This document shows, one piece after another, positions 1 to 64,000 of a stretch of 64,000 nt of DNA. The notes below the pieces were generated by a model. It saw only the letters and a list, made by a program, of their open reading frames with translations. It did not search any database and was not told the DNA's origin. The stretch's first letter is position 1. Every line of letters starts with the position of its first letter. The translations under genes were made by a program, and so were the position numbers. The DNA is taken from positions 2,145,040 to 2,209,039 of the forward strand of contig OY969934.1 in NCBI GenBank assembly GCA_963704725.1, written 5' to 3'. The stretch comes from an uncultured Actinomycetes bacterium (lineage in GTDB: Bacteria > Actinomycetota > UBA4738 > HRBIN12).

Positions 1-355
1 TCCACACCGCTGAGCGGGCACGTGGGCGCCGGCTCCGCCGCGACCGGGTGATCGACGGGCAGCCCCACCTTGGACATCGCGCTGCGAACGAACGCGGGGG
101 CCTGCTGGGGGAACGCCGCGAAGTAGGCGAGCGTCCCGCCGGCGGCGAGCGTGGCGGTGGCGGCCGCGACCAGCACCTTGGCGCGACGGGAGACGGGACG
201 CCGACGAGCGGGCGAGTGGGAACCGGGCATGGGGGGGAACCTCCTGGAGCTGCGGGCATATGTGGGGGCGCGCGCGGCCCCACGGGGCCGGGCCCAGCGA
301 GCCTAGCGTCGGCGCGGGACCCGCTCAACGACCACGGCGCGATTCCCGCGCATCG

Positions 356-1261
356 TCACATCTCCTGCAGGCGACGGATCCGGTCCTGGATCGGCGGGTG
401 AGTGCTGAACAGCCGCTCCATCAACCCCGACTTCTCGCCGGGGAACCGGGAGGGCTGCTCCAGCCACAGGTGCGCCGTGGCGTTGTTCGCGGAGCGCATG
501 GCGTGCGGCGCGTCGCGGATCTTCTCGAGCGCGGCGACCAGGCCCGGGGGGTACCGCGTGAGCAGCGCGCCCTGGGCGTCGGCCAGGTACTCGCGCTGAC
601 GAGACACCGCGAGCTGGATCAGCTGCCCGAAGATCGGCGCGAGGATCAGCAGGACGAACCCGATCGCGAACACGACCGCCTCGGCCCCGCCACCGCCGCG
701 GTCGTTGCCACGGCGGCCGCCGAACCCTCCCCACCACAGGGAGCGGAGGAAGAACTCGGAGATCAGGACGGTGGCCCCGATCACCGTCGCCACGATGGTC
801 CCGTAGAGGATGTCGCGGTCGACGATGTGGGACATCTCGTGACCGATGACGCCCTCGAGCTCCACCCGGTTCATCGTGTCGAGCAGTCCCTTGGTCACGG
901 CGATGTGCGAGTGCTCGGGGTCGCGCCCCGTCGCGAACGCGTTCGGGGCCTGCTCCGGGACGACCCAGACGCGCGGCTTTGGGATCCCCGAGGCGATCGA
1001 CAGGCCCTCGACGATGTTGTGCAGGCGCGGCTCCTGCTCGGGCGTCACCTCCTTGGCCCGGGCCGACGCGAGGACGACCCGATCGCCGTACCGGTACGCC
1101 CCGAGCTGGAGCAGCAGGGCCACCCCGACCGCGATGAGCAGCCCCACGGGGCCGGTGCCGAGCCACAGGCCGATCGCGTACCCCACCGCTCCGAGCAGGA
1201 CGATGGCCAGGAACATCAACAGGAAGGTCCGGCGTCTGTTCGAGGCGATCTGCTCGTACAC
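356..1261 (-). CDS. htpX: Zinc metalloprotease HtpX (M48 family), membrane-anchored
   Basis: 301 aa. N-terminal TM helices, HEMSH zinc motif (HExxH), typical HtpX length and architecture. Confidence 0.9.
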   Translation of the reverse strand: MYEQIASNRRRTFLLMFLAIVLLGAVGYAIGLWLGTGPVGLLIAVGVALLLQLGAYRYGDRVVLASARAKEVTPEQEPRLHNIVEGLSIASGIPKPRVWVVPEQAPNAFATGRDPEHSHIAVTKGLLDTMNRVELEGVIGHEMSHIVDRDILYGTIVATVIGATVLISEFFLRSLWWGGFGGRRGNDRGGGGAEAVVFAIGFVLLILAPIFGQLIQLAVSRQREYLADAQGALLTRYPPGLVAALEKIRDAPHAMRSANNATAHLWLEQPSRFPGEKSGLMERLFSTHPPIQDRIRRLQEM

Positions 1262-1270
1262 GCGGATCCC

Positions 1271-1828
1271 CTAGGAGAAGTCGACCGTGGCCGGGCCGCG
1301 GGCGGGGTCGTCGATGTCGAAGAACTCGCGCGGCGTGAAACCGAACGTCTTCGCCAGGACGTTCGAGGGGAACGAGCCGATCAGTGTGTTCAGCAGCATG
1401 ACCTGGTCGTTGTAGAACTGCCGCGCGTACGCGATCTTCGACTCCGTCCCGGTGAGCTCCTCCTGCAGCGCCAGGAAGTTCTGGTTCGCCTTGAGGTCGG
1501 GGTAGGCCTCGGCCACGGCGAGCAGCCGGCCCAGGCCGGCGGTGATCTGGTTCTCGGCCTGCGCCTGGTCGGGCACGGCCGTCGCACCCATGGCCCGGGT
1601 GCGGGCCTCGGTCACGTTCTCGAACACCTCGCGCTCGTGCGCCGCGTAGCCCTGGACGGTCGTCACGAGGTTCGGGATCAGGTCGTACCGCCGGCGGAGC
1701 TGGACGTCGATCTGCGACCAGCCGTTGTCGACCCGGGTCCGCAGCGAGACGAGCCGGTTGAAGACGAGGATCGCCGCGACCAGCGCGATCGCGAGGATCC
1801 CCAGGACGACCCAGACCCAGACCGGCAC
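1271..1828 (-). CDS. lemA: LemA family membrane protein
   Basis: N-terminal TM helix followed by the LemA core (NRLVSLRTRVDNGWSQIDVQLRRRYDLIPNLV). GTG start at 1828 lies 11 nt after the pimA stop; the longer track ORF start is spurious. Confidence 0.8.
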   Translation of the reverse strand: MPVWVWVVLGILAIALVAAILVFNRLVSLRTRVDNGWSQIDVQLRRRYDLIPNLVTTVQGYAAHEREVFENVTEARTRAMGATAVPDQAQAENQITAGLGRLLAVAEAYPDLKANQNFLALQEELTGTESKIAYARQFYNDQVMLLNTLIGSFPSNVLAKTFGFTPREFFDIDDPARGPATVDFS

Positions 1829-1838
1829 GGCCGCGATA

Positions 1839-2936
1839 CTACGCGGCGACGCGCCGGTAGATGGCCTCGATCCGCGGCGCGACCACCTCCCACGAGTATT
1901 CCCGAGCCCGCTCGCGACCCGCCCGAACGAGCGACGAGGCCAGCTCCGGATCGCCGAGCACCCGGCGCAGGGCCGCCGCCAGCGCGGTGGGGTCCCGCGG
2001 CGGCACGAGGAGCCCGTCGACACCGTCGCGCACCACCTCGCGGTATCCGGGGATGTCGCTCGCCACGACGGGCACGCCGGCCGCCATCGCCTCCACCAGC
2101 ACGATCCCGAAGCTCTCCTGACCGACGGCCGGGGCCACGAACACGTCCGCGGCGGCGTGATAGGCGGGGAGGTCGTCGTTCGGCACCGCCCCGAGCATCA
2201 CCACGCGCGCTCGGTCCTGCTCCGAGAGCAGGCCGATCGCGTCCCGGTCCCGACCGTCGCCGGCAACCACGAGATAGACGTCGTCGAGCTCGGAGGCCAG
2301 CCGCGCGTACGCCCGGACCGCGACGGGGAACCCCTTCTGCGGGTCCAGGCGATGGGCCCACAGGATCCGTCGGCCGTCGGGCAGCCCGCCGGCGACGGAG
2401 GCCGGGTGCGCCCAGCGCTCGACGTCGGTGCCATTCGGGACGATCTCCATCTCCGTCCGGACGGCCCGCGCCGCGAAGCCCGCGGCCGCCTTCGACACCG
2501 CGATCGTCGCGCCGATGCGGCGGGAGACCGTCCGGAGCGCGGGCGCGGCCACCTCCATGAGCCGGGATCGCTCCGCGAAGGCGTGGAAGGTGGCGACCAG
2601 CGGCGCCGACGTGGCGAACGTGGCGAGCATCGAGGTGCTGGGCGACAGCGGCTCGTGGACGTGCACCACGTCCGGCTCGAACACGTCGATCAGCCCGCGG
2701 ATCTTGCGGAACGAGCGCCGCGAGAAGCAGATCGGGGCGACCGTGCCGCCGAAGGGCACGTCCACGGCGTGCCCCACGATCCGCACGGGAGGGGGGGCCG
2801 TCAGGGTCGACCGGGCCGGCGCCACCACGAGCACCTCGTGGCCCCGGCCCTCGAGCGCCCGCGCGAGCTGGCGGATGTGCACCTGGACCCCGCCCGGCAC
2901 GTCCCAGGCGTAGGGGCAGGACAGGACGACCTTCAC
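1839..2936 (-). CDS. pimA: GT4 glycosyltransferase, phosphatidylinositol alpha-mannosyltransferase PimA-like
   Basis: GT4 fold; N-terminus VKVVLSCPYAWDVPGGVQVHIRQLARALEGRGHEV. GTG start at 2936 overlaps the patA stop. Synteny with pgsA1 and patA as in Mycobacterium. Confidence 0.85.
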   Translation of the reverse strand: MKVVLSCPYAWDVPGGVQVHIRQLARALEGRGHEVLVVAPARSTLTAPPPVRIVGHAVDVPFGGTVAPICFSRRSFRKIRGLIDVFEPDVVHVHEPLSPSTSMLATFATSAPLVATFHAFAERSRLMEVAAPALRTVSRRIGATIAVSKAAAGFAARAVRTEMEIVPNGTDVERWAHPASVAGGLPDGRRILWAHRLDPQKGFPVAVRAYARLASELDDVYLVVAGDGRDRDAIGLLSEQDRARVVMLGAVPNDDLPAYHAAADVFVAPAVGQESFGIVLVEAMAAGVPVVASDIPGYREVVRDGVDGLLVPPRDPTALAAALRRVLGDPELASSLVRAGRERAREYSWEVVAPRIEAIYRRVAA

Positions 2937-3838
2937 GGCTCGGCCGGGGCCCAGCCCGGCTGGAACAGATGCCAGTCGGGGGGCCTGGCGGCGATGGCGC
3001 GCTCGAACTCCGCCGCCATCAACCGCGACAGCGCCGCAACGTCGGCCCTCGTGTCGCCGGTGCGCTCGCTCTCCAGGGGCGCGCCGATCTGGATCCGCCA
3101 CCCCTGCGGCAGCGTGTAGACGGGACACACGAGGATCGGCGCCCCGCTCGTCAACGAGAGGAGGGCCGGACCGGCGGGGATCCGGCGGGTGGCGCCGAAC
3201 ATCTCGACCTCGACGCCCCGCCCCGTGAGATCGCGGTCGGCGACGAGGGCGACGATCCAGTTCTCGGACAGGAGCTGCTTCAGCTGCTGCCCCACGTGAC
3301 CGTTCTTCGTGAGCGGGATGATCCGCATCCCAAGCTCCTCCCGATGGCGCAGGAAGAGCTCGGACAGGCGCGCCGGCCTGAGCTCCTCGGCCACCGAGGC
3401 GAGCGGGTAGCCGTTCGCGGCGAGGTAGTGCCCGGCCAGGTCCCAGTTCCCCATGTGCGGGAGGACGCAGATGCAGCCGCTCCCCTTCTCGAGGGCGGCA
3501 TCGATGCGATCGACGTCCCGCATGTCGACGCGGGCGTTCACCACCTCGACCGGAAGGGCGCGCAGCCGGAAGGTGTCGTACCAGTAGCGGGCGTACAGGT
3601 CGAACGCCTCGCGCGCCGACAGCCCGACGCGGTCGTCGGCTGGATCGAGGCCGAGCACGCGGGCCTGGTTGGCCACGACGGTCGCCCGCACGCCGTGGAG
3701 TCGTCGATGCGCCAGACCGCCGAACGCCGAGAAGATCCGGCGGCCCAGGCGCTCGGGCAGCGACATCGCGACCGACTCGAGCGTCCGGTAGGCCCAGTAC
3801 GCCGCCGTCTCCTTCGCGCTCTCGCCCCGCCGGGTCAC
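2933..3838 (-). CDS. patA: Phosphatidylinositol mannoside acyltransferase (lauroyl/myristoyl acyltransferase family)
   Basis: HtrB/LpxL-like acyltransferase resembling Mtb Rv2611c. GTG start at 3838 overlaps the pgsA stop as GTGA; stop overlaps the pimA start. Confidence 0.8.
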   Translation of the reverse strand: MTRRGESAKETAAYWAYRTLESVAMSLPERLGRRIFSAFGGLAHRRLHGVRATVVANQARVLGLDPADDRVGLSAREAFDLYARYWYDTFRLRALPVEVVNARVDMRDVDRIDAALEKGSGCICVLPHMGNWDLAGHYLAANGYPLASVAEELRPARLSELFLRHREELGMRIIPLTKNGHVGQQLKQLLSENWIVALVADRDLTGRGVEVEMFGATRRIPAGPALLSLTSGAPILVCPVYTLPQGWRIQIGAPLESERTGDTRADVAALSRLMAAEFERAIAARPPDWHLFQPGWAPAEP

Positions 3839-4362
3839 AGCCGCTCTTCCTTCGCCACCTGGCTCGCCCGGACCACCGCGGCCAGGAGCATCAACCCCGC
3901 CACGACCCAGATGGCCCATCGCGTCCAGCCGAAGATGAGCGCGAGCGAGACCAGGCCGTACCGGAGCACCGGCGTGACCACGCCCTCCTCGATGCCGTAG
4001 CCGAGCGAGCCGCCCCGCGCCCGGATGTAGGAGGCTACGTATCCGGCCGCCAGCGCGACGAGTGCCGCGGCCGCCACGGAGGCGTTCGCCGAGCGCGTCG
4101 TCCACGCGAGTGCAGCGAGGATGCAGCCGTCGAACGCTCGGTCGGCGAAGGACAGCACCACCCGCGCCCTGCGGTCGTCCGAGCGCAGCAGGACCCCGCC
4201 CAGGACCAGGCATGCCCCCGCCACGAGCGCGGCCCAACCGGCCCGCTCCCGCTCCCGCTCGAGCAGCTGCCACGTCGCGAGGCCGATGCCGGCGGCCGCG
4301 AGCAGGCACAGGACGGGCACGGCGGCGCGCTCGCGAACCTGCCCCCGCACGCTCGCGTCCAT
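3835..4362 (-). CDS. pgsA: CDP-alcohol phosphatidyltransferase (phosphatidylinositol phosphate synthase PgsA1-like)
   Basis: Polytopic membrane protein of the CDP-alcohol phosphatidyltransferase family. Start taken at MDASVRGQ (4362); the upstream part of the track ORF is Arg-rich junk. Confidence 0.8.
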   Translation of the reverse strand: MDASVRGQVRERAAVPVLCLLAAAGIGLATWQLLERERERAGWAALVAGACLVLGGVLLRSDDRRARVVLSFADRAFDGCILAALAWTTRSANASVAAAALVALAAGYVASYIRARGGSLGYGIEEGVVTPVLRYGLVSLALIFGWTRWAIWVVAGLMLLAAVVRASQVAKEERL

Positions 4363-4490
4363 ACCGCGGGCGAGCCTACCATCGGCCCCTTTCGGCCCCG
4401 CCCGAGGGGTCCGACGCGCCCGGAAGTGGGCTCCGGCCGCCGCGGTAGGATGCCCCGAACGTCCACTCGAGAACATCCGCTGGGAGACGC

Positions 4491-6581
4491 ATGAAGACCT
4501 ACGAAGCGAACGAGATCCGAAACGTCCTGTTGGTCGGCCACGGCGGCGCCGGGAAGACGACCCTGCTCGAGGCCATGCTGTTCGCCTCCGGCGCGCTGAC
4601 GCGGATGGGCAAGGTCGAAGACGGCAACACGGCAAGCGACTTCGAGCCCGAGGAGACGAAGAAGGGCATCAGCGTCTCCCTGGCGATGGCCCCGGTGGAG
4701 TGGAACGGGGTCAAGATCAACGTCCTCGACGCCCCGGGCTACGCCGACTTCGTCGGCGACGTGCGCTCCGCCATCCGGGCGGTCGACGCCGTCCTGCTGG
4801 TGGTCTCGGCGGTCGACGGGGTCGAGGTCCAGACCGAGGTGGGCTGGGAGCTCGCCGTCGAGGCCGGCCTGCCGCGAGCGATCCTCATCAACAAGCTCGA
4901 TCGCGAGCGGGCGTCGTTCGAGCGCACGCTGGACGAGCTCGTGCGCGCGTTCGGGACCCAGGTCGCTCCGCTCGAGCTGCCCCTGGGCGAGGAGCACGAC
5001 TTCGAGGGCGTGGCCGACCTGCTCGGGCGCAAGGCCTACCGCTACGACGGGAGCGCGGCGGCCATCGAAGGCGAGTGGCCCGACGACCTCTCCGGCAAGG
5101 CCGACCCCTATCGGGAGAAGCTGATGGAGGCCGTCGCCGAGTCCGACGACACGCTGATCGAGAAGTACCTGGAGGAGGGCGAGCTCTCCGAGGACGAGGT
5201 CGTCCACGGCGTCAAGAAGGGGTTCGCCGAGGCGCGCATCGCCCCGGTGCTCTGTGCGGCGGCGGCCAGGCCGATCGGCGTGGACCGCATCCTCCAGTTC
5301 ATCGCCGACGAGTTTCCCTCCCCCGCCGATCGCGGCCCGGTGGCGGTGACCACCAAGGCCGGTGAGGAGAAGCAGCGGGCCTGCGATCCCGCTCAGCCCC
5401 TCACGGCCTACGTGTTCAAGACCGTCTCCGACCCCTACGTCGGCCACATCACGATGTTCCGGGTGTTCTCGGGCAAGATGCGTCCGGATTCGACGCTCTA
5501 CAACGCCACGAAGGCGACGGAGGAGCGCATCGGGCAGCTCTTCGCGCTCCGCGGCAAGGAGCACGAATCGGTCTCCGAGATCTCGGCCGGCGACATCGGC
5601 GCGGTGGCCAAGCTCGGCCACACCACCACGGGCGACACGTTCTCGACCAAGGACGATCCGGTGACGGTCGCCGCCTCCGAGATGCCCGAGCCGCTGCTCG
5701 CCTTCGCCATCACCCCGAAGACCAAGGGCGACGAGGAGAAGCTCTCGACGGCTCTGGCGCGCCTGCGCGAGGAGGATCCGACGCTGCGGATCGAGCGCTC
5801 CGACGAGACGCACGAGACCGTGATGTACGGGATGGGCGAGGCCCACCTCGACGTCCAGATCGAGCGGATGAAGCGCAAGTTCGGCGTCGAGGTCTCGACC
5901 GCGCCGGCCAAGATCGCCTACCGCGAGACGATCCGGGGGCCGGGCAAGGGCCTCGGCCGCCACGTGAAGCAGACCGGGGGCCACGGCCAGTACGCGATCT
6001 GCAACATCGAGATCGAGCCGCTCCCCCGGGGCGAGGGGTTCGAGTTCGTCGACAAGATCTTCGGCGGCGCCATCCCCAACCAGTTCATCGCCTCGGTCGA
6101 GAAGGGCGTCGTCAAGACGATGCAGACGGGCGTGATGAGCGGGAACCCCATGGTCGACATCCGCTGCACGCTGGTGGACGGGAAGTTCCACACGGTGGAC
6201 TCGTCGGACATGGCGTTCCAGCTCGCCGGCTCGCTCGCGCTCAAGGAGGCCTCGTCGGCGGCGGGCGTCGTCCTGCTCGAGCCGATCGTCGAGCTCGACG
6301 TCGTGGTCCCCGAGTCCTACACAGGCGACATCATGGGTGACCTGAACTCCAAGCGGGCCAAGATCCAGGGCATGGAGTCGGCCGGCGCGGGGAAGCAGCG
6401 TGTGAAGGCGCTCGTCCCACAGGCCGAGGTGGCCCGGTACGCCATCGATCTCCGCTCGATGACCGGGGGCCGCGGGGCGTTCTCGATGCGCTTCTCGCAC
6501 TACGAGGAGGTCCCGTCACACCTCGCCGAGAAGATCATCGCCGAGGCCCAGCGCGAGAAGGAAGAGGCCCAGAAGAAGTAG
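4491..6581 (+). CDS. fusA2: Elongation factor G paralog (EF-G2 / fusA2-like translational GTPase)
   Basis: 696 aa. G1 motif VGHGGAGKTT, DAPGYADF, then EF-G domains II-V. Collinear with mycobacterial FusA2 (Rv0120c-like), not the canonical fusA. Confidence 0.85.
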   Translation: MKTYEANEIRNVLLVGHGGAGKTTLLEAMLFASGALTRMGKVEDGNTASDFEPEETKKGISVSLAMAPVEWNGVKINVLDAPGYADFVGDVRSAIRAVDAVLLVVSAVDGVEVQTEVGWELAVEAGLPRAILINKLDRERASFERTLDELVRAFGTQVAPLELPLGEEHDFEGVADLLGRKAYRYDGSAAAIEGEWPDDLSGKADPYREKLMEAVAESDDTLIEKYLEEGELSEDEVVHGVKKGFAEARIAPVLCAAAARPIGVDRILQFIADEFPSPADRGPVAVTTKAGEEKQRACDPAQPLTAYVFKTVSDPYVGHITMFRVFSGKMRPDSTLYNATKATEERIGQLFALRGKEHESVSEISAGDIGAVAKLGHTTTGDTFSTKDDPVTVAASEMPEPLLAFAITPKTKGDEEKLSTALARLREEDPTLRIERSDETHETVMYGMGEAHLDVQIERMKRKFGVEVSTAPAKIAYRETIRGPGKGLGRHVKQTGGHGQYAICNIEIEPLPRGEGFEFVDKIFGGAIPNQFIASVEKGVVKTMQTGVMSGNPMVDIRCTLVDGKFHTVDSSDMAFQLAGSLALKEASSAAGVVLLEPIVELDVVVPESYTGDIMGDLNSKRAKIQGMESAGAGKQRVKALVPQAEVARYAIDLRSMTGGRGAFSMRFSHYEEVPSHLAEKIIAEAQREKEEAQKK

Positions 6582-6587
6582 CTCGGG

Positions 6588-7409
6588 CTACGCGAACACC
6601 TCGCGGAGGAACGCCAGCACGACGTCGTTGAACTCCGCGGGCTTGCGCATGTTCACGACATGGTCGACGTCGGGGATCTGCACCAGCCGCGCGTTCGGGA
6701 TGCGTTCGGCGAGCTCCCGTCCGAGGCGCGGCGTCCACGGCGGGTCGTGGTCCGCGGGGAGCACGAGCGTCGGCGCCGTCACCTCCTCCAGTCGCTCGAT
6801 CGCCGGCGGATCGAGGGCCCGCGCCTCGCGCTCGTCCATCGTGAGCGTCTGCAGGTTGTCCATCGCGATCTCTCGGATGCGCGAGCCAGCTGGGTCGTCG
6901 GTCCCGAGGGTCGCCCAGAACGACGCGAGCGCGAGATCCATCGCCTGCTCGAGCCGCCCGGCCGAGATCGCGGCCTCGATCGGCGCCCAACGCTCGGCGA
7001 ACCACGCCTCCTCCTCCGGCGTCCCCTCGTCGGCGCCGCTCACCGCCGACGCCACGAGGACGAGGGCGGACACGCGGTCGGGATGTGCGAGCGCGACGTC
7101 CAGGGAGGTCCCCCCTCCCATCGAGCCGCCGACGACTGCGGCGCGCTCGACGCCGGCCGCATCCATCACGGCGAGGAGGTCGTCGACGTGCGAGTACGGA
7201 CGCCCGGGCTCGGGCCTGCTCGAGCGGCCGCAGCCCCGGGCGTCGTGGCGCAGCACGCGGTAGGACCGCGAGAACGGCTCGAACTGGTCGTCCCAGGTTC
7301 GCCGGTCCCACAGCCCCGGGTGCACGAACGCGACGGCATCGCCGTCTCCGGCCACGTCGTACTCGAGACGGGCGCCGTCGAACTCCACGACATCGGTGCG
7401 GGGGGTCAC
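6588..7409 (-). CDS. Alpha/beta-fold hydrolase (catalytic triad intact)
   Basis: 273 aa. Nucleophile elbow VVGGSMGGG (GxSxG), acid in LPADHDPP, catalytic His in DVDHVVN. Confidence 0.8.
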   Translation of the reverse strand: MTPRTDVVEFDGARLEYDVAGDGDAVAFVHPGLWDRRTWDDQFEPFSRSYRVLRHDARGCGRSSRPEPGRPYSHVDDLLAVMDAAGVERAAVVGGSMGGGTSLDVALAHPDRVSALVLVASAVSGADEGTPEEEAWFAERWAPIEAAISAGRLEQAMDLALASFWATLGTDDPAGSRIREIAMDNLQTLTMDEREARALDPPAIERLEEVTAPTLVLPADHDPPWTPRLGRELAERIPNARLVQIPDVDHVVNMRKPAEFNDVVLAFLREVFA

Positions 7410-7419
7410 CCGCCGAGTC

Positions 7420-8211
7420 TCACATGCGGAACGAGAGGAAGTCGAGGAGGACCTGGTTGAAGCGATCGGGCCTGCGCACGTTCACGAGCTGGTCCGCGTC
7501 GGCGATGACGCGCTTGAGCGCGCCGGGGATCGCGGAGGCCATGAGGTCGGCGATGGCGTGCGTCTCCTTCAGGTCCTCGTCGCCGACGACGATGAGCGTC
7601 GCGGCGTCCACCTCGCGCAGGCGCATGACGGCGGGAGGTGGCGGCAGGACCAGCGAGTCGTCCATCGTGAGCACCTGGACGTTGTCCATCGCGATCTCCC
7701 GGACGGCGCCGTTCGTGGACGGATCCCGGGCCGAAAGCGGCGCCCATACGGCGAGCTCCATCTCCATCGCGCGGAGCGGATCGCCCTCGCGAACGGCCCG
7801 GCCCACCTCGTCGAGCAGGATCTGGAGACCGGGGTCGCTCCATCGGTATCCCGACAGCGCCGGCGCGACCGCGACGATCGCGTCCGCGAGCTCCGGGTAC
7901 TCCAGCGCGAAGTCCAGGGCCAGCCTGGCGCCGGTGCCGCACCCCACCACCGCGCATCGGCCGATCTCCAGGACCTCGAGGAGCCGGCGGAGGTCGTCGA
8001 GGTCCGAGTACCGGCTGACCGGCTCGTCGGAGCGGCCGTGGCCGCGGAGGTCGTAGCGGACGACGTCGTGGTACCGGGCGAACTCGGCGAACTGGCCGTC
8101 CCAGATCCGGGCGTCCCACAGGTCCGGGTGCACGAGCACGACGGGGAAGCCCTCGCCCTCCCGCTCGTACCACAGGCGCCCGTCGCCCAGCTGCGCGGTG
8201 TTCGATCCCAC
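7420..8211 (-). CDS. Alpha/beta-fold hydrolase paralog, predicted catalytically inactive (Ser to Gly and His to Gln)
   Basis: 263 aa tandem paralog of 6588-7409. The aligned elbow reads VVGCGTGAR (nucleophile Ser replaced by Gly) and the His position reads DADQLVN (His replaced by Gln). Confidence 0.75.
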   Translation of the reverse strand: MGSNTAQLGDGRLWYEREGEGFPVVLVHPDLWDARIWDGQFAEFARYHDVVRYDLRGHGRSDEPVSRYSDLDDLRRLLEVLEIGRCAVVGCGTGARLALDFALEYPELADAIVAVAPALSGYRWSDPGLQILLDEVGRAVREGDPLRAMEMELAVWAPLSARDPSTNGAVREIAMDNVQVLTMDDSLVLPPPPAVMRLREVDAATLIVVGDEDLKETHAIADLMASAIPGALKRVIADADQLVNVRRPDRFNQVLLDFLSFRM

Positions 8212-8214
8212 GCC

Positions 8215-8706
8215 TCAGGTTTCGTCGAACCGGGGGCGAAGCTTGAGGTACGTCTCCTGGAGGAGCTCGGGAAGGACCCGGGTCCGTCCGACCACGGGCA
8301 TGAAGTTCGTGTCACCCCCCCAACGGGGGACGACGTGCCAGTGGAGATGCTCGGGGATGCCGGCCCCCGCCGCCCGCCCCAGGTTCAGCCCCACGTTGAA
8401 CCCGTGCGGCTCCGAGGTCTCGCGCAGCGCCCGGAGCGACCGCCGGAGCATCCGGCCGATCGCGGCGTCCTCCTCCTCGGTGAGCTCCTCGGGGTCGCCG
8501 GTGTGGCGGATCGGCAGGATCAGCAGGTGACCGGGGTTGTACGGGTACTTGGCCAAGGTGACGAACGCCAGCTCTTCGCGCGCCAGGACCCGGTCGCCGT
8601 CGGGGTCGCCCCGCTCGAGCAGCCCGCAGAACGCGCACCCCTCGGCCTCGCGGTCATGGGCGGCCTCGATGTACTCCATCCGCCACGGCGACCACAGCCG
8701 ATCCAC
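8215..8706 (-). CDS. HIT family protein (Ap4A phosphorylase/hydrolase-like)
   Basis: 163 aa. Histidine triad HLHWHVVPR; position next to thrS as for Mtb Rv2613c. Confidence 0.85.
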   Translation of the reverse strand: MDRLWSPWRMEYIEAAHDREAEGCAFCGLLERGDPDGDRVLAREELAFVTLAKYPYNPGHLLILPIRHTGDPEELTEEEDAAIGRMLRRSLRALRETSEPHGFNVGLNLGRAAGAGIPEHLHWHVVPRWGGDTNFMPVVGRTRVLPELLQETYLKLRPRFDET

Positions 8707-8751
8707 GCTAGCCGCTTCCGCGGGGGGCTTCCGCTCGTCCGTCGTCTCGCT

Positions 8752-10686
8752 TCATGAGCCCTCCCCGAAACGGGACTGGGTGAGGCGCCGCGACCCGGCC
8801 TCCTCGGTGAGCGCGCCCACGAACGCGTCGAACGCCACGCCCTTGGTCTCGGTGCCGTCCCGATCGCGCACCGTGAGGACGCCCGATTCGACCTCGCGGT
8901 CGCCGATGACGAGCACGTAGGGAGCCTTCATGAGCTGGGCGGCCCGGACCTTCTTGCCCACGGTCTCGCCCGAGGCGTCCACCTCGGGCCTGAGCCCCGC
9001 AGCACGCAGCTTCGCCGCCAGCGCGTTCGCGTGGTCGAGGTGCCGGTCGGCCACCGGAACCAGCCGGACCTGCTCCGGCGCCAGCCACAGCGGGAACGCG
9101 CCGGCGTAGTGCTCGATCAGGACGCCGCTGAAGCGCTCGATCGAGCCGAGGATCGCGCGGTGGACCATCACCGGCCGGTGCCGCTGGTTGTCCTCGCCCA
9201 CGTACTCCATCTCGAAGCGCTCGGGCAGCCCGAAATCGCACTGGACCGTGGTGAGCTGCCACAGCCGGCCGATCGCGTCGCGGAAGTGGAAGTCGACCTT
9301 GGGCCCGTAGAACGACCCCTCGCCCTCGGCCACCTGAAACCCGAGGCCGCTCCGCTCCAAGGCGTTGCGGAGGGCGCCGGTCGCCCGCTCGGCCATCTCG
9401 GGCGTGACGATGGTCTCTCCCGGCAGCGTCGACAACGTGATGAGCGGCTCCGTGAACCCGAACGTGCCGAGGATCTCCAGCGTCAGGTCGAACACGGCCA
9501 GGATCTCGTCCACGAGCTGGTCCTCGCGGCAGATGATGTGCGAGTCGTCCTGGGTGAACCCGCGCGCCCGGAGCAGCCCGTGGACGACGCCGAGCCGTTC
9601 GTAGCGATAGACGGCGCCGAGCTCGGACAGGCGCATCGGCAGCTCGCGGTACGACCGGATCCGGGACTTGAACACGAGCACGTGGAACGGGCAGTTCATG
9701 GGCTTCACGAAGTACGCCGGGTCGCCCTCGTGCCGCATCTCGGGGAACATGAGCTCGGCGTACTTCGCGGTGTGCCCGGACGTGTCCCACAGCTCCCGCC
9801 GCGCAAGGTTGGGCGTCGCGACGAGGTCGTAGCCCCGCTCGAGGTGCAGGTTCCGCACGTAGTCCTCGAGCTGTTTGCGGAAGATCCCGCCGCGCGGGTG
9901 CCACACCGCCAGGCCCGGGCCGAGCTCCTCGGGGAACGAGAACAGGTCGAGCTCGCGACCGAGCCGCCGGTGGTCGCGACGCTCGGCCTCCTCGAGCCGG
10001 TGCAGGTGCGCCTCGAGATCGTCCTGCGTCGCCCAGGCGGTGCCGTAGACACGCTGGAGCATGGGGCGCCGCTCGTCCCCCCGCCAGTACGCGCCCGCCA
10101 GCTTCGTCAGGCGGAAGGCGCCGAGCCGCCCCGTCGACGGCACGTGCGGCCCAAGGCAGAGGTCGGCCCATCCGTCGTTGCGGTACACGCTCACCGTGTC
10201 GCCCGCCCCGACCTCCCCCGCCTCCAGGGACTCGATGATCTCCTTCTTGTACGGCTGATCGGCGAAGCGTTCGAGCGCCGCCGGGCGCGAGAGCTCCTCG
10301 CGCACGAAGGGCTGGTCCGCCGCGACGATCTCGCGCATGCGGTCCTCGATCTTGGCGAGGTCGGCCTCGGAGATCGGCCCATCCAACTCGAGGTCGTAGT
10401 AGAAGCCGTCCTGGACGGCAGGGCCGATCGCGTACCGGGCGCCGGGCCACAGGTCGCAGACGGCCTGGGCCATCACGTGGGCGGCGGAGTGCCGCAGCAC
10501 GTGGAGCCCGTCCGGGTCCGACGGCAGGACCGGCTCCGCGGTGCCGTCTCCGGCCGGCACGAACGACAGGTCGACCAGCTCGCCGTCCACCCGGGCGGCG
10601 ATCGCCCCCGGCGGCAGCACGGAGCCGATCGGCTCCCCCTCGGGGAGGTCCGTGGTCCGGCCGTCGGCGAGCTCGATCCTCGGCAT
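8752..10686 (-). CDS. thrS: Threonyl-tRNA synthetase
   Basis: Full-length class II aaRS with TGS, editing, catalytic and anticodon-binding domains. ATG at 10686 (MPRIELADG); the upstream in-frame extension is rejected. Confidence 0.95.
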   Translation of the reverse strand: MPRIELADGRTTDLPEGEPIGSVLPPGAIAARVDGELVDLSFVPAGDGTAEPVLPSDPDGLHVLRHSAAHVMAQAVCDLWPGARYAIGPAVQDGFYYDLELDGPISEADLAKIEDRMREIVAADQPFVREELSRPAALERFADQPYKKEIIESLEAGEVGAGDTVSVYRNDGWADLCLGPHVPSTGRLGAFRLTKLAGAYWRGDERRPMLQRVYGTAWATQDDLEAHLHRLEEAERRDHRRLGRELDLFSFPEELGPGLAVWHPRGGIFRKQLEDYVRNLHLERGYDLVATPNLARRELWDTSGHTAKYAELMFPEMRHEGDPAYFVKPMNCPFHVLVFKSRIRSYRELPMRLSELGAVYRYERLGVVHGLLRARGFTQDDSHIICREDQLVDEILAVFDLTLEILGTFGFTEPLITLSTLPGETIVTPEMAERATGALRNALERSGLGFQVAEGEGSFYGPKVDFHFRDAIGRLWQLTTVQCDFGLPERFEMEYVGEDNQRHRPVMVHRAILGSIERFSGVLIEHYAGAFPLWLAPEQVRLVPVADRHLDHANALAAKLRAAGLRPEVDASGETVGKKVRAAQLMKAPYVLVIGDREVESGVLTVRDRDGTETKGVAFDAFVGALTEEAGSRRLTQSRFGEGS

Positions 10687-10690
10687 CGGG

Positions 10691-13222
10691 CTACTCGTAC
10701 GCGATGGCCTCGAGGACGTTGAGCTTCGCGGCCCGCCGGGCCGGCAGGATCGCGAACAGCACCCCCAGGAGCGTGGCGAGCAGCACATAGACGACCAGCT
10801 GGCCGCCGGGGATGCCGAGCTCGGTGAATCCCTGGGGGGCGAGCGCCTGCTGCAGCGCCCACCCGAACAGGATCCCGATCACGACGCCGAACAGTGCGCC
10901 CATGACCGAGATGATGACGGCTTCCCACCGAACCATCGAACGGGCCTGTCGCCGGGTCAGCCCGACCGCCCGCAGGAGTCCGAGCTCGCGGGTGCGTTCG
11001 TGGATCGACAGGTACAGCGTGTTCATGACGCCGAACAGCGCGATGAACACCGCGAGGAACAGCAGGCCCGTGATGAGGTTCAGGACCTGGTTCACGAAGG
11101 TCGCGTACTTGTCGCGGAAGGCCGCCTGGTCCTGCACCTCGACGTTGGGGAACGGCGTGAGGGCGTCGTCGAGCCCGGACTGCATCGTCCCCAGGTCGGC
11201 CCCGTCCTGCGCCCTGACCAGCACGAAGATGTCGAGCTGCTGCTCGACGTTCGCGTCGAACGTGTCGAGCGACACCGAGTAGTCGCCGATCAGACCGTTC
11301 TCCGAGTAGACGGCGGCGATCTCCAGGTCGACGGTGCCCGTGGCCGGGAACCGCATCGAGACCGTGTCCCCCACCGACCACCCGTTGTCGTCGGCCCGGT
11401 CCTGGAAGACGGCGACCGTGCCGGGCCGTCCGAGGTCCGCGATCGACCCGTCGACGATGCCGGCCTCCGAGACGGCGGGGAACGTCGTCGGGTCAAGTCC
11501 CGTCAGGAACGACGTCCCGCCGTTCACCTTGACCTCCGCCTGGCGAAGCTCCGACACGGCCTCGACGCCGGGGACGGGGCGGGCCGAGTCCGCGGCCGCC
11601 GTGCTGAACCCGCTCAGGGTGGGCGACGTCAGGATGAAGTCCGCCTTCAGGGTGCGCTCCAGGGTGGTGTCGACGGACGCCTTGGCGGAGGCGCCGAAGA
11701 CGGCGACGAACACCACGAGCCCGAGGCCGATCATCAGCGCGGACGTGGTCGCGGCGGTCCGCCGGGGGTTGCGCATCGAGTTCTCGCGTCCCAGCCGTCC
11801 CGAGATGCCGGTGGCGCGGATCGGCATGCCCAGCGCGGCGGCGACCGGCCGCGCGATCAGCGGCGTCAGCATGGCCAGGCCGAGGAACGTGAACGCGACG
11901 CCGAGCCCCACGAGCTGCAATGCGTTGTCGGGCGTCCCGAACAACCCGTAGAGCAGGGGCCCCACGCCGAGCGCAAGAACGACCGCCCCGCTGATCAGCC
12001 GGAACCGGAGCGAGCGCCCCGGCCGGTCCTGTGCCTCGCGGAGCGCCTCGATCGGGGCGACGCGGGCGGCACGGCGGGCGGGAACGATCGCGGCGATCAT
12101 CGTGACGATCGTCCCCACGATGATCGACACGATGAACGTGCGCGCCAGGATCACCGTGCCGGATGCCGGGATGTCGAAACCGGTGGCGGAAAGGAGCCCC
12201 TTGAGCAGGATCGCGATGCCGATCCCGGCGAGGACGCCGACCGCCGAGGAGACGACGCCGACGATGAGCGCCTCGACGACCACCGAGGTCATCACCTGGC
12301 GACGGCTCGCCCCCAGGGCTCGGAACAACGCGAGCTCGCGCGTGCGCTGCGCCACGATGATCGTGAAGGTGTTGAAGATGATGAACGCCCCGACGAAGAG
12401 CGCGACGAACGCGAACACCAGGAACGCCGTCCGGAGGAACCCGAGCCCCTGGCTGATCTGGTCGTGCGCCTCCGCGACGACGGTGGCCGCGGGGACGGCC
12501 TCGACGCCGTCCGGAAGCACGCCGGCGATGCGATGGACGAGGTCGGCGCTGCCGACGCCCTCGTCCCCGACCACCGAAACCGAGTCGAGCTGGCCCTCCC
12601 GTCCCAGGACGAGCTGCGCGGTGGGCAGGTCGAAGAGCGCCCACGTCGCTCCGAGGAGGCTGTCGGAGCTACCGTAGCCCGCCAGTCCCACCACCTCGAA
12701 CTCGCCGGGCTCGCGGGCGAACACGATCTTCACCCGATCGCCCACCTTGATGTCGTGGTTCGATGCGGTGGCGGCATCGATCACCACCTGGTCGCTGCCC
12801 TGCGGGGGCGACCCCGCCCGCAGCGTGAACCCGTTGAGGTCGTTCCACGCCGACGCCGCCGTGGGGGGGCCGAACGTGCCGATGACCTTGCCGGTCGCCG
12901 GGTCGACGATCTGCGCGTACCCCAGGACGTCGCCGACCGCCTCCTTCACGCCGTCCACGCCCTGGATGTCGGTCAGCACCGACTCGGGCATGGGCTTGCG
13001 CTCCTCGATGGCGCTCGTCTGCGCGGTGAACGCGTTGGAGCTGCGCACCAGCACGTCGATGCTGGACGTCCCGGTGTCGACGAGCTGGTTGAACGCCGCC
13101 GTCATCGTGTCGGTGAGCACGTAGGTGCCCGCCATGAAGCTGACGCCGAGCAGGATCGCCAGGCCGGTCAGGATCAGGCGGATCTTCCTCGCCAGGACGC
13201 TGCGGAGCGCGGCGCGGAGCAT
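10691..13222 (-). CDS. ABC transporter permease with duplicated FtsX domains (MacB/YknZ-like), 843 aa
   Basis: Two FtsX-type 4-TM modules, each preceded by a large extracytoplasmic domain. Lies immediately downstream of the MacB-type ATPase. Confidence 0.85.
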   Translation of the reverse strand: MLRAALRSVLARKIRLILTGLAILLGVSFMAGTYVLTDTMTAAFNQLVDTGTSSIDVLVRSSNAFTAQTSAIEERKPMPESVLTDIQGVDGVKEAVGDVLGYAQIVDPATGKVIGTFGPPTAASAWNDLNGFTLRAGSPPQGSDQVVIDAATASNHDIKVGDRVKIVFAREPGEFEVVGLAGYGSSDSLLGATWALFDLPTAQLVLGREGQLDSVSVVGDEGVGSADLVHRIAGVLPDGVEAVPAATVVAEAHDQISQGLGFLRTAFLVFAFVALFVGAFIIFNTFTIIVAQRTRELALFRALGASRRQVMTSVVVEALIVGVVSSAVGVLAGIGIAILLKGLLSATGFDIPASGTVILARTFIVSIIVGTIVTMIAAIVPARRAARVAPIEALREAQDRPGRSLRFRLISGAVVLALGVGPLLYGLFGTPDNALQLVGLGVAFTFLGLAMLTPLIARPVAAALGMPIRATGISGRLGRENSMRNPRRTAATTSALMIGLGLVVFVAVFGASAKASVDTTLERTLKADFILTSPTLSGFSTAAADSARPVPGVEAVSELRQAEVKVNGGTSFLTGLDPTTFPAVSEAGIVDGSIADLGRPGTVAVFQDRADDNGWSVGDTVSMRFPATGTVDLEIAAVYSENGLIGDYSVSLDTFDANVEQQLDIFVLVRAQDGADLGTMQSGLDDALTPFPNVEVQDQAAFRDKYATFVNQVLNLITGLLFLAVFIALFGVMNTLYLSIHERTRELGLLRAVGLTRRQARSMVRWEAVIISVMGALFGVVIGILFGWALQQALAPQGFTELGIPGGQLVVYVLLATLLGVLFAILPARRAAKLNVLEAIAYE

Positions 13223-13984
<762 letters not shown>

Positions 13985-14054
13985 GATCGGAAGCTCCTTC
14001 GCGAACGCACCACTACGGGCGCCGCCACCCTATCGAACGCCCCGCCCCCGACCG

Positions 14055-14126
14055 TGGGCGCGGCAGGTTTTGAACCTGCGACCTCTTGCGTGTGAAGCAA
14101 GCGCTCTCCCACTGAGCTACGCGCCC
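14055..14126 (-). tRNA. tRNA-Val (anticodon CAC)
   Basis: Hand-folded cloverleaf on the minus strand: acceptor GGGCGCG/CGCGCCC, D-stem GCTC/GAGC, anticodon stem CTTGC/GCAAG with loop TTCACAC, T-arm GCAGG-TTCAAAA-CCTGC. CCA is not encoded. Confidence 0.85.
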
Positions 14127-14358
14127 GGGATCGCAAGGGTAGCATCCGAGGCCAACGGTTCCCGAGACGCGGCGTCCGCCGGCCGGCTCGAACCAGGGGG
14201 GATAAGGAGACGGCGGCGCGTGCCCGCGTCGCGCCGCCGTCCATTCGGCCGAGCCTTGCAGCCCGGACGTTCGGCCGAAGTGTGGCACCGGCACCACCCC
14301 GGCGCAACCCCTATTTCTCTTCGGCGCATACCCCGCCCGTTGGCTACCATCGGGAGCC

Positions 14359-15552
14359 ATGCTGCTCGCGGAGCTCGCCACCGGATCCGACTCCAAGGTC
14401 CTGCTCGTCGTGCTCGACGGTCTCGGCGGGATGGCCGACCGCGACCACGGCACGGAGCTCGAGGAGGCCGACACCCCCAACCTGGACCGGCTGGCCGCCG
14501 AGGGGGTCACGGGTCTGCTCGAGCCGGTCGGCCCAGGCATCACCCCGGGGTCGGGGCCCGGACACCTCGCCCTGTTCGGCTACGACCCGCTCGAGCAGCT
14601 CCTGGGCAGAGGCGCGCTGTCCGCCGCCGGACTCGACGTCGAGCTGCGGCCGGGCGACGTCGCGGCGCGGGGCAACCTGTGCACGATCGGGCCCGACGGC
14701 ACGGTGGCGGACCGGCGCGCCGGCCGCCCGCCGGACGAGGACGCCCGGCGGGTGGTCGACCGGCTGGCCTCGGAGGTGCACGTCGACGGCGTCGAGCTGC
14801 TGTTCCGCCACGAGCGCGGGCACCGGTTCCTGATCGTCTTCCGCGGCGAGGGGCTGGACCCGCGGGTGGCCGATACGGACCCGCAGCACACCGGCGTCTC
14901 CCCGCTTGCGCCGCGCCCGCTCGATGAGGCCGCCGCCCGGACGGCCGCCGTCGCGGACACGGTGATCGCCGAGGCCCGTCGAGTGCTGGGGGACGAGCCC
15001 GCCGCCAACGGGATCCTGCTCCGTGGGTTCGACGCCCAGCGCGAGCTCCCGGCGTTCACCGACCGAACGGGGATGCGCGCCGCCGCGATCGCCGTCTACC
15101 CCATGTACCGGGGCATCGCCAGGATCCTCGGCTTCGAGGTGCTCGGTCCGCCGGCCGACCTGGCGGAGGAGCTCACGCTCCTGGAGAAGCACTGGGGCGA
15201 CGCCGACTTCTTCTTCCTGCACCACAAGGACGCCGACGCGGCCGGCGAGGACGGCAACCGCGAGGCCAAGGTCGCCGCGATCGAGCGTCTGGACGCCGTG
15301 ATCCCGCAGCTCGTCGCGCTCCAGCCCGACGTCATCGCGGTCACGGGGGATCACGCCACCCCGTCGCAGATGGCGGCCCACTCCTGGCACCCGGTCCCCG
15401 TCCTCGTGCGCGGGGCCCTGTGCGGCACCGACGGCGTCGAGCGGTTCGGCGAGCGGTGGTGTCGCGAGGGCGGGCTCGGCCGGCGGCCTTCGCGCGAGCT
15501 GCTTCCGATCCTGATGGCCAACGCCGGACGCCTGGCCAAGTACGGGGCCTGA
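14359..15552 (+). CDS. apgM: 2,3-bisphosphoglycerate-independent phosphoglycerate mutase, archaeal-type (ApgM)
   Basis: 397 aa. Cofactor-independent PGM, alkaline-phosphatase superfamily motifs (VLLVVLDGLGG, TGDHATP). Confidence 0.85.
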   Translation: MLLAELATGSDSKVLLVVLDGLGGMADRDHGTELEEADTPNLDRLAAEGVTGLLEPVGPGITPGSGPGHLALFGYDPLEQLLGRGALSAAGLDVELRPGDVAARGNLCTIGPDGTVADRRAGRPPDEDARRVVDRLASEVHVDGVELLFRHERGHRFLIVFRGEGLDPRVADTDPQHTGVSPLAPRPLDEAAARTAAVADTVIAEARRVLGDEPAANGILLRGFDAQRELPAFTDRTGMRAAAIAVYPMYRGIARILGFEVLGPPADLAEELTLLEKHWGDADFFFLHHKDADAAGEDGNREAKVAAIERLDAVIPQLVALQPDVIAVTGDHATPSQMAAHSWHPVPVLVRGALCGTDGVERFGERWCREGGLGRRPSRELLPILMANAGRLAKYGA

Positions 15553-15556
15553 GGCG

Positions 15557-15850
15557 CTACCCGGGCCTGCGGCTCCTTCGCTCCGTCTTGGATCGCAGCC
15601 AGGCCCGGGTGACCTGGATGCCGCGGCGCTGGCGCTCGATCTCGATCCGCATCATGGCGCAGTCGACCTGCCGCTCGTCCGCCGCCCGCCGGATGTACGC
15701 CGTCAGGAGCTCCGCTCGCCGCGACCGCAGCGCCGCGGCGTCGACGTGTCCGACGAGGATGCGGGTCTCCCCCTCGGCGCCGCTCGGCTCGACCGTTGAG
15801 GTCCCGACCGTGGACAACCACGTCCCGAGCTCGTACGCCGCGCTACGCAT
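15557..15850 (-). CDS. Small hypothetical protein (97 aa), last gene of the STAS-CheB-CheR-kinase operon
   Basis: Strong GC3 bias; start overlaps the kinase stop by 8 nt; no recognisable domain. A hairpin sits at its 3' end. Confidence 0.35.
   Translation of the reverse strand: MRSAAYELGTWLSTVGTSTVEPSGAEGETRILVGHVDAAALRSRRAELLTAYIRRAADERQVDCAMMRIEIERQRRGIQVTRAWLRSKTERRSRRPG
15560..15609. terminator. Imperfect GC-rich inverted repeat between convergent apgM and the kinase-operon small ORF
   Basis: CCCGGGCCTG ... CAGGCCCGGG arms (10 bp, extendable with a bulge) starting 8 nt after the apgM stop. Could act as a bidirectional terminator. Confidence 0.35.
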
Positions 15851-16241
15851 CGGCGAACCTCAGCAGGAACCACACGACGGAGCCGTCGTCGCCCTCGTCG
15901 CCCACGCCCCAGGAGTCGGCCAGCCGATCGAGCAGGAACAGGCCCCACCCGGTCCCCGCCGAGGACCCGTGAGCGGACCCGGACACGTCGAATCCCCGGC
16001 CACGATCGGCGACCTCGATGTAGAGCTCGTGCGGGGCGGTGCGGATCAGCACCGTGATCGTCTCCTCGTCCGTGAGCCCGGCGTGCCGGATCGCGTTGGT
16101 CATCAGCTCCGACAGCAGCAGCCTGGCGTCGTCGAGCGTGGAGCGCGGGACCCGGTCCGAGAGACCGTCGAGGACCCGGCGACCCATGGCGGGCGCGGAG
16201 TGGTGCGGCCGGAAGGAGACCCGAGCCTCTTCCATCGCCAC
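15843..16241 (-). CDS. Anti-sigma regulatory factor-type serine protein kinase (RsbW/SpoIIAB-like, HATPase_c only)
   Basis: 132 aa. N-box ELMTNAIRHA, G1 DRGRGF, G2 GTGWGL. No HisKA domain. Confidence 0.8.
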   Translation of the reverse strand: MAMEEARVSFRPHHSAPAMGRRVLDGLSDRVPRSTLDDARLLLSELMTNAIRHAGLTDEETITVLIRTAPHELYIEVADRGRGFDVSGSAHGSSAGTGWGLFLLDRLADSWGVGDEGDDGSVVWFLLRFADA

Positions 16242-16292
16242 GGGCTCCTCGCCTCCCCTCGATCCCGGGGGCGACCCCTCTTCACTGTACTC

Positions 16293-18149
16293 CTACCCGT
16301 TCCCCCCAGGTGAAACGCCCCCGGCGTCGTCGCTCTCCATGAGCAGGATGACGCCGGCCCGCGCGCCGTCGTCGTCGAAGCGCGAACACGTGATGCGGCA
16401 CCGGATCCCGCGACCGCGGCGATTGGTGGCGTCGACGACGAGGGTGTCCCCTTGGGGATCGCCGGCCAGCACGCGGCGGATCTGCTTGCGCACCGGCTCG
16501 AGGGGCAGCCCGACGTCCAGGTTGAGGAACGGCTGCCCGCGGACCTCCTCGTAACGCAGGCCCCACAGGTCCTCGCTCGCGCGATTCCACATCCGGACGC
16601 GGAGGTCCGCGTCGAGCACGACGACGCCGGCTCGGACGCCGCCGAGGATCGAGGCCAGGAACCCGTTGAGGCCGGTCACCTCCCGCGACCGGTGGTCGAG
16701 CTCGAGGTTCACCGCCCGAAGCTCCTCGTTCGTGGACTGGAGCTCCTCGTTCACGGTCTGGAGCTCCTCGTTCGTGGACTGGAGCTCTTCGTTCGTCGTC
16801 TCCAGCTCCTCGTTGGTGGACTGGAGCTCTTCGTTCGTCGTCTCGAGCTCCTCGTTGGTGGACTGGAGCTCCTCCATCGCCGTCTCGAGCTCCTGGTTCG
16901 ACTCCTCGACATCGCGTTGGAGTTGCCGAGCCTCCGAGACGTCCACGAACGAGACCGCGATCCCCTGCTGGCCGCCCGGACCGTCGAGCGAGGCGACCTC
17001 GACGTCGAACGTCGACGGCGGCTCGCCCGGAGGCCCGAACCGCACGCCGAGGATCTTCACCGTCTCGCGGGTGCGGCTCGTCTCCTCGATCGGTCCGCGG
17101 AGATCCGCCGGCCGCTCGGAGACGTCGAGATCCTCAAGCGGTCTGCCCAGGTCGTCCTGGCGAAGCCCGAACAGGAGCGAGGCGCGTCGATTGGCCATGA
17201 GGAGGCGGCGCTCGGGGCTCACCAGGATCTGCGCCACGGCCGCCTCCTGGAACGCGATCCGGGACAGTCGGGGCGTCCCGTCCTGGGGCTCGTCCGGTCC
17301 CACCGCCCACGGCGGAGCCGGCTGCGCGTGCTCCCGACTCCCCTCCTTCGCGAACACGCGCCGCTTCACGTCGACCGGGACGAACGTCGGGATCCGCGTG
17401 AACAGCATCTCCGACTTGCCCAGCAGCAGCAGCCCGTCCGGGTTCAGGCTGAACCGGAAGCGGTCGAGCACGTGGGCCTGCGTCTCCGCGTTCAGATACA
17501 TGAGCGTGTTCCGGCAGGAGATGAGATCCGTCTTGCTGATCGGGGCGTCCTGCACCAGGTCGTGCCGGCCGAAGACGAGGGCATGGCGGAGGTCTCGCCG
17601 GAACTCGAATCCCTCCCGCGTGCGCTTGAAGAACCGCTCCACGCGCCCGGGCTCGACCGGCTCGACCGCCTTCGCCGAGTACGCGCCCTGCCGGGCCGCC
17701 GCGACCGCCTCGTCGTCGGCGTCCGTCGCGTAGATCTTCACCCGCGCCTGGAAGGCGTCGTCGCCCATCCGCTCGGCGAAGAGCATCGCGATCGAGTACG
17801 CCTCCTCGCCGCTCGCGCATCCGGCGCACCACACGCGGATCGGGGCGTCGTCCGTCGCACGGGCGATGCGGGGCACGACCTCCTCCGCCAGGTACTCCCA
17901 GACCTGCGGGTCGCGGAAGAACGACGTGACGTTGATGAGGATGAAGTTGAAGAGCTCGGTGAACTCCTCCTGGTGAACCTCGAGGTAGTCGACGTAGCTC
18001 GCGAACCCCTGCACGCCGAGGGCGTCCATGCGCCCGAGGACGCGCCGCATCAGGCTGGAGCGCTTGTAGCCCGTGAAGTCGAAGCCTCGCGAGGTCCGCA
18101 GGAACTCGAGCAGGTCCTCGAACGCCTCGTCCCGCTCGGGCTCCGCCAT
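16293..18149 (-). CDS. CheR-type protein-glutamate O-methyltransferase fused to PAS, heptad coiled-coil and PAS domains (618 aa)
   Basis: N-terminal CheR SAM-MTase domain (VWCAGCASGEEAYSIAML), then PAS, then the coiled coil NEELQSTNEELETTNEEL..., then a second PAS. ATG at 18149 overlaps the cheB stop as TGATG. Confidence 0.85.
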   Translation of the reverse strand: MAEPERDEAFEDLLEFLRTSRGFDFTGYKRSSLMRRVLGRMDALGVQGFASYVDYLEVHQEEFTELFNFILINVTSFFRDPQVWEYLAEEVVPRIARATDDAPIRVWCAGCASGEEAYSIAMLFAERMGDDAFQARVKIYATDADDEAVAAARQGAYSAKAVEPVEPGRVERFFKRTREGFEFRRDLRHALVFGRHDLVQDAPISKTDLISCRNTLMYLNAETQAHVLDRFRFSLNPDGLLLLGKSEMLFTRIPTFVPVDVKRRVFAKEGSREHAQPAPPWAVGPDEPQDGTPRLSRIAFQEAAVAQILVSPERRLLMANRRASLLFGLRQDDLGRPLEDLDVSERPADLRGPIEETSRTRETVKILGVRFGPPGEPPSTFDVEVASLDGPGGQQGIAVSFVDVSEARQLQRDVEESNQELETAMEELQSTNEELETTNEELQSTNEELETTNEELQSTNEELQTVNEELQSTNEELRAVNLELDHRSREVTGLNGFLASILGGVRAGVVVLDADLRVRMWNRASEDLWGLRYEEVRGQPFLNLDVGLPLEPVRKQIRRVLAGDPQGDTLVVDATNRRGRGIRCRITCSRFDDDGARAGVILLMESDDAGGVSPGGNG

Positions 18150-18727
18150 CAGCGCTTCGCCCCGACACAGAGATCGACGAGCCGGCCGCCGATCCGGTCG
18201 AGGGGGAGCACCAGGTCCACGACACCGGTGGCGACCGCCGCCCCGGGCATCCCCGGGAACTCCGCGTCCTGGTCTTGAGCGATCACCAGTCCCCCCGTCT
18301 GCTTGATCGCCGTGACGCCCAGCGAGCCGTCCACGCCCGTCCCGGACAGTACGACGGCGATCGCCCGCCCCCGGTACGCGGCGGCCACCGATTCGAAGAG
18401 CAGGTCCGCGGACGGGCGGACGAAATGGACGAGCTCGGTCTGCGTGAGCGAGATCGTCCCGTCGGCGTCCACGAGCAGGTGGTGGTCCGGAGGGGCGACG
18501 ACCACGCGGGAGGGACGTGCCGGCTCGCCGTCGACCGCCTCCACCACCTCGAGGGCGCACCGCCGGGCCAGCAGCGGAGCCATCAGGCTCGAGTGGTGCG
18601 GATCGAGATGCTGGACGACGAAGATCACCGCGGGGAAGCCGGCAGGGAGCGAGCTCAGCACCACGGTGAGGGCATGGAGACCTCCCGCGGAGGCCGCCAT
18701 GGCGATCGCGCGGTGCTCCTCGTTCAT
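18149..18727 (-). CDS. CheB-type protein-glutamate methylesterase, catalytic domain only (no receiver domain)
   Basis: 192 aa. Catalytic Ser in AASAGG, His in VVQHLDPHH, Asp in SGTGVDGS. Translationally coupled to the cheR-like gene. Confidence 0.85.
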   Translation of the reverse strand: MNEEHRAIAMAASAGGLHALTVVLSSLPAGFPAVIFVVQHLDPHHSSLMAPLLARRCALEVVEAVDGEPARPSRVVVAPPDHHLLVDADGTISLTQTELVHFVRPSADLLFESVAAAYRGRAIAVVLSGTGVDGSLGVTAIKQTGGLVIAQDQDAEFPGMPGAAVATGVVDLVLPLDRIGGRLVDLCVGAKR

Positions 18728-18791
18728 CTGCTCACCGGCCCCGGGCCGCCTCGCGAGGTCTCCTCCGCGCGAGCATCGCCCTGCCGGCAGC

Positions 18792-27815: not shown

Positions 27816-29083
27816 CGTCCGCCCCCGCCGGCGGCCCCCATCCCCGGGCTCACCCTCCGACCGTCGACGTGGGCGGGATCGACGATCACGTGCGATAGGA
27901 CGAGCTCGGACGCCCCGATGAGCCCGGCATCGGGGCCGAGACCGCTGCACACGATCGTCGCCATCTCGCCGGGAGCGTCGAGGGTCCGCCGCCGGGCTCC
28001 GTCCAGCACGGAGGGCTCGAGGAACAGGAACAGGCGCTGATAGAGCCCTCCCAGCACGACGAGATCGGGGTTGAAGAGGTTGATGAGGTTGCCGATGCCG
28101 AGTCCGAGCCACCGGCCCACCTCGGCGATCGCTCGCAGGACGGACTCGTCTCCGGCGCCGGCCCGCTCCGCCACCTCGTCGAGACGCCCGAACCCCTCAC
28201 GCACCCCGACCCGACGCAGCAGCGCGGCCTCCCCGGCCTCCGTCTCCCAGCAGCCGACCGACCCGCATCGACACTCCCGTCCGCCGGGATTGATGAGGAC
28301 GTGCCCGGCCTCTCCGGCGTACCCGGCCGATCCGAGCAGGGGCTTGCCGTCCACGATCACACCGGCGCCGATCCCGACCTCACCCGAGATGTACACGAGG
28401 TTGCCCACGGCGGGTCGGACGCGGCGGTGCTCGGCGAGGGCACCGAGATCTGCCTCGTTGGCGGCGAGGACGGGGACCCCGAGGTCGAGCTCGTCGGCGA
28501 GCATCGAGGCGAGCGGGATGTCGCGCCACCCCAGGTTCGGCGCGATGTGCACGAAGCCGTCGGACCTCCGCGTGACGCCCGCGACCGCGGCGCCGACGCC
28601 GACGAGCACGTGGGTCGCCGGGAGCGAGCCCAGGAGGGGGCCCGCCAGCTTGCCGATGTCCTGCACGGACTCCTCGGGAGAGAAGCGGTGCCGGGGCCTG
28701 GCCACTCGGATCCGGTTGTACACGTGACCGCCGAGCCCCACCGTCGCCACCGCGATCGAATCCACCTCGACCTCGACGGCCAGGGCCACCGCCCCATCCG
28801 GCCTCGTCTGCACCATCGGCGAGGGCCGGCCCGGACCAGAGCCGGGCGACCCCGGACGTTCCTCGACCAGCCCGAGCGCGCCGAGCTCCCCCAGCAGGTC
28901 GGCCACGGTCGAGCGGTTGAGCCCGGTCATCCGGGTGAGCTCGGCGCGCGACAGCGAGCCCGTCAGGTGGAGCGGCTCGAGCACCGCCCCGAGGTTGTGC
29001 CGGCGAACCTCCTCGGCCGCCACGCCCAGTCGAAGGTCGCGGGCCCTGGCCGATTTCGTTGGAACCTCCGCGGAATCCACCAT
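27812..29083 (-). CDS. xylR: ROK family transcriptional regulator (XylR-like repressor)
   Basis: N-terminal HTH (LSRAELTRMTGLNRSTVADLL) plus ROK sugar-kinase-like domain with the CxCGxxGC zinc motif (CRCGSVGCWE). Divergent from xylF. Confidence 0.85.
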   Translation of the reverse strand: MVDSAEVPTKSARARDLRLGVAAEEVRRHNLGAVLEPLHLTGSLSRAELTRMTGLNRSTVADLLGELGALGLVEERPGSPGSGPGRPSPMVQTRPDGAVALAVEVEVDSIAVATVGLGGHVYNRIRVARPRHRFSPEESVQDIGKLAGPLLGSLPATHVLVGVGAAVAGVTRRSDGFVHIAPNLGWRDIPLASMLADELDLGVPVLAANEADLGALAEHRRVRPAVGNLVYISGEVGIGAGVIVDGKPLLGSAGYAGEAGHVLINPGGRECRCGSVGCWETEAGEAALLRRVGVREGFGRLDEVAERAGAGDESVLRAIAEVGRWLGLGIGNLINLFNPDLVVLGGLYQRLFLFLEPSVLDGARRRTLDAPGEMATIVCSGLGPDAGLIGASELVLSHVIVDPAHVDGRRVSPGMGAAGGGGR

Positions 29084-29431
29084 CGCTCCCACCCGATCGG
29101 ATCGGCGAAGGGTCATCGTGCGGAGTCCCTCCCCCGAGGGGTCAGGGTATCCATTGGCTCCGGCGCACGCAAGACGCCCATCAAGCGATCGTGCCCCACC
29201 GGCGAGCAACTCCCGAGGAATTTGTTGCGCTTTCCTACTTTGCGTTGTCGCACGCGGTGTGAGATGCTCCGGCCGGTCTCCGAGCCGACCGATCCACCCA
29301 GCACGTATACGTCGACGGAGAGCTCGAACAGGCGGGGCCGATGGACCGCGGGGCAACCCAGGGCCTCGGTAGCCGCGAGGGGAAAGCGGTGATGCGGCCG
29401 ACGGAGGCCGCCAACCGGAAGGGGGGAGCGA

Positions 29432-30541
29432 ATGGGCAAGCATCGCGTGTGGGCGCTCCTCGCCGTGTTTGCGTTGATCCTCGTCGCCTGTAGCGACGAC
29501 AACGGCGGCGGGGGGACGACCGGCGGAGGGACGACCGGCGGAGGGACGACGAGCACCACCGGCGGCGGTGGCGACCTCGTCGTCGGCGTCTCGTGGAACA
29601 ACTACAACGAAGAGCGCTGGGCCAAGTGGGACGAGCCGGCCATCAAGGAGGCGCTCGCAGCCGGCGGCGCGAGCTACATCTCGACCGACGCCGGATCCTC
29701 CGCCGAGCAACAGCTCGCGGACGTCGAGAACCTGATCTCGCAGGGCGCCAACGCGCTGATCATCCTGGCCCAGGACGGTGAGGCCATCAAGCCGGCCGTC
29801 CAGAGCGCGCTCGAGCAGGGCATCCCGGTGGTCGCGTACGACCGCCTCATCGAGGACCCGGGAGCCCTGTACGTCACGTTCGACAACGTCGAGGTCGGGC
29901 GCCTGCAGGCGCAGGCCGTCCTCGAGCAGGTCCCGCAGGGCAACTACGTGTACATCAAGGGCAACTCCGCGGACGCGAACGCGGACTTCCTCCGCAGTGG
30001 CCAGCAGGAGGTTCTGCAGGCCGCGGAGGACGCGGGTGACATCGTGAACGTCGGCGAGACTTACACCGACAACTGGGACCCCGCACTCGCGCAGACCGAG
30101 ATGGAGCAGTTCCTGACGGACAACAACAACGACGTGCAGGCGGTCGTCGCCGAGAACGACGGCATGGCCGGCGGCGTCGTCGCCGCGCTCGAGGCCCAGG
30201 GCCTGGCGGGCCAGGTGGCCGTGTCGGGACAGGACGGCGACCTCGCCGCCCTCAACCGGGTGGCTCTCGGCACCCAGACCGTGGACGTGTGGAAGGACGC
30301 CCGCGAGCTCGGAAAGGCCGCCGGAGAGGCCGCGGTGCAGCTCGCGCAGGGCACGGCACTGGCGGACGTCGCCGGCGTCGTGCAGTTCGACTCCCCAGGC
30401 GGGAACTCGATGACGTCGATCCTCCTGACGCCGATCGCGATCACGCCGGACAACCTGAACGTCGTCGTCGACGCGGGTTGGATCTCCACGGACGAGCTGT
30501 GCCAGGGCGTCGAGGCCGGCACGGTGGACGTCTGCAGCTGA
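29432..30541 (+). CDS. xylF: D-xylose ABC transporter substrate-binding lipoprotein
   Basis: Signal peptide with lipobox (LVAC), Gly/Thr-rich linker, periplasmic-binding-protein type I fold similar to XylF. Confidence 0.85.
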   Translation: MGKHRVWALLAVFALILVACSDDNGGGGTTGGGTTGGGTTSTTGGGGDLVVGVSWNNYNEERWAKWDEPAIKEALAAGGASYISTDAGSSAEQQLADVENLISQGANALIILAQDGEAIKPAVQSALEQGIPVVAYDRLIEDPGALYVTFDNVEVGRLQAQAVLEQVPQGNYVYIKGNSADANADFLRSGQQEVLQAAEDAGDIVNVGETYTDNWDPALAQTEMEQFLTDNNNDVQAVVAENDGMAGGVVAALEAQGLAGQVAVSGQDGDLAALNRVALGTQTVDVWKDARELGKAAGEAAVQLAQGTALADVAGVVQFDSPGGNSMTSILLTPIAITPDNLNVVVDAGWISTDELCQGVEAGTVDVCS

Positions 30542-30603
30542 TCGATCGGGCCGGGAACGGCTCGTGACCGGAGGCCCGCGCCTCGCCGAGGGGCGAGGCG
30601 CGG

Positions 30604-31953
30604 GTGCCGGTCGTCGGCGTAGGATGCGAGGTCGTGGCTGACACCAGGGTCTCCACAACGGAGACGGCGCCCGAACCCCCGGCGCCGGAACAGGAAGAGC
30701 GCGAGCCGCGGTCATTCCGCTCGCTCCTTCGCTCCGCAGAGATCGACGCCCGGCTCGCCGGGATGCTGGTGGCGCTCGTCGTCATCTGGGTCCTCTTCCA
30801 GATCCTCACCCCCAAGCACAACTTCATCACCCCGAGGAACCTGTGGAACCTGTCGGTGCAGACCTCCGTGGTGGCGATCATGGCGACGGGGATGGTCCTG
30901 ATCATCGTCACCCGGAACATCGATCTGTCGGTCGGGTCGGCGATGGCGGCCGCGGGCATGGCGATGGCCGTCGTGCAACATGATTGGCTCCCCGAATGGC
31001 TCGGGTTCGACCACCCGCTGACGTGGATCATCGCCGTGGCCGTCGGCCTCGCGCTCGGAGCGGCGATGGGCGCCTTCCAGGGATCCATCGTCGCCTACCT
31101 CGGCGTCCCCTCGTTCATCGTGACGCTGGGCGGATTCCTCGTGTGGCGAGGCCTCGCCTGGTGGATGGCGAGCGGGCAGACGATCGCGCCGATGGACACG
31201 AACTTCCGCCGGCTCGGCGGAGGGTCCACGGGAACGATCGGCGGCACGTGGAGCTGGGTCGTCGGGGTCGTGGCATGTATCGGCCTCGTCGCCCTGCAGA
31301 TGACGAAGCGGCGCCAGCGGGCCCGGTACGGCTTCCGCCTCCGCCCGCTGTGGGCGGAGGTGACGATCGGGGTGGTCGGAAGCGCGGCGATCCTCGGCCT
31401 GATCGCGTTCACGAACCGCTACTACCTGCCGCCCCTCCTCGTCCAGGCGCGAGGGGCCGCCCCGGGCTCGAATATCTCCTACGGCCTGGCCATCCCGGTC
31501 CTCATCGCGCTGGGTGTGGCGGTCGTGATGACCTTCCTCGCGACCCGCCGGCGGTTCGGCCGCTACGTCTACGCGATCGGCGGCAATCCCGAGGCTGCCG
31601 AGCTCGCCGGCATCAAGACCAAGCGGACGATCGTCAAGACCTTCACGTTGATGGGACTCCTCGTCGGGGTGGCGGCGGTCGTGCAGGTCGCGCGTCTGAA
31701 CGCGGCGGTGAGCAGTCTCGGGACGGGGATGGAGCTGAATGTCATCGCCGCCGCCGTGATCGGAGGGACCTCGTTCGCTGGAGGCATCGGGACGATCACG
31801 GGAGCCGTGCTCGGGGCCCTCGTCATGCAGTCGCTCGTGTCGGGCATGGTCCTCATCGGGATCGAGGCGCCGCTGCAGGACATCGTCGTCGGCATCGTGC
31901 TCGTCGCGGCGGTGACCCTGGACACCCTCATCAGACGGCGGGGGGCCAAGTGA
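30604..31953 (+). CDS. xylH: Xylose ABC transporter permease (CUT2 family)
   Basis: Multi-TM BPD-transport permease of the CUT2 (XylH/RbsC) type. Start uncertain (GTG at 30604 or 30634). Confidence 0.8.
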
Positions 31954-32735
31954 CGGAGCGGAGCGGTCCGCCGCTCGTCGAGCTCCGGGACATCCGCGTC
32001 GCGTTCGGTGGCGTGCACGCGGTCGAAGACGTCACGGTGGACCTGGACCCGGGCGAGGTCGTCGGCTTGGTCGGGGGAAACGGGGCCGGCAAGACCACGT
32101 TGATCCGGACGCTGTCCGGGGCGCACCGGGCGGACTCCGGCCAGATCCTCCTGAACGGTGAGCCGGTCGAGATCTCCACCCCGAGGGACGCGAAGACCCT
32201 CGGGATCGAGACGATCTACCAGACGCTTGCGTTGGCGGACAACGTCGACGCGCCCAGCAACGTGTTCCTGGGACGCGAGGTGACCACGCGGTTCGGGAAC
32301 CTCGACCACAGCGCGATGGAGGACGCCACCCGCAAGCTGATGAACCGGCTGAACCCGAAGTTCAAGAACTTCGTCACGCCGGTGCAGTCGCTCTCCGGCG
32401 GTCAGCGCCAGTCCGTCGCCATCGCGCGGGCCGTCCACTTCAACGCGCGCGTCCTCATCATGGACGAGCCCACGGCGGCGCTCGGCCCGGCCGAGACGAG
32501 CCAGGTCCGCGGGCTGATCCGCCAGCTGAAGTCGGAGGGCATCGGGATCTTCCTGATCAGCCACGACATCCACGACGTCTTCGACCTGTCGGACCGGATC
32601 AGCGTCATGCTCCAGGGCAAGCTCGTCGGCACGGTGAACAAGGACGACGTCACCGTGGACGAGGTGCTGGCCATGATCATCCTGGGCAAGAAGCCCGGGG
32701 AGGTCACGCAGAAGGACCTCGCCGAGCTGCACTGA
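31950..32735 (+). CDS. xylG: Sugar ABC transporter ATP-binding protein, single ABC domain
   Basis: 261 aa. Walker [10 protein letters not shown], signature LSGGQRQ, Walker B LIMDEPT. GTG overlaps the xylH stop as GTGA. Confidence 0.8.
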
Positions 32736-32744
32736 ACGCCGAGC

Positions 32745-34445
32745 TCAGCTCAGCGGTCGAACCGCCACGATGAGCCACCGGCCGCCGGTCGGCCGGCTCA
32801 CCACGAAGGTGAGCGCGAACGGCCTCGTCTCCCGGCTGGACTCGGTGCCGTCGACGCCGTAGACGACCCCCTCCACGGTTCCGCGCGCCTCGAGTCCCAG
32901 GCTCAGCCCGCTCTGGCCTCGGGGCGGTGGCACGAGGGGCGCCAGCCGGAGGGAATCGAAGCGGTAGTGCGGCACGGTGGTCCGCCCCGTCGACAGGGCC
33001 GCGTCGATCCGGCGCTGCATCTCTTCGAGCCGGGCACCGTCGTCGACGGCCGGCAAGAGGCTCGCGTCCGCGCCGCGGAGCGCCTCGGCCTCGACCTCGA
33101 GGTTCTCGGCGAGGGTGACGGCGAGGTCCTGCGCGCCCCCGCCCGGCAGACCCGCGCTGAGCTCGGCGACGTCCGGGTCGACGCTCACCACCGGAAGCGT
33201 GGACGGGTCGATCTCGGCGCTGATAGCGGGCGACGCCTCCGCGCGAGCCTGCGGGATCGTCCCCCGGCCCGGCGTCCCGGCCGCGACGATCCCCGCCCCC
33301 AGGAACACGACCGAGGCGCCGACGATCGCCCCTCGGCCGAGGGCCCGGGGCGGCGCGAGGCCCGCCCCGGGCCTCGTGGCCAGCCGGGCCAGCGCGGCGC
33401 GGAGTCGATCCCGGTCCGAGCCCGCGGCGGGCAGGAAGCGCTCGAGCGGCAGGCGAGCGGCGCACAGGAGCACGAGGCTGCCGAGGAGCGCGACCTTGGC
33501 TCCGAACTCCGTCGTCTGCGGCGCGATCAGCAGGACGCTGACCACCGCGACGGCTGCGCCGAAACCCATCCGTCCCACCCGGCCGGCCGGCACGGTCTTC
33601 GGGTCGGTGATCATGAAGAACAGGAAGACCAGGATCTCCGGCGACGTGGCGATGACCCACCAGAAGTGCGAGCCGCACACGGGCGCGGACGACCAACGAG
33701 CGATCATGCAGTGCCCCGAGGCGGCCAGCACCCCGAGCCCGGCGACGAGGGTGATCCAGAAGGCCACCGACATCGCCAGCAGGTGCAGCCGGGCCGTGAT
33801 GAGCAGGCCGCCCACGAGGATGATCGCGTAGGCGACGGCCATCCACCCGTCGAGCGGGGTCCACCAGAAGTCGAGGGGCTCCACCCGCGAGCTGCCGAGC
33901 AGCAGGAACGCCACCACCAGACCGAGGTTCGACGGGTTGAACACGTGTGAGCCGCGGTACGTGATCACGTACTTCGTGACGAGCGAGAGCCCAGCCACGA
34001 GCGCGAACAGATACCACCCGCGCCAGCTCCAGTAGTCGCCGTTCTCCGTGCCGATCACCCGGAAGATCAGGGCGACGCTGCTGCCGGTCAGTATGCCGCT
34101 CGCCGGCCAGACCAGGGCCTTCGACCGGCGGAAGGTCAACGCCACATCGATCACGGCGCACGGCAGAACGGCGGCGAGGATCTGCACGATCGACACCCGG
34201 AACCCGAGGGCGACCTGGCCGAGAACCTGGATCGAGACGACCACCGCCGACAGGTGCAGGCGCGGGTCGCGCAGGGTCGGCAGGACGATCGGGTACCGGC
34301 GGTCGCCCACGCGCAGCACGCGCCGGGGCGAGGTGTTCGAGGCCCGCTCGGTCGGACGATCCGATGACGGCGCGTCGGCTCCCAGCCGCTCCGCATCGCG
34401 CGGACCGTCGTCCGCCGGGTTCGACGAGGTAGGCTGCTTCAGCAT
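32745..34445 (-). CDS. Hypothetical polytopic membrane protein (about 566 aa) with C-terminal extracytoplasmic domain
   Basis: About 9-10 predicted TM helices in the first 330 aa, then a roughly 230 aa soluble domain. No family recognised. Start uncertain (34445 or a later GTG); coordinates follow the ORF track. Confidence 0.6.
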
Positions 34446-34446
34446 C

Positions 34447-34546
34447 GTCCTCACGTTGGGACGGGTGGAGGGCCATCGTAGCCGACCGCCCGAGAACCCT
34501 CCGGTACAATGCGCACCCCTCCCTCCCACGACGCTGAGGAGGCTCT
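34447..34546 (+). ncRNA. Possible SAM-I/SAM-IV-type riboswitch in the 5' leader of the metE-like gene
   Basis: The leader contains GGGUGGAGGGCC and AACCCUCC elements resembling the conserved SAM-I/IV core. Alignment is by eye only, with no covariance-model search. Confidence 0.3.
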
Positions 34547-35611
34547 ATGCCGATCCCCACCGAACCGATCGGAAGCATCCCCCGGCCCCAGTCGCTGATC
34601 GACGGCATGGGCGCGTTCGCGGCGGGAACGATCTCGCTGCCGGAGCTCCGCCGGCTCCAGGACGAGAGCCTCCGGGACACGATCGAGCGGTTCGAGGCGA
34701 CCGGGTCGCCCGTCATCTCCGACGGGGAACAGACCAAGTCGAGCTTCGTCACCTATCCGCTCGAGGGTCTGGACGATCTCGTGCCCGACGGCGCGGTGAT
34801 CCCGTTCGAGGACGGACACACGCGCCAGCTCCCCAGGCTCACGGCGGGGCCGTTCCGGTTCGGCCGGTACGCGGACGACTACCTGGACGCCGCCAAGGGC
34901 TACGCGCACGTGCCGGTCAAGCAGGCCGTGATCGCGGCATCGGCCATCAGCTTGCTGTACCCGCAGGACGGGATCGATGGATACCCTCGCGATCGATTCC
35001 TGGACGATCTCGTCTCCGAGTGCGAGACCGACATCCGCCGCTCGCTCCAGCGGGGCGCGCATTGCGTGCAGATCGACTTCACCGAGGGCCGACTGTCGAT
35101 CAAGCTGGACCCCTCCGGTCACCTGCTGCGCGACTTCATCGCGCTCAACAACCGGGTGCTCGAGCGCTTCTCCGAGCAGGACCGCGCCCGGATCGGCGTC
35201 CACACCTGCCCCGGCGGCGATCGCGACTCCACGCACAGCGCCGACGTCCGGTACGAGGAGCTCCTGCCCGACCTGTTCCGGCTGAACGTCGGCAACGTGT
35301 ACGTCGAGCTCGCCGCCGAGCAGGATCGGGGGCACGTGCTCGAGGTGATCGCCGAGCACCTGCGGCCCGAGCAGCGCATCTTCGTCGGGGTGATCGATCC
35401 GATCGACCCGCGCGTGGAATCTGCGGAAGAGGTGCGCGACCGGGTGCTCGAGGCCGCCGAGGGGCTCCCCGTGTCGCAGCTCGGCACGACGGACGATTGC
35501 GGATTCTCGCCGTTCGCCGACGACACGTCGACCTCACGGGACGTGGCGTTCGAGAAGATCCGCGCGCGGGTCGAGGGCACCCGGCTGGCCGCGGATCGAC
35601 TCGGCGTCTGA
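34547..35611 (+). CDS. Cobalamin-independent methionine synthase II family protein (MetE C-terminal-domain-like, Zn-dependent methyltransferase)
   Basis: 354 aa. MetE/UroD-like fold; Zn-ligand motifs GVHTCPGG (His/Cys) and DDCGFSP (Cys). Resembles the B. subtilis YxjG/YxjH type. Confidence 0.8.
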   Translation: MPIPTEPIGSIPRPQSLIDGMGAFAAGTISLPELRRLQDESLRDTIERFEATGSPVISDGEQTKSSFVTYPLEGLDDLVPDGAVIPFEDGHTRQLPRLTAGPFRFGRYADDYLDAAKGYAHVPVKQAVIAASAISLLYPQDGIDGYPRDRFLDDLVSECETDIRRSLQRGAHCVQIDFTEGRLSIKLDPSGHLLRDFIALNNRVLERFSEQDRARIGVHTCPGGDRDSTHSADVRYEELLPDLFRLNVGNVYVELAAEQDRGHVLEVIAEHLRPEQRIFVGVIDPIDPRVESAEEVRDRVLEAAEGLPVSQLGTTDDCGFSPFADDTSTSRDVAFEKIRARVEGTRLAADRLGV

Positions 35612-35683
35612 TCGACGGCCGCGTAGCCCGCCTCCAGGGGTTTCGGCGGACTGCTACAGTCCCCGCTCCGTCGAACCCGGAGG

Positions 35684-38494
35684 GTGGGGATGTCATCTCG
35701 AGCTCGTGGCGCGCTTCGTCGGATGCTCGTCGCCGTGGCCGGCCTGTCACTGGTGGCGCTCCCGCTGGCGCCCTCGACCGGGGCGGCGGGATCTGCCGCC
35801 GCTCGTTCGCCACGGATGCCCGCCGCCCGCTCGGCGGCGTTCTTCGACGCCCGCGCAGGCGGCGGAGCGGTGGCCGCTCCCGCCCGCGTGCTCCGCGCCC
35901 GGGCCGATCTGGCCCGGACGCTCGGCCCCCTGGGCGTCGTCCAGACGGACCGGGTCACCGGGACGCTGCGGTTCGTCGGCCGGCTCGACGGGTTCCTGAC
36001 CGGCCCGAGCGTGCGGCCGGCTCGACGGGTCGCGCTGGACTTCGTCCGCTCGCGGCTCGCGGCGTTCGGCCTTTCCCGCCCCGACCTCGCCACGTTCGAC
36101 CTGCGCCGGGACTACGTCGACGTGATCGGGACGCACCACCTCTCGTGGGTGCAGCGCGCCGACGGGCTCACCGTGTTCGGCTCCGGCCTTTCGGCGAGCG
36201 TGACCGCCGACGGTCGGCTGGTGAACGTCACCGGCTCGCCCGTCCATTCGCTCGAAGCGCCTTCCGCACACGTGCGGATCGACCGCGACGCCGCGGTCGT
36301 CGCCGCGCGAGCCGCCGCCGGCGGCTCGACCGCTCGCCAGTCCGCCGACACGGCGGAGCGCGTCCTGTTCCCGACGGCCCGCGGCGCCCGGCGGGCGTGG
36401 CGGACGGTCACGCGGATCTCCGACACCGAGACCGACCTGTCGATCGTCGACGCCGAGACCGGCGAGGTGCTGTGGCGCGCCAATCTCACGGTGGCCGATT
36501 CGAACGGGACCGGCCAGGCCGTCGAGTACTACCCGGGTGGCGACGTGCCCCTCGGCGGCGGCACGGCGCACCAGGTGACCTTCCCGGTCGCGGACGGGAC
36601 CGCGCTGTCGGGCAACAACGCGCACGTCTACTCGGACGTGAACGACGACGACGCCGCCCAGCCCCGAGACGAGGTCCCGGCGGCGTCGGGCCTGGACTGG
36701 AACTACCCGCCGGTGATCGACACGACCACGACGGCGCAGAACTGCTCGACCCATTTCTTCTGCACGTGGGACGCCACCACGCCGCGTCAGTGGCGAACCG
36801 ACCGCCGGTTCTTCGGCGTCCAGCTGTACCACTACCTCAACGTGTTCCACGACCACCTGCTCGCGTCGCCGATCGGCTTCACCGAGGCGGCGGGCAACTT
36901 CCAGGTGACGAACGCGTCCGGGCAGGGCGAGGGCGGCGACCCGGTGCAGGGGCAGTTCATCGACGGCGCCAACCTCGACAACGGCTTCCCCGACGCCAAC
37001 CACCTGAACAACGCGAACATGTCGACGCAGGCCGACGGCGAGCCGCCGGTCATGCAGATGTACCTGCAGACGGCGGCTCCGGGGCTTCCCAACGTCCCGA
37101 GCGGTGACTCCGGGACCGAGGCCGAGACCGTGTACCACGAGTACACGCACGGACTGTCGAACCGGCTCGTGACGCAGCCCGACGGCACGCCCGCGCTCAA
37201 CACCCCACAATCGGGCGCCATGGGCGAGGCGTGGAGCGACTGGTACGCGGTCGACTTCACCGACAACCAGGGCTTCTTCCCGGACGGCCCCGCGGATGGC
37301 GACGCCATCATCTTCCGGTACTCCGCCGGAGACGAGGTCGCCTTCCGCACCGAGGCGATCGACTGCCCGGTGAACTCGACGGCCGCCAACTGCGGGGGGA
37401 CGCCCGGGAGCGGCCCCGGCGGCTACACGTACGGCGACTTCGGCACGATCGTCGGGGGCCCGGAGGTCCACGCCGACGGCGAGATCTGGCTCCAGGCGCT
37501 GTGGGACGTCCGCACCGCGCTCGGCTCGGACGTGTCCGAGTCCATCATCACGCGCGGCATGGAGCTGTCCGCTCCGGACCCCTCGTATCTCGACATGCGC
37601 AACGCGATCATCCAGGCTGACCTGACGGCGTTCGGTGGCTCCCATGTCGATCAGCTGTGGCAGATCTTCGCCGCCCGCGGCATGGGCTACTTCGCCGCGT
37701 CGCTCGACGGGGGCGACACGGAGCCGGTGGAGGACTTCAGCGTGCCGCCGGACTGCGCGGTGGATCCGTGCGGGTCGATCTCGGGGACGGTGACCGACTC
37801 GGAGTCCGGCGCTCCCATCGAGGGCCTCGAGGTGTTCGTCGCGGGACAGCACCACTCGGGGTTCCCGGCGGACCTCGCGGACACCTCCGACGCGACGGGG
37901 GCCTTCTCGATCACCGACGTTCCCTTCCACGACTACCCGGAGGTCGTGGCGACGGGCGCCGGCTACGAGCCGTTCCGCGTGCCGGTCACGGTCGACGGTG
38001 ACGAGAGGCTCGACGTGGAGCTCGTTCGGGACTGGGCCGCGACCGTCGGCGGCGCAAGGGTCCTCAGCTTCACGCCGCCCGACTACTCACCGTTCTGCGG
38101 CGTGGGCGCCGAGGGCGCGTTCGACCTCTCGCTCGGCTCGGGGTGGGCGAGCGACTCGCCCCGCAACGACGACAGCGGCGTGACCGGGGCCCGGTCGGCG
38201 GTCGTCCGGCTGCCGCGCATGGTCGACGTGACCACCTTCGGCGTGGCGAGCGGCGGGACGTGCGGCGACGGCCCGGACGCCGGGGTGAAGCGGTTCCAGA
38301 TCCAGACCCGCGGCCGGCACGGCCCATGGGTCACCGCGGTGCGGGGACGGTCCCGCGCCAACGGCGTCCTGCGGACGTTCACGCCCACGCAGGGCACGGC
38401 GAACGTGCGGATGATCCGCTTCGTCATGCTGTCGAACCACGGGAACCCGGACTTCATGGACGTGCTCGAGGTCACGGTCCGGGGCACGACGTAG
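35684..38494 (+). CDS. Secreted M36 (fungalysin-like) zinc metalloprotease with FTP propeptide, carboxypeptidase-regulatory-like and F5/8-type C-terminal domains
   Basis: Signal peptide; HEYTHGLSNRL (HExxH) plus downstream motifs typical of M36; 936 aa multidomain protein. Confidence 0.85.
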   Translation: MGMSSRARGALRRMLVAVAGLSLVALPLAPSTGAAGSAAARSPRMPAARSAAFFDARAGGGAVAAPARVLRARADLARTLGPLGVVQTDRVTGTLRFVGRLDGFLTGPSVRPARRVALDFVRSRLAAFGLSRPDLATFDLRRDYVDVIGTHHLSWVQRADGLTVFGSGLSASVTADGRLVNVTGSPVHSLEAPSAHVRIDRDAAVVAARAAAGGSTARQSADTAERVLFPTARGARRAWRTVTRISDTETDLSIVDAETGEVLWRANLTVADSNGTGQAVEYYPGGDVPLGGGTAHQVTFPVADGTALSGNNAHVYSDVNDDDAAQPRDEVPAASGLDWNYPPVIDTTTTAQNCSTHFFCTWDATTPRQWRTDRRFFGVQLYHYLNVFHDHLLASPIGFTEAAGNFQVTNASGQGEGGDPVQGQFIDGANLDNGFPDANHLNNANMSTQADGEPPVMQMYLQTAAPGLPNVPSGDSGTEAETVYHEYTHGLSNRLVTQPDGTPALNTPQSGAMGEAWSDWYAVDFTDNQGFFPDGPADGDAIIFRYSAGDEVAFRTEAIDCPVNSTAANCGGTPGSGPGGYTYGDFGTIVGGPEVHADGEIWLQALWDVRTALGSDVSESIITRGMELSAPDPSYLDMRNAIIQADLTAFGGSHVDQLWQIFAARGMGYFAASLDGGDTEPVEDFSVPPDCAVDPCGSISGTVTDSESGAPIEGLEVFVAGQHHSGFPADLADTSDATGAFSITDVPFHDYPEVVATGAGYEPFRVPVTVDGDERLDVELVRDWAATVGGARVLSFTPPDYSPFCGVGAEGAFDLSLGSGWASDSPRNDDSGVTGARSAVVRLPRMVDVTTFGVASGGTCGDGPDAGVKRFQIQTRGRHGPWVTAVRGRSRANGVLRTFTPTQGTANVRMIRFVMLSNHGNPDFMDVLEVTVRGTT

Positions 38495-38519
38495 CTTCGG
38501 CGCGGGATCGGGCGCCGGG

Positions 38520-39956
38520 TCAGGCCCGGCGCCCGACCGGGTCCTCGGCGTCACGCTCGGAAGCCTCCGCCTCGCGAAGAGGGAGCCGGAGCTCGAACCG
38601 CGCTCCCCCGGCCGGCGACGGCACCACGAGAACGGTCCCGCCGTGCGCCTCGGCCACGGCGGCGACGATGGACAGGCCCAGGCCGGCCCCGCCGCTCTCG
38701 CGGGACCGCGAGGGATCGGCGCGGTAGAAGCGCTCGAACACGCGCTCCGCGTCCTCCGGCGGGATGCCGGGCCCCTCGTCGTCCACCTGCAGGAGGGCCT
38801 CCGTTCCCTCCGAGCGCACGTGCACGCGGACGGCCGAACGTGGCGGCGTGTGCACCCGCGCGTTCGAAAGGAGGTTGTCCGCGACCTGCCGCAGGCGCGC
38901 GACGTCCCCGGTGACGACCACGGCCTCCGGGACCTCCAGCTCGATCCGGCGCCCGGGGTCCGCCACGCGCGCCGCGTCGACGGCAGCCGCGGCCACCTCG
39001 ACGAGGTCCACCGGCTCGCGCTCCAGCGCCCGGCCCTGGTCGAGCCGAGCCAGGAGGGACAGCTCGTCGACCAAATCACCCATGCGCACGCTCTCCTCCT
39101 CGATCCGGCGCATCGCGTTCCGCAGCGCCTCGGGGTCGTCCGCGGCCCCGCGGCGGAAGAGCTCGGCGTACCCGCGGACGGAGGTGAGCGGCGTGCGGAG
39201 CTCGTGCGAGGCGTCGGCCGCGAACCGCCGCAGGCGCTCCTCGGACGCCCGCCGCACCTCGAACGACTCCTCGATGCGCGAGAGCATGGCGTTCAGGGCG
39301 AGCCCCAATCGTCCCACTTCGGTCCGGGGGTTGGCCGGCTCGACCCGTCGGGACAGGTCGCCCGCCGCGATGGCCCCGGCGGTCTGGCCGATCCGCTCGA
39401 GCGGCCGGAAGCCGATCCGGACCAGCCACCACGCGAGCGCCGCCAGGCCCGCCAGGACCGCGACGCTCACCAGGACCTCGATCATCAGGAGGCGGCCGAG
39501 CGTGTCTCCGACGTCGCCGAGCGGCACGGCCACGACGAGCGTCCCGCCCGTCACCGGCACGGCCAGCAGGCGGAACGTCTCACTGCCGCTCCGCGCGTCC
39601 ACGGTGAAGACACGGCGCTCGCTCCCCCCGTTCGACGAGCCGGGGAGCGCCACCGGGAGCTTCGGTGCGCCGTCCGGTCCGTACGGCGCGACCTCCTCCC
39701 GCACGACGTCGCCCCCCGCGTCCACGGCGGCGACGTACGTGGCCGGGAACAGGTCGACCCACTCATGCGCCTCGTCCGGGCCCTGGGGGCCCGGGACGAG
39801 CTCGCGCGCGGCGGCGTCGGGAAGGACCGAGAGCTGCTGGTCGACCCGGTCGATCAGGAACGAGCTCAGGAAGCGGTAGGTCGCGACGTCCGCGGCGAGC
39901 AGCCCCGCGGTCACCAGGACCAGCATGGCCACCAGGAGCCGGGCCCGCAGGGACAC
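38520..39956 (-). CDS. Two-component sensor histidine kinase (TM-HAMP-HisKA-HATPase)
   Basis: H-box ADASHELRTPLT, N, G1 (DEGPGI) and G2 (GGAGLGLSI) boxes; two TM helices flanking a periplasmic loop. Confidence 0.9.
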   Translation of the reverse strand: MSLRARLLVAMLVLVTAGLLAADVATYRFLSSFLIDRVDQQLSVLPDAAARELVPGPQGPDEAHEWVDLFPATYVAAVDAGGDVVREEVAPYGPDGAPKLPVALPGSSNGGSERRVFTVDARSGSETFRLLAVPVTGGTLVVAVPLGDVGDTLGRLLMIEVLVSVAVLAGLAALAWWLVRIGFRPLERIGQTAGAIAAGDLSRRVEPANPRTEVGRLGLALNAMLSRIEESFEVRRASEERLRRFAADASHELRTPLTSVRGYAELFRRGAADDPEALRNAMRRIEEESVRMGDLVDELSLLARLDQGRALEREPVDLVEVAAAAVDAARVADPGRRIELEVPEAVVVTGDVARLRQVADNLLSNARVHTPPRSAVRVHVRSEGTEALLQVDDEGPGIPPEDAERVFERFYRADPSRSRESGGAGLGLSIVAAVAEAHGGTVLVVPSPAGGARFELRLPLREAEASERDAEDPVGRRA

Positions 39957-39959
39957 GGA

Positions 39960-40673
39960 CTACTCCTTCGGGAGCCGGAGCGTGTAGCCGACGCCGCGAA
40001 CGGTGTGGATCAGCTTGGGCTCCTCGACGTCGACCTTGCGGCGGAGGTAGCTGATGTAGGTCTCGACGACGCCGGCGTCGCCCCCGAAGTCGTACCGCCA
40101 CACGTGGTCGAGGATCTGCGGCTTGGAGACCACGCGCTTGGCGTTCAGCATCAGGTAGCGCAGGAGGTTGAACTCGGTCGGCGAGAGCTCCAGTGTGCGG
40201 CCCCCGCGCCACACCTCGTGGGTGTCCTCGTCCATCTCGAGGTCGGCGAAGACCAGGCGCCCGGAGGCCGACTCGCTCTCCCCCGAGCGCCTGAGCACGG
40301 CGCGGACCCGCGCCACCAGCTCCTCGAGGCTGAAGGGCTTGGTCACGTAGTCGTCGGCGCCCATGGTCAGTCCCCGGACCTTGTCCTCGGTGGCGTCTCG
40401 CGCCGTGAGGAACAGGATCGGGGTGCGGATCCCGTCGCCCGCCAGGCGTTCCTGGACGTCGAACCCGTCGAGATCGGGCAGCATGACGTCGAGGACCACG
40501 AGGTGGGGCCGGAACGAGGTCGCGGCAGCCAGCGCCGTCCGCCCCGTGTCCGCCGTCTGGACCTGGAAGCCCTCGTACCGCAGCACGGTCGCCACGAGGT
40601 CCGTGATGCTCCGCTCGTCGTCCACCACGAGCACCCGCCGCGCGGACGCCGTCTCCGGCTGGGTCTCGCTCAC
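39960..40673 (-). CDS. OmpR-family response regulator
   Basis: Receiver domain (VLVVDDE ... D in LVVLDVMLPD) plus a winged-helix trans_reg_C domain. Confidence 0.9.
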   Translation of the reverse strand: MSETQPETASARRVLVVDDERSITDLVATVLRYEGFQVQTADTGRTALAAATSFRPHLVVLDVMLPDLDGFDVQERLAGDGIRTPILFLTARDATEDKVRGLTMGADDYVTKPFSLEELVARVRAVLRRSGESESASGRLVFADLEMDEDTHEVWRGGRTLELSPTEFNLLRYLMLNAKRVVSKPQILDHVWRYDFGGDAGVVETYISYLRRKVDVEEPKLIHTVRGVGYTLRLPKE

Positions 40674-40753
40674 GCCTCGGACCTTACGCCCGGACCCCGG
40701 GAGTCACCTGAGGAACGGCTGTGAATCGGCTGAGTGCGCGCTCGCGCCGGCGA

Positions 40754-41770
40754 TCAGCCCTTGCCCCGGATCCAGTACCCGACGGGGAAGAGCTGGAGCC
40801 GGATCCGGCGGCTCACGGCACCCCACACCCCTCGGGGCCACCAGATCGCGACGACCATGGCCACCAGGCCCAGCACGATCAGGTACCAGGCGCCGTACCG
40901 GGACAGGGTCTGCTGCAGGACGAAGAAGATCGCGGTTCCAACGATCGGGCCCTCGATCGTGCCGATCCCCCCGATCACGGTCACGAAGATCATCTGCGCC
41001 GAGAAGCCCACGCTGAACGCCGCCGAGGATTCGATCCCGAGCTGGCTGATGATCAGGATCGCCCCGGCCGCGCCGCAGCCGGCCGCCGCGACCAGGTACA
41101 CGATCCGTTTGGCGCGCGACACGCGGGCGCCGGCGCTCCGCGCGGCGGTCTCGTCGTCTCGGATCGCCGTGAGGACGAGCCCCAGCCGGCTTCGGAGCGT
41201 GAGGTAGACGGCGGTCAGTGCGGCCAGGACCACGGCGAGCGCTGCCCAGTACGTGTCCGCGCCGAGCGCCGTGGGGTCGAAGCCCGACAGGCCGGGCAGC
41301 CGCGCGCCGGTCCCGCCCCCGAGCGACCGGAAGCGGCTCACGATCAGATGGCACGTGTCGGCGGCCACCCAGGTGGCGATGGCGAAGTACCCGCCGCGCA
41401 GGCGCAGGAGCAGCAGCGAGATGGGCAAGGCAAGCACCGCGCAGCCGAGCGTCGCGAACGGGACGGCGACGAACGGGCTGACCCCGTGCTGCGCCAGGAC
41501 CAGCACGAGGAACGCCCCGATCCCCACGTACGCCTGCTGCCCGACGGAGACGAGGCCGGCGTAGCCAGCGAGCAAGTTCCACATGCTCGACATCGTGAGC
41601 AGGATGAAGACGTTCACGAGCGTGTCCGTGGTGCTCGAGAACACCAGGTACGGCAGGTAGCCGAGCACGAGCACGATCACCGCGGCTACGGCGAGCGACC
41701 CGGCGACCGGTCGCCGCGACCGGGACACGCGGACGGCGGCGGACGTGGTCTCGGTCGACGGGTCCGGCAC
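40754..41770 (-). CDS. livM: Branched-chain amino acid ABC transporter permease (LivM-like)
   Basis: BPD_transp_2 permease, 338 aa. Confidence 0.85.
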   Translation of the reverse strand: MPDPSTETTSAAVRVSRSRRPVAGSLAVAAVIVLVLGYLPYLVFSSTTDTLVNVFILLTMSSMWNLLAGYAGLVSVGQQAYVGIGAFLVLVLAQHGVSPFVAVPFATLGCAVLALPISLLLLRLRGGYFAIATWVAADTCHLIVSRFRSLGGGTGARLPGLSGFDPTALGADTYWAALAVVLAALTAVYLTLRSRLGLVLTAIRDDETAARSAGARVSRAKRIVYLVAAAGCGAAGAILIISQLGIESSAAFSVGFSAQMIFVTVIGGIGTIEGPIVGTAIFFVLQQTLSRYGAWYLIVLGLVAMVVAIWWPRGVWGAVSRRIRLQLFPVGYWIRGKG

Positions 41771-41773
41771 GGC

Positions 41774-42640
41774 TCAGTCCTCCCGCCCGCGCGCGATGCC
41801 CCGCGGTCGCACCGCGAGCACGGCGAAGAAGACGAGGTGGCCGCTCAGCACCCCGTACGCGGGATCGATGTGCGCACCGATCGTCTGCGCCACGCCCAGG
41901 ACGATGCCCCCGACGAGCGTCCCCCACAGCGACCCCAGCCCGCCGATCACGACGGTCTCGAACGCGAACAGGAGACGGCTCGGCCCGATGCTCGGGTCGA
42001 ACGTGGAGTACGCGCCGAACGCCAGGCCGGCCAGGGCCACCGTCGACAGCGCAAGCGCGGCCGCGATGCCGAACACGTGCCGGTAGTCGATGCCGGAGAT
42101 CTGGCTCGCCTCGCGGTCGTCGGCAACGGCGCGGATCATCCGGCCCGTCGCCGACCTCGACAGGAAGTACTGCAGGCCGAGGAGCACGCCCACCGCAAGG
42201 ACGAAGATCCCGAGCGACAGGTACGCCACCGAGATCTCCGACGTGAGGTGGAAGGACCCGGACTTCAGCGTTCCCAGGTCGATCGAACGGCTGTCGGCCG
42301 AGAGGAACTCCAACAACCCGTTCTGGATCACGATCGACAACCCGAAGCTCACGAGGAGCACCGTGAGCGGCCCGCGCGCCAGGCTCGTCTGGATGAGCGA
42401 GCGCTGTCCGACGTACCCGATCGCGGCGAAGAGGGGAACCACGACCACGAACGCGTAGAGCTGCGGGATCCCCAAGGCGGGCACCAGCCCGACGGCCAGG
42501 TACGCGGCCACGACCGCGAGGTCCCCGTGCGCCAGGTTGATCACCCGCATCGTCCCGAACAGGAGCGACAACCCGCACGCGAGGAGCGCGAACAGACCGC
42601 CGAGCAGGACCCCCTGGACGACGACGTTCAGCCAGTCCAC
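41774..42640 (-). CDS. livH: Branched-chain amino acid ABC transporter permease (LivH-like)
   Basis: BPD_transp_2 permease, 288 aa. Confidence 0.85.
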   Translation of the reverse strand: MDWLNVVVQGVLLGGLFALLACGLSLLFGTMRVINLAHGDLAVVAAYLAVGLVPALGIPQLYAFVVVVPLFAAIGYVGQRSLIQTSLARGPLTVLLVSFGLSIVIQNGLLEFLSADSRSIDLGTLKSGSFHLTSEISVAYLSLGIFVLAVGVLLGLQYFLSRSATGRMIRAVADDREASQISGIDYRHVFGIAAALALSTVALAGLAFGAYSTFDPSIGPSRLLFAFETVVIGGLGSLWGTLVGGIVLGVAQTIGAHIDPAYGVLSGHLVFFAVLAVRPRGIARGRED

Positions 42641-42647
42641 GTCGACC

Positions 42648-43394
42648 TCACGCCGTCTCGGACGCGGCGAGCCCGAAGTACGCCGATTCGATCTCCGTCG
42701 GCGTGAACTCGCCGGGCCGCCCCTGGAGCGTCGTCCGCCCCTTGAGGAGGCATTGGATCGTGGTCGCGACCCGCACTGCCTGGCTCACGTCCTGCTCCAC
42801 CAGCAGGATGGTGGTTCCCGCCGCGAGCAACTCGGGCAGGACCCCGTAGATCTGGCGGACGACGATCGGCGCCAGTCCCAGCGAGAGCTCGTCGAGCAGC
42901 AGCAGACGCGGGTTCGACACGAGCGCCCGGCCCAGCGCGACGGCCTGCTGTTCCCCGCCCGAGAGCTGCCACGCGCGCTGGCGGCGTCGCTCCGGCATCC
43001 AGCGGAAGAGCTCGTAGATGCGATCGATCGTCCACGGCCCCGGCCGCGCGTGATACGTGCCGACGAGCAGGTTCTCCTCCAGGGTGAGAGACGGGAACAG
43101 GCGCCGACCCTCGGGGACGAGCGCGATCCCGGCGGCGAACCGTCGCTCGGGCGGTTTCGCGGTCACGTCCACACCGTCGAGCAGGACCCGGCCGGCCAGC
43201 GGGCGATGCAGGCCGGCGATCGTTCGGAGCAGGGTCGACTTGCCGGCGCCGTTGGCCCCGATGATCGCCCGCACCTCGCCGGCGGCCACCCGAACGTTCA
43301 GCTCGTGCAGCGCCCGAAGCTGTCCGTGGGCGACCGTCAGGTCGCGGACCTCGAGGAGGGGAACCCCTCCGCCGCCGGGCGCCGGTTCGCTCAC
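42648..43394 (-). CDS. livF: Branched-chain amino acid ABC transporter ATP-binding protein (LivF-like)
   Basis: Walker A GANGAGKST, signature LSGGEQQ, Walker B LLLDELS. Confidence 0.9.
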   Translation of the reverse strand: MSEPAPGGGGVPLLEVRDLTVAHGQLRALHELNVRVAAGEVRAIIGANGAGKSTLLRTIAGLHRPLAGRVLLDGVDVTAKPPERRFAAGIALVPEGRRLFPSLTLEENLLVGTYHARPGPWTIDRIYELFRWMPERRRQRAWQLSGGEQQAVALGRALVSNPRLLLLDELSLGLAPIVVRQIYGVLPELLAAGTTILLVEQDVSQAVRVATTIQCLLKGRTTLQGRPGEFTPTEIESAYFGLAASETA

Positions 43395-44167
43395 GACGAT
43401 CGGGCTCTCCCCTCGCCGACCCCCGCCTCCGCCAGGGCATCGGCCGTCGCCTCCGTGCCCAGGAAGACCTCCTTCACGGCCGGGCTCGCCAGCACGGCTT
43501 CGGGATCGCCCTGCCCGACGATCCGGCCACCGGCCAGGCAGACCATCCGATCCACGGTGTCGGTGAGCGCGCGCACGACGTGCTCGATCCAGACGACGCC
43601 GACGCCCTCGAGCCGAACGCTCCGCACGATCTCGACCAGGTCGCCGACCTCGGGGTCGGTCAGCCCGCCGGCGACCTCGTCCAGCAGCAGCAGCTTGGGA
43701 CGCGTCGCCAGGGCGCGCGCCAGCTCGAGCCGCTTGCGCTGGAGCAGACCCAGCGCTCCGGCCGGCCCGTTGGCAAGCTCCGCGAGCCCCGTGCGCTCGA
43801 GCGCCGACGCCGCCAGCTCGAAGCTCTCCGCCCCGCGGGCACCCGCCCCCTGCTGGGCGGCCAGGAGCGTGTTCTCGAACACCGTCATGTCATGGAACGG
43901 CCGGGGCACCTGGTAGGTACGCCCGATGCCGAGCCGGGACCGCCGGGCGGCGTCGAGCCTGGTGATCGGCCTGCCCTCGAAGCGGACCTCCCCGCCGTTC
44001 GGCGTGAGATCTCCCGACATGATCCCGAACAGGCTCGTTTTGCCGGCGCCGTTGGGCCCGACGATGCCGAGTGCCTCACCCGCCCGGACCTCGAGCGTCA
44101 GATCGTCGGCCACGACGACCTGGCCGAACCGCTTCTCGATGCGGTCCAGCTCGAGGAGGGCACCCAC
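43391..44167 (-). CDS. livG: Branched-chain amino acid ABC transporter ATP-binding protein (LivG-like)
   Basis: Walker A GPNGAGKTS, Q-loop, signature, Walker B LLLDEVA. GTG start chosen at 44167. Confidence 0.85.
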   Translation of the reverse strand: MGALLELDRIEKRFGQVVVADDLTLEVRAGEALGIVGPNGAGKTSLFGIMSGDLTPNGGEVRFEGRPITRLDAARRSRLGIGRTYQVPRPFHDMTVFENTLLAAQQGAGARGAESFELAASALERTGLAELANGPAGALGLLQRKRLELARALATRPKLLLLDEVAGGLTDPEVGDLVEIVRSVRLEGVGVVWIEHVVRALTDTVDRMVCLAGGRIVGQGDPEAVLASPAVKEVFLGTEATADALAEAGVGEGRARSS

Positions 44168-44177
44168 GGACCGCAGA

Positions 44178-45554
44178 CTAGGCGTTCGTCGGGACCAGGT
44201 CGCCGCCGATCGGGACGTCCGGGTTGATGCTGTTGTCGACGACGACCATCTCCCAGTCGAAGTTCGTGCCCGGCTTCCACTGCACACCCACCGGGTTCAC
44301 GATCCCGATCCCGGGGATCGTGGGGCTGTTCGGGTCCGCAGGGTCGATGTGCGGTCCGGTCGTGAAGTCGAGCGGGCCGGACATGCCCGTGTAGTTCACC
44401 TTGAACAGGGCGTCCGCGACCGCGTCGCCGTCGTGCGGGTCGTCGACGGTGGCGAACGCCTCCTTCGCCACCTCGAACAGCGAGTAGGTCGACCCCAGCG
44501 TCTGCAGCCACTGGGCGCCGGTCTCCTCCTGGAACGCGTTGGCCAGGTCCTCGGCCGTGTCGCCGGACAGGCTCGAGGTGTACGGCATGAACGGGCCCCA
44601 CCAGGAGTCGGTCGCGATGTTGTTCACGAGGTCGCCGAGCGCCTCGGTCTCCGCCGGGAACAGCAGGACCTTGGCCACCGTGGCCAGCTTCGGCGCGTAG
44701 CCCTGCTGCGCCGCCTGCGTCCAGAACGTGTTGAAGTCGGGCGGCAGCGGCGCGTTGATGTAGATCTGGCAGTCCTGCTGCTTGAACTGCGAGATCATCT
44801 GCGAGAAGTCGGTGAGCTGCAGGTCCGGATAGGCGCCGCCGTCCACGAACGTGTAGCCGGCCGCGTCGATGATGCCCGGCCACGCGTCGCGGAACGCATT
44901 GCCGTCCGCGTCGTTGGGGAACATGCCGCCGACGACCTTGTTCGTGTCGACGCGGTTCCACATCGGGACGAAGCACCCGCCGAACGCCTCCGCGCCGAAG
45001 AAGAACATCGTGGAGTAGGTGAACGGCTGGGGGTTCGCCGGATCGGCCTGCCGCGCGAAGTACCACGCCTGCCACGGCACCACCGTCGACAAGCACGGGA
45101 CCTTCGCCGACTCGCACGCGGTCGCGACCGGGTTCGTCGTCTCCGGCGTGGAGCTCGTCACGATCAGGTCCGCGTGGTTCTGGTTGATGAGCTCGCGGGC
45201 GACCTGGGACGCGCGGTTGGGGTCCGACTGAGAGTCCTTCACGACGACCTCGACCGAGTAGGTCGTTCCGCCGACCTGGAAGCCGTTCTGGTACGCGTCG
45301 GTGGCCCTGATCCGGTCGACGACGAAGTTGTCACCAGAGGCGAAGCCGGCCAGGGCTCCGGTCTGCGGGGTCACGAACCCAATCACGATCGTGTCGGTGC
45401 TTCCGCTCCCCGATCCCTTCACGTCGCTGGTACAGGCGTCGAGGATCCCCCCGGCCCCCAGCATCACCGCGCCCGCGCCGATCCCCTTCAGGAGAGACCG
45501 GCGGGAGATCGCCTGCTCGAGCAGCGGGTCCCATCGCTCCCGCTCGGCCATACG
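44178..45554 (-). CDS. ABC transporter substrate-binding protein (Leu/Ile/Val-binding family, type I PBP) with Tat-like signal
   Basis: RRSLLKGIGAGAV twin-arginine-like signal plus a Cys lipobox; periplasmic-binding-protein fold; first gene of the liv-like operon. Confidence 0.8.
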   Translation of the reverse strand, partial: RMAERERWDPLLEQAISRRSLLKGIGAGAVMLGAGGILDACTSDVKGSGSGSTDTIVIGFVTPQTGALAGFASGDNFVVDRIRATDAYQNGFQVGGTTYSVEVVVKDSQSDPNRASQVARELINQNHADLIVTSSTPETTNPVATACESAKVPCLSTVVPWQAWYFARQADPANPQPFTYSTMFFFGAEAFGGCFVPMWNRVDTNKVVGGMFPNDADGNAFRDAWPGIIDAAGYTFVDGGAYPDLQLTDFSQMISQFKQQDCQIYINAPLPPDFNTFWTQAAQQGYAPKLATVAKVLLFPAETEALGDLVNNIATDSWWGPFMPYTSSLSGDTAEDLANAFQEETGAQWLQTLGSTYSLFEVAKEAFATVDDPHDGDAVADALFKVNYTGMSGPLDFTTGPHIDPADPNSPTIPGIGIVNPVGVQWKPGTNFDWEMVVVDNSINPDVPIGGDLVPTNA

Positions 45555-45676
45555 TCCCCCTTTCCCCCACCCCGCGCGTCCGGGCCGTCCGGAGAGCGCA
45601 CGGTCATTCGCAGCGCGGACTCTAGGCATGAACACCGGGCATGGTCAATCTCCTGCGCCGAGATGCAACGGCGCGA

Positions 45677-46504
45677 CTACTCGATGCCGGGCGCGGCCGG
45701 GCGGCCGGTCCCGCTCTGGGCCCGGAGATCGGCCTCGATCTGCTCCGCCGTTGCCCTCAGCTTCGGAACGAGCTCCGTCTCGAGGTCGTCCAGGCTCTTC
45801 ATCGACGCGTGCACCGGGACCGCCAGCCCGGCGATGACCCGGCCGGACTGATCGCGGATCGGCACGCCCACCGAGCGGAGGCCCTCCTCGAGCTCCTGAT
45901 CCACGAGTGCATACCCCCGCTCCCGTACCTCCTCGACGAGCGTTCGCAGCTCGCCGAGGAGGGACACGGTGTGCGACGTCAGCGGCTCCAGGCGGAGCCG
46001 CTCCAGGTAGCGCTCGAGCTCGTCGGGATCGAGCCCGGCCAGCAGGACCCGCCCCATCGATGTCGCGTACGCCGGCAGGCGGGTTCCCACGGGGATGGCC
46101 ACGATCATGATCCGCCGGGCGGGAACCCGCAGGACGCAGACCACCTCGTCCCCGTCCAGGACCCCGACCGTCGCCGACTCCTGCAGCGTCGTCACCAGCT
46201 CCTCGACGTGGGGCTGGGCCACCTCGAGGAAGCTCATCCCGGACAGGAACGCGTAACCGAGCTCGAGGACCCTCGGTCGCAGGGAGAACTCCCGTCCGTT
46301 CGAGCTGACGTAGCCGAGCTCGACGAGGGTATGCAGGAAGCGCCGGGCCGCCGAACGCGTGAGGCCCGTCGAGCGCGCCACCTCGCTCAGCGTGAGTCGC
46401 TCCTGGTCCTGTCCGAACGCCCGGATCACCGCCAACCCCCGGTCGAGCGCGCGGACGAAGTCGCCGTTTCGGCTGGGGTGGCTATCGTCGTCTGGGGTCG
46501 GCAC
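45677..46504 (-). CDS. pobR: IclR family transcriptional regulator (PobR/PcaR-like)
   Basis: N-terminal HTH (LTLSEVARSTGLTRSAARRFLHTLVELGY) plus IclR effector domain. Divergent from the ALDH-pobA operon. Start approximate. Confidence 0.75.
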   Translation of the reverse strand: MPTPDDDSHPSRNGDFVRALDRGLAVIRAFGQDQERLTLSEVARSTGLTRSAARRFLHTLVELGYVSSNGREFSLRPRVLELGYAFLSGMSFLEVAQPHVEELVTTLQESATVGVLDGDEVVCVLRVPARRIMIVAIPVGTRLPAYATSMGRVLLAGLDPDELERYLERLRLEPLTSHTVSLLGELRTLVEEVRERGYALVDQELEEGLRSVGVPIRDQSGRVIAGLAVPVHASMKSLDDLETELVPKLRATAEQIEADLRAQSGTGRPAAPGIE

Positions 46505-46655
46505 GGCGCGGTCACGATAGGAGGGGCCTCGCGGTCGGTCAACCGGTCCCCGCCCCTTGACAGTTCCGCGGGGTTCGTCGCACAGTCGCATCCGCTCCGC
46601 GCATGGCGCGTCCGCCGTGCGAACGGCGCGCTCGCTCCGGAAGGGGGGACGACCG

Positions 46656-48113
46656 GTGGCGCTTCTCGACACGGCCGCGTGGCCGAGCAAGATCTTCCAG
46701 GACGGCTGGGTGCCGGGCTCCGGAGGCGACCGAGCCGTCATCGAGCCGGCGACGGGCGACGAGCTCGGCCGCATCGGGCTCGCGAACGGCGCCGACGTCG
46801 CGCGGGCCGCCGCGCGCGCCTCCGAGGCGCAGCGCCCCTGGGCCGCAACGGGCTACCTCGAGCGCGGCGCGATCATGCGCCGGGCCGGCCGGCTCTTCGA
46901 GGAGCACGCCGAGGAGATCCAGGGCTGGATCATCCGCGAGACGGGGGCCATCCCGCCCAAGGCGCAGCTCGAGACGTGGTTCGCGGCGACGACCTGCTAC
47001 GAGTCGGCGGGCCTCACCTCGCTGCCGTACGGCGAGCTGCTGCAGACCCGCGACCCGATCCTCAGCATGTCGCGACGGATCCCCGTCGGCGTCGTCGGCG
47101 TGATCTCCCCCTTCAACTTCCCGCTGATCCTGTCGATCCGCGCGGTGGCACCGGCCCTGGCGCTCGGCAACGCCGTGATCCTGAAGCCCGATCCCCGGAC
47201 CTCCGTGGCCGGCGGCGTCGTCCTCGCCCGGATCTTCGAGGAGGCCGGCGTCCCGGAGGGCTTGTTCTCGGTGCTCCCCGGCGATGCCACGACCGGCGAG
47301 GCGCTCATCTCCGACCCCGGCGTGACCATGATCTCGTTCACCGGCTCCTCACGCGCCGGGAAACAGGTCGGTCAGCTCGCGGCGAAGCACCTGAAGCGCG
47401 CCCACCTGGAGCTGGGCGGCAACAACGCGCTGATCGTGCTCGACGACGTCGACGTCGAGCGAGCCGTGTCCGTCGGCGCGTTCGGCTCGTTCATGCACCA
47501 GGGACAGGTCTGCATGACGACCGGGAAACACCTGGTGGCGCGCGACATCGCCGACACGTACGCAGAGGTCCTCGCGGCGCACGCGGAGCACACCCCCGTC
47601 GGCAACCCCGCCACCGAGCAGGTCGCCCTCGGCCCGATCATCGACGAGCAGCAGCGGGATCGCGTGCATCGGATCGTCACCGACACCGTCGGTGCGGGCG
47701 CGCGCCTGGCCGCGGGCGGCACGTACGAGGGGCTCTTCTACCGCCCGACGGTCCTCGCCGACGTGCCCACGGATGCGCCGGCGTTCACCGAGGAGATCTT
47801 CGGCCCGGTCGCGCCCGTCGTGCCGTTCGACTCCATCGACGAGGCCGTCAAGCTCGCCGCGTCGAGCGAGCACGGGCTGTCGCTGGGGATCCTCACCCGG
47901 GACGTCATGAAGGGGCTCGAGATCGCCGAGCGCATACCGACCGGCGTGGTGCACATCAACGACCAGACCGTGTCCGACGAGGTGGTGAACCCGTTCGGCG
48001 GGGTGAAGGCGACGGGGAGCTCCTGGATCGGCGGACCCAGGGCGAACATCGAGGCCTTCACCACGACGCAATGGGTCACCGTGCGAGGCGACCTCCCCGA
48101 GTACCCGTTCTAG
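46656..48113 (+). CDS. NAD(P)-dependent aldehyde dehydrogenase (benzaldehyde/4-hydroxybenzaldehyde dehydrogenase-like)
   Basis: ALDH superfamily: catalytic Cys in QGQVCMT, Glu in ELGGNNA, cofactor motif FTGSSRAGK. Start approximate (GTG at 46656 or ATG at 46557). Confidence 0.85.
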   Translation: MALLDTAAWPSKIFQDGWVPGSGGDRAVIEPATGDELGRIGLANGADVARAAARASEAQRPWAATGYLERGAIMRRAGRLFEEHAEEIQGWIIRETGAIPPKAQLETWFAATTCYESAGLTSLPYGELLQTRDPILSMSRRIPVGVVGVISPFNFPLILSIRAVAPALALGNAVILKPDPRTSVAGGVVLARIFEEAGVPEGLFSVLPGDATTGEALISDPGVTMISFTGSSRAGKQVGQLAAKHLKRAHLELGGNNALIVLDDVDVERAVSVGAFGSFMHQGQVCMTTGKHLVARDIADTYAEVLAAHAEHTPVGNPATEQVALGPIIDEQQRDRVHRIVTDTVGAGARLAAGGTYEGLFYRPTVLADVPTDAPAFTEEIFGPVAPVVPFDSIDEAVKLAASSEHGLSLGILTRDVMKGLEIAERIPTGVVHINDQTVSDEVVNPFGGVKATGSSWIGGPRANIEAFTTTQWVTVRGDLPEYPF

Positions 48114-48133
48114 GCGGGCCCTCGGCGAGCGCG

Positions 48134-49318
48134 ATGCGAACGCAGGTCGGTATCGTGGGGGCGGGCCCCGCGGGGCTCCTGCTCTCGCACCTGCTGCACC
48201 TGAACGGGATCGACTCCGTCGTGCTGGAGGACCAAACGCGCGATCACGTCGAGCAGCGCGTGCGTGCCGGGGTCCTCGAGCAGGGCACGGTCGACCTGAT
48301 GCGCGAGACCGGCCTGGCCGACCGGCTCGACCGCGAGGGGCTCGTGCACCACGGCATCGAGCTCCGCTTCGCCGGGGAGGCGCACCGCATCCCGATGACC
48401 GACCTCACGGGTCGCTCGATCTACATCTACGGCCAGCAGGAGGTCGTGAAGGACCTCATCGCGGCCCGTGTGGCCGCCGGCGGCTCGATCCTGTTCGAGG
48501 TCGAGGACGTCCGGCCCGAGGGCTTCGACGGCGACGAGCCCGTGCTCCGCTTCCGGCGGGACGGCCGGGACTACGAGCTGCGGTGCGACGTGATCGCCGG
48601 CTGCGACGGCTCCCACGGCGTGTGCCGCGAGGCCGTCCCGGGCGGTGTGCTACGCACGCTCGAGATCGACTACCCGTTCGCCTGGCTCGGCGTGCTCGCC
48701 GCGGTGCCGCCCTCCACCGACGAGCTCATCTACGCGAACCACGAGCGCGGGTTCGCGCTGCACAGCCTGCGCTCACCCGAGATCAGCCGGCTCTATCTGC
48801 AGGTCGCGCCCGACGAGGACGTGGCCGACTGGCCGGACGAGCGCGTCTGGGACGAGCTGGGCCGGCGACTGGAGCTGCCCGGGTGGTCGTTGCGGACGGG
48901 ACCCGTGCTCGAGAAGAGCGTGGCGTACATGCGCAGCTTCGTCGTCGAGCCGATGCAGTACGGACGCATGTACCTGGCCGGCGATGCCGCGCACATCGTC
49001 CCGGCGACGGGCGCGAAGGGTCTGAACCTCGCCGTGAACGACGTCCGCGTGCTCTCCGAGGCCCTGTGCCACTGGTTCCGGACCGGCGAGACACGGCTCC
49101 TCGACGGGTACTCGGATCGCGTGCTGCAGCGCGTGTGGCGCGCGCAGAACTTCTCCCAGTGGATGAGCGCGATGCTGCATCGGTTCCCCGGCGCGGATCC
49201 GTTCACGGACCGGTTGCAGCGCAATCAGCTCGAGTACGTGTGCAGCTCCGTGGCGGCGGCCACCGGCCTGGCCGAGAACTATGTCGGGCTGCCGTTCGAC
49301 GTGACGGTGGCGGCATGA
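48134..49318 (+). CDS. pobA: 4-hydroxybenzoate 3-monooxygenase
   Basis: 394 aa. FAD motif VGIVGAGPAGLLL and a PHBH-specific fold; high collinearity with PobA. Confidence 0.9.
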   Translation: MRTQVGIVGAGPAGLLLSHLLHLNGIDSVVLEDQTRDHVEQRVRAGVLEQGTVDLMRETGLADRLDREGLVHHGIELRFAGEAHRIPMTDLTGRSIYIYGQQEVVKDLIAARVAAGGSILFEVEDVRPEGFDGDEPVLRFRRDGRDYELRCDVIAGCDGSHGVCREAVPGGVLRTLEIDYPFAWLGVLAAVPPSTDELIYANHERGFALHSLRSPEISRLYLQVAPDEDVADWPDERVWDELGRRLELPGWSLRTGPVLEKSVAYMRSFVVEPMQYGRMYLAGDAAHIVPATGAKGLNLAVNDVRVLSEALCHWFRTGETRLLDGYSDRVLQRVWRAQNFSQWMSAMLHRFPGADPFTDRLQRNQLEYVCSSVAAATGLAENYVGLPFDVTVAA

Positions 49319-50418
49319 CGGCGGCGCCGACGTGGCGAGCGGAGGTGGTCGGCAGCCTGCTCCGGCCCCCGTACCTGAAGGACGCGTTCGAGCGCGCCGA
49401 CCGGGGCGAGATCGACGATGTCGAGCTCGCGCGGACGCAGGACCGGGCGGCGCTCGAGGCCGTCGCGCTCCAGGAGGCGTGCGGCGTCGACGTGGTGACC
49501 GACGGCGAGGTCCGCCGGCGATTCTGGTTCGACCCGCTCACGGCGAGCCTGTCCGGCTACAACCCCGAGGAGACGGCCCCGGTGCCGTTCACCCGGGGCG
49601 GGGAGACCGCGGCCGGACCCCCGCCGAAGCTGCCCGTCGTCACCGAGCGGCTCGGCCTCGCGCGGAACCTCCCGCTCGAGGAGTTCGCGTTCCTGCGCGC
49701 CCACACGGAGCGACCGACCAAGGCGACGATCGCCGGGATGACGTACGCGAGCGTGCTGTACGTCCCGGGGATCTCCGAAGCGGCGTATCCGGACCGCGAG
49801 GAGTACATGGCGGATGCGTTGCGGCTCATGACCGAGGTGGTTCGCGAAGCCGCGGCGGCCGGCGTCCGGCACGTCCAGCTGGACTCGCCGCGCTACACGC
49901 ACCTGGTGAGCGAGGAGGGCCGGGCCAACCTGGCGAAGGTCGGCCTCGACCCCTCGACGTGGCTGTCGCAGATGATCGGGTACGACAACGCGCTGATCCG
50001 GTCGGTCCCCGAGGTGACGTGGGCCGTGCACCTGTGTCGCGGGAACCACCGCAGCATGTGGTCCGTGGAGGGCGGCTACGACGACATCGCGGAGCAGCTC
50101 TTCAACGGCCTCGAGGTCGACCGCATCCTGGCCGAGTACGACTCGCCGAGGTCCGGGACGTTCGAGCCGCTCCGTTTCGTCCCGCCCGAGAAGACGGTCG
50201 TGCTCGGCCTGATCACCACCAAGGAGCCCGAGCTCGAGGACGCCGACCAGCTCCGTCGCCGCATCGACGAGGCCTCGGCGTTCGTGTCGCTGGATCGGCT
50301 GGCGCTCTCCCCTCAGTGCGGCTTCGCCTCGACCCTGCCGGGCAACCTGGTGACCTTCGACGACCAGCGCGCCAAGCTCGAGCTCCTCGCCGGGGTGGCG
50401 CGCCGGGTGTGGGGGTAA
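49315..50418 (+). CDS. Cobalamin-independent methionine synthase II family protein (MetE-like Zn methyltransferase), paralog 2, translationally coupled to pobA
   Basis: 367 aa. Zn-ligand motifs AVHLCRGN and SPQCGFAS. ATG overlaps the pobA stop as ATGA. Confidence 0.8.
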   Translation: MTAAPTWRAEVVGSLLRPPYLKDAFERADRGEIDDVELARTQDRAALEAVALQEACGVDVVTDGEVRRRFWFDPLTASLSGYNPEETAPVPFTRGGETAAGPPPKLPVVTERLGLARNLPLEEFAFLRAHTERPTKATIAGMTYASVLYVPGISEAAYPDREEYMADALRLMTEVVREAAAAGVRHVQLDSPRYTHLVSEEGRANLAKVGLDPSTWLSQMIGYDNALIRSVPEVTWAVHLCRGNHRSMWSVEGGYDDIAEQLFNGLEVDRILAEYDSPRSGTFEPLRFVPPEKTVVLGLITTKEPELEDADQLRRRIDEASAFVSLDRLALSPQCGFASTLPGNLVTFDDQRAKLELLAGVARRVWG

Positions 50419-50425
50419 CCCGGGC

Positions 50426-50806
50426 TCAGCCCGGTCCGGCGTCCTGGAGCGCCCGGCCCGCGATCCGGAACGCCTCGTTCGCGGCCGGCACGCCGGCGTA
50501 GACCGCCGTGTGGAGCAGGACCTCGGCGATCTCCTGCGGCTCGAGCCCGAGCCGGCGCGCCGCTCGGACATGCATCTCGATCTCCTGGTGACATCCGAGC
50601 GCGGTGAGGACGGCGAGCGTGATGCACGAGCGCGTCCGGCGGTCGAGCCCGGGCCTGGCCCACACCCCGCCCCAGGCGGATCGGGTCACGTAGTCCTGGA
50701 AGGGTGCGCTGAACGCGGTCGTGGACGCGATCGCCGCGTCGACGTGCTCGTCGCCGAGCACCTCGCGTCGCACGCCCATGCCGGTCTCGTACGTCGGATC
50801 GATCAT
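50426..50806 (-). CDS. pcaC: 4-carboxymuconolactone decarboxylase
   Basis: 126 aa CMD/AhpD-like domain (GGVWARPGLDRRTRS, HQEIEMHVRAA). Confidence 0.85.
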   Translation of the reverse strand: MIDPTYETGMGVRREVLGDEHVDAAIASTTAFSAPFQDYVTRSAWGGVWARPGLDRRTRSCITLAVLTALGCHQEIEMHVRAARRLGLEPQEIAEVLLHTAVYAGVPAANEAFRIAGRALQDAGPG

Positions 50807-51579
50807 CGTGCCTCCTCGCTCGCGAGCAGGTGCTCGCGGATCAGGGCGGTCACCTCCTCGGGACGCTCCACGTTCGCCAGGTGCGCGGCGTCCACCGTGG
50901 CGGCGCGGCACCTCGGGATGCCCTCGGCGAGGAGCCGGGCATCGTCCTGCGGCATCGAGGGATCTCGCGCCCCCGACACGACGAGCGTGTCGGCCCGGAT
51001 GTCGCCGAGAGCCGCGCGCAGGTCCGCGGTCCCGACCGCCTCGCAGCACGCCGCGTAGCCCTCGGGCGGCGTCGCGGCGATCATGTCGCGCATTCTCGTC
51101 ACGACCGCGGGCTCCCGCCGCGCGAACCCGGGCGTGAACCATCGGCCCACCACCAGGTCGGCCACGGCGCCCGTGCCCTCGGCCCGGACGAGCGCGGCGC
51201 GTTCGAACCAGGCCGCGGGCGGAGCGAATCGCGGCGAGGTGCAGCACAGCACGAGGCGATCCACGCGATCGGGCGCGTGCGCCGCCACCCACATCGAGAC
51301 CATCGCCCCGATCGAGAGCCCGGCGAGGTGCGCGCGCTCGACGCCGAGGCCATCCAGTAGCGCGAGCAGATCCGCGCCGAGGTCCGAGAGGTCGTACGGC
51401 GGCGGCGGGACCGGTGACCGGCCGTGCCCGCGCAGGTCGTAGCGAACGACGCGGAAGTCCTCCGCCAACACCGCGACCTGCGGTTCCCACATGTCGAGCG
51501 TGCTGCCGAGCGAGTTCGACAGGACCAGGACGGGCCCGCCGGGCGGCCCCTCGACGAGGTGGTGGACCTCGACGCTCAC
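50803..51579 (-). CDS. pcaD: 3-oxoadipate enol-lactonase
   Basis: Alpha/beta hydrolase with GLSIGAM nucleophile elbow. GTG start overlaps the pcaB stop as GTGA. Confidence 0.85.
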   Translation of the reverse strand: MSVEVHHLVEGPPGGPVLVLSNSLGSTLDMWEPQVAVLAEDFRVVRYDLRGHGRSPVPPPPYDLSDLGADLLALLDGLGVERAHLAGLSIGAMVSMWVAAHAPDRVDRLVLCCTSPRFAPPAAWFERAALVRAEGTGAVADLVVGRWFTPGFARREPAVVTRMRDMIAATPPEGYAACCEAVGTADLRAALGDIRADTLVVSGARDPSMPQDDARLLAEGIPRCRAATVDAAHLANVERPEEVTALIREHLLASEEAR

Positions 51580-52931
51580 GAGCCGCGGTGTGCCGCGAGC
51601 GCCCGGTCGACCAGAGCCTCGGCGCTGCCGAGGTAGCCGGAGGGATCGAGGAGCTCCCCGATCGCGTGCGCCGAGAGCTGCGCCGAGACCTCCGGGCTCC
51701 GCTCGAGGACCTCCGCGAACGGCCGCCCCTGCGAGACGGCGAGCGCGCTCGCGTCCTCGACGAGCCGGTGCGCCTCGAGGCGGCCGAGGGCGGGGGCAAG
51801 CGCGGACACCACCCGCTCGGCGAGCAGCAGCCCTCCCGTCCGATCGAGGTTCGCGCGCATCGTCGACGCGTCCACCTGTAGGTGCTCGAGGCAGTCCCGG
51901 AGCCACGCCGCCGCGGACCCCACCGAGATCAGCAGGGTGCCGAGGGGAAGCCATTCGGCGTGCCACGCGCCCGCCGCGCGCTCGTGCTCCGGCGAGGCGG
52001 CCGCCAGGATCGTCGACACGAGCCCCGGCGCCTGCCGGGCGCACGCGATCGCGCTCACCGCGGCGATGGGGTTCCGCTTGTGCGGGAGCGTGGACGATCC
52101 GCCCCGGCCCGGCGCGCCCTCGCGCACCTCTCCCACCTCGGTCTGTGCCAGCAGGACGACGTCGCCGGCAGCCTTGCCGATCGCGCCGGCGGCCTCGCCC
52201 AGCGCACCGGCGACCTCGGAGACCCGCGTGCGGTCGGTGTGCCAGGGCAGGATCGGGTGCGCCAGCCCCAGCTCGTCGGCGAACGCGGCCGCCACCGCGG
52301 GCCCGGACTCACCGAGGGAGGCGAGCGTGCCGGCCGCGCCACCGAGCTGGGCCGCCAGCCGCCGGTCGCGCACCGACGTCAGGCGCTCGGCCGCCTCGTC
52401 GAGGGCCACCATCCACCCGGCGGCCTTCAGCCCGAACGTCGTCGGGAGCGCCTGCTGCAGCAGCGTCCGAGCCGCCATCGGCGTGGCGCGATGCCGGTCC
52501 GCCTGGTCGGCCGCGGCGTCGGCGGCCGCCCGCAGGTCGTCCAGGAGCGGCTCGAGGCTGCGGCGGACGACCAGCATCGCGGCGGTGTCCATCACGTCCT
52601 GGCTCGTCAGGCCCCGATGGACGTGCCGCGCCGCCGAGCCCCCCACGGCCTCGGTCAGCGCGGCGACGAGTGGGACGACCGGGTTGCCGTCGTCCGCGGC
52701 CTGCCGGCCGATCGCCCCGACGTCGAACGCCTCGGCGCGGCAGGCCCGGGCGATCGCCTCGGCGTCCTCGGCCGGAGCGAGACCCACCCGCGCCAGGGCC
52801 CGGGCGAGCGCCGCCTCGGCGTCGAGCATCGCCTGGAGCCACGCGCGATCGCCGGCCTCGTGGCGAACCCGGCCGCGGGCCAGGACGCCCTCGAACAGGC
52901 CGCCCTCAGAGGTCGAAGAAGACGGTCTCAC
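51576..52931 (-). CDS. pcaB: 3-carboxy-cis,cis-muconate cycloisomerase
   Basis: Fumarase/aspartase-family lyase fold (GSSTLPHKRNP signature). Confidence 0.9.
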   Translation of the reverse strand: MRPSSSTSEGGLFEGVLARGRVRHEAGDRAWLQAMLDAEAALARALARVGLAPAEDAEAIARACRAEAFDVGAIGRQAADDGNPVVPLVAALTEAVGGSAARHVHRGLTSQDVMDTAAMLVVRRSLEPLLDDLRAAADAAADQADRHRATPMAARTLLQQALPTTFGLKAAGWMVALDEAAERLTSVRDRRLAAQLGGAAGTLASLGESGPAVAAAFADELGLAHPILPWHTDRTRVSEVAGALGEAAGAIGKAAGDVVLLAQTEVGEVREGAPGRGGSSTLPHKRNPIAAVSAIACARQAPGLVSTILAAASPEHERAAGAWHAEWLPLGTLLISVGSAAAWLRDCLEHLQVDASTMRANLDRTGGLLLAERVVSALAPALGRLEAHRLVEDASALAVSQGRPFAEVLERSPEVSAQLSAHAIGELLDPSGYLGSAEALVDRALAAHRGS

Positions 52932-53448
52932 CGTCGCCCTGCAGCCGGATGTCGAACCGGTACCCGTCCTCGCTCCGCCGAGCCAGGAGCGTCTCGCGGC
53001 GCGAGGGATCGACGGCGTCCAGGACGGGATCGGACGCGTTCGCCGCCTCCTCGTCCTCGAAGTAGATCCGAGTCGCAGCCCGCTTGAGGAGCCCGCGGGC
53101 GAAGACCGAGACGTCGACGTGGGGCGCCTGCACGACGCCGTTCGGTCCCGCCAGCCGGCCGGGCTTCACCGTCAGGATCCCCCACTCGCCCGCCGGGTCG
53201 GTCGAGGCCCGCCCGAACCCCCGGAAGGGTCCCGTCGCCGGCGCGTCGGGGAACCGGCCGTCCGCGTCGGCCTGCCACGTCTCGACCATCGCGTCGGGCA
53301 CGGGTTCGCCGGCGCCGTCAAGGACGCGACCGCGGATCCACAGCGCTCCGGTCGCGCCCTCCGCGACGACGTGGGGACCTGCCGGCCACGGCAGGCCGAT
53401 GGCGAAGAAGGGCCCCACCGTCTGCGACGGCGTGCGCCCCGCGCTCAA
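52906..53448 (-). CDS. pcaG: Protocatechuate 3,4-dioxygenase alpha subunit
   Basis: Intradiol dioxygenase alpha-chain (TPSQTVGPFF...). Only usable start is TTG at 53448, overlapping the pcaH stop as TTGA. Confidence 0.8.
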   Translation of the reverse strand: MSAGRTPSQTVGPFFAIGLPWPAGPHVVAEGATGALWIRGRVLDGAGEPVPDAMVETWQADADGRFPDAPATGPFRGFGRASTDPAGEWGILTVKPGRLAGPNGVVQAPHVDVSVFARGLLKRAATRIYFEDEEAANASDPVLDAVDPSRRETLLARRSEDGYRFDIRLQGDGETVFFDL

Positions 53449-54173
53449 CCGTCGCCGTCCCGCTCGAAGGGGGTCGAGGCTCGGCCCCCCACGACGATGT
53501 CGAACTCGAAGCCCAGCGCCCACTCCGGGACCGTCTCGGACAGGTCGAACCGAGAGATCAGCCGGCTTCGCGCCGCGGGGTCCGGGATCGAGTTGAAGAT
53601 CGGGTCCTGCCCGAAGAGCGGATCGTCCGGGAAGTACATCTGCGTGACGAGGCGCTGCGTGAAGTTGCGCCCGAACACGGAGAAGTGCACGTGGGCCGGC
53701 CGCCAGGCGTTCGCGTGGTTGCGCCACGGGTACGCCCCCGGCCTGATCGTCACGAACCGGAACCGGCCCTCGTCGTCCGTGACGCATCGGCCCGCTCCCG
53801 TGAAGTTCGGATCGAGCGGTGCCGGGTGGTTGTCGCCGTCGTGGCGGTACCGCCCGGCCGCGTTCGCCTGCCACACCTCCACGAGCGACCGGCGGATGGG
53901 CCGCCCGTCCGGACCCAGGAGCGTGCCGTGCACGATGATCCGCTGCCCCTGGGGCTCGCCCCCATGCCCGGCCGTGAGGTCGTGGTCGAGCTCGCCGACC
54001 CGGTCGTATCCGAGGAGCGGACCGCCCAGCGCCGCGAGATGGTCGGGCATGGCAACCAGCGGCCGCAGCGGGGCCCGCAGCCGAGTCGCCACGTAGTCGG
54101 GGTACAGGTACGGGGGATCGACGTCGGCGACGTCGGCCGCCTCGATCGCTCGAGCGGCGGGCTCTGGCGGCAT
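53445..54173 (-). CDS. pcaH: Protocatechuate 3,4-dioxygenase beta subunit
   Basis: Intradiol dioxygenase beta-chain with Fe ligands (YRHDGDNHP, RPAHVHF). Confidence 0.9.
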   Translation of the reverse strand: MPPEPAARAIEAADVADVDPPYLYPDYVATRLRAPLRPLVAMPDHLAALGGPLLGYDRVGELDHDLTAGHGGEPQGQRIIVHGTLLGPDGRPIRRSLVEVWQANAAGRYRHDGDNHPAPLDPNFTGAGRCVTDDEGRFRFVTIRPGAYPWRNHANAWRPAHVHFSVFGRNFTQRLVTQMYFPDDPLFGQDPIFNSIPDPAARSRLISRFDLSETVPEWALGFEFDIVVGGRASTPFERDGDG

Positions 54174-54412
54174 GAGCGAAGCCCTCCTTCACAGCGGAGC
54201 GCACGTTCGCGAGCCTACAGGGGCTCCGATGTCCGCGGAACGTAGAGGGCGGCATGTTCGTCTGTCAAGCGGATGTTCGCGTGGCGGACGCCACGGCCCA
54301 CCGGCCGGGCAGGCCGAACCGGGCCCTCGTCCGTAGTACGGGAGCGGCGCAGCCGGGCGCCGCCGGCCGGTACAGCCGGATCGCGGGTCAAACCGCTCGA
54401 CGAGGAGGTTCC

Positions 54413-55525
54413 ATGCGCAGACGCGTCCTCTCGCTGCTCTCGGTCCTGTGTCTCCTGGCGCTCGCGACGCTCGGATCCACCGCCGCCGCAAGCTCGCGGC
54501 ACGACCCGTCGGCCGCCCGGCACCGGCGCGGCTACCGCGTCTCGGACCTCGTCTCCGACGTGGCCGGCGAGGCCCGCCACCTCGACCCCGATCTCGTGAA
54601 CGCCTGGGGGCTCGCCGCGGGGCCCACCTCGCCGTGGTGGGTGTCCGACAACCACGCGGACGTCTCGACGATCTACGACGGCGCGGGCACCGTCTCGGAC
54701 CTCGTGGTCGGGGTGGACGGCGGCGTCACCGGGCTGGTCTTCAACGGCGGGACCGACTTCGTGGTCGAGAACGGCATCTACTCGGGACCCTCGATCTTCC
54801 TGTTCGACACCGAGGCCGGGACGATCGTCGGCTGGAACCCGGGCGTTCCACCACCCTCGCCCTCGACGTCGAGCTTCGTCGTGGCGGACCGTTCGAACGT
54901 CGGCGCGATCTACAAGGGCCTCGCCATCGCCTCGACGGCGGACGGTGACTTCCTGTATGCGGCCGACTTCCACAACGCGCGGGTCGACATGTTCGACGGC
55001 GACTTCACCCTCGTCAGCGACGACACCACGTTCGTCGATCCCGACATCCCCGACGGCTTCGCCCCCTTCGGCATCCAGAACATCGACGGGACGATCTTCG
55101 TCGCGTACGCCAAGCAGGACGCCGCCGCGGAGGACGAGGAGGCGGGCGCTGGACTCGGCTACGTCGACATGTTCGGCACCGACGGGGCGTTCCTGGGACG
55201 TGTCGCGTCGCAGGGCACCCTGAACGCGCCGTGGGGGCTGGCCATGGCGCCGGCCGACTTCGGCCGTTTCAGCGGCGACCTGCTCGTGGGCAACTTCGGC
55301 GACGGACGGATCCACGCCTATCGTGCCGCGGCCGGCGGGGCGTTCATGCACGCCGGAGCGCTTCGGGCCCGCAACGGGCACCCGGTCACGATCGACGGGC
55401 TGTGGGCGCTCGAGTTCGGCACGGGCGACGTGGCCGGTCCGACGAACGCTCTGTACTTCACCGCGGGGCCCCAAAACGAGACGCACGGACTGTTCGGCAA
55501 GATCGTCGCGGTCCCGCGCTCCTGA
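54413..55525 (+). CDS. Secreted TIGR03118-family beta-propeller protein
   Basis: Signal peptide MRRRVLSLLSVLCLLALA, then repeat blades (NAWGLA, NAPWGLA); start taken at the internal Met of the track ORF. Confidence 0.7.
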   Translation: MRRRVLSLLSVLCLLALATLGSTAAASSRHDPSAARHRRGYRVSDLVSDVAGEARHLDPDLVNAWGLAAGPTSPWWVSDNHADVSTIYDGAGTVSDLVVGVDGGVTGLVFNGGTDFVVENGIYSGPSIFLFDTEAGTIVGWNPGVPPPSPSTSSFVVADRSNVGAIYKGLAIASTADGDFLYAADFHNARVDMFDGDFTLVSDDTTFVDPDIPDGFAPFGIQNIDGTIFVAYAKQDAAAEDEEAGAGLGYVDMFGTDGAFLGRVASQGTLNAPWGLAMAPADFGRFSGDLLVGNFGDGRIHAYRAAAGGAFMHAGALRARNGHPVTIDGLWALEFGTGDVAGPTNALYFTAGPQNETHGLFGKIVAVPRS

Positions 55526-55534
55526 GGACGCGCC

Positions 55535-55566
55535 GGGGGGACACGCCCGGTGCGGCGTGTCCCCCA
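55535..55566 (+). terminator. GC-rich perfect hairpin (12-bp stem, 6-nt loop) directly after the TIGR03118 gene
   Basis: GGGGGACACGCC-cggtgc-GGCGTGTCCCCC, 10 nt after the stop; no U-tract, as is common in high-GC actinobacteria. Confidence 0.45.
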
Positions 55567-55704
55567 CGCGTTCGGGCTCTTCGGGAAGATCGAGGCCGCG
55601 GCTTGAGACGTTCGGGAGAGCGGAGCTCGCGGCGCGCGAGGCGGGTTCGCCCGCTTCCGGGAGCCCCGCTCACCCGCCCGCGTTCCCGGCCGGCGCCTCG
55701 GGCG

Positions 55705-56295
55705 CTACACCCACAGGAGGGCGACGGAGGCCACGAGGAGAACGGCGAGCGCGACGCTCACACCTCGACGCCTCCGTTCGTCCTCGATCACACGGCCGAG
55801 GGCGGCCCCGCCCGCCGCCCAGATCGAGGCCGACACGAGGACGACCACCATGAGCGTGCCGGTGAGCAGGATGACGCCGACGAGCCGAGGCAGCGCACGC
55901 GGCAGGAACGTGCCAACCGCGGCGACGGCGAAGATCCACGCCTTCGGGTTGACCCACTGGAACACGACGGCCCGCGGCACGGTGAGCGGGCGGGACACGT
56001 TCGCCCGTCCCACGGCGCCGCTCTCCAGGACCAGGTACGCCACGTACAGCAGATAGGCAGAGCCCACGACCTTGAGGACGAGCTCGGCCGCGGGCACGGC
56101 GTCGAGGAGGACGCCGATGCCGGTCGCCACGCCGATCACGAGCCCGCCGATCCCGAGCGCCGTCCCCACGACGTGCGGCATCGTCCGGCCGAACCCGAAC
56201 CGGAGTCCCGAGGCCCACAGCACCGCGTTGTTCGGGCCGGGCGACACCGAGCCCACGAAGGCGAAGCCCACGAGCGCCGCGAGCTCGCTCACCAT
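55705..56295 (-). CDS. LysE/RhtB family amino-acid exporter
   Basis: 196 aa, 6 TM, LysE-type N-terminus (FVGSVSPGPNN). Confidence 0.8.
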   Translation of the reverse strand: MVSELAALVGFAFVGSVSPGPNNAVLWASGLRFGFGRTMPHVVGTALGIGGLVIGVATGIGVLLDAVPAAELVLKVVGSAYLLYVAYLVLESGAVGRANVSRPLTVPRAVVFQWVNPKAWIFAVAAVGTFLPRALPRLVGVILLTGTLMVVVLVSASIWAAGGAALGRVIEDERRRRGVSVALAVLLVASVALLWV

Positions 56296-56350
56296 CGGGG
56301 GCGGGATCGACGTGCCATCGCCACCATCAAAGGACGGGCGGCCCGGGGCG

Positions 56351-57172
56351 GTCTTGTACGATCCTCGCGTGGTGGCCGCCCCCCGCGAGTGGGTCCACGC
56401 ATGGAAGCCGGCGGTCCCCGGCATCCAGGAGGTGTTCCACGCGCGGTTCGTCGATCACGCCTATCCCCCGCACACGCACGACGCCTGGACCGTGTTCATC
56501 GTCGACGAGGGTGCGATCCGCTACGACCTCGAGACTCGGCACCGGGGGGCGGCGGGACCGCGCGTGACGCTCCTGCCGCCGAACGTCGTGCACGACGGGC
56601 GACCGGCCGGCACCGCCGGGTTCCGCAAGCGCGTGCTGTACGTGGGGACCGACGTCCTCGGGGAAGAGCTGGTCGGCCCGGCCGTGGACGATCCCGACCT
56701 CGAGGACCGCGCGCTCCTTCGATGGATCCGGGCCCTCCACCGCGCGTTGCGGGACCCCAAGGACGCGTTCCGGGCCGAGGCGACGCTCGCCCTCGTGGCC
56801 GGGCGGATCCAGGCGCATCTCGGCAAGCCCGGCGCGACGTCGTTCGAGCGGTCCGAGGACGAGATCGCGACCGACCTCAGGGATCTCCTCGACGAGCACC
56901 GCTTCGAGCCGCTGACGCTGGCCGAGGCGGGGCGGATCCTGCACGTCTCGCCGGCGCATCTGGTGCGGTGCTTCACCCGAGCGTTCGGCATCGCGCCGCA
57001 CCGCTACATGGTGGCGCGCCGCATCGAGGCCGCGCGGCGGCGCCTCCTCGAGGGCGAGCCCGTGGCGGAGGTCGCGGCGAGCGTGGGATTCCACGACCAG
57101 GCGCACCTCACGCGGCACTTCCGCCGCCACGTGGGGACCACGCCCGGTCGGTACCCGTCCAGGCCCGCGTGA
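56351..57172 (+). CDS. AraC family transcriptional regulator (cupin sensor plus HTH)
   Basis: AraC-type double HTH at the C-terminus (LTLAEAGRILHVSPAHLVRCF ... VGFHDQAHLTRHF), cupin N-domain; divergent from lysE. Start approximate. Confidence 0.75.
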   Translation, partial: VLYDPRVVAAPREWVHAWKPAVPGIQEVFHARFVDHAYPPHTHDAWTVFIVDEGAIRYDLETRHRGAAGPRVTLLPPNVVHDGRPAGTAGFRKRVLYVGTDVLGEELVGPAVDDPDLEDRALLRWIRALHRALRDPKDAFRAEATLALVAGRIQAHLGKPGATSFERSEDEIATDLRDLLDEHRFEPLTLAEAGRILHVSPAHLVRCFTRAFGIAPHRYMVARRIEAARRRLLEGEPVAEVAASVGFHDQAHLTRHFRRHVGTTPGRYPSRPA

Positions 57173-57192
57173 CCGGGAGCCGGGGCGTCGCG

Positions 57193-57981
57193 ATGACCTC
57201 GGAACGAGCCCGCGTCGCGCGCGAGCTCGCGCTCGGCGGCTGCGTCGCCGCGACCGAGGAGGCCGACGCGCTGCTCCGGGCATCGGGTGAGGGCGTCGGT
57301 CCGATCGAGGAGCTCGTCGCCCGGAGGCTCCGTGGGGAGCCGCTGGCGTGGATCACCGGATGGGTTCGGTTCTGCGACCTCGCGATCCGCGTCGATCCCG
57401 GGGTGTTCGTGCCGAGACCGCACTCGGAGACGTTGGCTCGCCGGGCGGCGTCGCTGCTCCCGGCCGCCGGGATCGCCGTCGACCTGTGCACCGGTAGCGG
57501 CGCCGTGGCCGCCGTCCTGCGCTCGGCGCGACCGCGGTCAACGGTGGCCGGCACCGACGTCGATCCCGTCGCGGTCGCCTGTGCGGGCCGCAACGGCGTG
57601 CGCGCGCTCCTCGGCGATCTCGACGCGCCGTTGCCGCGGTCATGGCGGGGGCGGATCGACGTCGTGACCGCCGTGGCCCCCTACGTACCCACGGAGGAGC
57701 TCCACCTGCTCCCCCGGGACGTGCTCGCCCACGAACCCCGGCACGCGCTCGACGGCGGGCCGGGCGGGACGGCGATGCTCGCGCGGGCCGTCGATGCCGC
57801 GGCTCGATGGCTACGCCCCGGCGGCACCATGATCCTGGAGATCGGCGGCGATCAGGCAGAGGCGCTGAAGGTGCGCATGCAGGAGATCGGGCTCTCCGAG
57901 ATCCGCGTGCACCGCGACGACGACGGGCGGGATCTCGCGATGGAGGCACTCCGTCCCGCCGCGTTCACGAGGGGACGGTGA
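57193..57981 (+). CDS. HemK/PrmC-like N5-glutamine methyltransferase of unknown substrate (TIGR03704-like)
   Basis: SAM-MTase fold (VDLCTGSGAV) with the NPPY-like motif (VAPYVP); 262 aa; begins 20 nt after the AraC stop. Confidence 0.75.
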   Translation: MTSERARVARELALGGCVAATEEADALLRASGEGVGPIEELVARRLRGEPLAWITGWVRFCDLAIRVDPGVFVPRPHSETLARRAASLLPAAGIAVDLCTGSGAVAAVLRSARPRSTVAGTDVDPVAVACAGRNGVRALLGDLDAPLPRSWRGRIDVVTAVAPYVPTEELHLLPRDVLAHEPRHALDGGPGGTAMLARAVDAAARWLRPGGTMILEIGGDQAEALKVRMQEIGLSEIRVHRDDDGRDLAMEALRPAAFTRGR

Positions 57982-58058
57982 CCGCGCAAGGGCTCGGTCC
58001 CGTCGGTGGGGCGGCCGGATGACCGCGTCCCACCGACGGGACCGTCGCCGGTCGAGCG

Positions 58059-58727
58059 CTACGGGGCGATCACGTTCAATGCGGCGGCGGGCTGCGCCAG
58101 CGGCTCGGGCTCTCCCAGGAACCGGGACGCGAGGTAGGGACTGAGATACGGCATGCGCGGGTCGACGATCCGCCCGTTCACCTCCTGGAGCCCGAGCGAG
58201 GCCAGGTACGACTCGCGCAGGCCCGGGAACTGCGCGAACAGCAGGTCCTGCGTCCCGCCGGATCCGACCAGGTAGGCGGGGTTCGCGACGAAGAGCCGAC
58301 CGAGCGGACCGAGCATGGTCGGGTTGTTCCGGAAGTACGCGAGGTAGGGGCTGGGCTCATGCTCCCCTCCCGCCGCGTTGCCGGCGAGGACGTCGCGGGC
58401 CACGTCCGTGAACAGCGCCGCGCGCAGCTCCTGCCGGGTGACTCCGGCTGCGTACGCCTGCTCGGCCGCCGCCTGGAGCTGCCCCAGTGGCACGTCGGCC
58501 ACGGCCAGAGATCCGAACTCCACCTGCCCGTCCCACCATCGCCCGTACGCCCTCATCTGTGCCTGCGACACCTCCGGGCGATCCGGCGCCGCGGCCTGGT
58601 CGAGCGCCGCCCCCCACGCCGGGGCGGCCTGCATGACCGTGAGCCCGAGGAACGCCAGCACCACCGCGCCGGCGATGCGTCGGGAGACTCCGGTCTTCGG
58701 ACCCGATGCCTCGTTCGATCTCTGCAT
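58059..58727 (-). CDS. Hypothetical secreted protein (222 aa)
   Basis: Signal peptide (IAGAVVLAFLGLTVMQAAPAWGA); no known domain; downstream of, and co-directional with, the sigma/PASTA genes. Confidence 0.5.
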   Translation of the reverse strand: MQRSNEASGPKTGVSRRIAGAVVLAFLGLTVMQAAPAWGAALDQAAAPDRPEVSQAQMRAYGRWWDGQVEFGSLAVADVPLGQLQAAAEQAYAAGVTRQELRAALFTDVARDVLAGNAAGGEHEPSPYLAYFRNNPTMLGPLGRLFVANPAYLVGSGGTQDLLFAQFPGLRESYLASLGLQEVNGRIVDPRMPYLSPYLASRFLGEPEPLAQPAAALNVIAP

Positions 58728-58744
58728 CTCCTTCTCCTTTCTGT

Positions 58745-59797
58745 TCACGGCGATCCGTTCGGCGCCGGCCCCGTGCTGACGTGGAGCTCGACGCTCGCCC
58801 CGGCCGTCACCTCGACGCCCGCCGCGGGCTGCTGGGAGGTGACCAGCCCCGCCGGGACCTCCTCCGACGGCTCGAGGGTGACGGTCACGGCCAGTCCGAG
58901 GTCGGCCAGGATCGCCCGGGCCTCGGCCGGCGACAGGCCGGCGACGTTGGGCACCAGGGTCACGACCGGCTGCGCGGTCGCGCCTCCCGGCGGCTCCGGG
59001 TCGGGGAAGGCGTTGGCCCGGATGAACGGGGTGCAGGTCACCGTCGCCTCCGCCGCGTCCCCGATCGTGGAATCGTCCTCGAGGGGCACCTCGCCCACCT
59101 CGCCCACCGCGGCGCCCGCGAAGGACGCGCTGCCGAGGAGCCGGCCGTTCGCGCTCCACACGGCCGCCGTGCACGCCTGCGCGCCGAGCTGCAGGCCCTC
59201 GGGGACCTCGGGCACCTCCACGTCGTACCGGATCGACAGGTGATCGCCGGCGTCCACGATGCGCGCGTTGGCGATCGCCACCGCGACCGGGGCGTCGAGA
59301 CGTCCGGGCTCGCACGAGCCCGTGGCCGTCGCCCCCTCGATCGGGGCATCGACCGGCGCGACCATGGGGCCCGACCGGCCCTGGGACAGCGCGGTGAGCT
59401 CGAACGAGAGCGAGCCGATCTGCGAACCCGACGCGGCGAAGACCCTGAGCTCGCACGGATGCACCCCCGGGTACGCCGCGGTGGACCATCGGGGGATGAA
59501 GGTCACGTCGGCCCGGGTCGGGTCGGCCTCCCCGGTCGCGGGATCGAGGTGGGGCGCCACCTGGAACTCGGACAGCACGTACGTCTGCGATCCGGTCGAG
59601 CCGGGCGTTCCCTCCCCCGGCTGGAGCGCGGTCCACGCGAACCAGCCCGCCGCCGCGAACAGGCCGAGCGCGACGAACCCCGCGGACAGCTGCCGGGTCC
59701 GGCGTCGGCGCTCGACGCGACGCTCCACCGATCGTTGGTCCCCGCGCGGCTCGAACGAGCCGACCGCCTCCTTCAGCAGATCCTGGACGTCAGGCAT
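58745..59797 (-). CDS. Single-pass membrane protein with C-terminal PASTA domain (possible anti-sigma factor partner)
   Basis: 38-aa cytoplasmic N-terminus, one TM helix (FVALGLFAAAGWFAW), about 290 aa extracytoplasmic region ending in a clear PASTA domain (VPNVAGLSPAEARAILADLGLAVTV ... VTSQQPAAGVEVTAGASVELHVS). ATG overlaps the sigma gene stop by 8 nt. Confidence 0.7.
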   Translation of the reverse strand: MPDVQDLLKEAVGSFEPRGDQRSVERRVERRRRTRQLSAGFVALGLFAAAGWFAWTALQPGEGTPGSTGSQTYVLSEFQVAPHLDPATGEADPTRADVTFIPRWSTAAYPGVHPCELRVFAASGSQIGSLSFELTALSQGRSGPMVAPVDAPIEGATATGSCEPGRLDAPVAVAIANARIVDAGDHLSIRYDVEVPEVPEGLQLGAQACTAAVWSANGRLLGSASFAGAAVGEVGEVPLEDDSTIGDAAEATVTCTPFIRANAFPDPEPPGGATAQPVVTLVPNVAGLSPAEARAILADLGLAVTVTLEPSEEVPAGLVTSQQPAAGVEVTAGASVELHVSTGPAPNGSP

Positions 59798-60275
59798 CGT
59801 CGTCACCCCCATAGCGTTCGCGCAGGCTGAGACGGGCGCGGTGGAGCCGCCCCCGGACCGACGCCGCCTCGATCCCGAGGATCCTGCCGGCCTCCTCGGC
59901 CGAGTATCCGAGCCACTCGACGAGCACGAGCGCCTCACGCTGGGCTCGAGGGATCGAGCGGATGGCCCGGAGCAGGTCGAGGCGGCGATCGGTGGCCTCC
60001 GTCTCCTCGGAGGGCTCGCGCAGCACCTGCCGGCGCGCGGCCATGGCCAACCGCCGCACCGCATTCCGATGCAGGTTCAGGGCCGTCCGGTAGAGGTACC
60101 CCTCGGGGTCCTCCATCGCCGAGACCCGGTCCCACCGCTCGAGGACCCTGGCCATGGCCTCCTGGGCCAGGTCCTCGCCCTCGGCCGCGCTCCCCGTGAG
60201 CAGCAGGCACGCCCGCGCCAGGCGTCGGTACCGCTCCGCGAAGAAGTCGCCGAAGGCCGGTGCCTCACTGGTCAT
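59790..60275 (-). CDS. ECF-type RNA polymerase sigma factor (sigma-70 regions 2 and 4)
   Basis: Region 2 (YLYRTALNLHRNAVRR) and region 4 HTH (REALVLVEWLGYSAEEAGRILGIEAASVRGRLHRAR). Confidence 0.85.
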   Translation of the reverse strand: MTSEAPAFGDFFAERYRRLARACLLLTGSAAEGEDLAQEAMARVLERWDRVSAMEDPEGYLYRTALNLHRNAVRRLAMAARRQVLREPSEETEATDRRLDLLRAIRSIPRAQREALVLVEWLGYSAEEAGRILGIEAASVRGRLHRARLSLRERYGGDDDA

Positions 60276-60369
60276 GGGCAGAGTCTGCAGGGCCTGCACG
60301 ACTCATGAACACACTGGGCGGCCGTTCCGTTCGGGTCGCCCCCGGAACGGTCGGCCCGCCCGCGCAGGA

Positions 60370-61350
60370 TCAGCCGGCGGGCCGCTCCCGCCGGGAGGCC
60401 AGGGTGGCGCCGGCGATGACGAGCGCCACGCCCACGATGGAGGACGGATGCAGCGCCTCGTCCCGGAACACCACCCCCAGGACCATCGCCACGACCGGGA
60501 TCAGGTAGGTGGCGAACGACGCCCGTGACGACCCGACCCGTGAGACCAGACGGCCCATGAGGACGAAGGCGAAGCCGGTTCCCACCATCCCGAGCGCCGA
60601 GACCGCCAGCAGCGACCTCCACGCGAAACCCGATCCGGCGAGGCCGACGAGTCCCAGCGGAGCCGTCCACAGGGACGCCAGCGCGAGCATCCGCGCCATC
60701 ACCGGCAGTGATCCGTACCGCTGTGTCAGCGGGGTCGCGATGTTGATGGCCAGCCCGTAGCAGACCGTCGCCGCCAGGACCAGCCCGACGCCGAGCGCCT
60801 CGCTCGAACCCTCTCCGGCCGACGGGACCGCGATGGTGGCGACGCCGGCGAAGCCGACGATCAGCCCCAGGGCCTGGGTCCGACCCGGGAGCCGCCGCAG
60901 CATGAGCGAGCCGATCGTCACCGCGAAGATGGGCAGGGCACCGTTCAGCAGGCCGGTCAGGCCCGAGGAGATCGATTGTTCGGCGATCGGGAAGAGCGTG
61001 AAGGGGATCGCGACCCACAGGGCAGACAGGGCAACGAGGCGTGCGGCGTCCTCCCGCCGCACCCGCCTCCGGCTCGCCGGCACGAGCCACAGCACCCCGG
61101 CGCCGAACAGGATCCGCAGCCAGGTGACGAGGCCCGGCTCGAACGCGTCCAGCCCGATCGCGATGAGCAGGAACGACGATCCCCAGATCCCTCCGATCGA
61201 CAGGAAGATCGCCCAATCGAGCCGGGTGAACGAGCCGAGGTGGGTCCCCGCGCTCGTCGTGAGCAGCCGGCGTGTGCCGGCGGTCTCGTCCGCCGCGAGC
61301 TCTCGACGTCCCGTGATCCCCTCACCCCCAGGCCCGACTCGACCGCACAA
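60370..61350 (-). CDS. DMT superfamily transporter (EamA/RhaT, two EamA domains)
   Basis: 10 TM helices, two EamA repeats. Start uncertain. Confidence 0.7.
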   Translation of the reverse strand: MCGRVGPGGEGITGRRELAADETAGTRRLLTTSAGTHLGSFTRLDWAIFLSIGGIWGSSFLLIAIGLDAFEPGLVTWLRILFGAGVLWLVPASRRRVRREDAARLVALSALWVAIPFTLFPIAEQSISSGLTGLLNGALPIFAVTIGSLMLRRLPGRTQALGLIVGFAGVATIAVPSAGEGSSEALGVGLVLAATVCYGLAINIATPLTQRYGSLPVMARMLALASLWTAPLGLVGLAGSGFAWRSLLAVSALGMVGTGFAFVLMGRLVSRVGSSRASFATYLIPVVAMVLGVVFRDEALHPSSIVGVALVIAGATLASRRERPAG

Positions 61351-61380
61351 CGATCGATCCCCGGCGTTCGTGAGACGGGC

Positions 61381-63009
61381 TCAGCCCGACTCGCGCGATC
61401 GCTCCTCGCCGGCCTCGACGACGAGCTCGGGTGCGGATCCGGGCTCGATCGACCCGAACTCCGTGAGCAGCTCGTCGCCCACCTCCATCGCCCCGACGTG
61501 CGCCGTCTCTCGCAGCTCCTTCTCGGGCAGGAGCCACGTGACCAGGAAGGCCGCGATCGCCAGGGGCACCGCGGCCAGGAAGACCACGTGGATCGATCGC
61601 GCCAGCGCGAGGAGGACCGACTCGCGGATCGGAGGAGGAAGCGCGCGGATCGCCTGCGGGCTGCCCTGCAGCTGATCGGCGTTCACGGGCCCCGTGCCGC
61701 CGGGGAGCAGCCGCGCCAGGTTGAACGCGAGCCGGTTGTTGAAGATCGCCCCGTAGATGGCCACGCCGAAGGCGCCGCCCATGGAGCGGGTGAAGGTCTC
61801 GGTCGCGGTGGCCGTGCCGAGGTCGCTGTGCGGCACGCTGTTCTGCACGGCAAGCACCATGACCTGGATGATCATGCCCATGCCGAGGCCGAGCACCACC
61901 ATGTACAGGGACGAGGTGACCCGTGACGTCCCGACCCCCATGGTGGACATGAGGTACATCCCCACGGCGATCGTGGCCGTGCCGACGATCGGGAACCGCT
62001 TGTAGCGGCCCGTCCTCGTGATCATGCGCCCGGAGGCGATCGAGGAGAACATCAGCCCCGCCATGAGCGGCAGGATCAGCAGCCCGGAGTTCTCGGCGCT
62101 CGCGCCGCCGACGGTCTGCAGGTACAGGGGGAGGAAGATGATGGCGCCGAACATGGCGAACCCGACGAGGAACTCCAGGCCGCTCGCCACCGAGAACACC
62201 GGATCCCGCCACAGGCGGAGCGGGATCACCGGCTCGGCGGCGCGCCCCTCCTGCAGGACGAACAGGACGAGAAGCACCACGCCGGCGATCGCCAAGCCCA
62301 CGATCGTCGGCGAGCCCCACGGGTACTGGGTGCCACCCCACACGGTGACGAGCAGGAGACAGGTGGCGCTCCCCATCACGAGGGCCGCCCCCAGGTAGTC
62401 GATCGCGTGCTGGACGCGGCGGAAGTTCACGTTCAGCGCGGAGGACGTGACCACGAGCGCGAGCGCACCGACGGGAACGTTCACGTAGAAGACCCATCGC
62501 CAGGTGAGATGGTCGACGAACCACCCGCCGAGCAGTGGCCCGACCACGCTCGCGAACGCGAACACCGCGCCGAGGTATCCCTGGTACTTGCCGCGCTCGC
62601 GCGGTGAGACGACGTCGCCGATGATGGCCTGCGCCATCGAGATCAGACCCCCGCCCCCCACGCCCTGCAGCGCACGGAACAGGACGAGCTCGAGCATGTT
62701 CTCCGACAGCCCGGCGAGGGCGGAGCCGGCGACGAAGATGACGATGGCGGCCTGGAACACGATCTTGCGGCCGAGCAGGTCGCTCACCTTGCCGTACAGA
62801 GGCACCGAGACCGTCGACGTCAACAGGTACGCGGTGACCACCCACGACAGGTGGTTGAGCCCGCCGAGGTCGCCGACGATCGTCGGGAGGGCGGTGGCCA
62901 CGATGGTCTGGTCGAGCGCCGCGACGAGCAGCCCGGCCATAAGGCCGCTGAACACGATGAGGATCTCTCGATGCGAGAGCGCGCTGCCGCCCGACGTCGT
63001 GTCGCTCAC
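61381..63009 (-). CDS. MFS transporter, DHA2 (EmrB/QacA, 14-TMS) drug:H+ antiporter family
   Basis: 542 aa. 14 predicted TM helices; DHA2 motifs (LDQTIVATALPTI, GRKIVF). Confidence 0.85.
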   Translation of the reverse strand: MSDTTSGGSALSHREILIVFSGLMAGLLVAALDQTIVATALPTIVGDLGGLNHLSWVVTAYLLTSTVSVPLYGKVSDLLGRKIVFQAAIVIFVAGSALAGLSENMLELVLFRALQGVGGGGLISMAQAIIGDVVSPRERGKYQGYLGAVFAFASVVGPLLGGWFVDHLTWRWVFYVNVPVGALALVVTSSALNVNFRRVQHAIDYLGAALVMGSATCLLLVTVWGGTQYPWGSPTIVGLAIAGVVLLVLFVLQEGRAAEPVIPLRLWRDPVFSVASGLEFLVGFAMFGAIIFLPLYLQTVGGASAENSGLLILPLMAGLMFSSIASGRMITRTGRYKRFPIVGTATIAVGMYLMSTMGVGTSRVTSSLYMVVLGLGMGMIIQVMVLAVQNSVPHSDLGTATATETFTRSMGGAFGVAIYGAIFNNRLAFNLARLLPGGTGPVNADQLQGSPQAIRALPPPIRESVLLALARSIHVVFLAAVPLAIAAFLVTWLLPEKELRETAHVGAMEVGDELLTEFGSIEPGSAPELVVEAGEERSRESG

Positions 63010-63339
63010 GGTCCCGATCCCTCCTCACCGCGGACCCGTCGAGACTCTCACGACCGGGTCGAGCGTGACATGCTACGGTCGTCTCGACGCGTTCCGAGTG
63101 GCTTCCCGGCGGGTCGATCTTCTCGACCCGGCCCGGCGACACGGTGAACGTAGCCGCCGAACAGAGACCTCCCTGGTGGGCGATCGGGAGCGGCGAAGGC
63201 GATGGCGCGAGGAGGCGACCCTCCGAAGCCGCATCGTGGAATCGGCTCGGGAACGATGATCCCCCACGTCCGGATCCGTCTCCATGGCTATCGCAGCATC
63301 GTGGCGGGCCCGTCCGGCGCGGCGGAGGAGGGAGGCAGC

Positions 63340-63732
63340 ATGAGTTCCTGGCCGAATGGGATCGATGCCATCACGTTGTTCGTCGGGGATCTGGTTGCGG
63401 CGAAGGACTTCTACCAGAGGGTGTTCGGCCTGCCGGTGTTCTTCGAAGACGACGACTCGGCGGTCTTCAACTTCGGGAACACCGTCGTGAACCTGCTGAA
63501 AGAGGCGGCGGCGACCGAGCTGATCGAAACCCGCAGTCGTGGCACCTCACGACGCGGGATCCCGGCTCCAGTTCACGATCGAGGTGGACGACGTGGACGT
63601 GATGTGCGAGCGCCTGGCCTCGCACGGCGTGCGGTTGCTGAATGGCCCGATGGATCGCCCTTGGGGGTTTGCACCGCCAGCTTCATGGACCCGGGCGGTC
63701 ACATCTGGGAGATCGCGCACCGACTGACCTGA
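63340..63732 (+). pseudogene. VOC (glyoxalase/bleomycin-resistance) family gene carrying two compensating frameshifts
   Basis: The N-terminus (MSSWPNGIDAITLFVGDLVAAKDFYQRVFG ...) and the C-terminus (FMDPGGHIWEIAH) are in one frame. The central beta-alpha-beta segment (RLQFTIEVDDVDVMCERLASHGVRLLNGPMDRPWGF) is only readable in the +1 frame (track ORF 63539..63727). Good SD (GGAGGGAGG) upstream of the ATG. Confidence 0.55.
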
Positions 63733-63775
63733 TTCCACCCGACGAGCCATTCCGGCTCTGACCTGCGGTTTCTCT

Positions 63776-63850
63776 TGGTGGGCGCTAGAGGATTTGAACC
63801 TCTGGCCTCTTCCGCGTCAAGGAAGCGCTCTACCCCTGAGCTAAGCGCCC
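63776..63850 (-). tRNA. tRNA-Asp (anticodon GTC), CCA encoded
   Basis: Hand-folded: acceptor GGGCGCT/AGCGCCC, D-arm GCTC-AGGGGTA-GAGC, anticodon arm CTTCC-TTGACGC-GGAAG, T-arm AGAGG-TTCAAAT-CCTCT, 3' ACCA. Coordinates +/-1. Confidence 0.85.
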
Positions 63851-63876
63851 GCAGCCCGGCATGGTACCGGGTCTCG

Positions 63877-63947
63877 AGGCGGGGACCGGAATTGAACCGG
63901 TGTACAGGGTTTTGCAGACCCTTGCCTAACCACTCGGCCACCCCGCC
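63877..63947 (-). tRNA. tRNA-Cys (anticodon GCA)
   Basis: Hand-folded: acceptor GGCGGGG/CCCCGCC, anticodon arm AGGGT-CTGCAAA-ACCCT, T-arm ACCGG-TTCAATT-CCGGT, discriminator U. Coordinates +/-1. Confidence 0.85.
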
Positions 63948-64000
63948 GGTGAGCCCGTTGTCGGGCCGGCGGACAGTCTACTTGCAGATGCGACACGGGC

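Follow-up and report, generated by a model that had tools for sequence, protein, structure and literature searches.

Why should a gene of the MetE family lie at the end of an operon for 4-hydroxybenzoate catabolism, its start codon overlapping the stop codon of pobA? We asked this of a 64,000-nucleotide stretch of DNA (the window; contig OY969934.1, positions 2,145,040 to 2,209,039) from an uncultured Actinomycetes bacterium. An initial annotation, made from the letters alone, had described an IclR regulator, a divergent aldehyde dehydrogenase (ALDH), pobA and a MetE-family gene overlapping it, with pca genes immediately downstream on the other strand. Profile searches and direct reading of the junction bear out this layout in full.

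A MetE-like gene coupled to pobA

The genes around the MetE-like gene are as follows.

40754-45551, minus strand: Liv-type ABC importer of five genes, downstream of the IclR regulator
40754-41770 and 41774-42640, minus strand: importer permeases (BPD_transp_2, two copies)
42648-43394 and 43391-44167, minus strand: importer ATPases (ABC_tran, two copies)
44178-45551, minus strand: importer substrate-binding protein (Peripla_BP_6)
45677-46504, minus strand: IclR-family regulator of the PcaR/PcaU/PobR type (HTH_IclR and IclR_C; TIGR02431 pcaR_pcaU, 304 bits against a cutoff of 284.75)
46656-48113, plus strand: aromatic-type ALDH (Aldedh, 468 bits), divergent from the regulator
48134-49318, plus strand: pobA, 4-hydroxybenzoate 3-monooxygenase (NF006091, 597 bits against a cutoff of 351; TIGR02360, 529 bits)
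49315-50418, plus strand: MetE-like gene, 367 aa (PF01717, 43 bits against a cutoff of 21)
50426-50806, minus strand: pcaC (above NCBIfam equivalog cutoff)
50803-51579, minus strand: pcaD (above NCBIfam equivalog cutoff)
51576-52931, minus strand: pcaB (above NCBIfam equivalog cutoff)
52906-53448, minus strand: pcaG (above NCBIfam equivalog cutoff)
53445-54173, minus strand: pcaH (above NCBIfam equivalog cutoff)

The ALDH is the first gene of an ALDH-pobA-MetE-like operon; its top solved relative is the 4-hydroxybenzaldehyde dehydrogenase 9jw2 (347 bits), and further PDB relatives include a benzaldehyde dehydrogenase (3r64) and a vanillin dehydrogenase (9ihb). A gap of 20 nt separates it from pobA, whose TGA overlaps the ATG of the MetE-like gene as ATGA (GGCGGCATGACGGCG). 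The MetE-like gene has a GC3 of 0.96 and converges with the pca operon for protocatechuate ortho-cleavage (50426-54173, minus strand), their stop codons standing 7 nt apart. The full regulator reading frame spans 45677-46774 (minus strand), most likely starting at GTG 46504, ahead of which a sequence scan found a -35/-10-like site (46542-46514). No SAM or B12 riboswitch and no T-box was found at this locus, suggesting that control has shifted to the aromatic regulon, and the MetE-like gene is most likely co-translated with PobA under the PcaR/PobR-type regulator.

The importer is kept beside the cluster, its substrate-binding protein recurring in 13 related loci (12 at 67-88% identity, one at 45%). 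As this protein has neither a solved relative nor an NCBIfam match, the transporter gives no choice between vanillate and 4-methoxybenzoate as the substrate. A LysE exporter adjoining pcaH was considered as a methionine exporter and dropped, since it is kept only in locus L001. A second short MetE-like gene lies elsewhere in the window.

A single MetE barrel with an intact zinc/homocysteine site

PF01717 (Meth_synt_2) is the sole Pfam domain of the MetE-like protein, covering residues 21-338. The protein matches 1ypx at E 1e-57. Its AF2 model (pLDDT 88.4) resembles both 1ypx and T. maritima MetE (1t7l) in Foldseek at a TM of 0.74, and adopts the (beta/alpha)8 barrel of the MetE C-terminal domain. 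When the protein is aligned to E. coli MetE and to paralogues, the zinc ligands His239, Cys241, Glu274 and Cys335 are invariant and correspond to His641, Cys643, Glu665 and Cys726 of the E. coli enzyme, a His-x-Cys, a Glu and a Cys placed where strands 5, 6 and 8 end. The HLC and CGF motifs previously singled out as ligands are thus H239-L-C241 and C335-G-F337, with Glu274 as the fourth. Also invariant in this alignment, and conserved family-wide, are Ser14, Glu65 and Asp190, the binders of the homocysteine amino and carboxylate groups (Ser411, Glu462 and Asp577 as defined in T. maritima MetE; PMC539065). Because this complete site is kept, a role as a URO-D-like decarboxylase was rejected.

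Barrel fold, zinc ligands and homocysteine binders are shared with canonical MetE, but the folate side is not. The Pfam search found no PF08267, the N-terminal folate barrel, in the 367 residues; the DMV motif is replaced, with RRRFWFD where MetE reads ERNDMVE; and the positions read as aligned with the folate contacts Trp539 and Glu583 hold neither Trp nor Glu, although the alignment is gapped around Glu583. Scores against the canonical MetE models TIGR01371 (22 bits, equivalog cutoff 930) and PRK05222 (25 bits, cutoff 541) are correspondingly low. Other residues are invariant in this protein's clade specifically (F72, Y82, M142-L148, R193, H196, W216, H245 and M248, among others), and in the model they come immediately after strands 2-5 of the barrel, on the face that carries the active site and that in MetE receives the methyl donor.

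The nearest described proteins are single barrels of about 370 aa, the 1YPX or YxjG-YxjH type (PRK06233, PRK06520), which match over their full length and share the motifs LCRGN, EYD..R.G.FEPL and SPQCGFAS. Identity to the query is however only about 29-47%, and the scores for the top NCBIfam match PRK06520 (263.6 bits against 313) and for PRK06233 (194 against 576) fall below the curated cutoffs, indicating a separate branch for which even a family-level name is uncertain. The YxjG-YxjH type belongs to methionine regulons (T-box, luxS), whereas the present clade lies in pobA/pca clusters; no methyl donor is established for the PRK06233/PRK06520 family in the searchable literature. The core methionine synthases MesA-MesD are likewise MetE catalytic domains that dispense with the folate domain and use a methyl source other than methyl-folate, but they need corrinoid proteins or MesX/DUF1852 plus oxygen (Price et al. 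2021, PMC7857596; Deobald et al. 2020, PMC7005905). No corrinoid-protein (MesA-C) or MesX/DUF1852 (MesD) partner is present here, all genes in 40754-54173 being assigned to other families, and similarity to the Mes proteins is low (3rpd, E 3e-9; PRK04326, 83 bits; PRK09121, 58 bits). A few long relatives look like fusions, one with a LysR domain and others with an unassigned extension; these are probably gene-calling artefacts.

By Pfam, the protein has no homology to the known aryl O-demethylase folds (GCV_T in LigM/DesA, Rieske in VanAB/LigX, P450 in GcoA/PbdA, and the corrinoid systems), so that if it is an O-demethylase it would form a new structural class. LigM/DesA of Sphingobium SYK-6 resemble it in the proposed role, as cofactor-light, oxygen-independent enzymes of direct aryl O-methyl transfer that feed protocatechuate cleavage; the likeness is functional only, as the GCV_T fold is unrelated, holds no metal and passes the methyl group to tetrahydrofolate (THF) instead of a thiol. 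The PF02574 homocysteine S-methyltransferases (MetH N-domain, BHMT, MmuM) also pair a zinc-activated homocysteine acceptor with varied direct donors, but belong to a different family with a weak fold match (rat BHMT 1umy, a marginal Foldseek TM of 0.37).

Linkage to pobA across two phyla

The MetE-like proteins closest to the query form a discrete clade, whose members are at least 60% identical and whose next relatives reach at most 47%; as a single 50%-identity cluster it scores 588 bits, and the next clusters at most 318 bits, with at most 47% identity among full-length ones. We compared 51 clade loci from different species-level MAGs of Actinomycetes, Solirubrobacterales and Chloroflexota, all uncultured. 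In 39 of them a pobA gene is no more than 3.5 kb away from the MetE-like gene, in at least five gene orders, and an ALDH is equally near in 33. The orders include ALDH-pobA-MetE-like, ALDH-MetE-like-pobA, ALDH-MetE-like with pobA inverted, and GntR-MetE-like-GCV_T-MFS-pobA. In the clade tree, pobA-linked members are spread across the crown, the deep branch L040 among them; a basal Chloroflexota subclade (60-65% identity) has no pobA link.

By a rough estimate, a random gene would lie this near a single-copy gene in about 0.2% of 4-Mb genomes; the arrangement is beyond chance. It has been kept across two phyla, Actinomycetota and Chloroflexota, through at least five rearrangements, and so clearly goes against the refuting case named with the initial annotation, orthologues without any aromatic linkage. 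No aromatic genes flank the paralogues in Rhodococcus, Rubrobacter, Klebsiella and Roseinatronobacter, and plasmid and chromosomal paralogue contexts (these genera and Nonomuraea) share no theme and give no clue to the donor. The placement of a zinc/homocysteine-type enzyme in a pobA operon is as unusual and meaningful as first proposed.

One-carbon and demethylase genes beside the clade

In 22 Solirubrobacterales loci a gene for a 218-aa folate-binding GCV_T protein starts 1-5 nt past the MetE-like stop codon and is translationally coupled to it, hinting that THF takes part; a simple demethylase model needs none. The Solirubrobacterales clusters also hold Cou-like genes (Amidohydro_2, MaoC, SDR and CoA ligase). 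Since a Cou-type gene set yields 4-hydroxybenzoate and vanillate in Rhodococcus (PMC4737184), a demethylase should be needed in these clusters. Searched to 10 kb on either side with LigM-like and Rieske O-demethylase queries, the two main groups of loci, the Actinomycetes-type and the GCV_T-type, gave no homologue; the Actinomycetes-type loci, the window among them, also lack small GCV_T homologues within 10 kb. Three pobA-less orthologues have a true LigM orthologue (528 bits to 5x1i), MTHFR, PurU and a PF02574 homocysteine methyltransferase at a distance of 4-9 kb, and another adjoins a LigXa-type Rieske O-demethylase and MTHFR. Elsewhere, where the MetE-like gene is absent, the same GntR/GCV_T/Amidohydro_2 module adjoins PF02574 homocysteine methyltransferases.

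A candidate thiol-dependent aryl O-demethylase

What is plainly seen is a real gene with an intact zinc/homocysteine site and no folate module, in a discrete clade tied genetically to pobA, ALDH and pca. Our leading reading, which we hold at a little under even confidence, is that it encodes a zinc-dependent methoxybenzoate:homocysteine methyltransferase, an aryl O-demethylase independent of cobalamin and of a folate domain that feeds PobA and PcaHG. What gives the methyl group, what accepts it and which way the reaction runs we infer from sequence and gene context.

In this scheme, zinc would be bound by His239, Cys241, Glu274 and Cys335, and Ser14, Glu65 and Asp190 would hold L-homocysteine or an amino-acid thiol much like it, whose thiolate would displace Glu274 from the zinc as in MetE. 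Whereas MetE draws on methyl-THF, this enzyme would take the O-methyl group from a methoxybenzoate (such as 4-methoxybenzoate or vanillate) seated in a pocket of clade-specific loops, and SN2 attack would give methionine and the free hydroxybenzoate. 4-Hydroxybenzoate would pass to PobA and protocatechuate to PcaHG-BDC, with the upstream ALDH making the acids from anisaldehyde, 4-hydroxybenzaldehyde or vanillin.

This reading is the most economical because ALDH, a demethylase and PobA are the exact set for converting anisaldehyde to protocatechuate, because the 10 kb to either side hold no second demethylase in the two main groups of loci, and because some pobA-less orthologues stand beside LigM/MTHFR/PurU or LigXa-type genes. 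The aryl methyl-ether O-demethylase proposed in the initial annotation is partly supported, by context and active-site conservation, though vanillate and 4-methoxybenzoate are inseparable as its substrate. Homocysteine methylation as the ancestral chemistry is supported by distant YxjH-type relatives, which are methionine-regulated and co-transcribed with luxS (PMC6004538).

Against the O-demethylase reading, a stoichiometric homocysteine acceptor is costly for catabolic flux, and an unsystematic look at the loci noticed no gene for homocysteine regeneration. Enzymes are not known to attack aryl methyl ethers directly with a thiolate; the nearest analogue is the direct methyl transfer by LigM to N5 of THF. 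Targeted literature searches on MetE-like or methionine-synthase O-demethylases, on O-demethylation with homocysteine and vanillate and on links of methionine synthase II to 4-hydroxybenzoate turned up no such enzyme. A relay of the methyl group through methionine and S-methylmethionine to THF by the GCV_T protein was rejected, as an aryl methyl ether should be unable to drive sulfonium formation.

Alternative roles

The GCV_T coupling and the LigM, MTHFR and PurU neighbours would also fit a folate relay, in which LigM or the small GCV_T protein, acting as a demethylase that needs THF, would convert it to 5-methyl-THF with the methyl group of the methoxy-aromatic, and the MetE-like enzyme, as an aromatic-inducible methionine synthase, would pass that group to homocysteine and free THF again. 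The GntR/GCV_T/Amidohydro_2 module points the same way, PF02574 being the fold that MetH uses in methyl-folate-dependent methionine synthesis. We nevertheless consider the relay unlikely: the protein has no folate N-domain and a replaced DMV motif, no candidate demethylase partner of either kind lies within 10 kb in the Actinomycetes-type loci, that of the window included, and the homocysteine-regeneration problem stays. Characterised core MetE enzymes, moreover, are reported to take methylcobalamin, not methyl-THF, in vitro (PMC7857596, PMC7005905).

Slightly less probable still is that the enzyme performs not methoxybenzoate O-demethylation but another alkyl transfer or a thiol addition on an aromatic intermediate, after the model of epoxyalkane:CoM transferase (EaCoMT), or removal of a methyl ester. 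EaCoMT is another short MetE relative and shows the functional plasticity of the superfamily; the donor-side pocket of the clade is unlike that of all paralogues, and the broad family occurs in very varied contexts. The residues for the homocysteine amino and carboxylate groups are nevertheless invariant, the clusters have no conserved enzyme that would form an epoxide or a quinone (nor was any monooxygenase other than pobA seen in the cluster at this locus), and the one-carbon context, where found, concerns methyl groups (LigM, MTHFR and PurU).

That the gene is hitch-hiking in the operon and encodes a methionine synthase, ordinary or conditional, whose methyl donor is not aromatic, as the methionine-regulated synthase candidates among the distant YxjH relatives and the second short MetE-like gene of the window might suggest, is improbable given a linkage that outlasts at least five rearrangements in two phyla, the translational coupling to pobA, and the absence of a methionine or B12 riboswitch and of a corrinoid-protein or DUF1852 partner among the fully assigned cluster genes.

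Implications

In lignin valorisation, microbial or engineered, O-demethylation is acknowledged to be a limiting step, and the known O-demethylases depend on oxygen and a reductant (Rieske, P450), on THF recycling (LigM) or on cobalamin. The MetE-like gene in its pobA linkage is, judged by sequence, a good candidate for a new type of demethylase for lignin-derived methoxy-aromatics, and a single synthetic gene would be enough to put the hypothesis to a direct test. More tentatively than for the enzyme at this locus, we suggest that such MetE-fold zinc enzymes may add a further structural class to the aerobic aryl O-demethylases, beside the LigM/DesA, Rieske, P450 and corrinoid-dependent systems. 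This class would work without cobalamin, oxygen or a folate domain, would pass lignin O-methyl groups directly to homocysteine and would be widespread in uncultured soil Actinomycetota and Chloroflexota, in some lineages with a minimal folate-binding GCV_T partner of 218 aa. If so, such enzymes would make methionine while releasing 4-hydroxybenzoate or protocatechuate into the beta-ketoadipate pathway, and a zinc enzyme made of one polypeptide and using a thiol as acceptor would solve the catalytic problem in a new way and make an attractive tool. The finding would, besides, give the large, uncharacterised 'methionine synthase II' family, with its thousands of homologues, its first physiological methyl donor, and would tie lignin methoxy groups directly to methionine and one-carbon supply in abundant uncultured soil bacteria.

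Gene organization around the MetE-like gene

Gene limits in the window, which has a G+C content of 70-75%, were set from an ORF listing and third-position G+C. The ORFs and profile scores confirmed the arrangement described in the initial annotation, namely the order of regulator, aldehyde dehydrogenase (ALDH), pobA and MetE-like gene, the overlap of start and stop codons, and the adjoining pca genes on the opposite strand. Family assignments of the regulator, pobA, ALDH, PcaC/D/B/G/H and the transporter are firm.

Genes of the aromatic-catabolism cluster in the window
40754-45551, minus strand: Liv-type ABC importer of five genes (Peripla_BP_6, two ABC_tran, two BPD_transp_2), downstream of the regulator
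45677-46504, minus strand: IclR-family regulator, probable GTG start (TIGR02431 PcaR/PcaU/PobR, 304 bits, above cutoff)
46656-48113, plus strand: ALDH, divergent from the regulator; best solved relative 4-hydroxybenzaldehyde dehydrogenase 9jw2
48134-49318, plus strand: pobA (NF006091, 597 bits), after a 20-nt gap behind ALDH
49315-50418, plus strand: MetE-like gene (367 aa, PF01717)
up to 54173, minus strand: pcaC, D, B, G and H, five of five above equivalog cutoffs

The MetE-like ATG overlaps the TGA stop of pobA, with three bases in common (…GGCGGCATGACGGCG…, as read from the sequence), and the convergent pcaC gene stops 7 bases past the MetE-like stop. A -35/-10-like site (46542-46514) lies directly ahead of the probable GTG start of the regulator. 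After 9jw2, the next solved relatives of ALDH are benzaldehyde and vanillin dehydrogenases.

On the far side of the cluster, pcaH is adjoined by a gene (54413-55525, plus strand) for a 370-aa protein with a predicted signal peptide, for which we found no Pfam match at E 1e-5 and no homologue in the related loci. Just past pcaH there is also a LysE-type amino-acid exporter with a divergent AraC regulator (55705-57172), a pair kept only in the closest relative, L001 (about 18800-18900). We considered the exporter as a methionine exporter and found no support for this.

An intact acceptor site and a clade-specific pocket

The sole Pfam match of the MetE-like protein is PF01717, the catalytic domain of cobalamin-independent methionine synthase; the PF08267 N-terminal domain was not found in the Pfam search. 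Among curated families, the best matches are short 'methionine synthase II' models, and the protein stands outside both since it falls below their cutoffs, at 264 bits against 313 for PRK06520 and 194 against 576 for PRK06233; canonical MetE models give about 22 bits. Of the solved structures, 1YPX, an uncharacterised Listeria protein, is closest (E 1e-57, full length), and an AlphaFold model (pLDDT 88) can be superposed with a TM of 0.74 on both 1YPX and the T. maritima MetE C-terminal barrel. When aligned with E. coli MetE and paralogues, all four Zn ligands (His239, Cys241, Glu274, Cys335) are invariant, as are Ser14, Glu65 and Asp190, whose equivalents in T. maritima MetE bind homocysteine by its carboxylate and amino group (PMC539065). 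By profile, fold, Zn ligands and homocysteine-binding residues, the protein belongs to the MetE catalytic-domain superfamily.

The folate side, by contrast, is not conserved: RRRFWFD replaces the Asp-Met-Val motif, and neither Trp nor Glu was read at the positions equivalent to Trp539 and Glu583, the alignment being gapped near Glu583. With the Zn and homocysteine residues intact and the folate side changed, the acceptor half of methionine synthase has been kept and the donor half lost or altered. The protein thus differs from canonical MetE, which has both the N-domain and the folate contacts; partner genes set it apart from the MesA-D core synthases, and it is related to none of the known aryl O-demethylase folds.

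A second short MetE-like gene in the window (34547-35611, plus strand, 354 aa) encodes a protein 25% identical to the pobA-linked one, in which the GS, GE, D, H-x-C, E and C columns are conserved; its best NCBIfam match, PRK04326 (68 bits), is far below cutoff, and the gene lacks both aromatic neighbours and a riboswitch.

In an exhaustive, profile-free search against 1.84 billion representatives, the query fell into one 50%-identity cluster (588 bits). Scores then drop to at most 318 bits for the next clusters, the full-length ones reaching at most 47% identity, and the wider family comprises 602 clusters below E 1e-30. We identified 38 clade-specific positions, conserved fully or almost fully (at least 95%) across 118 members of the clade (which share at least 60% identity) and present in at most 15% of 110 paralogues. 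Most lie directly after barrel strands 2 to 5, and they include F72, P74, T76, S78 and Y82; G141-L148; S191, R193, H196, S199, G202 and N205; and H245, M248, S250 and V251. These positions map to the barrel's active-site face, the side on which the methyl donor binds in MetE, which points to a strictly conserved predicted donor pocket of the clade's own, aromatic-rich and with one Arg and two His.

Linkage to pobA persists through rearrangements

A scan of one genome per species yielded 57 loci, in which neighbours were located by tblastn with the window's own proteins. Because the search patterns came from the MetE-like peptide alone, the survey was unbiased towards pobA. Except for one distant alphaproteobacterial relative, the loci come from MAGs labelled uncultured Actinomycetes, Actinomycetota, Solirubrobacterales or Chloroflexota/Chloroflexia. 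Among copies with at least 60% identity, pobA lies within 3.5 kb in 39 of 51 loci and ALDH in 33 of 51; every one of the 39 is an aromatic-acid cluster, and in most of them the locus includes pca genes.

Gene order varies. ALDH-pobA-MetEL (MetEL, the MetE-like gene) is the order in the window and in roughly twelve further Actinomycetes-type loci, and GntR-MetEL-GCV_T-MFS-pobA is that in 22 Solirubrobacterales loci. Single loci show ALDH-MetEL with pobA inverted (L001), pcaHGBDC-ALDH-MetEL-pobA (L006, Chloroflexia), ALDH-MetEL-pobA-pcaB (L040), or pobA and an IclR gene upstream on the opposite strand (L011). In a neighbour-joining tree, pobA-linked members occur throughout the clade crown, the deep branch L040 among them; the seven Chloroflexota loci that lack the pobA link group as a separate basal subclade (60-65% identity). 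Neighbours of the paralogues in Rhodococcus, Rubrobacter, Klebsiella and Roseinatronobacter are unrelated and mutually different. This linkage, kept through rearrangements, shows a functional link between the MetE-like gene and pobA clusters. Gene-context phylogeny thus bore out the aromatic linkage and strongly supports that part of the earlier suggestion of an aryl O-demethylase in the pobA operon; the chemistry it proposed stays a candidate.

In four loci (L046, L052, L055, L056) the matches to the window proteins are broken into several fragments, both for the MetE-like gene and for its neighbours, and identity is also reduced in the last three; this suggests assembly-error frameshifts rather than true pseudogenes.

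Genomic clues to the reaction

ALDH, a methyl-removing enzyme and PobA are the exact set for converting p-anisaldehyde to protocatechuate, and also the union of needs for vanillin and 4-hydroxybenzaldehyde. The other genes of the window cluster were all assigned to other families, and tblastn within ±10 kb found no homologue of the LigM-like (from L017) or LigXa-type Rieske (from L047) O-demethylase query in the two main locus groups. Solirubrobacterales clusters add Amidohydro_2, MaoC hydratase, SDR, Zn-ADH and PaaK-like ligase genes, matching, by domain families only, the Cou pathway of Rhodococcus, by which p-coumarate and ferulate are shortened to give 4-hydroxybenzoate and vanillate (PMC4737184). 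By this analogy, such a cluster would require PobA and a vanillate demethylase. Cou-like clusters would favour vanillate as substrate, and the tight pairing with pobA would favour 4-methoxybenzoate, because its product would be the PobA substrate.

In three pobA-less loci (L014, L017, L038), PurU and a PF02574 homocysteine S-methyltransferase are encoded at a distance of 4-9 kb from the MetE-like gene, joined in L017 and L038 by MTHFR and a true orthologue of LigM (528 bits against 5x1i). The island in these loci (L017 13558-19477, L038 11874-19472, L014 13484-16995) comprises DUF6282, PIG-L, RraA-like aldolase, extradiol dioxygenase, PurU and PF02574 genes, and looks like a THF-linked methoxy-aromatic meta-cleavage cluster. 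In L047 (Chloroflexota), two further MetE-like paralogues flank the clade copy, with MTHFR and the LigXa-type Rieske O-demethylase alongside; this region (8810-18014) holds the three genes at 8810-9970, 9986-11092 and 13343-14437 and, by eye, a putative LigB-type dioxygenase. Basal Chloroflexota loci L043 (10505-12329) and L044 (7607-9538) have, also by eye, putative GrdA-/GrdB-like glycine/sarcosine/betaine reductase components a few kb from the MetE-like gene.

Distant YxjH-type relatives are under methionine T-boxes and co-transcribed with luxS, a source of homocysteine (PMC6004538), so homocysteine methylation is likely the ancestral chemistry of the family. The window has no riboswitch or T-box.

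A candidate methoxybenzoate:homocysteine methyltransferase

From the intact acceptor site, absent folate module, clade-specific pocket and genetic coupling observed here, we infer a methyl donor, an acceptor and residue roles. It is quite possible, though we propose it tentatively and from sequence, that the MetE-like protein is a methoxybenzoate:homocysteine methyltransferase. A Zn-activated homocysteine thiolate would attack the methyl carbon of the aryl methyl ether, with Arg193 perhaps anchoring the ether's carboxylate and His196 or His245 perhaps protonating the leaving phenolate oxygen. The products would be methionine and a hydroxybenzoate, the latter then consumed by PobA and PcaHG. 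LigM performs direct SN2 demethylation of vanillate with a weaker nucleophile, N5 of THF, showing that such a reaction is enzymatically feasible and making thiolate demethylation chemically plausible; we know of no precedent for direct thiol demethylation of an aryl methyl ether. As a methyl sink, the use of one homocysteine for each methoxy group would be expensive, and no homocysteine-regeneration gene was noticed in the loci. The enzyme may act as a methyl-scavenging methionine synthase rather than in a bulk catabolic step, or may use an acceptor other than homocysteine.

In the 22 Solirubrobacterales loci, a 218-aa GCV_T gene (a small folate-binding-domain gene; PF01571, 77 bits) of a narrow protein family (141 homologues) begins 1-5 nt past the MetE-like stop. 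In L023 (11088-11744), for example, the protein consists of the GCV_T domain only and is followed by the MFS transporter and pobA, as in the 21 other loci, for instance L016, L018-L037 and L049-L051. The GntR/GCV_T/Amidohydro_2 module also occurs on other contigs without the MetE-like gene. Two of three such contigs examined have one or two PF02574 genes directly after the module on the other strand, their products 68% identical to the PurU-adjoining one in L017; the third has the module in a pca cluster and no PF02574 gene. The two arrangements span L066 8161-10841 and L067 8307-12691, and one PF02574 protein in L067 is a 607-aa fusion with a class-I SAM-methyltransferase domain. One Zn/homocysteine methyltransferase fold may here have replaced another by analogous displacement.

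That two unrelated folds of Zn/homocysteine methyltransferase share this neighbourhood strengthens the case for thiol methylation as the relevant chemistry. It would also suit a folate relay, in which demethylation yields methyl-THF and the methyl group then passes to homocysteine; however, the MetE-like protein is missing the folate determinants and window-type loci have no GCV_T gene, so we regard a relay as unlikely. Somewhat more doubtful still is transfer of a non-methyl alkyl group, as in epoxyalkane:CoM transferase, or cleavage of a methyl ester. The unusual placement of the gene is conserved and is no accident, and a methionine synthase merely hitch-hiking in the operon seems highly improbable.

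Targeted literature searches turned up neither a MetE-like O-demethylase nor the pobA-linked clade. If the proposed methoxybenzoate:homocysteine methyltransferase activity is true, the MetE-like protein would represent a structurally new class of aryl O-demethylase, and the 'methionine synthase II' family would gain its first defined donor.

Follow-up and report, generated by a model that had tools for sequence, protein, structure and literature searches.

A three-gene actinobacterial cassette of an ECF sigma factor, a PASTA-bearing membrane partner that probably holds it, and an exported protein

Introduction

Pairs of an ECF sigma factor and its anti-sigma factor are among the commonest signalling devices of bacteria, though for most of them the signal perceived by the ectodomain is not known. 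In SigI-RsgI of Clostridium thermocellum and Bacillus subtilis, and in SigV-RsiV, the ectodomain of the anti-sigma factor binds a ligand related to the wall or to polysaccharide and controls release of the sigma factor. In the Cnr system of Cupriavidus metallidurans, the anti-sigma factor CnrY is nearly devoid of an ectodomain, and sensing falls to the metal-binding CnrX. FecR-type regulators offer a precedent for an N-terminal part that serves as a pro-sigma factor or co-activator.

The cnr operon combines an ECF sigma factor (CnrH), a single-pass two-helix anti-sigma factor and a third, extracytoplasmic protein, and its anti-sigma domain belongs to the known two-helix class II (PMC6101532). 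In Actinobacteria, the ECF38, ECF39, ECF51 and ECF222 groups comprise SigE-like factors followed by single-pass proteins with a conserved cytoplasmic stretch that has no Pfam anti-sigma match, and the clade is described as having one putative anti-sigma type in common (PMC7826278). The single-pass ECF partners studied to date are mostly inhibitors (PMC6101532, PMC7826278). The PASTA Ser/Thr kinases PknB, PrkC and StkP are likewise type II single-pass proteins, with extracellular PASTA domains. The PASTA ligands of PknB are lipid II and muropeptide (PMC6428115), and the anti-SigE factor RseA is under PknB control (PMC6428115, PMC10027907); along this route in M. tuberculosis, from PknB through RseA to SigE, surface stress acts by way of a PASTA sensor and ends in the release of an ECF sigma factor (PMC10027907). 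We found no PASTA-bearing anti-sigma factor in the literature, and the main text of the ECF classification paper makes no mention of PASTA (PMC7826278).

Here, we describe a locus that recalls each of these systems, found in a window of 64 kb from an uncultured actinobacterium (the whole stretch of DNA that was analysed). Like the cnr operon, it encodes an ECF sigma factor, a single-pass partner with a predicted helix-loop-helix at its cytoplasmic end, and a third extracytoplasmic protein. However, the partner has no sequence similarity to CnrY and carries an ectodomain of ~290 aa with a PASTA domain, the third protein is an all-alpha protein unrelated to CnrX, and the host is monoderm. The partner shares its topology and extracellular PASTA with the PASTA kinases, but it lacks a kinase domain and has one PASTA where the kinases have three or four, and this one is PASTA1-like, not PASTA3-4-like; the link to the sigma factor would lie in the same polypeptide, rather than in phosphorylation and ClpC1P2 proteolysis. 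Compared with the ECF38/39/51/222 clade, the sigma factor falls under the TIGR02983 cut-off. Unlike RsgI and RsiV, the partner gives no match to RsgI_N, to RsiV or to any further known anti-sigma domain, and the sigma families and phyla differ. As judged from sequence comparison, the locus is probably a three-gene stress-signalling cassette in which the partner holds the sigma factor. We regard it as an unusual form of a widespread bacterial signalling design and do not claim a novel class of system.

Organization of the Operon

The three genes lie on the minus strand in the order ECF sigma factor, 350-aa membrane partner, 222-aa exported protein. The features of the locus, in window positions, are the following.

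60304..60334, minus strand: ECF-type promoter-like motif CCGAACG-N17-GTTCATG (motif scan and alignment by eye)
59790..60299, minus strand: ECF sigma factor gene (Pfam, NCBIfam)
58745..59797, minus strand: partner, a single-pass membrane protein of 350 aa (open reading frame, overlapping the sigma stop)
59684..59797, minus strand: cytoplasmic tail of the partner, aa 1-38, proposed minimal anti-sigma domain (conservation, AF2)
59624..59683, minus strand: transmembrane helix of the partner, aa ~39-58, predicted N-in/C-out (hydropathy scan, AF2)
59012..59590, minus strand: two Ig-like beta-sandwich repeats, aa ~70-262 (AF2, BLASTP internal repeat)
58763..58963, minus strand: single C-terminal PASTA domain, aa 279-345 (Pfam PF03793, PDB sequence match, Foldseek)
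58059..58727, minus strand: exported 222-aa protein of the third gene (open reading frame, N-terminal hydrophobic segment, homologs)
57995..58044, unstranded: GC-rich hairpin with a 22-bp stem, between convergent genes (RNA fold)

The partner ATG and the sigma TGA overlap by 8 nt (ATGCCTGA), and the third gene follows 17 nt after the partner stop, behind a strong GGAG-rich ribosome-binding site. The hairpin has a folding energy of -63.8 kcal/mol (z = -3.7 against shuffles) and is the probable terminator of the operon; a simple scan detected neither a T-tailed terminator nor a sigma-70-type promoter. The neighbouring genes encode EamA and MFS transporters, a methyltransferase, AraC and LysE. 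No cell-wall genes adjoin the operon, and none of its three genes has a paralog elsewhere in the window.

The sigma factor is a member of the ECF (group IV) sigma-70 factors, with sigma2 and sigma4 only in less than 200 aa. Pfam detects Sigma70_r2 (E=2.6e-10) and Sigma70_r4_2 (E=1e-11) and no other domain in its 161-169 aa, and the NCBIfam sigma70-ECF model scores 63.8 bits (cut-off 42.9). Its top subfamily match, TIGR02983 SigE-fam_strep, reaches 109.8 bits and falls short of the cut-off of 141.55; the nearest solved relative is M. tuberculosis SigE. Translation may begin at ATG 60275 (161 aa) or at a conserved GTG at 60299 (169 aa), of which the GTG is more probably the start; the 169-aa form is also the version present in the public protein collection. 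Orthologs with 75-86% identity are encoded in nine related loci.

Four nucleotides upstream of the conserved GTG ends the motif CCGAACG-N17-GTTCATG. A single match is present in the window, where 0.03 would be expected even if one mismatch is allowed. The sequence has the pattern of ECF autoregulatory promoters, with AAC in the putative -35 and GTT/CGT in the putative -10 element. In 11 related loci the motif occurs exactly once each, always just upstream of the sigma gene and nowhere else. The motif suggests that the operon is autoregulated and that its mRNA is leaderless or has a very short leader. Since the window holds only one copy, no regulon member can be named. An extra match to a shorter form of the pattern in a related locus (L002, 11336-11361) was set aside as chance; it falls where a lipoprotein-like gene encodes its signal peptide, and it disappears with the longer motif.

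Taken together, we lean toward reading these genes as an autoregulated ECF signalling cassette, with a class II-like tail, a PASTA tether to the wall and proteolytic release of the sigma factor. The ATGnnTGA overlap would couple translation of the sigma factor in a fixed way to that of the partner, a membrane protein of type II that crosses the membrane once. The ~38-aa tail of the partner, a short amphipathic helix followed by an Arg-rich one that continues into the membrane, would bind the sigma factor and keep it there. In this role the tail would be a minimal anti-sigma domain of two helices, working like class II (CnrY/NepR) and not like class I or zinc-binding domains. The two disulfide-containing Ig-like repeats would form an extracellular stalk bearing the PASTA, which would most likely tether the partner to un-crosslinked peptidoglycan or lipid II. 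If the wall changes, the ectodomain may change in turn, in its state or its stability, and this would lead to release of the sigma factor, presumably by regulated proteolysis. The free sigma factor would transcribe its own operon from the CCGAAC-N18-GTT promoter together with a further regulon, and the 222-aa protein would either modulate the partner from outside the cytoplasm, in a role resembling that of RseB, CnrX or CseA, or stand as the system's first output.

PASTA and the Beta-Sandwich Ectodomain

The C-terminal domain of the partner is a true PASTA domain by profile and by fold. Pfam PF03793 matches aa 282-342 with E=1e-15 and 57.9 bits (cut-off 23.2) over profile positions 3-64 of 64, and the PDB sequence match is to PknB PASTA1 (E=9e-8). 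The AF2 model superposes on 5e10 (PknB PASTA1-2) with an rmsd of 0.9 Å at 37% identity, and the Foldseek matches to 5e10, 3ouv and 5e12 (M. tuberculosis PknB) and to 3py9 (S. aureus PrkC) all have a probability of 1.0 with rmsd values of 0.9-1.4 Å. The original prediction of a well-formed PASTA is thus borne out, with no reassignment to another fold. The partner has no Pkinase match, and NF033483 fits its PASTA part alone (38.1 bits, cut-off 450); a transpeptidase is likewise not detected, spoVD_pbp scoring 11.1 bits against a cut-off of 688.

Between the membrane and the PASTA, aa ~70-262 are modelled as a tandem beta-sandwich of ~200 aa (AF2 pLDDT ~90), a domain that the original prediction had missed. 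BLASTP detects the internal repeat (E=2e-4), and four near-invariant Cys residues are placed as one pair per repeat (C115/C162 and C209/C255). Foldseek returns generic Ig-like matches only. It is the tandem beta-sandwich that defines the ectodomain family, and no curated family covers it. Pfam gives no DUF4307 (PF14155) match in the window partner; 18 of 141 relatives have weak, sub-threshold matches to it, the best with E=6.6e-6 and all below 27 bits. An exhaustive profile search with the ectodomain family recovered 663 representative proteins, and a scan of genome contigs with a 9-sequence alignment recovered four species only, all uncultured Actinomycetota MAGs, the window's own genome not being among them.

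PASTA occurs in about half of the partners that have the same tail, in four architectures: tandem beta domain plus PASTA, PASTA plus a domain X, PD40 propeller plus PASTA, and an unknown domain plus PASTA plus an extension. It is genuinely absent from at least one close ortholog (L018), in which the sigma factor is 84% identical, the third gene is kept and the gap between partner and third gene is only 16 nt. Further same-tail orthologs without PASTA are L004/P0009 and the 268-278-aa forms P0008, P0010 and P0014, which lie on contigs with the third gene. Two other apparent losses, P0007 and P0013, were rejected as frameshifts: the PASTA sequence of L001 is encoded out of frame (6840-7058), and L011 has a break of the reading frame at the corresponding place.

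Cell-wall sensing by the partner is plausible, and we put it no higher because PASTA is absent from some partners and resembles PASTA1, not PASTA3-4. In PknB the ligand contacts are made by the PASTA3-4 linker and PASTA4, while PASTA1-3 chiefly supply length and PASTA1 is chiefly a spacer (PMC6428115). Because the partner aligns best to PASTA1, ligand binding cannot be read from this similarity. A direct cell-wall-sensing sigma/anti-sigma-like pair had been predicted; the pair is supported on comparative grounds, and direct wall sensing is not established, since roughly half of the partners with this tail lack PASTA.

The same observations lend themselves to a second, possible but less probable explanation, in which the partner is an anti-sigma factor and the PASTA an accessory module for anchoring, localization or spacing, sensing being left to the beta-sandwich, to the 222-aa protein or to proteolysis that is independent of peptidoglycan. 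The dispensability of PASTA in the close orthologs just listed and the wide spread of the tandem beta domain speak for it, as does the fact that the distal slot is taken elsewhere in the family by FG-GAP, PD40 propeller, LytR_C and thioredoxin-like modules; the closest match, PknB PASTA1, belongs to a set of domains that chiefly give length. Against this, PASTA has survived three or more independent rearrangements of the domains in a single sigma orthogroup, which speaks for selection on the PASTA itself and not for a neutral spacer. For the sensing part, we consider the beta-sandwich domain an equally good candidate.

A more ambitious version would make the partner a wall sensor in one polypeptide. 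PASTA bound to lipid II or un-crosslinked peptidoglycan would directly govern release of the sigma factor through a hitherto undescribed minimal anti-sigma domain of ~37 aa that is widespread in Actinomycetota, the kinase step of the PknB-RseA-SigE route would be bypassed, and the secreted all-alpha protein, of novel fold, would be an obligatory co-sensor. We hold this version to be unlikely.

Pairing of the Tail with the Sigma Factor

The 38-aa tail is Arg-rich and contains neither Cys nor His, and therefore no HxxxCxxC motif. Pfam and NCBIfam anti-sigma models do not match the partner, and no similarity in sequence was detected between the tail and the chains of solved anti-sigma factors; the prediction of a single-pass partner without a canonical zinc anti-sigma domain holds. 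The Arg-rich segment on the N-terminal side of the transmembrane helix predicts an N-in/C-out orientation by the positive-inside rule. The tail is predicted to begin with a short amphipathic helix, which a conserved EPRGD loop joins to a second, Arg-rich helix; AF2 places helices at 4-11 and 21-57 with low confidence in the tail (pLDDT just 49-64). Class I anti-sigma domains have ~80-90 aa in a three-helix bundle plus a fourth helix, with HxxxCxxC in the zinc-binding (ZAS) type, and the tail is excluded from this class because it has only ~38 aa. As modelled, it most resembles the two-helix class II clamp of CnrY and NepR, a type of domain whose helices grip sigma2 and sigma4 of the cognate sigma factor. 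A search of a 5.8-billion-protein index with a profile of tail and transmembrane helix (alignment A3) gave two marginal matches and missed the family itself, probably owing to composition filters.

The tail is the best-conserved region of the partner, with a mean column identity of 71% in alignment A3. In all 13 distinct tail-bearing loci examined, the sigma gene lies directly upstream and overlaps the partner start, so the predicted adjacency is conserved. The junction is ATGnnTGA in 12 of the 13, with a Shine-Dalgarno sequence inside the sigma 3' end; the exception is a distant locus (L015), where the partner starts with GTG and overlaps the sigma gene by 11 nt. Sigma adjacency extends to the distant P0102 and P0050 and to P0072 and P0018, which have unrelated ectodomains. 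Where the sigma factors are at least 75% identical, the tails are 63-79% identical, whichever ectodomain follows; where the sigma factors are ~53% identical, tail identity falls to ~40% despite an orthologous ectodomain. In the syntenic locus L002 (AraC 71-74% and LysE 58% identical), the ectodomain has been swapped, and the tail, sigma factor, PASTA and third gene are retained. Among the best 150 representatives of the ectodomain family, 93 have an Arg/Lys-rich tail of 25-57 aa (median 37) before the transmembrane helix, none of them with the HxxxCxxC motif, and 43 are plain secreted or anchored proteins without a tail. One of these tail-less members, P0089, has no adjoining sigma gene. The reading of sigma factor and partner as a sigma/anti-sigma pair has good comparative support, because the overlap is conserved, the tail tracks the sigma factor and not the ectodomain, and a single promoter motif lies upstream of the sigma gene.

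This pattern bears on the proposal that the partner does not regulate the sigma factor but is, like the 222-aa protein, just an envelope protein transcribed together with it as one of the first members of its regulon, and that the sigma factor is controlled transcriptionally or by a two-component system, as is Streptomyces SigE by CseBC. That no anti-sigma domain can be recognized in the partner would fit, as would the SigE-fam_strep match, some subgroups of the corresponding ECF39 group being described as two-component-controlled and without an anti-sigma factor (PMC7826278); the tail-less ectodomains point the same way, and the one that was checked is not beside a sigma gene. It is nevertheless distinctly improbable, given a tail that is conserved and co-varies with the sigma factor, a start/stop overlap at every locus checked, distant pairs included, the same tail joined to unrelated ectodomains yet always behind the same sigma factor, and a neighbourhood without a two-component system. 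A tail that acts positively, as a pro-sigma factor or co-activator needed for sigma activity like the N-terminal part of FecR, is very improbable: evidence for direct contact between tail and sigma factor is silent on the sign of regulation, but the Pfam search finds no FecR similarity in the partner, and inhibitors predominate among the studied partners (PMC6101532, PMC7826278).

In the favored cassette, the 222-aa protein is by its recurrence in related loci a conserved third gene, consistent with the secreted protein in the same orientation that had been predicted. It has an N-terminal signal or anchor segment and a mature domain predicted to be all-alpha. Homologs with 52-64% identity come after the partner in L001, L002/6, L003, L005, L018 and L019, and the gene is frameshifted in L011. 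None of its 30 homolog clusters has a Pfam or PDB sequence match, and Foldseek finds no PDB match for the AF2 model (pLDDT 79).

A PASTA-bearing partner would suggest a concrete ligand hypothesis, namely lipid II or muropeptides, and would offer, in compact form, an alternative to the kinase route that couples PASTA sensing to SigE in mycobacteria. The comparison also brings into view a large group of ECF partners in Actinobacteria with a cytoplasmic part of ~37 residues. Should the tail prove to be a true anti-sigma domain, it would rank with the smallest described so far and could be used as a small orthogonal regulator in synthetic circuits. The tandem beta-sandwich ectodomain and the all-alpha exported protein both represent uncharacterized families without a curated model. 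We note that LytR_C, present in some members of the ectodomain family, is a further module associated with the cell envelope.

Architecture of the Cassette

In a region of ~73% G+C, three consecutive genes, all on the minus strand, encode an ECF sigma factor, a 350-aa membrane protein (the partner), and an exported 222-aa protein. The second and third genes and the hairpin beyond them are placed as follows.

59797..58745, minus strand: gene 2, partner, 350 aa; 8-nt overlap between its ATG start and the sigma TGA
58727..58059, minus strand: gene 3, 222 aa; start 17 nt past the gene 2 stop, GGAG-rich ribosome-binding site in front
57995-58044: GC-rich hairpin between gene 3 and a convergent methyltransferase gene; 22-bp stem, -63.8 kcal/mol, z = -3.7

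A simple terminator scan did not pick up the hairpin, which probably terminates transcription in both directions and has no T tail. The gene 1 product contains Sigma70_r2 and Sigma70_r4_2 and no other Pfam domain. It passes the NCBIfam sigma70-ECF cut-off, its best subfamily is TIGR02983 SigE-fam_strep (109.8 bits, under the cut-off of 141.55), and its nearest solved relative is M. tuberculosis SigE.

The partner begins with a cytoplasmic tail (residues 1-38, MPDVQDLLKEAVGSFEPRGDQRSVERRVERRRRTRQLS) that is free of Cys and His and matches no anti-sigma model in Pfam or NCBIfam; a hydrophobic helix (~aa 39-58) follows directly. In the AF2 model (mean pLDDT 80), a helix at residues 4-11 is weakly predicted, a long helix spans residues 21-57, two beta-sandwich units occupy residues ~73-257 (pLDDT ~90), and a short low-confidence linker leads to the PASTA domain (pLDDT ~84). 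The beta units are repeats of each other (BLASTP E=2e-4), and both contain a pair of near-invariant Cys residues; Foldseek returns only generic Ig-like matches, and relatives give weak, sub-threshold matches to DUF4307. The PASTA assignment is solid: the Pfam match (E=1e-15) covers nearly the full profile, the best PDB sequence match is PknB PASTA1, and Foldseek aligns the domain to PknB and PrkC PASTA structures with an rmsd of 0.9-1.4 Å. These data confirm the structural observation of the original prediction, namely a sigma stop overlapping the start of a membrane protein, a 38-aa tail without a zinc anti-sigma domain, a well-formed C-terminal PASTA domain, and an exported protein third in the row. 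Its description of the ectodomain was incomplete, as the two beta-sandwich units had been left unmentioned.

Pairing of the Sigma Factor with the Partner

The few close homologs of the partner all stem from metagenomes or MAGs of uncultured Actinomycetota. An ECF sigma gene lies directly upstream of the partner in every locus read; the proposed synteny check came out in favor of the pair. The junction is ATGnnTGA, with GGAGG inside the sigma 3' end, in 12 of 13 loci; at L015, a distant locus, the partner starts with GTG and the overlap is 11 nt. Adjacency extends to members that are distant and differ in tail sequence (P0102, P0050) and to proteins that have only the tail and TM helix in common with the partner, their ectodomains being unrelated: P0018 (PASTA plus domain X) and P0072 (PD40 propeller plus PASTA). 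P0089, in which the beta domain follows a signal peptide and no tail is present, has no adjoining sigma gene.

Where the sigma factor is 75-86% identical to that of the window, the tail is 63-79% identical, whatever the ectodomain. The L007 ectodomain is clearly orthologous (48% identity over 344 aa, with the architecture unchanged), but its sigma is only 53% and its tail 40% identical. L002 shares synteny with the window (AraC 71-74%, LysE 58% identical, both conserved downstream) and keeps the sigma factor (82%), tail (71%), TM helix, PASTA domain, and third gene. The remaining ectodomain is exchanged: the tandem beta-sandwich of the window partner (58745-59797) is replaced in the L002 partner (6001-7050) by the unrelated ~200-aa C-terminal domain X, which has no Pfam match and also occurs in P0019, P0118, and L019. 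L002 shows an in situ ectodomain swap. A tail that tracks the sigma factor while the ectodomain changes fits a model in which the tail would contact sigma and the ectodomain would be an exchangeable sensor. Taken with the adjacency and gene overlap, the tracking makes the proposed sigma/anti-sigma-like pair well supported by comparative genomics.

The definition of a class I/ZAS anti-sigma factor does not cover the partner tail. In size and predicted helix-loop-helix, it resembles two-helix class II clamps such as CnrY and NepR (PMC6101532), of which it may be a work-alike; no sequence similarity to solved anti-sigma chains was found. The actinobacterial clade ECF38/39/51/222 has one common type of putative anti-sigma factor with no Pfam match (PMC7826278), and the cassette is probably a member of this clade or near it. 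Literature searches for a PASTA-bearing anti-sigma factor found no description.

An exhaustive profile search with partner residues 1-276 gave 663 representative proteins at E ≤ 1e-3. Among the best 150, 93 carry an Arg/Lys-rich segment of 25-57 aa (median 37) ahead of the TM helix, none of these with HxxxCxxC, and 43 have a signal or anchor sequence only. Accessory domains in 141 of these proteins include PASTA (5), LytR_C (8), beta-propellers, FG-GAP, and thioredoxin-like modules. P0107 (1593 aa), a representative hit of this search, was left out of the alignment; some 30 residues of the beta-domain profile match it 13 times over, and its sequence opens with a peptide repeated exactly, SSPGEIFLQQSGVQIRTLVY. 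Most likely it has no relation to the family and is a repeat protein or an artefact of assembly.

In related MAG loci, extra ECF sigma genes lie within a few kb of the cassette: L002 (857-2133), L007 (1073-2894), L017 (4573-6653), L009 (891-1370), and L004 (~3043-3504). After some of them comes an unannotated gene that overlaps or abuts, which suggests lineage-specific expansion of sigma/short-tail-partner modules.

Putative Promoter

The motif CCGAACG-N17-GTTCATG upstream of sigma occurs exactly once per locus in 11 related loci, always ahead of sigma. ECF promoters typically have AAC at -35 and GTT at -10; because the motif has both, sigma autoregulation of the cassette via this putative promoter is likely. 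A conserved GTG (window 60299) only 4 nt past the motif suggests a leaderless or near-leaderless transcript and a sigma factor of 169 aa, the length that a public protein collection also gives. The site is the single match in the window (0.03 expected, one mismatch allowed), with no second one to point to another regulon member.

PASTA and Possible Cell-Wall Sensing

Four different architectures combine PASTA with a partner-type tail, and LytR_C, found in relatives, is likewise an envelope-associated module. The PASTA region of PknB binds lipid II or muropeptide and acts upstream of anti-SigE degradation (PMC6428115, PMC10027907). In PknB, the ligand is bound by residues of the PASTA3-4 linker, with PASTA1-3 mainly giving length (PMC6428115), whereas the partner has a single PASTA domain closest to PknB PASTA1. 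Cell-wall sensing is a plausible, putative role of the partner. No cell-wall genes are among the cassette neighbors, which encode EamA and MFS transporters, a methyltransferase, an AraC regulator, and LysE.

PASTA is dispensable for the cassette. About half of the same-tail partners are without it, including that of L018, where only 16 nt separate partner and third gene and a hidden PASTA is therefore impossible. We rejected P0007 and P0013 as PASTA-less partners; they look so because of frameshifts that break their reading frames. Both derive from contigs of metagenome assembly ERZ25039602, L001 (6840-7058) and L011 (~4645-5514), in which partner and third genes are frameshifted; in L001, a different frame still encodes PASTA (6840-7058). 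The cause is either indels from long-read assembly or pseudogene formation.

Third Gene and Surroundings

Homologs of the third protein form 30 clusters, all >50% identical and from uncultured Actinomycetota, with no relative in Pfam or among PDB sequences. The gene follows the partner in L001, L002/6, L003, L005, L018, and L019 and, frameshifted, in L011; it is absent at L007, L009, and L017. Contig sizes suggest that homologs also share contigs with P0008, P0010, P0014, and P0019. In the model (pLDDT 79), the signal or anchor segment is variable and the mature domain is all-alpha and confidently predicted; Foldseek found no match for this domain in the PDB. The protein could be a modulator of the ectodomain or the first regulon product; both are possible.

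Adjoining the LysE/AraC pair is a 423-aa ORF (54254-55525, plus strand) without a Pfam match; its signal-peptide-like start comes after an Arg-rich stretch at the N-terminus. Tandem tRNA-Val(GAC) and tRNA-Cys(GCA) genes lie near the window end (63776-63947, minus strand), and a tRNA-Val(CAC) gene lies at 14 kb (14054-14126, minus strand).
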